DNA from: Gnetum montanum
Lineage: Eukaryota > Plantae > Gnetophyta
Assembly (NCBI GenBank): GCA_015680685.1
Contig: MNCI01002045.1
Span: forward strand, 281,249 to 345,248
Direction: 5' to 3'
DNA: 64,000 bases
Shown: piece after piece, positions 1 to 64,000 of the stretch
Layout of the letters: every line of letters starts with the position of its first letter
Position numbering within the stretch: the first letter of the stretch is position 1
Program-made: the position numbers and the translations under genes
The notes under the pieces: generated by a model
What the model was told of the DNA's origin: nothing
Database searches by the model: none
The model's input: only the letters and a program-made list of their open reading frames with translations

Positions 1-381
1 GATATGTTATAACATCTTGGGACAAACATCTTGACTAAGATGTCATAACATCTTGAATGGTAGGGAAAGATTGGGAAATAGTAGGTAAGATCTCAACAAC
101 TCAAGAACAAGAACCAATTACAAATAAGAAAAATCACAAGAACAATCTAGTACTTTAATTATCAAATAACAAGGCTAAATATCTTAATAGGAATAGACCA
201 ACAACTAAGATTACATATATATCAAAGAAAGAGGAATTAAAGTCAAACCAATATGCAAAATAAGAATCATTACAAAAACATGACAAGATTATAGCAAGGG
301 AAATAGATCTAAAAAAGTATAAAAATAAAACTAACAAAATTCGAAAAACTCCAAACTAACCATCATGGGAAACCAAACCAC

Positions 382-382
<1 letters not shown>

Positions 383-410
<28 letters not shown>
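383..410. repeat. (TC)14 microsatellite
   Basis: Direct reading. Confidence 0.95.
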
Positions 411-413
<3 letters not shown>

Positions 414-513
414 CAAAGATCATAACCACATAAGAATTTACTGCATTACTATTAATCAATCTCAATCGAAGATCATAACCACAAAAGAATTTACTGCATT
501 ACCATTAATCAAT
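408..513. repeat. 53-bp tandem duplication
   Basis: CTCAATCAAAGATCATAACCACATAAGAATTTACTGCATTAC... at 408-460 is repeated with few changes at 461-513. Confidence 0.9.
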
Positions 514-517
514 TACA

Positions 518-1373
518 ATCACATGTATTTTACATCATTCATAGGTAGCTACCAATTTCAAATCTAGCTACAAGAAGCAATTAGCATTTTTTGAGTATGG
601 ATAAAGACTCCTGTACCAAAAACTAGACAACAAAAGATTTCCAAAGCCAAAAATAAAAGTTAAACATGTTTCTATTTGCATTTTGGATAGTTATAGATAG
701 TAATAAGTTATTTATACCATTTTGATATATTTTGTAAGGTTACTATCTATACCCAACCAACTATTGGTAGCGACTAGCTAATTGCATCTATTTCTCTATG
801 TTCATAACCTATCGCTACCCAATCCTCTAGAAAGAAGGGGTAGCAACCCATTATAAATTCATGCGCTAATCATTTGCATGGGGAATTTTGGGCTTCTAAT
901 GTTCATTCCCTAAGGATCTCCAACTTATCCCCCTTCTTCATTCATTCTAGCTATTATTGCATTGAATTAGATGTTGTTTAGGATTATGGCCCCAACCTAT
1001 GGATGTTCCATCAGTATTTCCATTTGGACACTCTCTATTTAAGGACAAAAAGTGTGAGTCCTTGATTTGTGTATGTGGTGTAGTCCACTCATTCCTTTCA
1101 TGGGTATGTAATTTGATTTTGGTTTTTACAATTCATAAACAAATTGTACTATCAAGCTCATATTACAAGCCTAGTAGGTGATAGCTACAAATGTAAAAGT
1201 GTTGGGATTAGGGTTAAGACATTAGAAACATCCAATTTTCCATTATTTTATCTATATATTGTTCATTGCTTGTTCTACCATAGGCTATGTGGATATGACT
1301 TGCAAGTCTATCACAGATGAGATGACATCCCACAATGTCCAATGCATCGAACCAATCTAGATTACACTCATCA
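518..1373 (+). repeat. 5' LTR (5' part displaced) of the Athila-type element
   Basis: Colinear with 17065-17920, e.g. the ORF-track peptides MDVPSVFPFGHSLFKD and MDVPLALSSGHSLFKD. Confidence 0.8.
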
Positions 1374-1376
1374 ATT

Positions 1377-1390
1377 TAGCACCATTGCCA
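1377..1390 (+). promoter_or_regulatory. Degenerate primer-binding site (tRNA-Asp type)
   Basis: TAGCACCATTGCCA compared with consensus TGGCGCCGTTGCCG; the differences are G>A. Lies directly after the LTR end. Confidence 0.65.
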
Positions 1391-1822
1391 TAGCCAATAC
1401 CACAAACAACGTGTATAGAGGTTTCTATATTTTCTTTATTTTATTTTATTTCATTGGATTTTTAAATAACAAAATTTGTTTAAATTAAAATATTTTGAGG
1501 TTGTGCATGAAGTAATACAACATGCATAATCATAAACCCACGCTACCATGACTACATTGTCTTCATCAAGTATCAAAGCAAGTCACTACCATTTCCTACT
1601 CTTGGAATAGGTAGTAACCGATTAATATAGATCAATATCGGTCCCTACTCTTGGAACATGTAGTGACCTATTAATCTAGATCATTACTAGTTTAGATTAT
1701 TAGTACAATTAGCAACAAATGAAGAAGATCTATTGCAACCAAAGTGTATCCACCACCAATGGAGCTTGAGCCAACAGTGTAGCACATTCATGGTAACTAA
1801 AGTAGATCCATCGTAGACAAAG

Positions 1823-2635
1823 TGATGAGCCACAATATCGTGTATGTGATATTGCGTATGCGATATTGCGTCCACCCCCACGATATCATGGCCTGCCGCA
1901 ATGTCTATAAATAAGAGGCGGCTTTCCCTATTTTAGGCACTTAGACTTAGACCAGTAGCCAAACTATAGCAGTTTTACCATTCCAGAGTTAGAATAATTT
2001 CCATGTGCCTGCAGTAGTAGTCTTAAAGTGAACAGATCTTTATTCGAGCAAATTGTACTTGAGCACACATTTGTGTACGAAAATAAAGACAAACTTTCTG
2101 ATAAACCTTGCAGCATGTGGACTAAGCTAAATAGGAATTAATTATTGTTAAATGTTTAAATGCTTTCCTAGATAATTAAATCTCTCTCAACCCTTGACTC
2201 TTCTAGTTAAGTGCATTCAGTACAACCACTTCGAGCACATGTGTAACACTTGGTAACTGAATAACAAGTAGCGTTTGGTAATCCCAATAGCGTTGTGCTG
2301 GTTTAGGGTGCGTGCGGCAAGTGGGAATGGATACTAGTGCTAGGACAATTAGATCTTAGTTAGTGAATAGTTAATGAAAGTTAGTCACTTAGTTCTCTTC
2401 ACCTTCCCCTATTAGTATAAGACATTAAAAAGATAAAAGATATAAAAATCATATACCTCAAGCTTACTTAACCATACAATCGTGACAATACAAGTAAGCT
2501 TGGGAAGATAGCGATTGATTAACCTTAAGTGTTCCATTAAGGCACGTAAGCACTTGGTCCTTGGAGTTTGACTGGATTGCGCATGAGATGCTCGTATTTA
2601 TATGCTTGAGTGTAGGGGTACCTCGCCACTCATCA
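1823..2635 (+). repeat. 5' LTR, family A
   Basis: TG...CA ends, TATA box (CTATAAATA ~1905), followed by a PBS. Near reverse-complement of the solo LTR at 24820-25630. Confidence 0.9.
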
Positions 2636-2636
2636 T

Positions 2637-2654
2637 TGGCGTTGTTGCCAAGGA
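2637..2654 (+). promoter_or_regulatory. PBS complementary to the tRNA-Asp 3' end
   Basis: TGGCGTTGTTGCCAAGGA compared with TGGCGCCGTTGCCGGGGA. Confidence 0.85.
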
Positions 2655-2781
2655 CTTAGTTATTTGTGCACTACGTAGAACATAGGAGATCATCCATATC
2701 ATTGGGAAGCTAGAACAAACCCTTAGGGTTGATCAAAAGAAAAATAAGACAACAGTAAATCACACACCGAACAAGAAAAAA

Positions 2782-5700
2782 ATGTCTTCTTCTTCACACA
2801 AAATCACTTCACCGCCTAGGACTCACACAAGAGACAGTCGGCGGCACAACACACGTAACCAAGATCCACCAATCCCTCAATAGTTCCATGTGGTATATAT
2901 TCATCATGATGAGTATGTATATGATTTTACCTTTATTCTCCATCAAGATGAACAACTACGTTGGAGAGACTTGGAGGGTAACATAGTGTTGCCTCTAGAT
3001 CGAGCAGTCCCCAACATGCTTCTTCGTGCTCTTGCATGAGTAGGCATGTTACAATTATACATAGAATACGTTGCATGTGATTATGACACAAGGGATTACC
3101 ATCCCACAGACGCTCAACATCAAAGGAACTTGCAATAGGAGAGATACTATACCTCGTTGATGGGCAAAGGACCCCATAATGCTCCACCCATCTTAAGCAA
3201 AATTGAGGTTGGTGAACCTATTTCAATAGGTTCTCCACAAAATGATGTTCCCCCTCTTAACAATGGTTAGGAGGTGGTGTATTAGAACCTCCACTCTATG
3301 ATTCACAATCCTAGTTCTGATCCCCACGAACATGAAGTGTTTAATGAGGGAACACAAACACATGATAAGGGTAGGCAGTCTGATCGTAATCACGATCGGG
3401 GCCGAGACCACCGAAGAGAAGGTAGGGAACATCGTCATGGCAATGGTCCTCCTTCTTCTTCACCTTCATCATCATATTCACCCTCTCCTTCAGTATTAGG
3501 ATGCAGTCATAAGNNNNNNNNNNNNNNNNNNNNNNNNNNNNNNNNNNNNNNNNNNNNNNNNNNNNNNNNNNNNNNNNNNNNNNNNNNNNNNNNNNNNNNN
3601 NNNNNNNNNNNNNNNNNNNNNNNNNNNNNNNNNNNNNNNNNNNNNNNNNNNNNNNNNNNNNNNNNNNNNNNNNNNNNNNNNNNNNNNNNNNNNNNNNNNN
3701 NNNNNNNNNNNNNNNNNNNNNNNNNNNNNNNNNNNNNNNNNNNNNNNNNNNNNNNNNNNNNNNNNNNNNNNNNNNNNNNNNNNNNNNNNNNNNNNNNNNN
3801 NNNNNNNNNNNNNNNNNNNNNNNNNNNNNNNNNNNNNNNNNNNNNNNNNNNNNNNNNNNNNNNNNNNNNNNNNNNNNNNNNNNNNNNNNNNNNNNNNNNN
3901 NNNNNNNNNNNNNNNNNNNNNNNNNNNNNNNNNNNNNNNNNNNNNNNNNNNNNNNNNNNNNNNNNNNNNNNNNNNNNNNNNNNNNNNNNNNNNNNNNNNN
4001 NNNNNNNNNNNNNNNNNNNNNNNNNNNNNNNNNNNNNNNNNNNNNNNNNNNNNNNNNNNNNNNNNNNNNNNNNNNNNNNNNNNNNNNNNNNNNNNNNNNN
4101 NNNNNNNNNNNNNNNNNNNNNNNNNNNNNNNNNNNNNNNNNNNNNNNNNNNNNNNNNNNNNNNNNNNNNNNNNNNNAAAGTTAATAAAAGAAGTGTCAGC
4201 AAAGGTAGACCAGATGTGGGACTCCCTAGATAGCAGATTTGAAACCGTTCTTAAAATTGTAGAGGAGTCTAGGGAGCGAAGTAGTGACTATGAAAAAAAG
4301 AAAAAGAGGGACATGGACCATGCACGTAACAAAGGTAAGAGTAAAATGACCATCACCGAAGAGGCTGTGGATTCTAATATGGACAATGAAGGTGGATGTG
4401 AAATATGCCAATACAAGCATCCTAAGGGATGTTGCCCAATAATCTCACACCTACAAGAGTCTAGGGTGTGTGCACTCAACCCACAACTTAACAAACGGCA
4501 AGCACCTCGACAGTTACCTTATCCCCAGGGTAACCCAAGGCAGTTTCACCAACCTTTAATGTATTATCCAAGTGGAACTCCACCACAACCTATTGAGCAA
4601 CACCAACAATGGAAATACCTGCAGTCATGGGGGATGCCACCGCCAAGGCAACAATACCCTTACCGGCAACCAGATCCATATGGCTACTACATGCAGTAGC
4701 TAATCTCTCCATGTGACTTTGTTGATCATGTGACACCACAACATCACTACCAAGCTTTGGAGTATTATAGGACTCCTTCTCCTGGGAGAGATAACCCATA
4801 GACATACCATCCTCCAAACCCATCTGCAACTTTCACACCGATAGCTCCATTACCACCAGCTCCAGTAATGCAAGGATAACTCCTCACTCAACTGTAGCAA
4901 CAAAATGCCACAAGAGATGTGAACCTTCAACCCACTACTGGTTCTGACAACTGTACAAAGAGAAGACCTTTCTTCAAAACCAACAGTCCAACCAAGCTCT
5001 CACAACCACAAGCAGTTGAGCCTCTAAATGCTTCACCATCAAATAAGGTTTCAAAGCTCCCTTCAAACCAAAAATAGAGCTCAATGTACACGTTTATGTT
5101 AACACATGCCGTCATTGACTAGATTAAGGAGGGCCATCTTCCTAGGAAATTCTCTAACCCTGGAATTCCTTTAATCTATCTTCAAGTCACTAGGAATGAG
5201 CCATGTAAAGCTCTTTTGGACTTAGGTTCTAGAGTCAACTTAATATCACAAGAGATGTATAAAGCCTGGAACCTGCCTCCACTAAAGAAGAGAAATATTC
5301 ACTTAGAGTTGGCTAACCAGTCCATCACTGTTCCCTTGGGATTGGTGGAGGACATCATTACCACTATGTGTGGGTGGTCATACCCAGCTAATTTCCTAGT
5401 GATACAAGTAAACAATGACAAAGGGAACTTCCCAATAATAATGGGAAGGGCATGGCTAAGTACCATAAACGCATGCCTAGGAATCCATGATCTTTCCCTA
5501 GAAATATCTAAGGAAAACACTTTTTGGAAGATCGAGAAGAAGAAAGTTCCATGCATCACATACAGTGATACAGGATGTGATTGTGTACAGGAATCTTCAA
5601 CACTATCTGCATGCAACTGGTGTGCCCAAGAAATTAACATACAAAAGTGCCTGTATGTAGAAACCACACAACAAAAAGACACCCAGTGGTTGATAGCTGA

Positions 5701-5839
5701 TCAAGAGAGCAACTCACCAACATGCATGGAACTAACTAGGGAAACCACTTACGCCCACGTTGAAGGCATAGATGCATTGGAGCAAGAGTGTTGCCAACTT
5801 CCAAACCTTAACCTAAAAACATCAATAGGGGGAAGCTGA
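2782..5839 (+). pseudogene. gag + aspartic protease of the family A element (stops; spans an N gap)
   Basis: ATG at 2782 is in frame with ORF 3298. CCHC knuckle CEICQYKHPKGCCP (~4400). Protease ALLDLGSRVNLI...PIIMGRAWL (5216-5470). Confidence 0.85.
3514..4176. other. Assembly gap (N)
   Basis: Run of N. Confidence 1.
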
Positions 5840-6030
5840 AAATTCCTAAAAATTTCAAACAAGCACTTCGATAAAAGATTACTAGTTAATGCACAACCAA
5901 CCAAACCTTACCATGAATCTAGAACGGTCAATGCATACAACACATCGGAGATAGGACAACCTCGCTCATTATTTCGAATCTTCTCCTTTCAACTCAGTCA
6001 TGGGGGAGATGGCCACCTATGCTGATCATT

Positions 6031-6582
6031 TAAAGATGAACTTTCTGATAAACCTTGCAGCATGTGGACTAAGCTAAATAGGAATTAATTATTGTTAAAT
6101 GTTTAAATGCTTTCCTAGATAATTAAATCTCTCTCAACCCTTGACTCTCCTAGTTAAGTGCATTTAGTACGATCGCTTCGAGCACATGTGTAATGCTCGG
6201 TAACCCAGTAACAAGTAGCGTTTGGTAATCCTAGTAGCATTGCACTGGTTCAGGGTGTGTGTGGCAAGTGGGAATGGATAATAGTGCTAGGACAATTAGA
6301 ACTTAGTTAGTGAATAGTTAATGAAAGTTAGTCACTTAGTTCTCTTCACCTTCCCCTATTAGTATAAGACATTAAAAAGATAAAAGATATAAAAATCATA
6401 TATCTCAAGCTTACTTAACCATACAATCGTGACAATACAAGTAAGCTTGGGAAGATAGCGATTGATTAACCTTAAGTGTTCCATTATGGTGCATAAGCAC
6501 TTGGTCCTTGGAGTTCAACCGAATTGCGCGTGAGATGCTCATATTCATATGGTTGAGTGTAGGAGTACCTTGCCACTCATCA
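6031..6582 (+). repeat. 5'-truncated 3' LTR, family A
   Basis: Matches 2084-2635 and lacks the first ~260 bp of the LTR. Confidence 0.9.
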
Positions 6583-8002
6583 CAAAGCATGAGCAAAATT
6601 TGGTGTTGCAGCATAGACAGGTGTGGGTTACAAATCTTGCATATCACTACTTGTTTCTATGTAGTAGCAACTAGCTACCATTAGGTAATATCTAATTCCC
6701 ATATACTTTTGTAAATGTTGTTCTTCACCAATTTTTAGGTACACCTATAGCCCTTATTCTTTGAAGTCTAAAGACACCCGTCATTATTTTAAGCTTTCAA
6801 TAACCTTTATGCATTAATTATTATTATGAAATTTAAATGCAAAAGTTATTTTGGTAAACCAAAGTTTAAAGATGATGAGGAAGAACAACCTCTAATTGAT
6901 AGGAAAAAATTAGATTAGGAATTAGCCAAATACTTAAGGAAGAAAAAGAAGAAACCTTTGTATAAATGAACAGTTACTAGAGTAGCAATAACTAGAGCCA
7001 TATCTTGCATCACCAAGCTACATTAATAATAGTTGTAGCTTTCATAGTAGCTACTATTAGTGAATAAATGTATAAAACATGGAGAGAAAAATTTTAAAAC
7101 ACTAGGACACATACAACCTCCATGCAAAGTCTATAGTAAATACAAGAAGCTATCCAAAACCCCTCACATTAAATCATCCTTGTATTCTCCTAAGAAAAAC
7201 CTACAATGTATAAATTTGGAACCACTTTTGAAATCACCATCTTGAATTCAATTTGAAATAAAGAAAGTAATCAAACCTAACCTAGCATTAGATTTTAGTA
7301 CCACAAACAAGCTCATCAATTATCTTGAATCTTTCTTAGAACAATTTGAAAAGAAGATTTCTTTATTCAATCCTCTAGAAGATTCCCAAATAGAATCATT
7401 AGAAATTAGAATCACAAATCTTGATCCATATCTAACACATTATTAAATATTATTCATCAAGAGATAAAGCAGCAAGATTTCCTAATCCATGACCTAGATT
7501 TCTTAGTTCATCTGCTTAGAAATTTAGTCCACCAAGTTAATAAGTTAGCCATAATAGTATAATGTGAGTCTAGAAATTCCACATCAACTTCTAAACAATT
7601 TATTAACATGATACCATTCTGATTTATAACTTTTAGTACAAAATTGAGGATGAATTCAAAGAGTAACTTGCAAATATTAGACACACTGCCTTGATTCCAA
7701 CCCTAGGTGGACATTTAGTTAGTTAACATAGGGATTGGAAGGACCAATTAAGAGTAATTGAGCACTCCTATCAACTTGCTCACACTAAAGAATCTATAAT
7801 GTCATCCAACTATAATAATAGTTCTTCTCTTTCCACACAATAACTGTTAAATACTCTAAGCTCAACACAAGGACTTAACAATATGAATGTACCACTAGTT
7901 AATCAACCTCTATTTGCAATAGGACTAGTTCCTTAAAATACCTTTTTTGAAGCCTTGACACAACAATTATTTCCCTATTGAACTCCTTACATAGGCCCAA
8001 GC

Positions 8003-11000
8003 ATGGCTTCCCAGTTACATAAACAAATTACTTTAGTTCCACAAGGATCCTTAATTTTTTCACCAAGGTCTTATGGTGAAATTCAACATTTTAATCTCTT
8101 CCCAGAATTTCATGGAACTAATGATGAAGATCTAATGACTCATGTCTATAATTTTAAGATGACTTTTGACCTACTTATGTTGAAAGGAGAAGAAAGATCT
8201 AAAATGATGTCATTTAAATTAACTTTAAGAGATAAGGCCAATTTTTGGTTACAAGAACCCAAAACTCCAATTTCATCTTATGATGAATTTAAGTAAGCCT
8301 TTTTACATTGGTTCATATCAAAGGAACAACTATATAATTTGATAAAATAGCTATTGAGTTTTACTCAAAATGATGACAAGGATTATGAAAGTGCTTACAA
8401 ATTATTTACAAGTGTATGTCTTAAAAGTCTAAATCATGGATTCCATGTAGCATAGTTAATTTAAATCTTCATAGAGGAACTTCTACCATATTATCATCAA
8501 AATGATTAGTAATAGATGAACGATGAAGAATTCTTGACATACTAGTGGAACAAAGTAAACATTGGACATGACCTAATTTTGAAGGATCTACTGCCTTCTT
8601 AACAAAGAAGGTGGATCACCTAACACCTTTCTTTATGGCTAACATTAAGAATGTTACCTTTGCAAATACCACTTCCCCTAGTTATTATGAACAATCAACT
8701 AAATCTTGTAAAATTTGTGGAAACAACCAACATCATATAGCTAACTATCGTACATTACCATATTATGTATCCTCAATTCAAGAATTGATTAAATTGGTTT
8801 AACATCAGCACTATCAACAACATAGACCAAACCTTAACTATGAAACTTTTAAGAATTTTGTTCAATAGAGGGAATAATATGCTAATAGGCTAGGCAAAAT
8901 GGAAAGAAGGATGGATCACTAAGTTGATGATTTATGCATCAAACTTCAGTGATGGTTCTAGAATCTACATAAAACCAAGTTACCTTCTTAACCGGAGTGA
9001 AACCCAATAATTCATTAACTACCCAAAGTGAAGGAATAATCCAATCAAATTACAACTCAAAGTGGCAAAGTCCGCACTCCAAGAACATGTCCAAAACATA
9101 AAACACATCCTAAAATTACCTTTCATGATATTCTAGAGACCATTGCTCGCAATCCCAAATTGAAACCATTCTAAGTTAACCTTTAGAAACACCTACCACA
9201 AAAACTATTCCAATAGAACCATAGAGTCCTATACTGAACCATGAATAAAAAGCATCCTTTCCCAACAAATTACAGAAAAAAATGGAGAAAGAACACATGG
9301 ACAAATTACTTGGCCAATTAAACTTAACTATACTCTATGGACAAGACATTCAAGATACCCCCACATATGCCAATTATCTTAAGGGATTATATACTAATAA
9401 TGAAAGATGAAGTTTTCAAAAAAACATCTACCTCATTAATGGAATTTCTAATTTTCTCAAGCATACAAAGCCTACAAAGTACAAGGACCCTAAAGCATCC
9501 ACTATTCCAATAAAAATGAAAGGTATGGAAATCCAACATGCATTACTTGACCTAGGTATCAGTATTAACATTATACTATCAACTGTAGCACACAAATTGG
9601 GATTACAAAATGTTGGTAAAACTTCAATGACTATATCACTAGCTAATGCTTCATTAATCACTCATAAAGGCAACATTGAAGACGTATTGGTGTAAGTTGA
9701 AAATGGTGTTTATCCAAAAAAAAATTTAAGGTCTTGGAAATCAAAAACTCTAATTCTTTTTCCATTACTCTAGGGGGGCCCTAGTTAGCAACCTCTAATG
9801 CCATCATATATTGTCACTCTCAGTTACTTGTGTTATCATTTAGAGAACTTAAATTTCATTATAACATTTTCAACATCTCTAAAATAATGTATCAAAAATT
9901 CCGAGAAGATTTTAAGATGATAATTGATATCATACCTATAATATTTACTAAAAAGAAAGAGTTATTAGTATTGCATAATGAAGAACATACAACCCTAGAA
10001 GATGAGGAATATTAGAATCTAATAGAGCTTGTTTCTTAGTCACTTAATGTAGGATCTAATACAATTCTCTATCAAAAAATCAAGAAGGGTAAATTACTTA
10101 TCTTAAAAGAACTACCATCCTAGTTGAAGCATATATTTATCCACCTAGATAAACCTTTAATCATTAGTGATACACTGACCAACAAACAAGAAGAAAAATT
10201 AACTCAATTATTTTGACTCAAATCTCAAGCATTCGCTTCATCATATGAGAACCTCAAAGACAACGTATCACCTCATCTATGCCAACACCAAATTTACTTG
10301 GAAGAAAATGCTAAACCAACTCATATACCACCTCAACGCATTAATCCAACATTAAAACAAGTGGTTAAGGATGAAATATCTAAGTTATGGAAAGAAGGCA
10401 TCATCTGCCCCATTTTAGATAGTGATTGGGTAAGTCCAATTACTGTCATGTCTACAAAAAATGAAAAATGAAGGATATGCATAGATTACTAAAAATTAAA
10501 TCAGTACACTTAGAAAGATCATTTCCCATTTTCTTATATTGATCAAATTTTGGAAAAATTTGCTAAACATGACTTCTATTATTTCCTTGATGGGTTTAGT
10601 GATTATAACCAAATTGTCATTGCCCCTAAAGATTAATAGAAAACAACATTTACTTGTCTGTTTGGCACTTTTGCTTTTTGTGCATGTCATTTGGGCTCTA
10701 CAATACTCTAGCTACCTTCTAACAAGTAATGATTGCTATTTTTCTGGATATGTTGGAAGATTTTGTGAAAATTTTCATGGATTATTTTTCTATTTATGGT
10801 AATTCCTTCAAATAAACTTTACAATGATTAGCCATAGTCTTGGATAGATGTATTGATAAAAATCTTAAGTTAAGTTGGGAGAAAAGTCACTTTATGAGGA
10901 CTAAAGGTGTCATTTAGGTCAAACAATATCAAAAACAGGAATCAAAATGGGTGACAATAAAGTAAAATTCATTACCAAACTACCGTCCCAAACAAATGTA

Positions 11001-13790
11001 AATTTTGTCCAATCATTTCTAGGACATGTGAAATATTATTAGTGATTTATACCACACTTTTGTAAAATTGTCAAACCATTGCATACATTTTTGAAAAAGA
11101 AAACCAAATTTCAATGGACTTCTAAATATGAAGAGGCCTTTTAAACTTTGAAAAATAAAATTACTTTGGCCCTAATCATTCGTAGCCCTAACTGGGATTA
11201 CCCATTTGATCTTATGTGGGATGCAAGTGATACTATCATTTGTTATATTTCATGCATACTAGACCATGTTCAAATGAATTATACAATCATTGAAAAAGAA
11301 CTTTTTTCAATAGTCTTTACCATGGATAAGTTTCGACATTATTTAGTAGTCTACAAGACTTGAGTATATACAAATCATTTAGCAATTAAGTTCTTAAGAA
11401 TAAAACAAATTAAAAATGCATGAATTATGCAATTATGTTTACTCTTATAGGAGTTTGACATTCAAATCTTAGATAAGAAAGGAAATGAAAATGTAGTAGA
11501 TGATAACCTATCATGTATTGATCTTCCCCAACAACATCAAATTCCAAGTGAATTTACAAATGAATCCCCTAATGAAAAAATTTTTACAACTAGACATCAT
11601 GACCCATGGTAAACCAATTATGCAAATTATCTCACAATGTTACTGATGAGTGGCGAGGTACCCCTACACTCAACCATACAAATACGAGCGTTTCACACGC
11701 GATCCGGTCGAACTCCGCAGACGAACTAGTTGTGGCACCTAGACAGTTATCCTTAGGTCGCAGTTCGCTGTCTTCCCACCTGGACTAGTGTTATATTTGT
11801 CATGTATGGTTTAGTCCAGATGAGGTGTATGATATGTTCCTAATTCTAACGCTACTCCTGAAGGCAGAGGAATGTAATATTAACTAAGCTAAGCTAGGAG
11901 GAAAAGGGTAAGAAAATCTAATCTAGCCTAAGTGCGACGAGCAATCGATTCCTTGATCAACTATACACATCTTAGACCTCGTGCACGTCTACCACAAGGA
12001 TTACCAAGCGCAGATCCTAGGTACGCCACTGGGCTACCAAGTAGTCACACTTAAATGCTCGAAATCAAGTCGTACTCGTTCCACGTTGCGATGATTAACC
12101 GATTCCTTAACTAACCATACACATCCTTAGATGCTCGTAATCAAGTCATACTCACACCGCATTCTAGGAGTTTAAGGGTGAGAGAGAAAGCAGTAAATAC
12201 AAATTAAATAACAAAGTGACTGCTACAATAATGAAGTAATCTCGATCTTTATTGCCGATCATGTGCGTGTCCAAGTACGTCACACTCGAATAAGACACCG
12301 TACAATCACATTCACCACACTACGGGCAGACATGGGAAACATAATCTATCTTTGGAGTGGTCAAACTGCCAAAGCTTCGCTACTCTAACTCCTAATACCT
12401 AAAACTGGGAAAGCCACCTCTTATTTATAGAAATTGCGGCGCACTACGATATCGTGTACACGATATCGCAGGGACGACGCGATATCACGGCTGTTGCAAT
12501 ATCTCAGCTACTGATACAACAAGGTTGATATATCATGGCTGCGATATCACAGCCAACAAATTCATGACTCATCAGTTACAAACACCATCGGCATGGTCTC
12601 ATGTAGAAAAATGCAATTTCTTTCAAAAAGTTAAAAATTACATTTGGTCCAAACTCTACTTATACCGTAAATATATCGATAATATATCTCATAGATGTGT
12701 TTCAAAATGGGAGCATGTTGATATCCTTAAAAATCCTACCATGAGGGCATTGCAAATGCTTACTTTGATGTAAAATGTATAGAAGTAAAAGTATTACACT
12801 GTGGTTTTTCTTGGCCTACTTTCTTTAAGGATTCCACATCCTATGTTTGATCTTATAATAAATGTCGACAACTAGGTTAGGTATCTAAACGTGATGAAAA
12901 ACCTCTTAATCCAATTTCAATCTCGAAGCTTTTTGACATATGGAGTATTGACTTTCTTGGTTCATTAACCCCATCCTATGGTTGCTAATACATTTTGGTT
13001 TGTATCGACTACATTACCAAATGGATGGAAGCCAAAACAACTCCACATAACAATGTAAAAATGGTGATTTCCTTCTTTAAGAAATATATTCTTCAACTTT
13101 TTGGACTACCTAGGATTTTGATTAGTGATCAAGGTACACACTTTGTCAATAAATCCATGAAGGATCTCATGAAATCTTGTGGGATAAAACATAAGATTAC
13201 TAGCTTGTATCATCCATAGACAAATGGATAAGCTGAAAATACAAATTGGTCTATAGTATGCATTGTCAATAAGATTGTTATCACTAAGAAAATAGACTAG
13301 GAAAAATGATTAAATGTTGTCCTATAGGCATTTTGTACCCCTTGGAGTCCTAGCTTAGGATTTTTACCTTACCGGTTGGTCTACGGAAAGAAATGCTTGC
13401 TACCAATTAAGATTAAATACCAATCCATTCAATTATCAAAAGATATTGGTCTTTATGAGAAATTAAATATGACAACCCATATACAACAATTATATGAACT
13501 TGATAAATTATGAACTAAAGCTATTGATAAACAATGTATTATCAAAAAGCAAAAAAAACCTTTGCCATGCTAAGTTCATTTTCCATAAAATTTCCATAAA
13601 ACTTGCAACTAAATGGGAAGGATCCTATGTTGTAAAAGATGTTTATCCAAATGGAAATTTTCATATTCAGAATCTCAACCATAGTGAGGAGCCTTTTATA
13701 ATTAATGATTAGTGTCTTAAGTTCTATAATACTCCTCATGATAAACTTGAAGAAGAATGATCACTTAGTGATCCTAACTACATTACATAA
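8003..13790 (+). pseudogene. Degenerate gag-pol of the Athila-type element
   Basis: gag FPEFHGTNDED..LTLRDKANFWL; PR HALLDLGISINI (~9540); RT SDWVSP..RICIDY..RKDHFPF (10420-10540); RH NYTIIEKELFSIV; INT CIDYITKWMEA..ISDQGTHF..SLYHP, KWEGSY. Confidence 0.9.
11644..12574 (-). mobile_element. Solo LTR, family A (subtype 2), inserted in the RH-INT linker
   Basis: TGATGAG...CTCATCA termini, TSD GTTAC (11639-11643 and 12575-12579). Removing it rejoins PW*TNYANYL..KVKNYIW. Confidence 0.95.
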
Positions 13791-15747
13791 GTTCAAAACG
13801 TGTCCACCTCACATAATGACTTTAGGATGTATGAGTTTACTTATGTCATCATATGGAATTACCTTAGGCCTGGCTTTTCTTTAGGTTGATGGACCTTAAA
13901 TGTATAGCCTAGCATCCAATAAACTAAGTTTCATGCTATTATACGTATTATTTTTATTATTATTTTCTAGAATGGTTGGAGGTGGCTATTTATGTTATTG
14001 CCCCAAGTAGTGTTCCATTTTAAATTACCCTCTAATCCTTTTTTTCTTTTGCCCCTTGCTAATAAACATAACTCATTATTGATATAAACACTTTCCCTTT
14101 TTATCTACCCCTTCAAACTTTATAATCTATTCATTTGCATAACTATAATCAATAGATGTGTTATCCCTCCCAACAACTAGTCATCTTGGATGAGTCAATT
14201 AATTTGCATGGTCATTAACTTGAGACGTTGTAAAAGACTCTTGCCTAATTAGCATACTTGTGCTTCACAAGAACCTTTCAATTAGATCACAAGTTGAACC
14301 CCACAAGAATCCCCTTTTGGAAGTTGACCCATGTGCTCCTACAAGAACCATGTAGTTGGGGTGGTGCTAAAAATTTACATCTTATGATGCACCCCACAAG
14401 GACTCCCTTCTAGAAGCCAAGCCACAAACTTCCATAAGAACCTCATTTAGTGGTAGGAGCAACAGTTGCTCTATAGTTCAAAAGAAAAAGTAACTAATCC
14501 CCATAATAAATACACCACTTCATGAGCAAAGTTGGACATTACTTTTTAACCATCTAGAACATCTTTCTTGACATATGAGACATGGTCATCCTTAGTAATA
14601 TATCCATCCATGAAAATTGCTACCTAGTAGGATTGGAAAGGACTCAACCCATCCTATTGGGCATAAACACTAAATCCTCATATTTTTCTTGGAAGGCATG
14701 ATAAATTGCAAGTGGATAAGTCCATCACTTATCATTATCAGCAATCTTCATTAATAATGTTACATTAATACTCATAGACAATACTTTGTGAAATTGCCTA
14801 AATAGTTCAAACCTCTGCTCTTTTTGATTTAGTACTATTATTATTATTATTATCCACTACTTGATACTTAGTTTTTTCCAATTCTAATCTTGTTAATAAA
14901 TTCCAAACTGCCAAGAGTCTACTTTGTGATTAGGAAGGATGAGTAAGTTGATAATTGTCCAATAAGTGTAAGTTTCCTTCCCAGGAACTTTGGTTTCCTC
15001 ACATACTTTAGAAATAATAATAAGAAGAAGAAACTTGAAATTAATAACTTGTTACTACTAGTTACAATGTAGGTACCTATAGCGATTGATCATTAGACAT
15101 TCATTCTAAGATGCTAGTAGCAACACTCTAGTTTTCAAAAATGGATATAATTTACCAAAATTGATACATATACTAGGGTAGCAACTACTAGCACAACAGA
15201 TTTCAGAAATTAAACTCTATAAACCATTGCTACAAGTTTCCACACAGGAGTTCATAGCGACTAGCTAGTATAACTATCTAACAATCCGATAGACAATCAT
15301 CAAGCATCCTAGCTACAGGAATGGGTAGTGGCCAAGATTCAGTATGAAACAAAAAATTTAACAACAAACATTTAGCCCAAATAATCATGTTCAGAATAGG
15401 TGACGAGATAAGCATAGGAAGTCATGGTTGCTAAAGAAAACATTACTTAATTAGCTCTCACAATGCCTTGATTCCAGGTATGGGTTTTTCATGTGCTTGT
15501 TCTTTTCTCCTTTCAATTGAATACAATGTACTTAGTAATAGTGATTTCTCATAGAGATCTAGGATAGGCAATGCATTTGGGAATTCTAGAATCATTCCCC
15601 TAGGAAAAAACACAGACTAAGCTTAGGTTAGAATAGAGAAGGACCATCATAGAAAGTGTCATGACCTACCATGAAGTAGATTTCGATGATTTGTTTGAAT
15701 TAACCAATCCTGAAATCCTTGTGTTATTGTCTGAATAGGGACTATCT

Positions 15748-16542
15748 TTGCTGATTGCTCCTACCAGTAAACAGTACGTCATTGGTGAATTTCACCAATT
15801 CTGGCTAACAATGACAGGAGGTGAAAATAAAGAAATACTAGTAAAAAGTGCTCCAAAACCACTGCCGCTTAAAGTGTCGGTTGGAGGCCGTTACCGGACA
15901 TTCACAGAGCTGGATATTTTGATAACCTTGGGATCATTAGCCAAGGGTGAATGCTGGTACGTGGCTAGCACTTCACCAAAAGAGAAAGTGATAATTTACC
16001 AGCAATTCGCCAACACTCCAAACTATAGTTCCCTCACACACAAGGACACCGTTCCACCTGAATGGCAATTGTTGCGTCGCATGATGATTACAAACTTGAC
16101 GTGATCCACTCACACCTGCCATGTGCTTCGTCATAGCCATTCAAGAGAAATAGCCTGTAAACTTTACTTTTTTTTTTATGCAATTTCTGTAGTGCCACTT
16201 GCACATTAAGAATCTGGCTAGGAAGAGCCAGCAAGTGCAGCTGTACTTTCCATTTGCAGTCCATGCCTTGTTGCTCTACAAGGAACTTCTTGTTCCAGAT
16301 AGAGTAGAAATTTGGGAGATCCAGTGAGAGCCAGTGGGCCATCTAACTTACCTTGGCATTACTCCTACTATGATGCATCCCCTGTCGACCCCTGCTTCGT
16401 ACATGATGGAGCAAGGATCAAGATCAACATTCTTTGGCAGTACTGTTTTGCAGTAGACCTTAGTGCAAAGCTTGCAGGCTGTCATAGGCCTATGAGAGGA
16501 GCTTCAGAGAGGACAAGAGGAGAACAGAACCCTCCTGGATGA
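15748..16542 (+). pseudogene. Degenerate extra (env-like/accessory) ORF 3' of pol in the Athila-type element
   Basis: Coding-like ORFs 15748-16104 and 16312-16542 sit between INT and the 3' LTR, the usual position of the Athila extra ORF. Family identity not confirmed. Confidence 0.55.
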
Positions 16543-16878
16543 CATGAATACTAGACTAAGAGCTCTAGAGAAACTGGCACAACAACCTAGTGAGGACAAC
16601 ACTTCCTCATAGAATGATGAGGATGATGGTGGACCTTCCCATGCAATCTTTGAGTCAGGAAGTAGTAGTGACTGAGGACCCATGCCAGATTGATCCTTGT
16701 AAAATTAGCTAGGCTTAAGAGTTAATAAAATAAGTTTTGAATAATATAAATCTTATAGTTTTTAACTATATTTATTTACTACTATTGTTTGCACTATTAG
16801 AATTGGATCATAATTATATGGATTGCATTCTAGATTGCTTAGGTTACCTAGGATAGGAAACCCACTAGCTGAAGGCTA

Positions 16879-17920
16879 TGATAAAGATTAAAATTAGTAA
16901 TGTCTAAGATACATGAACTATCATATTACGATGATTTCCACATTAATTTATTGCATAAGAATCATACTTCAAGTTGGTTTATCTTAGTGAGGAAATTTCT
17001 AGAAACTAATATTTTATCTCAATATTTTATAGGTTGTTACCTATTTCTACCTGAACTACAACCAATGACACATGTATTATACATCATTCAAAAGTAGCTA
17101 ATTCTAGATCTAGCTAAGAGTAGTGACTAGCATATTTCAAGCACAAATAAAGATGCCTATACCAAGAACCAAACAGTGAGAGATTGCCAGAGCCAAAAAC
17201 GAATGTTATACTTGTCTCTATTTGCATTTTGGGTAGCTATAGATAGTGACAAGATATTTTTGTCATTTTGGTCTATTTTATGAGGTTGTTACCTACACCT
17301 AGCAAACTACTAGTAATGACCAACTAATTGCATATAATTTTCCATATTTATTACCTATCACTACTTGATCTTGCAAAAAGAACTGGTTGTGACTGATTAT
17401 AAATTCATGCTTTAAGCATATGCTTGGTGACTTTTGGGCTTCTAATGATCATTCACTAAGGATCTATAACTTATGCTACCTTCTACATTCATTCTGGCTA
17501 TTGTTGTATTGGATTAGACACTATTCGAGATTGAGGCTCCAACCTATGGATGTTCCACTAGCACTGTCATCTGGGCACTCTTTGTTCAAGGATTTAAGGT
17601 GTGAGTCCTTGGTTTGTGTATGTGGTGTAGTCCCCTTATTGCTTTCATGGGTATGTAATGTGATCTTGGTTGATGCATTTGATAAACAAATTGTGCTATC
17701 ATGTTCATATTGTAAGGTTAGTAGGTGACATCTACTAATTGGGAAGTGTTGGGATCTAGATTAAGACATTAGAAAATTCTAATTATCCATTATTTTATCT
17801 CTACATTGTGCATTGTTTATTCTACCCTTGGTTGTATGGATATGACTAGTCGATCTATCACAAATGAGGTGACATCCTACAACATCCGATGAACAAAATC
17901 GATCTAGATTACACTTATCA
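16879..17920 (+). repeat. 3' LTR of the Athila-type element (5' boundary approximate)
   Basis: Starts TGATAAAG after a degenerate PPT region and ends ACACTTATCA. Homologous to 518-1373. Confidence 0.7.
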
Positions 17921-19472
17921 CTAACTCCTACCTCTTTTATGAGGTGAAGTTCAAGCTCCATAAAGAGACAAAATAAAAGTTGGAAGTAGTCGGAGCTTGA
18001 AGTTCTTAAGAGCAAGTTCATATATAAAAGATTAGTTGCAAAGAACCTATCTAGGAGAATGAATGATTATTAGAAGCTATGAAACCTTGTTCATACATTC
18101 AACATCAAACATAAATAGTTTGCAACCTACTTTGTTAACATGAAGGAGATGTTTCTAACATTACCCTACCCATGGAATATACCAATACCAACTCATCTAG
18201 GTGAAGCCTCTTGGATTGTCCATAATCCACAAGGTAAGGAGGAGAAAATAAATGTACTGTTGGATGCCTTCCAATTTTAGGCAACAATAAGGCAGCCTAG
18301 ATCTCTAAGTAGAGCATGGACGTGATGAAGGACCCTTCATGTCATAACAGCCTTCACCTCTAGGCATAATGTAAAGATCTCATTCCATTGAACTACATCT
18401 AATAGACAACTAAAATTTTTATCAAATTGTCCAAATTCCTTGTACCTTATACAATCTTTTGTAACCATACAAATAATATGTAAAAATGATGCTAATAGAT
18501 GTCTATTTGTTGTAGTTAGTCTATCAATTTCATGTTTCCCAAATTTTGTAAACAACTCAGTCTCATTTTAATTGTTCACTTCAAGATGAGTTTTTAGTTA
18601 GTCATGGAGGCATGATAAAGTTTAAATAAGTTGGCTATGTTGATGCATGCTCATCAACACAACCTCATCGATATATCCTTGGATATGTTGGTGCATATGC
18701 ATCAACGTTGATCCTCCTTAAGCCTACGTAAATGTACACATTAACCACATTTATGGCACCTTTGGTCATTCCTCTAGTGAAGCTCTTGTAGTTTTCTTTC
18801 GTAAGACACAGCAAAATTTTTTTGAATTAATTGCATGAAGTTATATTCAAGTGCAAGATATACCTAGATACTTCTGCATGATCAAAGTAAAATCAAGATT
18901 TCTTATCTCCATTGCAACACTTGGATTAGCATTCAATTTACTTAGAGCACTTTACTTTATATGTACTTTACTTTCCTACACTTAAGAATATAATATTTTA
19001 TTTCATAGTAAAATGATCACGTCTTCTTCAAGCATAATATACTAACACTTGGTAATCCCAATAGTGAGTACTTGCTACACCCAAAAGTAAACACATAATA
19101 ACCCAGTGGCATTAGCATAAGTTTAGGATGTGTAAGTAAAATGGAAACAAATACTTTACATATAGGATAATTTAGCATACCTTTAACTCCATTGGTTAGT
19201 TAAATTTTAATATTTCAATTACTTTAATTCTTAATCCATTTAATATTAAAAATAATAAACTTATAAATACAAATATCTTACACCCCAATCACACTTAGCC
19301 ATACAAACAAAACTAACACAAGTGATGATTGGAAAGACAATGATCAATAACCTCATGTTTGACTATCTAGGATAAAAGCCACTTCCATAGAAGAGTCTAT
19401 AAAGTTTGACTAGATTGCACATACACACTTTGGATTCATATGGTTAGGCAAGGGACTACTCACTGCTCATCA
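17921..19472 (+). mobile_element. 3' end (3' region + PPT + LTR 18613-19472) of an older family-A-related element
   Basis: TTCAAGATGAGTTTTTAGTTAGTCATGGAGGCA|TGATAAAG resembles the family A PPT context (CTCGAGGACGAGTTTTCATTCAGTCGTGGGGGTA|TGATGAG). The LTR ends ...CACTGCTCATCA like family A. Confidence 0.7.
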
Positions 19473-20489
19473 CTTATCTATAATAATGAAGTAATCACAC
19501 TTGTACAACAAATTTAATATGAGGTTTTACAAAATCTCAGGGACCTGTAATGAAAATATTTCAAATATAATAAAAAATTTCCTAAGTGAGTCTTAGAGAT
19601 GCTTCTCATTTAGTTTGAAACTAATAATATCCCCATGTGCATTATTGTTGAATATTTGGTTTGGATACATTTTGGCTTTGGAATTTGAAAAAGTACTCAT
19701 GACAATTTTGATATAAATTTGACATTGAGTGCAGTGCATGCTAGCCTCCTTGTTTGTGGTGATAGTTAGAGTTAGAAAATCATGGTATTGGTAATATTTG
19801 ATTGTATTTTTTTTATTTAGATGTTCTTGAGGTAACATGTTTTGTAAGATAGCCATGCTTACTCTAGCTCCCATGAGATCTACCAATTCTTTAGTTGGAG
19901 ATGGTGCTAAGGTTCCTCACTCAATTTTATATTTAGAATCCATTTTTATTATAGGTTGATCAAATTGGATGGATATTGGAGATTTTGGATAGTTTGCTTA
20001 GTTATTCCTAGTGTGATTTATGATATTATACTTCTAGTTTTAAGTTTGAGTATTCAAGTATTAGAAATTTCAGCATTGTGTTAGACATTATTTTTTCTAT
20101 TTTCAACTTTTGGATGTATGGGTTTTTTATGGATTAGACCTTTGATATTATGCTAAGCATTTATTTATGATAAGTTAGATTATAGTTTATTTAATTATTT
20201 TATTCTTTACAATAATTTTTGGTAGATGATTTATATTATTTTGTATCTAGTTATATTAATTTTTCACCATATATGTTTAACTTAAATTTATATTTATGTA
20301 TTTTCTTTCTTCTACTGTTTAGTTCTATCTATTTTCTTGGGTCATGACTTCATGCGAAGTTTCTTTTACTTTCTTTCCCTGCATAGTTAGTTCATTATAT
20401 TGCTTCTTATCATGGCCAATTGTTCATTAGGTGTTTTACCCAACCTATTGCTCTTCAACCTAAGGTTTGGGAAGGAAGGCGTTACAAGC

Positions 20490-20501
20490 TAGTATCAGAG
20501 C
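20490..20501 (+). promoter_or_regulatory. PBS (tRNA-iMet)
   Basis: TAGTATCAGAGC compared with TGGTATCAGAGC, just after the LTR end GTTACA (20486). Confidence 0.85.
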
Positions 20502-22961
20502 ATAGGTTTTGCTAATTTCTTCATTATGCTACTATCTCCAAAGATGGCAAGTGTTAGAAGATGTGGTTTGCTATTAGTGTGGATGTTTGGCCTAGCAACC
20601 CAATACCAATACTTAATCCTGTTCTTGATCGAATGGAGAAGTCATTGATAGATTTTTAAGTAAAACCTATCATTCAAGTTCCTACCCCCATATAGGAGAA
20701 GGAGATCAACTAAACATATATTAACCATTATCTATTTTAGTTCTCCATTAGCATATGGAGAAGAACTCTAGTTCACTGTTGGCAAAAGATGCTTTTGGGA
20801 GTGGTGCTAGTGGTAGACAACTAACAAAAAGAGCACTTATGAAACAGTTCTGTAAGCTAGGACCCCCTAATTTCTAGGGTAAGAAGAATTCTAATATTTC
20901 CACTAAATGGGCTAAATAGGTCCTTAAGATCTTCAAGTTAACAAGCTGTATTACATAGTAAACTTGTTTGGTAATTTTGTGGATCCCATAGAAGTTGGTG
21001 GACTACTTGGGAGAAGGCTTATCATTGAGGAAAGTGTGATGTTCATTGAAGTGATTTATCCAATGCTTTCAATTATCATTGCATTTCTTCAGAGTTTTAA
21101 AAAGATAAAGGCTAAGAAGTTTTGTTGTTTATACTAGGGTAATTGGACTATGACAACGTATGACTACAAGTTTTTAGAGTTAAGCATGTATGTGCCTAAC
21201 ATACATTCAAATGAAAGGTCTAGGACCAAACATTTTGTTCATGGTTTCTATGTGTTCATCAAGGACTATTTACTTTCTTTGCATCTTTAAACATATGAGG
21301 ATGCTTAACTTCATATGCTAGATCTAGAGCATAGTCAATTAGGTGAAGTAGTATGACATGATCAATCTTCTAGAAAGTCTAGTAGGTCTAAGTGGAGCTA
21401 GAGATCTAGTTTAGGTAGCCATCAGTAGAAGAGGTCTCAATAGTAGGTAATACATGATAGGACTACTCATGGGTCCATTACTTACCATGCTTATGGAAGA
21501 GTTGGACATAGTCATAGGAAATGTTCCAACTACCAAAACTATGATTAGTCACGCCTTAAGAGCTTCAACTATTTAAAGAGTTTAGAAGGTATAGGCCCTT
21601 AGTAGGATGACAAACCTACTAGTGGCTAGGATGGTACTAGGATACATGCACATGTATACTTTGACAAATCAACTAGTTGATGCTTAGCCTAACAATATGA
21701 TGGAGGCTAGAGGTATGATTTTCAATTTAGTAGTCTTGATTCTTTTTTATCATGGTGTGAACAATTCTTTCACTGATCCATGAGTATTTAAACAATTAGG
21801 TTTGGTGGACTAGTATCTTAATCAAGGACTTCTTGTTCGCTTCATTGATGGTGGTGTGCTTATTGTGGACCAAGATTGCAGGTCTATACTCTTGGTAATT
21901 GAAAATGCCATTTGGTTTATTGATCTTTACAATATAAATATAGGGAATTATGTTGTTATCTTGGGTATAGATTAGTTGTCTTATTATTAGGGTAGCTTGT
22001 ATTATTGTTGCAAGACACTCAGTGACAAATGATGGTATTCAGATGATGATGCATACTCGGCCACATAAAGTTAAGTTGGATCCTGTGTCTTCAAGATCTT
22101 CTTGTCATTTGTTAAGGAAGGATCATTCTTGCTTCACTATTTTTGTAAGTGAAATTTCCTTGTTATTTAAGACTAGTTAGATTTCCCTTGCTCATGAGTT
22201 CCTTCATGCTTTTCATTCTGAGTTACCTAGTCTACCTCTAAGGTATAATGTTGGGTTTGAAATTTCTCTCAAACCCTATGCTAAAATTATCTACAAGGTT
22301 CCAAATAATATGTCCCCTATTAAGTTAGTAGAATTGAAGATTTAACTTTAGGAGTTACTTGACAAGAGCTTCATTTATCTAAGTGTATCTCCTTAAGATG
22401 ATCCTATCCTCTTTGTAAAGAAGAAGGATGGTAGTATGTAATTGTGCATTGATTACCAAGATTTGAACTAGGTGATAGTGAAGAATAAGTACCCTTTTCC
22501 ATGTATAGATCTAAAATTAGGATATCACTAGGTCCACATCAAAGAGGAGGATGTTCTCAAGATAGCCTTCAAGACATGGTATGGGCCTTATGAGTTTTTG
22601 ATCTTACCATTTGGACTTACTAATGCTCCTGCAATGTCTATGCATCGCATGAATAATGTTATGAGACCATACTTGGACTAGTTTATTATCATGTTTAATA
22701 ATAATATTTTAGTATACTCTTTATTTGAGGAGTTGAATGAACAACATCTAAGGATCATTTTGCAAATACTTAAAGAACATTAGTTGTTTGCCCAACCTTT
22801 TTAAGTGCTCTTTTTGGTGCCAACAGATTCAATTTTTGGGGCATGTTGTTTCAAAGGCTAGTATAGTAATGGACTCTACTAAGATACTAGTTATTTAGGA
22901 TTACCCTATTTTTAAGGATATTGAACAGATTTATATTTATAGTTTTTTTGGGTTAGCAAAT

Positions 22962-24515
22962 TGTTGATGCATAAATTTTGGACATGCCAACCCTTATAGA
23001 AAAACTTTTTTAGGAGACTATCGCCTAGGGTGTCTTCCGTATGGGTATGGAAACCTAGAAATAGTCTTAGCTGAAGAGGGCTATGCGACATTTTGAAAAT
23101 AATAAACCAAGTAAAATAATTGAGAATTTAAATTAAATATTTTTTTAAAGAGGGCTATGCCATGTTTTGAAAGCCATAAACCAAGTTAAATAATTGAAAA
23201 TTTAAATTGAATATTTTTTTGGAGAGGGCTGTGTGAAGTTTTGAAATCAACAAACCAAGTAAAATAATTGAAAATTTAAATTAAATATTTTTTTTTGCAA
23301 TTTAAAGAGTACAATATGTAATCCAAAAGAAAAATTCAAATTTTCTTGGTCTTGCTGGCACTTGTGAACACTGCTGCAATGTTGCCTAGCCTAAAATCGT
23401 CGTTGGATGAGGAAAAGGGAAGATAGAAAAACGTAACAGATAGAAAACGAAACGGAGAAGAAGCCTGCAGTACTTATGTGAGCACCACCATCGCTGGACC
23501 GTCGTTTGGTGTGCCACTGCTTTGGCAAAGAAGAAAGAAACCGCTGCCTATGGGTTTCCTCTCTGCCGCCTCTAGGATTTTTATGGTTTGTCATGCTACG
23601 ATGAAATGGTGAAAGTGACAATCTCAATGTCATCAGTTATTCATGATTAACATGGCAGGCATTGGCCGATTTCATGTCAAAAGTGAGGGGTGGCGATGTG
23701 AGTTTTGATCCTAATCGAATTGTGCTCACTGCACAACGAGTTGCTCATGTTTTGCCACCCTTCTATACACGATGGGAACTATATCGGCCTTGTCTTCAGT
23801 GTTTTATGTATGATCAGTGTTTCCGTGAACTTCAGAAAGAGATATTAATAAATATATTCATAGTTTTNCTCGATTTAGAATTATGTATAGGAAATGTAGT
23901 GTATAATGTAGGAGACAAAGCAATAGGTGAATTAATCTCAATGGGATGAGACAAAGCGAAAGGTGTATCAATTCTAATGGACAAAGACTAATCTAAAGTC
24001 ATCTTTCCTGTCAAACCAAGGAAACCATACATCTCAAGAGTTGTAGGTGATGTTGAAACCAAATACATAATATGTAAGGTTGATTTAGCTAAATCCTAAC
24101 CTTCCATATGTTAAAAATAAATTGAATTTTTTATTTACATTCACTAAAACTCTCAAGATCAATCAGATCAATTTCAGGATTCTTTTTACAAATTTTCTGG
24201 GTATATATCTCAACTAACCCATTGGAATTGAACCTATGACCTAGTTTTTCCCAACTAAGACTCTTATAACCAATAGCAAAGAAGAAATGATAAAAGGGCT
24301 GTTGAAATTCATAATTTTTATTGTATTTTATTTTATTTTTACATGTGGTTGGGGACCTTGATTGAGTACATTTAGCTTTTTACATAAAATCAATATAACA
24401 TTTATTGAATTCTTATGAATTAGATTTGTGCATTTTGACTACTTTGCAACTATAATGGCCTACATGTGCATTGATCGTGGCCCCATGCCTAACATGGGCA
24501 ATGTTGACATCAACA
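22962..24515. mobile_element. Solo LTR of a different family (possibly Tat/Ogre-like) inserted in the Tekay RT connection region
   Basis: Perfect 8-bp inverted termini TGTTGATG...CATCAACA, TSD CAAAT (22957-22961 and 24516-24520). Excision restores FLGLANYYKKF. Confidence 0.9.
23075..23295. repeat. ~73-bp tandem repeat, 3 copies, inside the solo LTR
   Basis: AGAGGGCTATGC...AAACCAAGTAAAATAATTGA...AAATATTTTTT units starting ~23076, 23149 and 23223. Confidence 0.9.
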
Positions 24516-24819
24516 CAAATTATTATAAAAAATTCATGAAAAACTTCTATCACATTGCTTCAACTCTCACGAAGTTGTTCTAGAAAGATGTTGGTCTCTT
24601 ATGGGACCTATGTTGTCAGGCTACCTTTAATGAACTTACACGTAAATTAATCTCAACTCCTGTTTTGATTTCACCATTCCTAGGTAAACCATTTGACATT
24701 TATATTGATGTGTTAAGAGAGAGTTATGGGTGTGTTTTTATACAAAAGGATAAAGTGATAGCCTATGTCTCATCACAACTAAAGCCTCATGACACACACT
24801 ACCCCACTTATTACCTTGA

Positions 24820-25630
24820 TGATGAGTGGCGAGGTACCCCTACACTCAACCATACGAATACAAGCGTTTCACGTGCGATCTGGTTGAACTCCAAGGACTA
24901 AGTGCTTACACGCCCTAATGGAACACTTAAGGTTAATCAATCACTGTCTTCCCAAACTTACATGTATTGTCACGGTTGTATGGTTAAGTAAGCTTGAGGT
25001 ATATGATTTTTATGTCTTTTATCTTTTTAATGTCTTATGCTAATAGGGGAAGGGTGAAGAGACTAAGTAACTAACTTTCATTAACTATTCACTAACTAAG
25101 TTCTAATTGTCCTAGCACCAATATAAGTTCCCACTTGCTGCACACACCCTAAACTAGTGCAATGCTGTTGGGATTACCAAACACTACTCGTTACTGGGTT
25201 ACCAAGCGTTACACACATGCTTGAAGCGGTCGTACTAAATGCACTTAACTAGGAGAGTCAAGGGTTGAGAGAGACTGATTATCTAGGAAAGCATTTAAAC
25301 ATTTAACAATAATTAAATCCTATTTAGCTTAGTCCATATGCTACAAGGTTTATCAAAAAGTTCATCTTTATTGCTGTACACAAATGTGTGCTCGGGTACA
25401 ATTTGCTCGAATAAAGATCCGTTCACTTTAAGACTCCTACTGCAGGCACATGGAAATTATTCTAACTCTGGAATGGTAAAACTGCTATAGTTTGGCTATG
25501 GTCTAAGTCTAAGTGTCTAGAACAGGGAAAGCCGCCTTTTATTTATAGACATTGCAGCAAGCTGCGATATCACGTACACAATATCGTAGGGGCAGACGTG
25601 ATGTCACAGATGCGATATCACAGCTCATCA
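24820..25630 (-). mobile_element. Solo LTR, family A (subtype 1), inserted in the Tekay RNase H
   Basis: TGATGAG...CTCATCA termini, TSD CTTGA (24815-24819 and 25631-25635). Reverse-complement match to 1823-2635. Confidence 0.95.
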
Positions 25631-27323
25631 CTTGAGTTAGAAGCAGTAGTATTTACCTTGAAGGTTTGGGACTACTACTTGTTTAGTGAGTATTTGATGA
25701 TTTAGATGGATCACAAGGGATTATAGTATTTGATGAATTGCCACAATTAAACCTAAATTAGAGGAGGTAGGTTGAGCTATTGGACAATTTTGATTTTACC
25801 ATCTAGTATCATATGGACAAAAGTAATGTTGTTACAAGTGCCTTGACTCATGTGGTTGGTAAGATCCATAGTTTGATAATCCAATATGATGTGATTAGTG
25901 AGATCCATGCAGAGTAGTAGTGTGATCCTTTGTCTGAGAAACTTAAATGATCTAATAATTCTATTGTGATAGTTGATACACTTAGGTTGCTTTGTTGTAA
26001 GAATCGAGTTTGTGTACCTGAGTCCTTGTGGTAGCATTTCTTGGAGAAATCTTGTCTCAATAGGCTTTAAATACATCTAGACAACAACAAGATGTACCAG
26101 ATGTTAAAGAGGTTATACCAATGTTTATGAATGAAGAATCAAGTTGGAGAATTTATGGCTAGATGTCTAATCTATTAGTAGGTTAAACTTAAGCATCAAT
26201 GACTAGGTGGCTACTTGTACCATCATACTATCTAGAGTGAAAGTGAAAGTCATAAATATGGATTATATTTCTGGTTTACCTCACATTAGGGTTGGAAGGA
26301 GGCTATCCTTGTTGTTGTTGATCTATTGATCAAGTTAGCTTATTTCCTTGCTACGAAGACTTCGGCCAATGCAAAGGATGTTGTGTAGTTATTCATAACT
26401 GAGATTGTACAATGGCATGACATTCCTACAAAGATTATCTCAGATCATGATGCCAATTTTACTTCTTGATTTTGGCACACATTCATAGATAGCCTAGGTA
26501 CTTAGCTGAGTATGCGTTTGACCTATCATCCACAAAATAATGGTCAAGTTGAGAGACCCAACTAGGTGTTAGAAAACATGCTTCGGTCTTATGCCTTGCA
26601 GTTTTTAGATAGCTTGGATAACCTATTACCATTGGCAAATTTTACCTATAATAATAGATATCAAATGAGTCTAAAGGGAGCACCATACAAAGTTTTGTAT
26701 GGGAGGTCTTGCAGGAATTCCTTGTGTTGGGATGCAATTGAAGATAGATAGTGGATTAGTTCATATGTTCTATTGAGAATGAATGAGTAGATTAGAAAGA
26801 TTCATGAGTAGCTTAAAGTAGTTCAAGATTGTGAGGCAAGCCACACAAACTATAGGATGAGACCTCTTGAGTTTGCATTTGATGACAAGATATTTGTTCA
26901 CATCTCTTCACCAAAGAGCTTGATGCATTTTGATTAGAAAGGTAAGCTTGCACCTTATTACATTGGGCCATTTAATATTCTTCAACGCATAGGAGAGGTG
27001 GCATATCATGTTGGTTTGCCTCAATATTTTTTGAGTATGCATGATATGTTTCATGTCTTTATGTTATGAAAATATGTTCCTGATCATAGTTATGTTGCTA
27101 ATTAGACTATGGTGTAGCTTCAAGCTAATGCCTCATACGTGGAGCATCCTGTTAGGATGATGGATAGGATGGAGCATCAATTACATAGCAAAATAGTACC
27201 CATGGTGAAGGTATTGTGAGGCCATCATGGTTCTTAAGAGGCTACTTGGGATCTTAAGTCAAAATTACATTCTTCTCATCTTGAGATCTTCTAGAAGAAA
27301 GATTCTTATGGAGGGGTGAAGGA

Positions 27324-30300
27324 TGTAGCACCCCATATTTTTGGGATCCTTCATACATATGATCCTCTATCAAGATTATGTTGGTTGAGCCTAGGTTAGT
27401 GTCATGCATGTTATTAGTTAGATATATTTTATGGTTGAGTACTTATTGTTTCATGTTGATGAGCTTTGAGATGCACACATGTATTAACATTATTTTGGAT
27501 CTTTAGTATATATAATGATAGAATATATATATATATATAGGCTATCATTCAACAAATGTACACTAATTGAGTGTGGCAAGATTTCATGAGAGGTTTGGTT
27601 GAAGGCATGGCATGGTTTATGATCTATGGTTTGCTTGATATTTCTTAGAGTATATTTTATGATCTTGTTTGTTATGTTATGTTGGTAGCTACATGAGTTA
27701 TATTTAATTAAATTATTTTTAGTTTTATTATATGAGGTTTATTAGGATAATTTGGGCTAGTGGCTTATTTGCATATGATAATTATTTATTTTAGTAAGTG
27801 TGGAAGTTACATGAGAATAGGGGAAGTTACATATGTGGTAACAAGGATTGATGAAAATATTCTTTTAGTTTAACTCTTATTTTGGTAATTGACCAATTTT
27901 TCTCTTTCAATGATTTTTGTTAATCTTCCATTAAAACATTTCATGGCTCTTTCATTTCACACATCTTGATGATTTCAAAAGCATGATAAAGAGATGATGT
28001 AAGAGATTGGAGTTGGTGGATTTCATATTACTTGCATTGTTGATTGGATCTTTACTGTATTGCTTTCTTCTCATGTGGATTTCTTCATGAACATTTAGAG
28101 GTAAGTAATATTGGCTCCTCTTCCAATTACATTTATAGGATTATATATATTTGTGGGATGGGTAAAGTGATATTATGCTATTTTTTGACTAATGAACATT
28201 ATTTTGATTACCTTGAAACATTGGTCCAAATGATTGATGTGTGTGCAATTTATAATTAATATTATTAATTTTTTTCATCAATTTCAAGTGTGGGTTATTA
28301 AGAATTAATACCAACAATTCTGTAGGATTTTGATTCTACTATTTATTGGGCCTATATCGGTTGCAGTTGGATAACTAGTGCTACTATAATTCATATTCTG
28401 TATCAACTCTAATCTAGAGAGGAGAATATGGATTAGCTTCATTTGATAGAGAGTTTGAAATCTTGGGATTTTCATTCATTATCGATATCTTACCTTGATC
28501 TTTTTTTTCCTTTATTGATCTTAAGCTCTTGTTAATATGTTGCTATTATGCCTTTATTCTTGTAACAATTTTAATTAAATCCTTTTTCTGTTGATCATGT
28601 CATTCTTCCAATCATATGGGTATGATTCTCTTTATTGTGATATTCCCAACCTATATTTATGTGAATTTGATTTTTTTCACATTAATTCTACCAGTAGATT
28701 ATTCTTGTTTCTCATCAACTCTTATTCTTGGGTTGTTGGAATTTATAGCTATGGTTCCCTTAACATTTCCAATTAACATGGTTTCTTTCTAACTAAATCT
28801 TGATCTTTTCTAGCTCAACTAAGATGTCTTGGTATAAGAAATATATCTACCTCAAGAATATGTTTCAACCTAGTCCAAGACTTCTCCTACCCATTGTAGA
28901 CATCTCCACTTAAACAGAGAAGTCTTTCCCTAGCACAAGACATCTCTCTTCTTTTGTAGATGTCTCCTCTAGTCCATAGACATATCTTCATATGCATCTC
29001 TTTCCTCCTACAGATGTCTCCTATAGCCCATAGATGTCTTCCCCTAGATATCTCATGTTTTCAAATATGCCTTCCCCGCAAGCTTAACAATGCAATAAAC
29101 TTGTTTCATGTGAAGTTTAGTCCTTCGCTTAAGTCTAGTACTTAGTTTTCTCAATCCCAAAGTTTCTTATAACCTTCTTGAATCTTCCACCTTTGTTAAA
29201 TTTAAGGTATTCTCTTTTAAGTCCTCAAATATTGCATATTTCCTTTACATGAGTGAGTATTTCTTGGATTGAATATTAGTCAATTTGTGGTTTTTCTCAT
29301 CAATTATTTTGGATTTTTATCTTATCAATTTGATCTCTTAGAATATTGTTGAATGCATTCTTCCATGTTTTGATCTAGTTAATCTTCTCATTAGGTTTTT
29401 GAGTTTCAAAATACCTTACTTGGATAAATGGATTTTTTGCTTCATTTGAGTATTAATCCTTATGTGGTTCTTGGTTGCTATAGATTTTGGTTTTCCTATT
29501 GTTGTGGCTTAATTAGTTTATTTAGAATCTCTAGTAAGGATTCCCTTTTTTGAATTAGTTAGTGTCAATGGGACATTATGTTAGATATGTGAGATCTCTT
29601 TGGGTTGATGATTTTGGTTTCCCATTAATGCTAAAGTTTCATGTGATTTGTTTAATTTTGATATTGATATCTCATTCTTTGAATTGGTATCTTTTATGAG
29701 AAGTCCTTAGATTATTTGATTTACCTTGGTGACTTAGATTTTTTTGGTTATGTTACTACCCTCCACCATCAATTTGGTTTGCCATGTTTGTATGTTGGTT
29801 GGATGATTGAATGTTAGAACTATCACAAAGTTTGTATGGATGGTTAGAGATGGGCTCACTGAATGTTTGGTAATTGACCCAATAGGATGCATCAATGTTG
29901 CTTTCATTGTAGACTCCATCCTACATGAGAATATGATTCTATGGTTCATTGGTTTTTTTTAATGCCTTTAGAACATTAGAGGTGAGTCTTGGTAGACACC
30001 TCTAGCACTAGTATTTTGGAAACTTATGAAGTCTTGAAGATAGTTCTTATTCAGTTTAAGAATAATAATAAATCCATGCACATGGTAGTTAAATATTTGG
30101 TTTGGATACATTTTTGCTTTGGAATTTGGAAAAGTACACACGAAAAATTTGATAAAAATTTAACACTAAGTGCAATGCATGCTAGCATCCTTATTTATGG
30201 TGATGATTGGAGTTGAGAAATCATGGTATTAGTAATGTTTGATGGCTGAATATTTGGCTATACATTTGTTTGATTGTTTAGATGTTCTTGAGATAACATG

Positions 30301-30948
30301 TTTTGCAGGGTAGGCATGCTCCTCCTATATTCCATGAGATCAACTCATTCTTCAATTAGAGATGTCACCAAGGTTTCTCACTCAATTTTATACCGATAAT
30401 CTATTTTTATTATAGGTTGATCAAATTGGATGAAGATTGGAAATCTTCGATAGTTTGCTAGGTTGTTTCTAGTATGGTTTATGATATTATACTTCTAGAT
30501 TTGAGTTTAGCTATTTATGGATTAGATATTTATGCATTTTTTTAGACATTATTTTCCCTTTTTCTAGCTTTTAAATTTATGGGTTTTGTACGGATTAGAC
30601 CTTTGATATTATGTTGGGAATTTATTTATGATGATTCAATTCAAAGTTTATTTAATGCTCTTGTTCTTTATAATAATTTCCAATAGATGATTTGCATTAC
30701 TCTCATTCTAGTTATATTAAGTTTCTAGCGTATATATTTAACATGATTTTATATTTATGTATTTCTTTTTCTTCTACTATTTAGTTACATCTCTTTTCTT
30801 GAGTCATGACTTCATGCTAAGTTTAGCCTACTTCCTTTTCCTATGTAGTTCATTCATTATCTTACTTCTTGACATGGTCAATCGTTTGTTAGGGATTTTA
30901 CCCAATGTAATGCTCTTCAACCTAAGATCTAGGAAGGAGGATGTTACA
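27324..30948 (+). repeat. 3' LTR of the Tekay element (~3.6 kb)
   Basis: Follows the PPT. Its 3' kb matches 19585-20486 and its 5' part matches 61861-62430. Confidence 0.8.
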
Positions 30949-31504
30949 CAACATTACCCTACTCTTTGTTTTACTTTATTACCATGTAATAAGGACATAT
31001 CTATTAATGAAAAGTTTCTTGGTATCATCATTGAAGGTCCTCTAATAGAAATTGTTAGCATGAAAGAACAACATGGATCAATATATGGCATGTATGTTTT
31101 GCAAATACTTACAATTGAGAGGGTCTCAATTACAGTCAAGAAGGCCTTGATGTTGTCTTGTCAAAGATCTGAACAAGGATCAATGGGATCTCAACTACGA
31201 TCAAAAGGTTATTGACTATCAAGCATGACATAATGATCTTAACAAAAATGATACTTAAGGGTTTTGAGTGTTACTTGAGATAGTTGAGGGGCTAATTGTA
31301 ACAAAAAAAGTTAAGGTTACGATGGTCTTGACATGGTTCAAGGGGATCTTGAGTTGTGATAGGTGAGAAGATGGCTTAGTAAAAAATACATATGGATGAT
31401 AGACTAAATGTGACATACCATTTCCAAATGTTGTGGCAAACATCAAATATATGTTACGTCCTACATAATGTGTAAAGAAGATAACATGACAAACATAAAA
31501 TATA
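30949..31504 (+). mobile_element. Fragment of another LTR element (pol end, PPT, LTR start at 31297)
   Basis: GTTGAGGGGCTAAT|TGTAAC junction, preceded by decayed coding-like sequence. Confidence 0.45.
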
Positions 31505-31955
31505 TGTAACATTCAACATTATGTGTAAACAAAATAATAAGGAAAATACAAACGGAAAAAGAAAGGAATATATTATTAATGTGGAATAATGTATTTGGAT
31601 CGTCCTCCAAGTGTTACTTGGGATTATCGTCCTTCAACATATATGTCTTAGAGGCTATCTAGCACTGCCACCATGGTTAGGCCTACAATTAGCCAGAAAG
31701 AATGGCTAATCACCTTCTTGTCTTACTTCACCCAACACTTGCTAATCACTTTTACCAGCTCTACAGCTCCCTACTTATATGACATCTAATGCCCAAGTAT
31801 AAATACCTTAAGTCAAACCTCAAAGGTCATCTTAAGAGACATGCCCATTATTACAATACACCTTTTCAGGTCTTGTTACAATACACACAATACTTGTTAT
31901 GAAGAGACACCATCTTTGTTATGTAGCAACATCATTTAGAAATGGGAATGTGACA
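31505..31955 (-). mobile_element. 3' LTR of a minus-strand Ty3 element; highly decayed internal region continues to ~33900
   Basis: Inverted termini TGTAACATTC/GAATGTGACA (9/10). The minus-strand PPT AGGGGGTAGAT is identical to the PPT of the 34467 element. Confidence 0.7.
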
Positions 31956-34003
31956 ATCTACCCCCTATAGATCTCATTTGTCCTCAAATGAATCCATGAT
32001 GATGACCTTTCTCTAGCTCTAGTGCTTACTCCATGCTCAAATTTTCTAATAGTTTGATTTCTTATTTTGACTTGATGTTAAATTTTCTAATGTTCTCCTA
32101 CTTATTCTACAAAAAAAAATATAAGTCAGAAGAATATATGAAAATTAAATCTTATTTTATTAATACTTATCTCATTCTCTAAGATAATGAAAAGACGTGA
32201 ATTAAAGGTCTACCAACCACTAATCATCAATCCTAACCAAGGTCACACAAAGTGTAACTCATATCTAGTTACCCAAGTGAAGGTAGGGTAAATCCTTATT
32301 TCCAACTTGCATTTCCCTAAATATTTGTGCTTATCTAATATAAAATATAAATTAACAACAAAGAGAATTATGAAGGTTATAAATAAAAGTAAGGTTAAGA
32401 TGCTCCCTAATCTTGATGAACCTTGGGAATTAATGGAAGTAATTATAGTTTTTTCTAGAAGGGGTATGTGATTAGATGGCCTTATTTGAGATGGTAGGGC
32501 TTAATCTTGCCTCTCAATTTCTTCCTTAGAAATTTGCTGTATTCACTTTATAACTTGAAAGAATCGAACATCATACCAAATGTAGTCTAAGGTCTCAATG
32601 AAAAATGATGTTGACCCATCTTCATTAGTCATGATAGCGTAGTTGGTAAAAGGTGGTTCTTGATGAGTACCATCCATCAACATCATCTATTCTTGAATTT
32701 TGGGAGTTGACATGTCTATTGAAGATTTAAAGTAGAATATGCACTGGCTAATGGAATTACATGTTGAATTGATGGAAACATCTTTTTCAAATTAGGTTCA
32801 TCTTTCAAAGATTCTTTTCGCATCCATATTTTAAGAATTGATAAACACTACTTCCGAATTTTGTATTAAAGTCTTCATAGAGGATAAATGGCATTAGATT
32901 GATATCAATATAGGTTAAGAATAACTAATTCTTTAAACATTCCTCTATTTAATTAATCAAGTATGCCACTTGACAAAGTCTAACATTTGAACATGTTTAT
33001 TTAGAAATTAAATGTGTGTTGACCACACATGCATATCTTCCTAATGATTAGATTTTTACTATCAATGCTAGGGCTATGTGGCTTCTTTGAAATCATGATC
33101 ATTCTTTCCTTACCATGATTTAAAATTCTAGAATTTCAAGGATCATATCATTTAATCTCCATTCAAACCTTTGTACTAATTTGAACTAGGCTTATTTATA
33201 AAATATATTGCAATCATCCATGTTGTGATTTTTGCAATAGGCTAATCTAGATGGGTCAAAAGAAGAACTTCTATAAAAACCTCTTTAATTGTGAACACCT
33301 TCAGATCTTAACTTTTTCAAACCAGGTTGGAATTAGTAAAGGAATTCCCGTGACAAGACTTCTTATAGACACAAGACATTAGCATCCAAATCTTGCAACT
33401 CTACTAAGATGTGTGTATTGATACTCATGCCAATCCAAGGCCCATGGTGGACATAATGGATGTTGTTCTTCATTGGCTTGGAACTTTGTAAGCATATTGT
33501 ATATTGCAATTTTCATTCTTATTCTTAGATTCTCACTTGAGTTATTTTCCTTCATGCATATCATACCTTTCATTAAAAGAATCACATCCTTTTAAATGAT
33601 GAAAGATTCTACCAATGGATGAAATATAATGAATTCACATGCATCATTCAATTTTATATTAAATTATTAAAAACAAGAGGAGCATAAATGAAAAAAATTG
33701 ATTTTCTCTTCATAATGTTTAAATGGAAAAAATATCCTAAAAAGGTTTGAAGAGGATCCATTGTTTTTTAATTAAGAGATAAATTTACTTACATTTCTTC
33801 AAACAAGTGAAATTGTCTATCATGATAATAAAGGTGGAGCATTGAATAATATTTGTTAGGATTAATAATTTTCTAAAATAAACTATGGAAACACTACCAT
33901 ATTACTTTAATCATTAAACATTTTAAACAGTAATTCAAAATTCATAATGACAAGTCCTGGATCAAGTCTACAACCTTTGTTAAGAGAAGGGATATTGAAA
34001 GGG

Positions 34004-34330
34004 GGAGTGTTGGAACTTGAAAATAATTGTAATATAAGTACACCTCAAGATATATATAGTCCAATCAAAACTTTATAATTCAACATTGCCCATCAAAATC
34101 AAACACATAACTTGGAGATTTCAAATCAACATTCTTACCACTAGGCTAACACCTCATTGTTTCGCTGGGGGAGAAAGAGAGTAGTGTTAAAACCTAAAAT
34201 AATTGAAACATAAATACACCCCTAAGATTTATATAAGCTTATAACTTAGTGCTACCTAGTAGAATCAAACCTGTGACCTAGGGTTACCAAGCCAAAACCC
34301 ATACTACTAGGCTAACATCTTGTTGTTAAT
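34004..34330 (-). repeat. Two tandem ~180-bp units with tRNA-like A/B boxes (SINE-like)
   Basis: Units start GTGTTGGAACTTGAAAATAATTG and GTGTTAAAACCTAAAATAATTG. Minus strand reads TAGCCTAGTAGT...GGTTTGATTC. A partial third copy lies at ~60316-60360. Confidence 0.5.
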
Positions 34331-34466
34331 AGAATGAAAAGGGTGGGTTGTTAAGTGGATAAAAGCCCACAAACTTTATTAATACAATAATATAATGATC
34401 ACAATGCTCAATGCCTAATGTCATGACCAAGTAAGAATTATCTTTACAAGTTTTTAGAATTGCAAA

Positions 34467-34974
34467 TGTAACATCTTATCCTCTATTAAGGGTGGAAACA
34501 ATTGTAAACAATGTAATTAACCTTCAGAACGAAGGGGCACCTCATTGTGACGAGTTACGATTATTCATGTATCCCTCAAGAAATAGTTTGAACTATGTCA
34601 TTTAAGGCCAAGGTTAGAGGTCATTCTAGGCATTAAGCTGTGGAGCCATGAGAGGTAAGTAACAGGAGTTGGATGAAGCAAGATAAGAAGAGATTGATCA
34701 CCCCTTCGGTAGGATAGCCTAATCGTGGTGGCAATGTGGATTGCCTCTAAGGCTAAGTGGCATGAAAAGATAACCTAGAGGACATTATAGTACTCTTTTC
34801 TATTAATAAAATTTTTCTATTTTCCTCTTTTCATTCTTCAATACCAATTATTTAATTACTAGTTTATTCATTTATTAAATATTTATAATGTTTTCAGTAT
34901 ATTATCTAAGAAAACAATGAATGTAATAAATTAAGTGAACGTATTTTTACGACATCTGAGAATGAGATGTCACA
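34467..34974 (+). repeat. 5' LTR
   Basis: TGTAAC...TGTCACA termini; colinear with the split 3' LTR. Confidence 0.9.
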
Positions 34975-34976
34975 TT

Positions 34977-34988
34977 TGGTATCAAAGC
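34977..34988 (+). promoter_or_regulatory. PBS (tRNA-iMet)
   Basis: TGGTATCAAAGC, 2 nt after the LTR. Confidence 0.9.
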
Positions 34989-35212
34989 AAACCATAATTC
35001 AGGAACAAAAGTGGAAGAAAAACCTTATTTTATTATTATTGTTATTATAGAATACAAGTACATTTAGGCAAAATAACAAAAATGGAAGAATATTATTTTA
35101 TTTTTTTTATTCTGTAACAAAGAAGTGAGAGGAAGTACATTTAAGCAGGATATAGAAAAGGAAGAATAGGGGAAAAAGCAGAATGGGAAAGATGTAAAGA
35201 AAGCAACTGTGA

Positions 35213-37397
35213 TTATTTGTTATGACCTAACAACTCAAGGATATCTATGAGTATCTTCAATTGTGATTCCCTTTCTTCAATAGTGGCATCAATCTTACTG
35301 AGCACTACCTTGCATTTAGCCAATCCGTCACACAATTGTTTGATGTACTCAATCGCACGTCTTGCTATAGTTGTTGATTCCTCTTTTCTTTTAAGTCAGG
35401 TCTTCAACATATCCATCTGTATTGATCGATCATCCATGTCCTTTTATCATTCCTTCTCCTTTCTCTATAGAAACAAGATTTAAATTATGAGTTATAAGCA
35501 AATCAACAAAAAAGGTGGAAGCATCAAGAATAAAAAAAATATTACTTGAAATCTATCATTATCAATTTGGAGGAATCGTTCACAAGTCTCCAGATGGCAA
35601 GCGTACCATGTTGCACTCTCCAATTCTCCTAAGAGTTACTCTAGATTTTTTATAGCATTTGGAGCATCCTCAAGAATTCGATACAAAGATGATAGAACTC
35701 AAACCTACATTAAATCATAATATACCTTAAAATTGCATAACTAAGACTCCCATAGATGATAAACACTCTCATGAATATAATAGGGTTTATTATCAAAAAT
35801 TTGTTGACTAATACACCAAAGAAGCACAAGTTCTTCTTCAGCAGTTGTCACTATCCTTCTCATTGAATAAAAAGATCCTAAGATAGAGAAAGAAGAAACC
35901 ACTAGAGCAAAATCAAAAAATGCTGTCAATGCTACCTATGGAAGGGAACCTCTTCCCAAGTGTCATAGAAAAAGAAGGCATGCCTAGTGATCTAGGTGGT
36001 GGAATGGGAGTCTGTTCGGAAGTGGCACCTATATCATCTCTGTCAATCTCTCGGATAAAGTACTGGCGCTCCATAAACCTCTGCAACACAAAAATCAACA
36101 TCATACAAAGGAAAGAGAGAAGTATTCAAACCTTGAAATAATTAAAACTTGCCTCTAGTTGCTTTCCTTTATCTGTTTTTGTACTTTGTCAAGTTTGTTG
36201 GGGTTTTTGTTGAGCCTGTTGTTGGGCTTGTTGTCTTATAACTATTGGATCACTAAGACTTTGCCTAGTACATTGCTTCTGTAAAAAAAAATCTATTAGA
36301 AAAAAATAAGACGTTAAATAAGTTATTGTGTATATATACATATTTATATTTAAATATATACCATTGGAGTAGAAAAGATGATCTGTTCTTGTGGTTGAAT
36401 TGTACCAAAGATTGAAGTACCTTGAATTTCTTCAACCTGTGCAACTCCAACACTCTACATTGGTTCATTTTGCAATCCAAATTGCACTATCAAATACATA
36501 AAATAAAAACATAATCAACAACAAGGAAATAATAAAAACGTGAAAATACCTTATTGATTTCCTCCTAATTCTGAACATATTGTAAAGCCAGTTGACCTTT
36601 CTCGACACCTATAATCTTACTCCATATAACTCTCTCATCTTCGAGAAATTTAGGGCATAACCAAGGATTGTAACGGCTAAAACATTTTTTTGGATGATTA
36701 TAACTTAGGATCATACACATGAACAAGGGTACACAACATAGGGTATAAGATTTGGAAGGATTTTGATGGGCAACAGTAATTTCAATCATGGCATTATACC
36801 AGGCAAAGAAATAAGACAACGACCAGTCATAAATTCTACTGATTATGGCATCATGAAGTATGAAAATAGAATAAGAACTAACCTAACATTGTTGTCTATA
36901 CCACAAAACCTTGTTACTAATAAGTAGACATAAATCAAAGTGAGCCTCATTAATGAAATCTCCACAAACATATTAACTTTTTCCAAGGGCAGAATCAATA
37001 ACATAATCAGATAATTCCTTTTTGCAAAAAGATTTAAATTTTGGGAAATAAGTTGAAAGAATTAAAGAATTTTCTCCTTGTTGAAAACCTAAGGTTGCTT
37101 GAATATCAAAAAGAATGATTGTTATTGCTCCAAAAACTAAATGAGAAATATAAATTTTCTTACTATTATACTATTCACACCATTCCATAAGAACGCCCTT
37201 GCAATGGGAGAGTTTAAAAATAGGAAAAACAAGTAAATTAGTTAACCTAGAAGTGGTAAGGTATTAGAAACCATCCTTCCCAAATAAGCTACGAACATGA
37301 TCAGAAGCAAAGAGCACATTATTCTAATGTAAAATAATAGTGGAGATTGACAGTTACCTAAAGGAGTTTAAGATAAAGCTTAACACTTGGGATCCAT
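35213..37397 (-). pseudogene. Decayed multi-exon antisense accessory gene in the retrotransposon leader (transposon-protein-like N domain, Q-rich linker, coiled-coil C-terminus)
   Basis: ATG at 37397, minus-strand TATAAATA at 37505-37512. Short AT-rich introns at 37289-37357, 36487-36549, 36279-36361, 36081-36152 (GC donor) and 35465-35545. Last exon 35213-35464 is 84 codons. Some exon phases are unresolved. Confidence 0.7.
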
Positions 37398-38069
37398 GAT
37401 GAAGATGGTTAGAATTCTTTGATAAAAAAAAAAAAATTCAAGCTTCTCTTCTATCAATCTTTTGCTGATATTGAGTTGTGATGGGCAAGTTATCCTTCTT
37501 ATCATATTTATAATACAATCATAAAAATTTTAGTAAAAGCGAAGAGAAAGTTATAACTTATTATAACCAAATATTTAATAAAAGCTAACATATACTTTTT
37601 TAAAGAAAAAGCTAATGTTTACTTTTTATTTTTAAAAGCTAGCGTTTACTTTTTTAGATTTTATAATTTCTACGTTCACTAAAATGAAATTATCTACAAT
37701 TTAACTTAAAGTGCTCTCTAAGATAATTCTAATGGTATTAATTTCATCAAAATTTGACTTATAGTTTAAAAGATACAGTAATTCTTGGGTTATCTGTAGT
37801 TTTAAAAATAAAAAATTAATTTAAATGATTTTTTTAATTTTAAATTTTAAAAAAGAGGGGATGGGGTGCAAGAGGTCTCGGGCTCAAACCCAAGTCCTAA
37901 AAAATTGTATATGAAAAAAATTTATTAATAATAATAATGATGATGAATGTTTTTGGAGGGCTATAAGCCCTTGGGAGGGCCATGATGGGTTCGATAGTCG
38001 TCGCTTGTTGTTAGCTTGTGACCAACAACTATGTATGGATTGGCCCTTAGGCTAGCCCCAAGGACAATC

Positions 38070-38560
38070 CATTGACCACACTTGCCTTCTGCACCGTGTT
38101 GCACTGCCTGCCTCTGCACTGCCCACCACCACATAACACTACGCCACCTGCCACCAGCAACTATGCCACACCTGCCTTTTGCTGCCTACTGCCATGCCTT
38201 GCCGCACCTATGCCCTTTTCCATTAGTGGCTACGCCACGCCTATGCCTTCCACTACCACACCACATCTACGCCTTCTGCCATTGTGTTGTGCTTGCATCT
38301 ACGCCTACCGTCGTGTCATGCCTACCACTACTACTACCACACATGCCACTACCTACCTACCTACCGCCTATATGCTACCTGCCACTCATAACCGCTTCCA
38401 GCACCACTAATAACCACCTTCAACACTATCGATAACCACCTCCAGCACCACTGATAACCACCTTCAACACTGTCGATAACCACCTCTAGCACCACTGATA
38501 ACCACCTCCAGCACCACTTATAACTGCCTTCAGCATTGTTGATAACCACCTCCAATGTTG
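38070..38560. repeat. GCCAC/ACCACC low-complexity array followed by a ~42-bp (20+22) tandem repeat
   Basis: ACCACTGATAACCACCTTCAACACTGTCGATAACCACCTCTAGC-type units at ~38403-38555. GCCAC/TGCC motifs are dense at 38070-38400. Confidence 0.85.
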
Positions 38561-39088
38561 TCGAAAATCACCTCCAACGCTATGCAAAACCACCTCTTTA
38601 GACACTACCAAAAAGCTGCCTCTCCACGCTCAAGCCCTGACAAGGGCTACATAGGCTCTGAAATGGGCCACATAGGCCCAATCAAGAGCCACACAATCAT
38701 TGAAACGAATCATGCAAACCTACTCAAGGGTTGCATTGGCCCTAACATGGGCCATGTCAGCCCATGACAAGGCTGCGTGGACCTCGAGGTCAACCGCATC
38801 GACCTAGAGGAGGACCACGGGGACTACGCAATGGGCCATGCCAGCTCAGAAGAGGGTTGTGTGGACCCTAGAACAGGTTGTCTTCCATCAATAGATGGGA
38901 AAATCAAATTTCCCGACAACTAATGGAAATTTCAAATTTCCTGATAACTAACGAAAATTTTGAAATTGCCATCAATGGACAAAACAAATTTTTTTAAAAA
39001 AATTTCACCTATAATTGTTAATTTAAATTGAAAATGCACTAAATTATTTTCAAAAATTTGAATTGGCACCTTGGTAATAAGGGGGATA

Positions 39089-39155
39089 AAAACTTCATCA
39101 TTAAGTGCGCACATTTTGAAGTAGAACTAGAATGGGTGACCTCTCAGAAAATCTT
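39089..39155 (+). promoter_or_regulatory. 5S rRNA-derived internal control region (A-box/IE/C-box) upstream of gag
   Basis: Gapless by-eye alignment to the recalled plant 5S sequence AGAACTCC...GGAAGTCCT gives 42/67 overall and 22/24 over AGTAGAACTAGAATGGGTGACCTC (39120-39143). Confidence 0.8.
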
Positions 39156-39468
39156 GAAAAACGTGCAAGTTTTGTAAAGTTAAAACAACTATAACTTTTG
39201 AATCTGAAGTTCCTTTTCAACCAAACAAAAATCGATTCCAATAGATTTGAACCTTCTAAACTCAATGGAACTATCAAATTTAGTTGGATTATAGAAAATT
39301 AGCATTTAATTCATTACTTCAAGTCCCAAAAACAATTAGGATGTGGTACTCAATAAGAAATCCATGATAGTTTCAACTTCTTCTGCAATTAACTAATGAT
39401 TTTGAATCCCATAAAAAGGGCAATAAAATCTAAAGATTACCAACATATCTGATTTCTTTAACTTACCA

Positions 39469-42400
39469 ATGTCTAGAACTCAAAGAATAAATTGGAAAGA
39501 AATGGAAGGCCAAGTTAATGACTGGATAAATGCCCTTGAAGATCAAATTAATGAGATTAGGGTTGTTAAAAAAGAACTTTGTCACTCAAACCAAGGGTTC
39601 AGGACAGAGATGCAAAATATGTCTGAGGAAATTAGGAAATTATCCCAAAGTTTAAAGGATAAATGGTCAGACGTGCAAGGAAAGATAGATTCCTTTGTAG
39701 ACTCCATCAAGCAATTAATCGANTTATCTCATTATATTTAAGAGGATTTGCGGCAACATGGTAAAATGGATTGAGATCTTAAGGTTTGATTACAAATTGA
39801 CTTAATTTTTGTTGAGATTTCGAACAAAAATTTGTTTCTGATTCCTTTCTCAAAGAGCGCAAAATGAGATTTGATTCCTTAAGGTTGGGAATATGATCCG
39901 TAGATGATTATACAAGCAATTCTGTGTTCTTTCTCGATATGTAAGTTATCAAGATGAGGGAGAATTAACTTCAAAATTCATTGAAGGATTACATGCTCAA
40001 CTACATCCCCAAACACAAGCCCATAATCCTTAAACCATTGATGAAGTATATAGAATTGCTAAGAATTATGAGGAATCAAATCAGATACAAGCTACCCTTC
40101 GATAAGAAACTCTTCGACAAGCTACCTTTTCACAAGCAACAGTAAAACACCAACCAAAAGAGGTCAATCAGGATCAAGATGTTTCATTTATGGCGAAGAT
40201 CATTTCAAACAAGATTGCCCAAAATTTTGAGCAAAAATACAAAGACCAACCAAATCAAGAATCAAAAACCCAACCCAAATGTGAACAAAGGAAAAATTCC
40301 AACCACCACCACAGTTGTGAAGAAGATATCTACATCAACTAAATCAAGGTTGTGTAAATTTCAATTTACTTTACTGATTTTTGAAGGTTCAATTAAAAGT
40401 AAACAAATTGAATTTTTGATTGATAGTGGTGCTAGTGATAACTTTATTTCTCCAAAGTTAATTAATTTATTAAAATTAAGTTTACCTTTCAAAAAAATTA
40501 TTAAGATAGAATTAGTAGATGGAACAACTGTGAGCAAGCATACCCGATATGGAGAAATTAACTTTACCTTGCAAAACATGTCTTTCATTGATGAATTCTT
40601 TGAATTTGAACTAGGCAATGTTGATGTAATTTAGGAATGTCTTTCTTGCAAAAATTTGATATTACTGCCCACTTTAAAACTCGCATTTTAAAAGTTCCAA
40701 TCACTGACAAAGTTAGGATTCTAAAGGAGGTAGGAATAGTAAAGCAAATTCATACGATAACTATTAAGAAAGCTAAAAGATTAGTCAAAAAAGGTGCTAC
40801 AATGTTGGTTGTCAAAGTAACCCAACTTCAAAGATCTTCAGGTATTGAGATTCCAAAAGAACTTAAGGAATATAAAGATTTAGTATTTGGTGAAACTAGA
40901 GAACTACCTCCAAAAAGAACTGTCAAGTATGCTATTGATATTTTTCCTAGTACACATCCTGTTTCAAAAGCCCCTTATAGATTTTCTACTTCTAAATTAA
41001 GAGAATTAAAAGTACAATTAGACCAATTATTGGAAGAAGAGAAAATTCGACCTAGCGCATCACCTTAGGGTGCATTAGTCTTATTCGTTAAAAAGAAAGA
41101 TGGTACACTAAGATTATGCATCGATTATAAAGCATTGAATAAAGTGATGATTAAAAATACTCATCCTTTGCCTAGGATCGATGATTTGTTTGATCAACTT
41201 ACGAGTGGATGTTATTTTTCAAAGATTGATTTAAAATCAGGTTATCACCTAATAAGGATCAAGCAGAAAGATATTGAGAAAACTACTTTTAGAACTAGGT
41301 GTAGGTTACACGAATTTGTTGTGATGTCGTTTGGATTAACTAATGCACCTGCAACATTCATGGCATTAATGAATAATATTTTTCATGAATATCTTGATCA
41401 ACTTGTTATAGTATTTATGGATGATATAATTTATTTATTCTAAGTCAAGAGAAGAACATGCCAAACATTTGAAAATTACAATAGAAATTCTTAAAGAGCA
41501 TCAGCTGAAAGCTAGATTGAGTAAATGTGAACTTTTTAAGGAAGAAGTTTCATACTTGGGTCATATAGTTTCTAAGAAAAGATTGCAAGTAGATCCAGCA
41601 AAAATTAATGTGATCCAGGACTGACCTGAATTAAAAGATGTTACAGTGGTTTGTAGCTTCTTGGGTTTAGTTGATTTTTATTAACGTTTCATTAAAGATT
41701 ATTCTACCTTGGTAGCCCTATTGAATGACCTTTTGCAGAAGAAATGTGTGTTCAAGTTTGATGAAAAATGCAAGGAATCTTTTCTCAGATTAAAGATGCT
41801 ACTTGCAATAGCACCTATTTTGAGAATTCCGAATGAAGAATTACCGTTTGAAGTATCCACGAATGCTTGTGAAATATGAATCAGTGCAGTTCTTTCATAA
41901 GAAGATAAAGTAGTATGTTATGAATCTTGTAAATTACGAGGAGCCGAGGTAAATTACTCAACCCATGATTTAGAATTACTATCAATTGTTCATGCTTTGA
42001 AAGTTTAGAGACATTACCTTTGCAAAAAAAGGTTTGTATTAAAAATAGATCATAAAAGTTTAGAATATTTGCAAAGACAGCCTATTTTGAAGATTCGTCA
42101 AAGGTGATGGGTAGAATTATTGGTTGAATATGATTTTAAAATCAAATATATTCCTAGTAAGAAAAATGTGGTAGCTAATGTCCTTAGTCAAATGTATAAC
42201 TTAATGATAGGTGTGGTAACGATCCCCTATGAAAGAAGAAATCAAGGAACAAATAAAAAAAGAAGATCCTTATTTTAAAAATATTTTAACCAATATTTCC
42301 TACGAGCCTTGATATCAACTTACCTCTAATGGGTTATTGATGAAAGGACAAAAAATGTGCATTCCAAAAGGAAATTGGAGACTAAGGTTGTTGTGTAAAG

Positions 42401-43629
42401 CACACGAAGTACCATACACAGGACACCCAAATTATATTAAGACCTATATGATAATTGGAAAATCTTATTTTTGGCCTGGAATTAAGAATGATGTGTCCTC
42501 GTACATTAAAAATTGTCCAATGTGCCAAAGAATAAAAGCTAAATAGAGGAAACCCAATGGATTATTACAACCTATGGAAGTCCAACGTGGAAATGGGAAG
42601 ATATCACTATGGATTTCATTATGGGATTGCCAATAACCAATAAGGGAAATGACTCAATTTTCATAGTGCTTGACTATCTATCAAAGATGGCACATTTTAT
42701 AACTTTGAAATCTACAAACACAGCAAAAGAAGTAGCCCAAAATTTTGTATGTGAAGTATTTCGATTGCATAGTTGTCCAAAATCTATCACCTCAAATAGA
42801 GATCCCAAGTTCATATCCGAATTCTAGAAAAATTCTTCAAAGAGCTTAGAACCCAATTGAAATTTAGCACATCTTACCACCCTAAGACTGATGGACAAAC
42901 TGAACATGTTAATAGAATATTAGAAGATATCCTTAGAAGCTATGTTGGGAATAGACCAAAAATGTGGAAGAACTATTTGCACCTAGCAGAATTTTCCTAT
43001 AATAATAATTATCAAGGTTTTATACATGGAACACCATTCAAAATAGTAAATGGACATAATTGTCGTACAGCACTAACCTAGGCAAATCCAACCTTAAGAA
43101 CAGAATGGAAGGAAGAAGAAATAAAAATAATGGAAAAAAATGTCACAAAAGTAAAACAAAATTTACAAGCTGCCCAAAATAAATATAAAGGATATGCAAA
43201 TCAACATCGACTTAAAAAAAATTCCAAGTAGGAGATCAAGTATTACTAAGAGTAGAACCTACCAAAAGTTCTCTTAAACTGGGAAAATATACTAAATTGG
43301 CATCTAGATTTTGTGGACCTTTTAAAATCTATGAAAGAATTAGCGAAGCAGCATATTGATTGAATCTTACAGCAACCTTAAAAACTCATCCAATTTTTCA
43401 TGTAAGCTTGCTAAAGAAATTTCATGAAAATGATGTACCATATGTGCTAGATTGGAATACCTTGACATTACAATCCAATGCTAGCTTTGAAGTTAAACCC
43501 ATTGCTATTAAGAACCAATGAATCAAGAAATTACGAAATAAAACTATCAACAAAATACTTGTTCAATGGTCAAATTGTGCTCAACAAACTTGTAAAAACA
43601 AGGAATTTATTTTAAATACTTACCCCTAA
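39469..43629 (+). pseudogene. Degenerate gag-pol with chromodomain
   Basis: gag with coiled-coil N-terminus; PR LIDSGASDNFIS; [30 protein letters not shown]; RH NYSTHDLELL; INT H..GH..CPMCQ, MDFIMGLP, YHPKTDGQTE, GPF; chromodomain ..KILVQW. Confidence 0.95.
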
Positions 43630-46600
43630 CTTTTTTATCATTATGATATTAAATGATAAATTGTATTTGTTATAGATGTAATAAATTATGTTTTATAATT
43701 TCTGATCTTCTACTTGTATAGGTGATAATGAGGAAAATAAAAGAATCGAAGCTAAGGAGCATAACGATGAAGCAACAACTGAGTAGCTAAATATAAAGGA
43801 AATGCTCAAGGACAAGCTAAATGCCCAAGGGGGTAGATTGTAATGTCTCGTCTCCTATTAAGGGTGGAAAAAAATTGTAAACAATGTAATTAACCTTCAA
43901 AAAGAAAGAGAACACCTTGTTATGACAAATTATGATTATTCATGTATCCCTCGAGAAAGGGTTTGACCTAGGCCATTTAAGGCCAAGGTTAGAGGCCGTG
44001 CAAGGCATGGACTTGTAGAGCTAAAAAAACAAGTAATGGGAGCCAGGTTGATGAGTGGTGAGGTACCCCTACACTCAACCATACGAATACGAGTGTTTCA
44101 CGCATGATCCGATTGAACTTCGCAGACGGGCTAGTTGTGGTATCTAGACAGTTACTCATAGGTCGTAGTTCGCTGTCTTCCCACCTGGACTAGTATTATC
44201 TTCGTCATATATGGTTTAGTCCAGAGTGAGTTGTATGATGTGTTTCTACATTAGTACTACTCCTGAGTATGATGGAAAATAATATTAATTAAACTAGGGG
44301 AGAGAGAAAGAGAGAATCTAACTAGCCTAACTGCGATGAGTATCTGTTCCTTAATCATCCGTACACATCTTGGACCTCATGCACGACTACCACTAGGATT
44401 ACCAAGTGTATGGCCTAAGTACGCTACTGGGTTACCAAGTAATCACAATTGAATGCTCGTGATTAAGTCGTACTCATTCCGTGTTTAATAGGAGATAAGG
44501 GTGAAGAGATATTAACTAGGAAAGCAGCAAATAACAATTAAATAAATAATTAAGCTAAGTGGATGCTGAAGTCATCTCGATCTTTATTGCTGGTCATGTG
44601 CATGTCCAAGTACGTCACACTCGAATAAGGATGTCGTACAATTACAATCACCACACTGTGGACATGCACTGGGAGGAAAGGGTTGAGAGAAATCTAAACT
44701 TAAAAACTTACAATAAAATCTAAGAACTAATGCTTAGAACAAGGAAAGCTGCCTCTTATTTATAGAAATTGAGGAAGGTTGTGATATCGTGGGGCAGACG
44801 CGATATTGTGGCTGTGATATTAGGGGTTCGATAACTGGGCCTGACAGACCATATCTTATATCAGGTCTCCGATAACAGGGCTCCGATAACTGGGCCTGAC
44901 AAACCATGACTCATCATACCCCCACGACTGAATGAAAACTCGTCCTCGAGTTAAAGTGAGAATAGGCTCCATTGATTACACAGTGGATAGGTATGGGACT
45001 ATTGACTAACTAGAATGAATTCATGCCGTAGTGTGAAGGCAGAACAAAATTGAGACACAACACAAAAGAAAATCCTATGATTACAAAATTTGATGGAACT
45101 CATATAGTTCCTGGTGGCAGTGGCTCCTCCATGGGTGTCTTTCCCTTTTCTTGTGCTCCAAGTCTTGGGATTTGATGGCGTTGAAGTATGGCCTGGATTT
45201 TCTCCTCTTGTAAGGCCTTGAGTGCCTTNGAGGTGATCCCTAACGGCCTCTGGAGCAAATTCTGCGAAAGGTACAAAGTTTAATTCCATGATCACTATAG
45301 TGAATATGGACCTTTCATGGATGGTTTGAACACAATCCTGGGGCAACGTGAGATATCATCCCTATTCAGACATTGCAGTAGCTCCTCCTTTTACCTACCT
45401 TGATTGTACAGTGGCAGGGTCTTGTCCTTCACCTCTGCTAGGTCATTTGATCGCACCTTGAGCAATACCTTCCTATTGTTTGCGTTTTGGGACCATCTGC
45501 AATCACATAGGGCCAATCGTTAGTAAGGTTGTTACCAAAGTTAGGTTATACCTTACTACTTGCCTTAATAGATTTACTTTATTTCCGTGTGATGTTAATT
45601 ATTGGAAGAACATGTTCCCGAATGATTATAATGTTGAGTCGTCTTTGCTTAGGTGGTTTTCAAATTTAATTTTCTAGTATAGCTAAGGGGATGAAATTGT
45701 TTTTGGCACATTTTATTCTTAATTTTACAACTAATTACTCTAAAATATGTCCTTTAGGCAATGATGAATTTCAAAAAATTTATGCGCTATTCAGCATGTG
45801 CCCCTCCCCCACGACTAAGTTGAACACTCCGAGTTCAAGTAGGTTTAGACAGAATGAACATCGAAGTAATAGTGAGCAAGATATAGGTATAAAAGCAAGG
45901 GTCTCACAATCGCAAGTCATAGAGAAAAATTCAAAAAACTCCCCCGCCTAAATAGTGGAAAATGATGGTAAGTGTTGCGGGGGGATCACGTATATATATT
46001 TTCATCGAAGTTAGGGCACTTAGAGAATGTACCGAATTTTTAATATATATATATATATTTGAAATTAAACGATGTAAACTAAGGACATCTGGATGATTGT
46101 TAAAGGGTTCCAGGGTAATTCAACTAGTTCTGAAGGCACGAAAATTATGATGGTGTGGAATTTATCAATAAGGAAAGCGGATGATAAAGAAAAAGGCTAT
46201 GTGATGGTTCATGGGAACATTGAATCAAAGGGATAGTAATAAAGGAAAGAAAATTATTGGCAATATGCTAAGGGTAACAGATGAAGTGCGAAAGATGGGT
46301 CATGAGTGCAAATTACAAAAATTACACAAGTGGGTCCTCCCCAAAGCAGGTTCCAACCTATAATGCCCTTGCGTAACCACACTTAAAAGTGTCTCTGGGC
46401 ACTCAAAGGGTTAAATGTAATCCGCACTGGTTCCACAAAACACACGCATGTAAATACCACCGGGATGAGGTAAGAATTCTATGCTATACAAGACACGAGC
46501 TACAATCACATGAATAGCGAGATGAAACGGAATATAGAAAGGATTGTAGAGATTGGAACATGAGGTAACTGACTCAGGGCACAATGAATCCTGCATGTAA

Positions 46601-47187
46601 AGCATGATTAATGTGTTATTAACCCGTTGTTCCAAGATCAGGACCAAGTTCATTCCTCTGACCAGTGACACCGCATTGTTTCATCCCATGATGAGCAACT
46701 ATAAGAGTACCAGAACAACAAGGCCTACGATCACTTGGCATTTTTTTCAAGGGAGAAGTGATTTTTGTTTTGTGGCACTTCATTTTTTTTTCCTCTTTCT
46801 TCTCTTTTTTTTCGATTGTTGAATCCAGAGAAGCCACCAACCTTCAAGCATGGGTGCATGTCTTTCCAATGGGACCCCCTAGAACAGCATTGGATTTTTG
46901 AGTGCCTTTTGATTACTCTTACTCCCATTTTTCATTAGATATACAAGGATCTTAGTACAACCACGTTGCATGATAACTCTCACAAACGTCACAAAAGAGA
47001 ATCTCTAAGTCCCCTTGATGTCACACCCTAATCATTCCCTCTTGGTCCATCCTTCTTTATTCTGGGTACAATAAACACAAAATTAATTTTAAGATGTCAA
47101 AAATATCACTGTACCCTCGAATAGAACCTCTTATTTGTAGAGTGGATGAGTGGGTGTAATGGGCTCACTATCCAAATAATTGATCAC

Positions 47188-47342
47188 NNNNNNNNNNNNN
47201 NNNNNNNNNNNNNNNNNNNNNNNNNNNNNNNNNNNNNNNNNNNNNNNNNNNNNNNNNNNNNNNNNNNNNNNNNNNNNNNNNNNNNNNNNNNNNNNNNNNN
47301 NNNNNNNNNNNNNNNNNNNNNNNNNNNNNNNNNNNNNNNNNN
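47188..47342. other. Assembly gap (N)
   Basis: Run of N. Confidence 1.
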
Positions 47343-47423
47343 CATTGGGGTTCACACACTTGATTATAGTAAGCATAGTGGGGCAATTTGTAAGATGTAG
47401 TTCTTGGGTAAAGAGTTGACCCA

Positions 47424-49191
47424 CTATGATGTTTGTGAATGGTATGCAAGGATTGGGATGTCGCTCTCCATGGTTGTATTCATTGGACCGTATGGTTGTT
47501 GGAGTGTTAATTGGTGGCCCTGATGAAGTAACATGAGGCGTTGGGTTCGAAAATAAGGGTGCACCACAGGGTTGGACTTGTGCTGAGTTGGAGAATCTAG
47601 TGGCCTTGGAATTGTGTTGTCCCTTCCTAAGGTCATTTCTAAAGAAGGGACACCTTCAATGTTGTTGAGGTCTCTCACTGCCGTTGGCAATCGTAGCACA
47701 AGTAACGTTCAGGAGTTGTTGTGGTGCAGATACCTTAGGAACAGTTGGTGGTGATGTAGAAGGAGGGAAAGGATGAGAATGTTGAAAATTAGGAGAAGTG
47801 TGCGGCACACAAAACGATGGTTGTGTTGAGGACATGGGCTAATAGTATTGAGGAGAATGATAATGCGGTGAGATAGAGTATGTTGGCTCAGTTGGAGAAA
47901 CAGGGTATTGGACTATATAAGCATTTGGATTCGGATGATATGAAAGGTGTCTCCAGTTTAGGGGTGGCTTCCCCCATGACTAGGATTGTTGCCACTGTGA
48001 TCGAACACAGTATCTCTGTACGAACTTGGGATGTAACGTGCTTCCCCAATGCTCATATAAATGTAACAAGATTGGGCATTGGCCCTTGGGATAATCGTAT
48101 AGGCAAATGTTGCATTCATACGTGTGATTGGCAGTTGATCTCTTATTTTCCTTATCCCTTCTTTCCGATTGTCTAATGATACTTTGTCCTGCTTCTCGGG
48201 TTGTCAAAACTCTATCTCCAATGATATCGATATATTCTCCACACTTTTTATGCGTCCATTCCAACATCTTATTGATCTTTGCCTCGACTTCCTCTAACAA
48301 TTGTTGTATCGGCAAAAATGGTTCTTTCCTCTTATGGTAATTCAATTTCTCCTTTTTGTGATTATGGACCTTTTGTTAAGTTGAGATTTTGGTCCCGTTG
48401 ATGTTTTTCAACACTCTCCCATATAGCCATTTCTCCTTCTTCTTTTGCTACCCACTTAATAAGCTCCTGGACTTGATGAGTTTGTAGTTCGTATATTTGT
48501 CCTTGGGCATACATCCCTAGGGTCTCTCTTGTTTCATCACGAAGCCCATCAATGATATGGTACATTAGCCTTTCTTTGGAGAACTTATGGCCTGGATAGT
48601 TGTTTAATAGTGCATAATATCTTTCTAAGGCCATGTCCATATTGTGCTTGTTTCCACTCTTGGATTTGTTTCCTCAAGGCTAACACTCTTACATAGGTTT
48701 GATATCTTTCGTTAAAAAGTTCTACCATTGTTGGCCAATGTTGTATTGAATTTGGTTTTAATAATCGATACCATACTTTTGCTTGGCCAATGTGTCATAA
48801 GGAAGAGCTTGAGTTTTTGCCAACCGTTATCAATGTTGTTCCATGCATAGGCATCGTAGAAGGCTTGTAAATGTTGATGCAGATCTAAGTCAGCCTCCTG
48901 AGAAATTAGGAAAGTTGTTTAAATCGAACCTGGGTAGACAGCTCTCTTTACGATGCCTATGGGAGATTCGAACAGCCTCTTGTATTTGTGTTAGGCTTGT
49001 AGTGGCCAGTAGGGGTTCATCGTCTTCAAGTTATGCTTTTGTGTGTTGGGACGATGTTGCCTTCGTTTATGTTTATAAAAAACCCCCACTTCAGATTGCG
49101 TACGACAACCTTCATTATCAAATAATTCATTGGTTCTCCAATGAATTGCCTCACTAAATGTGGCATTATCATAGTCTTGTAGGAGAGGCAT
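47424..49191 (-). pseudogene. Degenerate gag of the family A element
   Basis: Retrotrans_gag-like AKVWYRLLKPNSIQHW..ALERYYALLNNYPGH..IIDGL. Knuckle CNICLYDYPKGQCPIL is homologous to CEICQYKHPKGCCPII at ~4400. Confidence 0.8.
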
Positions 49192-50759
49192 GATTGTGAA
49201 ACTGTGTGTGAATTTGTATGTGACTTTTTGTAATTACTTCTTAAAAAATATATCGTTAATTCCTATACAACGACCTTGTATGATATAACTAATCTAGATA
49301 ACTAACACCATCCCTGACAACGGTGCCAATGATGAGTGACGAGGTACCCCTACACTCAATCATACGAATACGAATGTTTCACACACAATCCGGTTGAACT
49401 CTACAGACGGGCTAGTTGTGGTATCTAGATAGTTACTTGTAGGTCGCAGTTTGCTATCTTTCCACCTAAACTAGTATTAACTTTGTCAAGTATGATTTAG
49501 TCTAGATTAAGGTGTATGATGTGTTTCTACACTAGTACTACTCCTGAGTATGATGGAAAATAATATTAATTAAACTAAGGAAAAAAGAGAGAGAGAATCT
49601 AACTAACCTAAGTGCGATAAGTATCCGTTCCTTAATCATCCGTACACATTTTGGACCTCGTGCACGAATACCATTGGGATTACCAAACGCATGGCCTAAG
49701 TACACTACTGGGTTACCAAGTAATCACATTGAATGCTCGTGATTAAGTCGTACTCATTCCGCGTTTAATAAGAGATAAGGGTGAAGAGATATTAACTAGA
49801 AAAGCAACAAATAACAATTAAATAAATGATTAAGCTAAATAGATGTTGCAATGATAAAGTAATCTCGATCTTTATTGTCAATCATGTGTGTCCAAGTACG
49901 TCACACTCAAATAAAGATGTCGTACTATTACAATCACCACACTTAAAAGAAAGGGTTGAGAAAAATCTAAACTTAAAAACTTACAATAAAATCTAAGAAC
50001 TAATGCCTAAAACAAAGAAAGTTGCCTCTTATTTATAGAAATCGAGGCAGGCCAAGATATCGGGGGTAACTGAGCCTGACAAACCATATCTTGTATCAGG
50101 GCTCCAATAACTGGGCTCCTATGACTGGGCCTAATAGACCATGACTCAGCACAGGTGAAGTGGGATAAGAAAAAACTGATCACCATGGTGGTAGTGCTAA
50201 ATTGCCTCTAAAGCTTAAATGGCATGGGTTATAAGCATGGGAAAATAACCCAAAGGGCATTACAATACTCTCTTTTATTAATAAAATTTTTCCGTTTTCC
50301 TCTTTTCATTCTTCTTTTACGACATCTGAAAACAGGATGTCACAGAAAAAAGCATAGTGCAGGAAGTGCACTCCCATTGCCCTAAAACTCAAAGTCAATT
50401 AGCAAATCGTGATAAAATTTTGCAGAGATGAATAAACCTTTAAAGTTAGTTGTTCAGTCCTTACATGGACTCATTTTTATTTTACAGAAGATATTTAAGT
50501 CCTCCTTAATTAAGAATTGAACTTGCATCTGCCATTCTGAAACGGCTGGCAGAAACATTAACATCGGTGAGAGTATACAATTTTCAAACAAAATATCCGT
50601 AGTAAATAAAATCATTAACAAAATTGGAAACATGCGGCGTCAAAATACAAGAGTAAGAACGGAATCCAGAAAAGAGATTGCCTCATCCAAATAAATAACC
50701 ATCACAGCAAATGAACACCATAATCAACTATAAACATTTTCCAGTCTAAAACTCTGCAA

Positions 50760-50873
50760 CTAAGCAACTTTTGGTTTCAGAGTTTCTGATGGAAGAGGCA
50801 GGGTTACAGATCTAAGTAATTCCAAAGAGAATACAAGCCCCAGATAATGAGAAAGTAGAGTATTGCCACAAGC
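50760..50873 (-). CDS. TIC21: TIC21/PIC1 exon 4 (ACGNTLLSHYLGLVFSLELLRSVTLPLPSETLKPKVA*)
   Basis: AG acceptor at 50874-50875, TAG stop at 50760-50762. Matches the conserved PIC1 C-terminus (ANTLLSHFLGL..SLELLRSVT). Confidence 0.95.
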   Translation of the reverse strand, partial: ACGNTLLSHYLGLVFSLELLRSVTLPLPSETLKPKVA

Positions 50874-53800
50874 CTGCAGATAGAAAGAAACAATGCAAAA
50901 AAAATCGTCATTTAAATATCAAAGCTCCAACCAAAAAATAAAATTTTTTAAAATAAATCACAAAGTTTTCTAGTCTTAATCATAAGCATCATCTTAGAAA
51001 CCATTCGCTGCGTTACTTAGACTATCCTTTGTTCCATGAATGAGTAACAAGAATCTATAAATGCAGAACCAATGAACAGAAATTCTCAGCAAGTCAAACG
51101 ATGTACCAACTAGGAATATATTTTAACTAAATCCTCGATATGGAATCCAAGCTTTTTAAAATGAGTAACCTACAAAGGTGAGAGAATATTGGGAGAAATG
51201 AGGTGCCTAGAATTCAAAAGCCGCATAACTTGTCTACCTAGATCGGGGGAATTTTAGTTTCCAAGTGATTTTAATAATTCCAGATCAGTAAAATTGGAGA
51301 CTATAAAACCTCATTTTTAAAAATCTTTTCTAAATATACAGGTACATGCAAATTGCATGTTACAATTCCAAACAATGTGCAATCTAAAAACTTTTGACTA
51401 AAAAACCAATCCACAATTCAATGTGCTCCACAGCACCATGGTTCACTGATCTTAAATAAAAGATGGCATATGATCAAGTGATCTCTAAATTAGTGCAAAG
51501 CTATGTAGCGCTGAATCTCTCTTAATCATTAAGATTTCAAGAATAATCCATTGTCCTTAAAAAAAATGGAAAGCTGAATCCATGCAAAATTTTGCTACCT
51601 ACAGTGTGCCTTTTTAATGATATACTACCATGAATTTTAGCTATTGATGCACTTTGTGGTAAAAGATTCATGTTAGATTGAAGGATAAGTTCTATAAAAA
51701 CAGTTATGCAATCTAATATGGTGTAGAACATTGATCAATTGAAAAGGGCATTGCTAAGGTCGTGTAAGTGCTTGTGTGTTAATGGTTTCAATCAGGCATC
51801 TCCCTTCAAGTTCACGAAAAAAAAATGTACGAAAGCCCTTTCAGATCTCAATCAAGAAGAAATCTGGCCTTTTCAATTTTCAGAGATTTTATGGGATCTT
51901 TACTGAGAAACTAGAAAGCAGATAAAAATGGGGCAACATCAGGATGTGCATTTATATGCAAAGAATGGGACACTTTCTAAAGAAAATGCTGCTTTAAACA
52001 AGGTAGAGAAAGTCAAGATAAGTAATCATCTTTGAAAACTTGTAAATTACTGGTAGGGTATCACATAGAAAGACATTTTGTGGAATTGTATCCACCCTGC
52101 ATCCTTCATTGGATGAAGATAAACCCGTTTTTTGAGCTTTACTTATAAGCATGTTGTGTAAAACAAAGCAGAAAGAAGCATGAGTTTGGGCCGGCGGACA
52201 AGGCTTTAATTATTTGCATCAGAAAGAATCCTAGAACTAAAGCAATGCTAGATTACAAAACACAAACCTAGGCCTGTGACTCTATACGTTAAGCCTGAAA
52301 GTAATGCAGATGCAGTTAACCCTCCAAGTAGCAGCAAAATGTTGTGCATCTTTAATCTTGTAGATTTGGTTCTATTACCATGTGATAAATCCAAATATTT
52401 CATACAAAGAAAGAGACAATTGGCAAGGCCTCTATTAAGAGATACCCATTAAGGGGTAACCCTAAATGGATATATGGTGATGGATGCCCATTGACAGATA
52501 TCCATCAGTGAACCTGTACAAGCACCGTAAATAGCCAAGCGGCCTTGCCAAGGATCATTCTTGTGTTTCAGCAATTTAATATGAGCATTTCTTCCATTTT
52601 GTGGTTATTGAGTTTTTACTTTAGTACTTAATACATTCAATGATACTCGTTCAGTGTAAGTACTTGATCTGCAGTAGCGTCAGTAAGCACATATGACTGC
52701 ATATTAAATCCAGTACTATGGATGCACAATCTGTTAAAATTGCCTAACTTACATACCATCAACCCTAATATTAATAAATCAAATTTAGTTAATTTCATAC
52801 TTATGAAATGTAGATTAAAATCTTGATTCTGACAATCCAAAGCTTCAATGTAGCTCAACTGATTTGTCCAAATCAGTGTTGGAATCGCAATTGTGGTTTC
52901 AAATGATTCCATGAAATTCCAGATGCATTGAAGCTTTAGGATGCTTAATTTGAAAAAAAAAAACACTAAAAGGGAAAGATTAAAGGAACCACACATGATT
53001 TGTCTGATTTTACACATGTGCAATTTGTTTATGACAGTTTATCTTCCTACAAGCTAAAGAAAGACATTTCTCAAATGTTAAAGAGTTGTTTGAATAATTT
53101 TTTCCAACTTTCAGGATTAAAAATTAATTGATGCAAGCATTTTGTTTCTTTTTAATCTTTCAGAAATTGGCAAGCAAACCATTTCAAATGTGTTAAAATG
53201 TGAGCAGGCTAGTCCTCCAAGCAAATATTTGTTGAAATAGGTAGCCATGCCAGTAACATTAGCCACTAGACTTTTATAGAAGTTTCTAGGCAATTGGAGA
53301 ATACATCTACACTCAATGAACCTTGGATTAGCTTGAAAGCAATCACATGTATAACTTGATATGAAAAAAAAAATGGAATTAACTGCCTTTTTAAGTGTTT
53401 GTGCCAATTTAGTAAAGGCTCAGGACCTACTTTCAATTTCTCACCTTTCATTATGGATTCAGATATGTGATTGGTTTTATTTCTGCTGCACTATTGTCTT
53501 GCAAACACAACAACAAACCTGCAAGAATATTTTGGGTATAAGTTTATTTCTGGAAAGAAATGAGTTGGAATTCCTGACTAGGGCTCTAGAGGGAATAGCT
53601 CAAATACGAACTAATAAATGAGGAATGCTTCCTATTATGGCTAAAACATTACAATCATTTCAAAGTAATCTTCAGTCTATTCCAATATATTTATGTCATG
53701 TCTTTGGATCTCTGAGGTAGTAAAGAGAGTTGAAAAATTAGAATGTGATTTTTTCCCCTTGAACATTTTATATTTTTTAATTATTTCTTTTGATATGGTG

Positions 53801-53890
53801 TTATTTATTTTATTATTTTTTCATATCGTAGTTTTACTTTTCCAAAAAGACACTATCCCTCTATATCCACTAAAATAAACAATCACCCTT

Positions 53891-54369
53891 TGTAACCCTA
53901 CTTTCCCTAGCTTCCTATTCCCACTACTTCTTTCCTACAATTAACCATTTTTATTGTAGCCATTATATCTTTAAAATTTATTTATTTATTTTCCTAAAAC
54001 TAGTTGTTTATATCATTAAATTCTTTCATTTTTATACTGAGCATTGTGCTTTGCTCAATACCCTCCACTTGCAATATCGGCCTACTTGCAAGTGCACGTG
54101 CCCAGGCATCTTTGAGGGGCAGATTGTTTCCATTTTGTTCTTGTTATTTTTGTGGATCCTCGTTTCAGTTCAGGTCTGCCTTGCTTGGATGGGTGGGCGG
54201 GTGGGCATTTGGTTTATGTTTTTTGTATGTTTTTCTTACTGCCGATGCATAGTGTATAGAAGGGGTCTCGGGGGTGTGGTGTCAGTTTTGTTGGTTGTGG
54301 CTGGAAGGTCTTTATGTTGTCCAGGGTTACGTAACTGGTGAGAACCAGGGACTTGCAGATGGTGTCACA
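53891..54369. mobile_element. Candidate old solo LTR in TIC21 intron 3
   Basis: TGTAACCC...GGTGTCACA termini; flanks CCCTT/CTATT match only 3/5. Confidence 0.35.
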
Positions 54370-55530
54370 CTATTATTGGAGGTCCACAATATGGGCAGGA
54401 CTTGAAAAGGGACATGTATGAATAAAAACTCACTGCATAAAATCTAAATATCGTGAAGCATGGTTATGAAAAAATAACATTCATACAAAGTGTTAAATTT
54501 TGGTTTCTTTACAGGATCATAGGAAGGTGAATATAGTAGATTGCATTACAAACATAACATGTAGTTGTTTATAAACTTCCTAAGAACAAAATAAGGTTTC
54601 TTGATCTTCGAAATTGATATTTATAGATTCTTGTTTTCATGGACATTTTGGTTGTAACAGTTGTTCCTTTTGACCAACTATATATATCCGTAACAAATCC
54701 ATGTTAAAAATGTATCAAAAGTTAGTCAGCTGGAGATGTTCCCTTCTGTCATTAGCAGGGAAGCCAACACTTGCAAAGCATCTTTATATGTTATGCTAGT
54801 TCGCACAGCCCCTATGTTTCCTATTTTGCAATGTCAGCTTGGTAGAATAACTAGTCTTTCTTTATCAAGATGGAACCCCTCCATCATGCACTACCATCTT
54901 AAGTAAGTGGAATACTTAGTTAATCATATGTCAACTGTAAACCACATGTCCTTATAACCTCAGTACACCTACTTAGCTGAAGTGGTCCAAAAGATTAAAC
55001 TATTGCGGCACAAGTCATTCAGCCTTTGTTCAATGATCATGAGGAAAAGTTATGTAGTGCAGCAGCAGCAAAATTAGTAACTGAAACATGTTAGACAAAG
55101 TACCTTGACACATCCAAAGTTCAAATCTACGTGGGGGTATAACCACATTTCTAAGGCAACCTGCTTCTCTATAGCTGTGCTTGTGCAAAGCAATGACAAA
55201 GGGAGAAACTCTTTACCAATCACTATTTGGCTCGTTTGGTCAACATATTCTGACTAATTATATCTGACTTAAAACAGCGCGAATTTATGTTATCTTTTAT
55301 GGATTCATAATTTGACTTATTTGGCTGAAATTGGCTTATATACCTGGTTTTGGACATATAATACAGACCTTTACTTCATTTGCCGAATAATTATGATTTT
55401 AGCATCAAAAAGATCACATTATCCTTATGTTTGAAAATGGGACTTGACCAAAAATGACAAAATGAAGATAAGAGAGAATTTAGACTGACTGACAAATAAA
55501 TCTTCATTTTGATTGCTCCTGCCACTCGTT

Positions 55531-55952
55531 TAGATATATATTTATGATATATATCTATTATTTGGCCAAGAGAATCTTTTATATTTTTCAAATTAATAAA
55601 ATCTCAATGTAATTCACTGAGTATTAATTTTCACCTTAAAAATGAAAATCAAAACCAGTGTACGGTATTCAATGATAATTCACATGAAAAAGTGCACCCA
55701 TAACATTCCTCCTTATCTATTATGATAAGAGGAAAAAAACATGACCAGTAAAGCTCCACTCACCATTACCACAATAAAATTATTTTACCGTGACCAAGGA
55801 CTCTCTTTGACGAGGCTGATAGTTGGCCTCTTGGCCAATATTATTTTACCATGACTAGAAAGGTTCCCCCTTACCATTATGATGATAAAATTATTTTACC
55901 ATGACCAAAGACTCTCTTGGACAAGGCTGGTAATTGGCCTCTCAGCCAAAAA
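55531..55952. mobile_element. MITE-like non-coding repeat (copy 1, TIC21 intron 3)
   Basis: Homologous to 60401-60737. Near-terminal inverted motif TTTGGCCAAGAG...CTCTCAGCCAAA and internal ATTATTTTACCATGA repeats. Confidence 0.65.
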
Positions 55953-56162
55953 ATACAAGTGAATTATAGACAAGATTATAGGTCATATATCCTTGAAAAT
56001 GTCATATTACACCTGATCGAATTCATGCATTCATTAATCTTGTACCAAAATTACAGCAAAGTTTGCTCAAAGTTTCTATACATTGAATTAGGGAGTAAAA
56101 AAAAAATTCCTAACAGAAAAATTAAAAGACAAATAAAATCACAATAATATGAATTTACATAC

Positions 56163-56366
56163 CTGAACCAAAAAGACATCAAGAGCTAGTACAGGGCTAT
56201 ATCCTGGAGAGAGTCCCTGATAGTATGGAGCGGCAGAAGAAGTCAAAGCCTTTGCCACAAGAACTCCTACAGTGGCTTGCATCCCAAGAATAGTAGCACA
56301 CATACCAATTATGTTTATAAAAACACCAGTTTTTAACCTTTTGACAACTTCACCCCGGGCAGGTGC
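56163..56366 (-). CDS. TIC21: TIC21/PIC1 exon 3 (APARGEVVKRLKTG...GMQATVGVLVAKALTSS..YSPVLALDVFLVQ)
   Basis: 204 nt, AG/GT boundaries, phase 0. Contains the conserved PIC1 motifs GMQATVG and ALDVFLVQ. Missed by the ORF track. Confidence 0.95.
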
Positions 56367-57051
56367 CTAGACATTCAAACTTAAACATTGAGATTGAGAT
56401 AAAAATCAAGAAACGGAGCATTGTTTACAATGAAGTTCACAGGAAAGTTTGTTTAGCACAAAAGACAAAACACAAATTAGAAAAAGCATCATCACGAAAT
56501 CAGTTTTTAAAGGTAAACTTAAAATATGTTATAAGATGGAATTTTTGATGTAGAACCCATGGGTGCAGTACCTCAAATAATATCAATTACAAGATGGCAC
56601 ACTTTTCAGTTTTCAATGACCAAAAAAAATTGCTTACGAATTTGACACTTCCAAGGAAGCAACTCTGGATTTTTTTTTAAAAATGATGACAAAGTAAATA
56701 AGACTTTGTGTTTTCTAAATTATTTCACAGTTTTCGCTATCCTATTGTATTGTTCATGTTGCATCATAAACCTCAAATTTCTCAACCTGAATATTAATAC
56801 ATAAATTAAAATAAAGATAAATAGCATTTGTAAATGCTCTCCATCGCAAGCACCCGATGTAAACCACCTTATTTAATAAGAACCATCTAAAGCTATTCCC
56901 AGTAGATACCTAGTGGTTGGATACAATTTTCTACAACATGGTGCTAAAAAATTCAGGCATTTTAATGCAACATGGTAGTTAAATGATCATCTAAGTTCTT
57001 CTATGGCAGCAGAATTAATAGAAGCCAGTATAATTAGACTGATGCATTATA

Positions 57052-57226
57052 ACCTCATCATCCTAGCCTTGTCCCAAATATATGGAGTTGGCTACGTGAG
57101 TTTTCTTTTGCCCATTCACCTCTATCAAGAACTAAAGATTGATCTATTCATAATTTTATCATATCTGTTTTAACCAATTTTTCCTATGTCCTTTTTTGGT
57201 CATCCTCTCAACACATTTCCTCAAAG
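57052..57226 (-). mobile_element. 5'-truncated RTE-clade LINE fragment in TIC21 intron 2
   Basis: Minus strand encodes RG*PK..EKLVKTDM..LVLDRGEW..HVANS followed by TTGGGACAAGGCT..GATGATG, the typical plant RTE 3' end. TSD-like GATGCATTATA/GATGTATTATA at 57041-57051 and 57227-57237. Confidence 0.75.
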
Positions 57227-57722
57227 GATGTATTATATACCCCATCAATTAATAATATAAAGTTGATGTTGCAGGTTGCGGGTTCAATCCCATTGCATAT
57301 GCTAAAATACATGTCAACTGTTGGGCATGGTAACAGGTTAGCCCACGTTGTTAGGATAGAAGCAACCATCGTGATGATCAAGATGCTGATGAGTGTTGCA
57401 AATTCTGCCAATTTCTATTAACTCCAAATCTTATCGATCATCATTTAAAGTTACATGCAAACTATAACAGCAGTCATTTATGGACTTCATCGGAGAGGAA
57501 AACCTGAAATTTAATATCATAAAAAAATCAGTCATCCAGTAATTAAATACATTATATTATGTTAGTAGCATCTGAACATGTATTTATAACCGACCTTGTT
57601 AAACAAAGAGTATCTTGATCAAATTTGCATACTGAAACTGTTGTAAATTTTCTAAAGATTCCACTGCAATACAGGTTGCAACCAATTGATAGTAAATATA
57701 CTCATTCTGCAACTTTACATAC

Positions 57723-57980
57723 CTTTGTAGGATCATTGGCATTTTTCCGCAGTCGTTCAGACAGTCGTATGTATCCGAAAGACCAGAAGACAGACAAAAA
57801 TGCTGCTGCAATACCAATAGCGCTTAAATAAAATGTTGCAGGCGAAGTAGGGCTACCTGTGATGACAACCGAAAAGGCAAGTATTACGGCAGATACAACT
57901 GCGCATACGAGTTGGCTCCAAAAGCCCAAACCCCCCAGCCTCTTGAAATACCGCCCTGTGTTTTCTAAACGTTTAGTAAC
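57723..57980 (-). CDS. TIC21: TIC21/PIC1 exon 2 (VTKRLENTGRYFKRLGGLGFWSQLVC...FWSFGYIRLSERLRKNANDPTK)
   Basis: 258 nt, AG/GT boundaries. Contains the hallmark PIC1/DUF3611 motifs FKRLG..GFW.QLV and FWSFGYIRLS. Confidence 0.97.
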
Positions 57981-58776
57981 CTGCAAGTTCACGTAAATAA
58001 ATAGCAGGAAATGAGAACTTCAATCCCGCGAGTTTAAAACAAAACTAAAAATAATAATAAACTATATCGATCACATTAAGGAAAACTACTGGCAGATAAG
58101 CAAAGGAATGAATAATAGTTAAGAGACATGAATGCTTTATTTAAGATAAGGCAGAGAAAGGTAAACAATATGTGCAGATCAATACCAAAACATATGGGGT
58201 GCTGCTTTTTAACATTTGGTCATTAGAGACTAATCAAGATTAGATAACCGTGCCACCTGAAATTCTCAAGATTTGACATAACACTTTCATTGCAAAGAAC
58301 CATAGCCTTGTATCAATATAAGCACTAATATACCTTCAGAAAGATTGTACTTTACTGTGCACTTGAGAAATTACAATTACTGTCTCTCCCAGCCAGGAAG
58401 CAATAAATAATAATATAAAAAGGACATGTAGATAATTACTATAATTCGCAAGTTACTATGGTACTATTTTACGGATTATGCGTAGCGCAGTGATAAATAA
58501 ATAACGGAAGATATGATGGACCAGGGGTGACTCGATGCCTAAATAACCCTGTAAAAAATCTCAAGAAACCATTCAAAGATTCGTTCTAAAAGAATTGATC
58601 ACTAATATGCCTCGAATTTTGTCATACATCCATTCTTGCCAAACTCACACTGATTTGTTAAAAATAGCGCATGATTCATAAATCTTTAACCCTAAGATCC
58701 CCGGAAAAATACAAAGAGCAGCACCGTACATTTCTTTTAAAATAAACTCAAGGCATGAAAATTTATTCCGACTTAC

Positions 58777-59118
58777 CTGAGCAAGCTTCTCCCTCTCGCG
58801 TTCTGCCTCTGGTGAAGGATACCCGGCCGAGGCATTCGAATTAAATGCCGTGAAAGAATGTCTATACACAGTGCTGAGATTTTTGAAGAAGCTAAAACTG
58901 ACCAAACGTGGTAATACCAGATTGCATGATGGGGGTTTAAAGGACCGATGGGCAGAAGCGATAGCAGGGGAATGAAATTTACGAGAAGAAGCTCCACCAT
59001 ATCTTGGCAGAGGCGATAATAATAATGCAGGCCTTCCATCGTGCATCTGCGTGTGCATTTGCACACACAGCAACGATTTAGATGATGATGATACTGCTGC
59101 TGCTGCTAATGTCATCAT
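58777..59118 (-). CDS. TIC21: TIC21/PIC1 exon 1 (plastid transit peptide, ends EREKLAQ)
   Basis: ATG at 59118, Ser/Ala-rich transit-peptide-like N-terminus, CAG|GTAAGT donor, 342 nt phase 0. Total protein 305 aa. Confidence 0.9.
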
Positions 59119-59421
59119 GGCTCGCTCGCTCGCTCGCTCACTGGTTTTAGTACGTTGGGTTGTCTTCTCAAGCTCCAAAATCTAAACAGAGCGGCTTCAC
59201 ATTTCGGTGCCTACAATCTCGTTGAGTTTAAAAGAATATATTGAACTCTTTCGAGTACATCAACACAGATCTACTGTACGTTTTTGGCGCTCGGAAGAGC
59301 ATGCAGTAGTGTGTAGCAATAGTTCGTTTTGGTAACTATGGTAAGGCATTGTAGCATGCAGAAATGATTGCTAATATTGCTGCTTCGCTAAAAAAATTCT
59401 AAGGATTTTATTAAGCTGAAA

Positions 59422-59488
59422 ATTAATATGAACAAAAGGGAATCACACCTTGAAGATTAATATAGACAAAAGGGAATCAAACCTTCAA
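59422..59488. repeat. 34-bp tandem duplication in the TIC21 upstream region
   Basis: ATTAATATGAACAAAAGGGAATCACACCTT and ATTAATATAGACAAAAGGGAATCAAACCTT. Confidence 0.85.
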
Positions 59489-60400
59489 TCTAATGTTTAT
59501 TATTCAAAGTAATTACTATTATTTTATTTCATTGCTGTAATTATGATTTTTTTTTATTTCTATTTAAACAAGTGTTCCTAGGTCCCACCCTTGCTATGCT
59601 TTGACAACATGGGGTGCTAATGATGAGCTTTGAATCTAGTGAATCCAAAAGAGTCAAAAGAGTTTGTTACTATAATATTGTTGCCTTGATATTGTCCAAC
59701 ACAAAGGAATTCCTTTGGACTCAATGAATTTGGGTAGAAGATTGAGGGATTACATCTACTAATAACCTATATGACCCACTTCTTAACAAAGAAGGAAACA
59801 AGCTACAAATGAGAATCCACATAAACCTCTACTTCAAGGATAAACATCTACAATTCCTATGAGGATTAGCACAAACAAATGATACTAAGAACATCATTAA
59901 GGAGTAACAACAATTTATCCCCAATATGTGCCTTACCACCAAAACTCACACTATCTAGTACAAGGTTTGATGCAAAGTTACACTAGAACTTCAATCCAAA
60001 CTACCCATGTAGTTCTTCAAATAGAGAGAGAAGACAAAGAGTTAGTAAGAGGAAATCGGATGGAGCCTTATCATCACTCCAAATTATGGCCCCTTTTACC
60101 ATCCTCAAATCTTAACATTGAACATAAGAATACTTATTATGTATTTATGCATTACTAAAGAAACTTCAACACCTCACTTAGTAAGTAAAAATTTTGATAA
60201 TAATGTTGATTTCACACTTTTAAATAGTGTTTGGGGATGGTGGGTGTGGTTGTAACCTGAACTAAATTTTTTATAGTGTGGGGTGTTCTGGTGTTGTTTT
60301 GTGCCTGTGAGGTATTGTTAGAACCCAAAATAATTGAAATAGACACCCCAAGACATATAGTTAAATTAAGGGAATTTTGTACTCCACAATATTAACTAAT

Positions 60401-60737
60401 TTAGCTATATATTTATGATATATATATATTATTTGGCCAAGAGAATTTTCTATATTTTTTAAATTAAAATTTTCAAATTGGTTCCCTAAAAACTAATTTT
60501 CCAAAGACAAAGTCCAAGTTACAAAGTAGTTGGGCTTTCGCAAATAATAATTCCCATAAAAAATTTCATCTCTTATCTTAGCTTTATGACCATAATTATT
60601 TATTTATCATGGCAAAGTTCAACAAAAAAATCATGACCAAGAAAACTCCCCTTCACTATTACAATGATAAAATTATTTTACCATGATAGAGAAGAACTTG
60701 TTTAGTTGAGACCAATAATTGATCTCTTCACCAAAAT
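60401..60737. mobile_element. MITE-like repeat (copy 2, upstream of TIC21)
   Basis: Homologous to 55531-55952 in the same orientation. Confidence 0.65.
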
Positions 60738-60928
60738 AATGAGCAAAGAAAATTCAAATTACATCTGCAACACCAAAAAAATATATATAAAGAAAAAACT
60801 TTACAATTTTAGGAGTATCTATTTATGTGTACAACTTTAAAATTAATACTTTGAAAAATAGCTAAAGAAAATTAATTATTAGTAGGAAGAAAGGTCTCAA
60901 TGCTAACAACATTTACATTACTTTTCAA

Positions 60929-61200
60929 CACCCATGCTTGAACTTAAAATAGCAAAAGGATTTGACATAGAGAGCTATAGTTTAATACCAATATTTGTAT
61001 CAAAACCATATTTACTAGAAAATGATAACACATCTTCTAAAAGATCTTCTCCTCATCACTTGTTATTAATCATAAAGTAAAAACCTTTACAATTAGCTAT
61101 AATCTTTTTGTGGACTCTAGTTTTAATCTTTGCATTAATAGTATTCTTGCTAGAAAAGGAAAATTTTGCTTTATGAGCTATATGTATGAACTTATCAGTA
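60929..61200 (-). mobile_element. Possible highly decayed Ty1/copia 3' end
   Basis: Weak RNase H C-terminal resemblance (NAKIK, DTNIGIKL) followed by GCATGGG|TGTTGAA. Confidence 0.3.
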
Positions 61201-61860
61201 AAAATATATAGGAACTTTTGTCTTCTTTGATTTCTTTATTACTATTTGATTATTCTTATCATTAACATTAATTTGATTCTTCACATCTTCAACTTTATAT
61301 TATTTTTTTCAATCTTTAACATCAACACATTTTTTCTTTTTTTTTTAGAATATTTTTTTCTTGAGCAAAAAAGGATACGTATTTAACAAATGTCCTTCAC
61401 AATGGCAAAAGTTATAAGAATTAGAAAGATTATAATGTGTATTTGGTTGAATATAATTCTTTCCACATACTTATAATACTAATTCTTTTTTATGATTACG
61501 AAGATTAATTTCTTATGGGACTTTAAAATATTCTTCAAATTAGACATCAAAATTTGGAGCTTACTTATAAATGTGCTTATGTCTAAAAGACCCTATATCT
61601 ATGACATGTTGCACCATCGCAACATTTTCTAGCTCAAGAAGCAAAAAAAAAAATGAGAATAATACCTAACATAAAGGATCTTAATGTCATATTTTTTTCA
61701 TCACATCATTTAACTATGAAACAAAACTTTGATTACGAGGCAGGTAAGATTTCAATGAACACATATGGTAATGAAAGATTAGCAACTAATGACTCATGTG
61801 CATAATCAAAAAGAACAAAATTAGGTGTCTTAATTACATCAACATCACTAGAAGAAGACA

Positions 61861-62430
61861 TGTAACATCCCATATTTTTGGATGCTTGGTTAGTATGTTT
61901 CTTTCCTTGAGATTTCATGTTTTGATGATGTATGGGTATGTTGTACTTTGATCTTGATTCTTATCAGTTACATTTTAGATGGTACATATGTATTTAGTAT
62001 ATTCTATGCTTTTGATCCATGTGGTGATATGATACTTGTGCATCTTTCTAGTTATGTGCTTTTTCATTATGTTTTTTCATTAATATATTTTTTATCTAGC
62101 ATGTGGGCACTAGCCCTATTGATGAGTGTGACAGGATTCTACGGAGGTTGTGGTGGAAGCATGACATGGTTTAACACTAGTAATTTTTGTGTGGATTATT
62201 TTGAATGTAAGCTAATTATGTTCTTATATTTAATTTAATTTAATATGCTTAGTTGGCTTAGAGATATTATTGGCATATGATGTTTTAGTATTTTACCTTA
62301 TTGAATTATGTTACAATGGGAACATGAGTGAGAAAATTACATGAGTTGTGGCACCTGTGGTGGAATGATTCTCTTAGATGAACTCTTATTATGGTAACTA
62401 GTCTAATTTCCCTCTACATGATTTTAGCAT
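61861..62430 (+). repeat. 5' part of a Tekay-family LTR
   Basis: TGTAACATCCCATATTTTTGG compared with TGTAGCACCCCATATTTTTGG at 27324; further blocks match 27700-27920. Confidence 0.7.
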
Positions 62431-62475
62431 TGATGAGCAACAAATACCCCTATGCTCAATGATATGAATCACTAA
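62431..62475 (-). repeat. Terminus of an older family A LTR, itself interrupted after 45 bp
   Basis: TGATGAGCAACAAATACCCCTATGCTCAA compared with TGATGAGTGGCGAGGTACCCCTACACTCAA. Confidence 0.65.
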
Positions 62476-64000
62476 TGATGAGTGGCGAGGTACCCCTACA
62501 CTCAACCATACGAATACGAGCGTGTACGTGTGATCCGGTCGAACTCCGCAGACTAAATGCCTTAACGCCACAAGAAANNNNNNNNNNNNNNNNNNNNNNN
62601 NNNNNNNNNNNNNNNNNNNNNNNNNNNNNNNNNNNNNNNNNNNNNNNNNNNNNNNNNNNNNNNNNNNNNNNNNNNNNNNNNNNNNNNNNNNNNNNNNNNN
62701 NNNNNNNNNNNNNNNNNNNNNNNNNNNNNNNNNNNNNNNNNNNNNNNNNNNNNNNNNNNNNNNNNNNNNNNNNNNNNNNNNNNNNNNNNNNNNNNNNNNN
62801 NNNNNNNNNNNNNNNNNNNNNNNNNNNNNNNNNNNNNNNNNNNNNNNNNNNNNNNNNNNNNNNNNNNNNNNNNNNNNNNNNNNNNNNNNNNNNNNNNNNN
62901 NNNNNNNNNNNNNNNNNNNNNNNNNNNNNNNNNNNNNNNNNNNNNNNNNNNNNNNNNNNNNNNNNNNNNNNNNNNNNNNNNNNNNNNNNNNNNNNNNNNN
63001 NNNNNNNNNNNNNNNNNNNNNNNNNNNNNNNNNNNNNNNNNNNNNNNNNNNNNNNNNNNNNNNNNNNNNNNNNNNNNNNNNNNNNNNNNNNNNNNNNNNN
63101 NNNNNNNNNNNNNNNNNNNNNNNNNNNNNNNNNNNNNNNNNNNNNNNNNNNNNNNNNNNNNNNNNNNNNNNNNNNNNNNNNNNNNNNNNNNNNNNNNNNN
63201 NNNNNNNNNNNNNNNNNNNNNNNNNNNNNNNNNNNNNNNNNNNNNNNNNNNNNNNNNNNNNNNNGCACTATGCATGTCGCGTCTCATCATACCCCCATGA
63301 CTGAATGAAAACTCATCCTCGAGTTCCTTACAATGATATCAGGTAGGTATGGGATTATTGAGGGGAATGGAACTAATGGGATGACATGTGAACGGGTCTT
63401 TATTACAAGACTTGACAAAACTGGTGTTCATGACAACAAGGGTGAACACCTTATTACAATGACATCAGGCCACATTTGGTAGCTGAGAGAAAAGAGGAGA
63501 GAGAATAGAAGAGAAAAAGGGAGAAGAGTCTTACTGCTGCCAACTCCTAGATTGCGCCTTCCGTTGTCCATCCGTAAGCGCATTATACATTCTACTCCTT
63601 GCATAGTTGCTTCAGTGTTGTTCCATTCCAAGTGTTTGCGCCAGATCCATTCCGGTGTTGTATGATTACCATCTACACACAAAACACAATCATATATTAG
63701 CAAGGTAATTGAATCATTAAGTGAATAATACCTTGCTTCGGTTTAGGTTCATTGGCTAGGTTGTGGTATGGCTGATATGGATCTGGGAAGATGTATATGA
63801 TGACTACCGAAGGTGTAGGGGTTAAGAAGAAAAACGAAAAAATCCGGGGCATAGGAGAAAAATCAAAAAATCAGGTCCTGTACCCCCATGACTAATCACG
63901 AACCTCCAGTAGCGTTAGAATGGAGAAAGAAAAGGAGTAAGAAAGATAGGTGAAAAGGGACAACTATGGCATCAGTGAAGTGGATGTCAAGATGGAAATG
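62476..64000 (-). mobile_element. 3' end of a family A element (3' LTR 62476-63289, PPT 63290-63303), continuing beyond the window
   Basis: TGATGAGTGGCGAGG...CTCATCA then TACCCCCATGACTGAATGAAAACTC, as at 44917. Confidence 0.85.
62578..63264. other. Assembly gap (N)
   Basis: Run of N. Confidence 1.

Follow-up and report, generated by a model that had tools for sequence, protein, structure and literature searches.

The window, by which we mean the whole 64-kb stretch of DNA analysed here, contains a complete and old chromodomain Ty3 retrotransposon at 34467-50344, the LTRs of which are about 81-87% alike. The element has the following parts.

34467-34974, plus strand: 5' LTR, TG..CA, which aligns with the 3' LTR
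34977-34988, plus strand: PBS TGGTATCAAAGC of the tRNA-Met type, read from the sequence
37513-39468, no strand assigned: rest of the leader, with short tandem arrays (22/44/66-nt units at 38382-38596, among others)
39469-43626, plus strand: decayed gag-pol, from Pfam matches and frames
43839-50344, plus strand: 3' LTR, interrupted at ~44046-50162 by a nested LTR element

The 5' LTR matches the 3' LTR at 81% over 43839-44021 and at 85-87% over 50235-50344, and the 5-bp flanks of the element are GCAAA and GAAAA. The PBS shares 11 of 12 positions with the usual tRNA-Met PBS. The content of gag-pol is, in order, a coiled-coil gag start, a CCHC knuckle, PR, RT, integrase and a chromodomain-like tail. 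Pfam matches in pol were RVP/Asp_protease, RVT_1, Integrase_H2C2 and rve; the tail (...KILVQWSN...), located after the integrase, was read by eye and has no Pfam match. By its sequence features (the PR-RT-INT order, the tail as read by eye, the LTRs, the PBS and the target-site flanks) the host can be classed as a chromovirus. An iMet-primed chromodomain Ty3 host had been proposed in a first, sequence-only reading of the locus, and the PBS, Pfam domains, tail, LTRs and flanks bear this out. The dominant primer of chromoviruses is tRNA-Met (PMC6317226). Rfam gave no relevant family over 33-46 kb, Pfam gave no matches on 10 long ORFs elsewhere in the window, and a homologous-protein search with the host protease piece reached no sister elements.

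The leader of this element carries open blocks on its minus strand that can be assembled into a gene model. The features of the model and its surroundings are listed in the direction of the putative transcript.

37505-37512, minus strand: TATA-like motif TATAAATA, 108 nt upstream of the ATG
37324-37397, minus strand: proposed start, uncertain, with the ATG at 37397-37395 and a 63-nt GT..AG gap at 37386-37324
36550-37323, minus strand: first exon (E1), a well-supported coding remnant of 258 codons in a single frame with 5 stops
36487-36549, minus strand: candidate intron I1, 63 nt, AAG/GTATTT...TGATAG/, 79% A+T and 62% T, with two in-frame stops
36421-36486, minus strand: candidate exon E2, 22 codons, stop-free, from the sequence
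36279-36420, minus strand: candidate intron I2, 142 nt, GT..AG, from the sequence
35936-36278, minus strand: candidate exons E3 and E4 with a 51-nt gap between them, no Pfam match
36278-36132, minus strand: candidate exon E3, a Q-rich linker with DKGK and 1 stop, no Pfam match
36080-35936, minus strand: candidate exon E4, stop-free, no Pfam match
35878-35935, minus strand: candidate intron I3, 58 nt, GT..AG, 50% T, picked under all three free-intron scoring schemes
35546-35877, minus strand: candidate exon E5, 4 stops, no Pfam match on its pieces
35465-35545, minus strand: candidate intron I4, 81 nt, GT..AG, 54% T, with 3 in-frame stops
35213-35464, minus strand: last candidate exon E6 (35464-35216) with TAA at 35215-35213, no Pfam match
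35097-35111, minus strand: two AATAAA motifs, from the sequence, possible poly(A) signals in a U-rich 3' UTR ~100 nt past the stop codon

E1 is the firmest part of the model. The open pieces at 36976-37170, 36886-36972 and 36568-36882 share one minus-strand frame, which extends to 37323-36550 and is interrupted by stops beginning at 37266, 37173, 36975, 36885 and 36567. Over 37263-36550 this frame has 4 stops, against a mean of 17.1 in shuffled sequences, and none of 2000 shuffles was as low. The other five frames across the E1 region have 10-29 stops. The stop deficit of E1 is far beyond chance and is confined to one of the six frames. The peptide strings quoted in the first reading were all found on the minus strand. 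The last in-frame stop of E1 looks decayed and lies 15 nt before a good donor site.

The beginning of the model is uncertain. The TATA box placed at 37505-37512 by the sequence-only reading exists as a motif, but about one match to TATAAATA is expected by chance in a leader of 65% A+T, as estimated from base composition. The ATG proposed as the start is also present at 37397, but it opens only five codons before a stop in this copy, and its frame, past the gap at 37386-37324, joins a frame different from that of E1.

Downstream of E1, the exon blocks chain with consistent phases through GT..AG gaps, and zero frameshifts are needed. The candidate introns are 63, 63, 142 (or 83), 51, 58, 69 and 81 nt long. 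The strongest minus-strand U-rich islands fall on five candidate gaps and on the 3' UTR, and I1 is the strongest of the region. The gap between E3 and E4 (36131-36081) is an in-frame, U-rich GT..AG gap of 51 nt. An alternative donor of I2 at 36361 gives the 83-nt length, but the frame is then broken in this copy. Three of the four E5 stops lie inside an alternative 69-nt GT..AG gap at 35766-35698. E6 has 3 stops near its start, followed by 60 open codons (35395-35216) that are helical and heptad-like. The Q-rich linker with DKGK and the helical tail described earlier are thus both present on the minus strand. At least five short introns had been claimed as well. As phased, U-rich GT..AG gaps they are there, but no RNA read supports any of them, and on the sequence they are plausible as candidates.

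The free-intron search scored 344 on the minus strand and 215 on the plus strand, and shuffled sequences scored 202 ± 42 (maximum 303); flexible splicing strips many stops even from shuffled sequence. In the region of E3/4, E5 and E6, one plus-strand frame has as few stops or fewer. Because a plus-strand frame has fewer stops there, E6 is only probably coding on the minus strand. Introns of 51 and 58 nt are short for plants. Two DNA contigs skip 36012-36089, a piece with minus-strand GT..AG ends and short flanks. It was set aside as an intron, since it matches no intron of the model, its flanks are short and the intervening part was labelled 'between: not known'.

Splice joints or covering reads over the segment were looked for in three RNA runs at 80% likeness, and none was found among scattered partial reads. 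The runs sampled were two oligo-dT runs, of which 26% each was read, and one other run, of which 2% was read. The minus-strand spliced reads that had been suggested as a check of the model were thus absent from these three partly sampled runs. The search was limited in its sampling, and the gene copy at this locus is dead. Some of the partial RNA reads fall on A-runs or on a 5S-like block and are artefacts.

These results leave room for a simpler gene. E1 might be a single-exon reverse extra ORF of ~260 codons like those of Tekay elements, in which case the introns, the Q-rich linker and the coiled-coil tail would be over-read from a non-coding leader. The strong non-randomness is limited to E1, and the plus-strand frame does as well or better in the three downstream regions. 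Shuffled sequences attain 60-88% of the observed spliced score, two of the gaps have the short lengths mentioned above, and no splice joints appeared in the three RNA runs. The survey of Tekay elements counted continuous ORFs of >=250 codons only (PMC6317226). E1, with 258 codons, would just reach this threshold if open, but it has 5 stops in this dead copy. Several features speak against a lone E1: the phases agree across all gaps with zero frameshifts, the U-rich islands lie exactly at the gaps, and a clean 60-codon tail frame ends ~100 nt before an AATAAA. Such an ORF would also have no 3' stop of its own, except the decayed-looking one 15 nt before the donor. We consider it unlikely that the gene consisted of E1 only.

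Whether the segment is part of the chromovirus family was assessed by its copy number. In a DNA run of a related genome (run X1), the summed depth was 1100-5300 over the gene region, 2900-11500 over the LTR and 4100-7400 over gag, and a near-identical single-locus contig had a depth of ~9. Each listed variant site in the gene region was represented by 46-96 distinct contigs. Compared with gag, the gene had about half the depth and half the number of variant contigs, and both values were similar in parts of the LTR. The divergence of sister contigs from this copy is 13-19%, close to that between the two LTRs. The segment is therefore high-copy at a level comparable with the LTR and gag of the element, and probably not a one-off capture. 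Judging from depth and from the one copy read, it probably belongs to this LTR family; no contig of run X1 was found that joins the gene with either the LTR or gag. Over the rest of the leader (37513-39468) the depth in the same run was 13-343, being low in the middle (~37.9-39.0 kb) and rising again from ~39.0 kb. In addition, 46 family contigs depart from the sequence of this copy just past the PBS, at 34995, so that part of the LTR-sharing copies may carry a different leader.

It is also conceivable that the segment is a piece of some other repeat, either a transposon gene or a once-captured gene, which landed backwards in the leader and has no role in the chromovirus. Any abundant repeat would be high-copy, and the 46 contigs diverging straight after the PBS and the collapse of depth at 37.9-39.0 kb, between the gene and gag, would be understandable under this explanation. 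We assign it a low probability. The segment is not bounded by TIRs, LTRs or flanking direct repeats, none of which was found at its borders; TIRs or a TSD of its own had been named in the first reading as the mark of an independent insertion. No transposon domain occurs in any leader frame, and no annotated plant protein matches. The depth, variant-contig number and divergence of the segment are near those of gag and the LTR. Moreover, it neatly fills the leader from just past the PBS to the TATA-like motif.

The gene has decayed in this copy. Its stop load is 10-13, against ~7.7 new stops expected from 10% neutral change, and pol has at least 11 breaks against 12.4 expected under the same decay. 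Such a number of stops is compatible with an originally open frame that has changed neutrally to the extent that the LTR divergence implies, and pol behaves alike; the earlier view that the gene decayed alongside gag-pol agrees with this. The related claim, that most stops are deaminated CAA, CGA or CAG codons, failed at the sole stop that could be checked. The stop at 36885-36883 is private to this copy, and most family contigs differ from it at the last letter of the codon and not at the first. No second copy of the leader or of its peptides was found in the 64-kb window or in 120 loci fetched for the comparison described below.

The product has no recognised relatives in the collections searched. 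The exons were searched one by one, and for profile tests E1 was read through its stops with X. Pfam-A gave no family at E up to 10 on 19 stop-free pieces from both leader strands, and these pieces contained no transposase, RT or other transposon domain in any leader frame. A phmmer search with a 105-aa piece against 1.84 billion protein representatives returned 0 matches, and a control search indicated that the parent protein collection is rich in plant proteins. Since no annotated plant protein matches despite this plant-rich collection, the segment is unlikely to be a conserved host gene. Two pieces had no match in the protein Atlas or in a PDB sequence search, and no related loci were found in viral and metagenome contigs. 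The AlphaFold model of the 105-aa piece alone was unusable, with a pLDDT of 54.

Likeness to PMD, Transposase_32 and DUF1985 proteins had been suggested by the sequence-only reading. As a PMD reference, 120 plant loci were fetched by motif pattern and ten were verified with Pfam. The ten control ORFs from these plant contigs were recognised by Pfam PMD at 1e-15 to 1e-74, whereas the stop-free exon pieces had no match to PMD (PF10536) at E up to 10. Transposase_32 (PF20167), DUF1985 (PF09331) and Transposase_28 (PF04195) had no Pfam match on any piece scanned. E1 scored -0.4 bits against a 42-sequence PMD HMM (rank 113 among 1564 decoys) and -3.9 bits against a 147-sequence PMD HMM, both inside the decoy range. 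A weak resemblance remains in the N-terminal part (P ~0.01-0.05). hhalign placed HLVFGAITIILFDIQATLG on the PMD hallmark motif FHLPvGEMTITLdDVa.LLgLP with P 0.014 and a probability of 3%, and the invariant G-E-M-T of the motif is reduced to G-x-x-T in HLVFGAITIILFDIQATLG. The whole-E1 hhalign score was 21.3, against 14.2 ± 2.7 for shuffles; this value was reached by 1 of 64 shuffles and by 0 of 64 decoys, and the hhalign probability for PMD was just 1-3%. The second-half PMD motifs, SWGxAxLAxLY and GxxxLLQ, were left unaligned by hhalign in local and alternative alignments, and an alignment by eye gave few identities. E1 was rejected as a PMD domain on the Pfam result, on the two HMM scores within the decoy range and on the unaligned second-half motifs.

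The sequence-only reading proposed that the gene might encode a PMD-type, Transposase_32-type or DUF1985-type protein that opposes host silencing. The placement on the hallmark motif, the whole-E1 score above most shuffles and the fact that Ogre elements carry PMD in extra ORFs on the antisense strand (PMC6317226, Additional file 4) speak for it, but Pfam is silent where the controls are strong, the HMM scores are those of decoys and the SWG...LLQ half does not align. We regard this explanation as very unlikely, and a nuclear or anti-silencing role of the product is conjectural. That there is no gene at all, and the open stretches arose by chance in an A+T-rich non-coding leader, would suit the lack of a homologue, domain or RNA and the low-confidence fold, but it is extremely improbable given 4 stops in E1 where 17 are expected, a deficit reached by no shuffle and seen in one of six frames.

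We favour, with moderate confidence, the explanation that the segment is a decayed accessory gene of a high-copy chromodomain Ty3 family, located in the long leader and pointing away from gag. The gene would be transcribed from its own promoter within the leader, and the transcript would be spliced and receive its poly(A) tail shortly before reaching the PBS. Retrotransposition would leave the introns in place, since it is the sense strand that is packaged, and there they do not count as introns. The predicted protein, an orphan of ~550-590 residues, would begin with a helical domain of ~260 residues, continue with a Q-rich linker and end in a helical tail resembling a coiled coil. Our guess is that it acts on the transcription or chromatin of the element itself. 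The present copy, inserted long ago, would be dead and would have decayed neutrally together with gag-pol. The fullest form of this proposal, in which a high-copy chromovirus co-amplified a multi-exon leader gene whose antisense position shields the introns and whose orphan product regulates the chromatin or transcription of the element, is tentative and rather doubtful.

Among 782 Tekay chromoviruses surveyed, 12% were reported to have an extra ORF in reverse orientation in their 5' part (Neumann et al. 2019; PMC6317226, Additional file 5). The Tekay ORFs, named eORF-5'R, resemble the gene described here in belonging to chromodomain Ty3 elements that are mostly primed by tRNA-Met, in lying on the opposite strand upstream of gag and in having no recognisable domain. 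The position agrees: the gene (35213-37397, minus strand) lies between the PBS at 34977 and gag at 39469, inside the LTRs. However, the survey gave neither sequences, introns nor function, and the model here has several exons. The host may be a Tekay or a Reina element, and its LTR is only 508 bp long. The arrangement had been called unusual in the first reading. This holds less strongly than stated, as reverse 5' ORFs had already been listed in 12% of Tekay elements. Orphan genes that lie backwards in the leader have received little study, but as a type of passenger they are already on record.

Antisense accessory genes with their own promoter have also been described in Grande and Retand (PMC7264820). 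Grande gene23 of maize, RIRE2 of rice and Retand of Silene share with the present case a family-borne antisense gene with its own promoter and an orphan or poorly understood product, often with tandem arrays nearby (PMC7264820, PMC11963269). Their genes differ in that they are described as continuous ORFs and are located between pol and the 3' LTR of Tat-lineage non-chromoviruses, and introns are not mentioned in the survey of Retand (PMC11963269). In addition, many genes of this type carry Transposase_28, whereas this leader has no match to it. MAIN and MAIL1 are PMD proteins (Ikeda et al. 2017, PMC5418596). The PMD ORFs of Ogre elements are likewise retrotransposon-borne and antisense, and the N-terminal motif found here weakly and locally resembles PMD. 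However, the Ogre ORFs are in 3' position and the present gene is in 5' position, the host lineage is another one, and PMD profiles fail here. A further comparison concerns VANDAL elements, which are Mutator-type DNA transposons. VANC, a protein that these elements encode, acts against the silencing of their own family. The likeness to VANC would lie in the proposed role only; the class of transposon differs, and no sequence or structural link was found.

Plant retrotransposons often carry extra genes, which have hardly been studied, and the published surveys seek only long uninterrupted ORFs. If the spliced antisense leader gene is real, such surveys find too few of these passengers and misjudge their size. 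Accessory functions would then evolve at a second site, the chromovirus leader, in addition to the stretch from pol to the 3' LTR in Tat elements. The family may serve as a test case for whether such proteins aid the element in transcription, in nuclear steps or in escape from silencing.

The segment lies in the leader of a chromodomain Ty3 retrotransposon (34467-50344), the host element, which has the following parts:

34467-34974, plus strand: 5' LTR with TG..CA ends
just after the 5' LTR, plus strand: primer binding site (PBS) of tRNA-Met type, TGGTATCAAAGC
38382-38596 (22/44/66-nt units) and 38895-38960 (28-nt unit): tandem arrays in the leader, adjoining the antisense gene
39469-43626, plus strand: decayed gag-pol frames, from sequence reading and Pfam matches
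43839, plus strand: polypurine tract and start of the 3' LTR
44046-50162, inside the host 3' LTR: nested LTR element of ~6.1 kb, with its own LTRs at 44049-44793 and 49330-50066

The leader measures 4.47 kb from PBS to gag. The gag-pol frames run from a coiled-coil gag start through a CCHC knuckle, aspartic protease, RVT_1, Integrase_H2C2 and rve to a chromodomain-like tail (...KILVQWSN...). The host 3' LTR is interrupted at ~44045, continues from ~50163 and ends at 50344. The flanks GCAAA / GAAAA form a 5-bp duplication with one change, and the insertion is old, since the LTR halves are only 81-87% identical. The two LTRs of the nested element are 86% alike, and LTR fragments related to them occur at 11644-12439, 62476-62553, 24820-24890 and other sites in the window.

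We identified a minus-strand coding remnant in this leader. Its core frame, the first exon (E1, 37323-36550), has 258 codons with five stops, and all peptides quoted by the sequence-only reading were found on this strand. Over 37263-36550 the frame contains 4 stops against a shuffle mean of 17.1 (0/2000 shuffles as low), while the remaining five frames of the stretch contain 10-29. There is no reasonable doubt that E1 is the remnant of a coding sequence. The upstream signals proposed for it fared worse: ATG 37397 opens only five codons and, after a 63-nt gap (37386-37324), leads into another frame than the long ORF, and the TATA box TATAAATA at 37512-37505 is present but not above chance expectation. 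The likeliest reading, to which we give about an even chance, is that E1 belongs to an antisense accessory gene borne by a chromovirus family; this gene would probably be spliced, would have an orphan sequence and would be dead in the window copy.

Downstream of E1, stop-poor minus-strand blocks can be linked through GT..AG gaps, with all phases compatible and zero frameshifts:

36549-36487, minus strand: candidate intron, 63 nt, GT..AG
36420-36279, minus strand: candidate intron, 142 nt, GT..AG (83 nt with an alternative donor)
36131-36081, minus strand: candidate gap, 51 nt, GT..AG
35935-35878, minus strand: candidate intron, 58 nt, GT..AG
35766-35698, minus strand: optional gap, 69 nt, GT..AG
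35545-35465, minus strand: candidate intron, 81 nt, GT..AG
35215-35213, minus strand: stop codon TAA closing the exon chain
35111, minus strand: AATAAA, past the TAA

Plant genes are expected to have U-rich introns, and on the minus strand the most strongly U-rich islands coincide exactly with the candidate gaps and the 3' UTR. The short introns claimed earlier stand as candidate in-phase GT..AG gaps on U-rich islands, with no RNA joint seen in three runs. When introns were placed freely, the minus strand scored 344, the plus strand 215 and shuffles 202 +/- 42 (maximum 303). The minus-strand excess is real, but much of it is owed to E1, and exact splice sites cannot be set by this search. A gene confined to E1 is unlikely. 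E1's share of the score would agree with this, as would one plus-strand frame equally poor in stops over the later blocks; the fit of all phases and the position of the U-rich islands argue against it. Two contigs of the DNA run X1 skip exactly the 78-nt piece 36012-36089, which has GT..AG ends on the minus strand and sits within a proposed exon. Their flanks are short and the content between them is marked unknown; the skip may reflect a deletion carried by some copies.

X1, from a related organism, has 16,897 contigs on 34400-39900 at >= 80% likeness, with these summed depths:

gene region: 1100-5300
LTR: 2900-11500
gag: 4100-7400
tandem-array spacer, 37.9-39.0 kb: 13-343

Because a near-identical contig, probably single-locus, has a depth of only ~9, the gene region amounts to some hundreds of copy-equivalents, a rough figure, as depth is not a copy number. 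Each listed variant site is covered by 46-96 distinct contigs over the gene region, against 80-98 over the LTR and 57-100 over gag, and sister contigs diverge from the window copy by 13-19%. Judging from depth, variant-contig counts and divergence, the segment is probably not a one-off capture; no second copy was found within the 64-kb window. No X1 contig connects the segment to LTR or gag. It is unlikely that the segment came from another repeat, or was captured as a fragment, and does nothing for the host element. The 46 contigs that depart from the window copy directly after the PBS would suit such an origin (they may be subfamilies with a different leader), but no TIRs, LTRs or flanking repeats were found bounding the segment. 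X1 depth over the leader arrays is 10-100 times lower than elsewhere in the element, which marks this spacer as variable or private. Retand elements, too, are described as having arrays beside antisense ORFs. The gag frame of the window copy breaks at a lone N (39723); close by, at 39718, 72 family contigs depart from this copy, probably through a private rearrangement or assembly fault in it.

On the basis of sequence comparisons we class the protein as an orphan. Pfam matched none of the exon pieces scanned singly, and phmmer with a 105-aa piece found no match among 1.84 billion cluster representatives. A control search with a plant protein of the plant mobile domain (PMD) returned more than a thousand named plant proteins, so plant proteomes are present in that collection. 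Protein Atlas and PDB sequence searches and single-sequence fold prediction gave nothing usable. The PMD-type likeness proposed earlier was examined with a degenerate hallmark pattern run over metagenome contigs, yielding 120 loci, in nearly all of which plant PMD motifs could be recognised (10 confirmed as PF10536 at 1e-15 to 1e-74). Read through its stops as X, E1 scored -0.4 and -3.9 bits against profiles of 42 and 147 PMD sequences, both within decoy range. The hhalign program placed HLVFGAITIILFDIQATLG of E1 on the N-terminal hallmark FHLPvGEMTITLdDVa.LLgLP (P 0.014, probability 3%); whole E1 scored 21.3 against 14.2 +/- 2.7 for shuffles, a level reached in 1/64 shuffles and 0/64 decoys. 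The second-half PMD motifs did not align to E1, and with the decoy-range scores this led us to reject the assignment. A PMD or anti-silencing protein is quite improbable, although the two could be very distantly related. Chance without any gene is hardly credible given the stop deficit of E1. Plant PMD exons (e.g. L019:7278-8060, L089:127-975 and L010:12320-13006 among the fetched loci) often stop right after ...LLQ, followed by non-coding sequence; that many end alike suggests that PMD genes have conserved an intron at this point. The JGI metagenome contigs clearly contain much plant host DNA.

Assuming ~10% drift of each LTR from the ancestor, the exon model should have gained ~7.7 stops, against 10-13 observed; for pol the expectation is 12.4, against at least 11 observed breaks. 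Both loads are near neutral expectation, as joint decay with gag-pol had predicted, and fit a frame still open at insertion. The proposal that most stops are deaminated codons did not hold at 36885-36883: this stop is private to the window copy, and it is not the assumed C-to-T event, since most family contigs differ there in the codon's last letter.

Extra ORFs of chromoviruses were reportedly described by Steinbauerova et al. in 2011 as rare and limited to 5' regions of Poaceae elements. Neumann et al. 2019 (PMC6317226) classified extra ORFs by position and orientation. Of the 782 Tekay chromoviruses, 12% carry reverse ORFs in the 5' region, whereas Reina has none (Additional file 5). No domain is shown for the Tekay ORFs, and PMD is assigned to antisense 3' ORFs of Ogre (Additional file 4). 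The arrangement, earlier called unusual, is therefore already catalogued in position and orientation; the multi-exon structure would be new, if true. Vicient and Casacuberta 2020 (PMC7264820) reviewed antisense genes in Grande, RIRE2 and Retand. Some of these have a promoter of their own that drives their transcription, and some encode nuclear proteins; the authors urge that antisense transcripts and spliced transcripts be considered. A 2025 Retand survey (PMC11963269) does not mention introns.

RNA was sampled from two oligo-dT runs (26% of each) and one further run (2%), all labelled with the best-matching species. The 57, 33 and 246 matching reads were nearly all partial. Minus-strand spliced reads, the check suggested earlier, were absent: these partly sampled runs gave no splice joints and essentially zero depth over 35872-37343. 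They lend no support to transcription, yet do not demonstrate silence of the family. In the RNA run X12, 28 read pairs match just the ~35 bases 39120-39155, upstream of gag. Because their flanks read like 5S rRNA (GAACTCCG..AAGCGCGCTTGGGC..), this block resembles part of 5S rRNA; Rfam gave no 5S match on the stretch at E up to 1. In the RNA run X16, three reads cross the LTR end and the PBS and, at 34995, continue for ~30 bases ~75% like the window leader start, so some relatives that share the host LTR and whose leader starts with homologous sequence are transcribed in sense.
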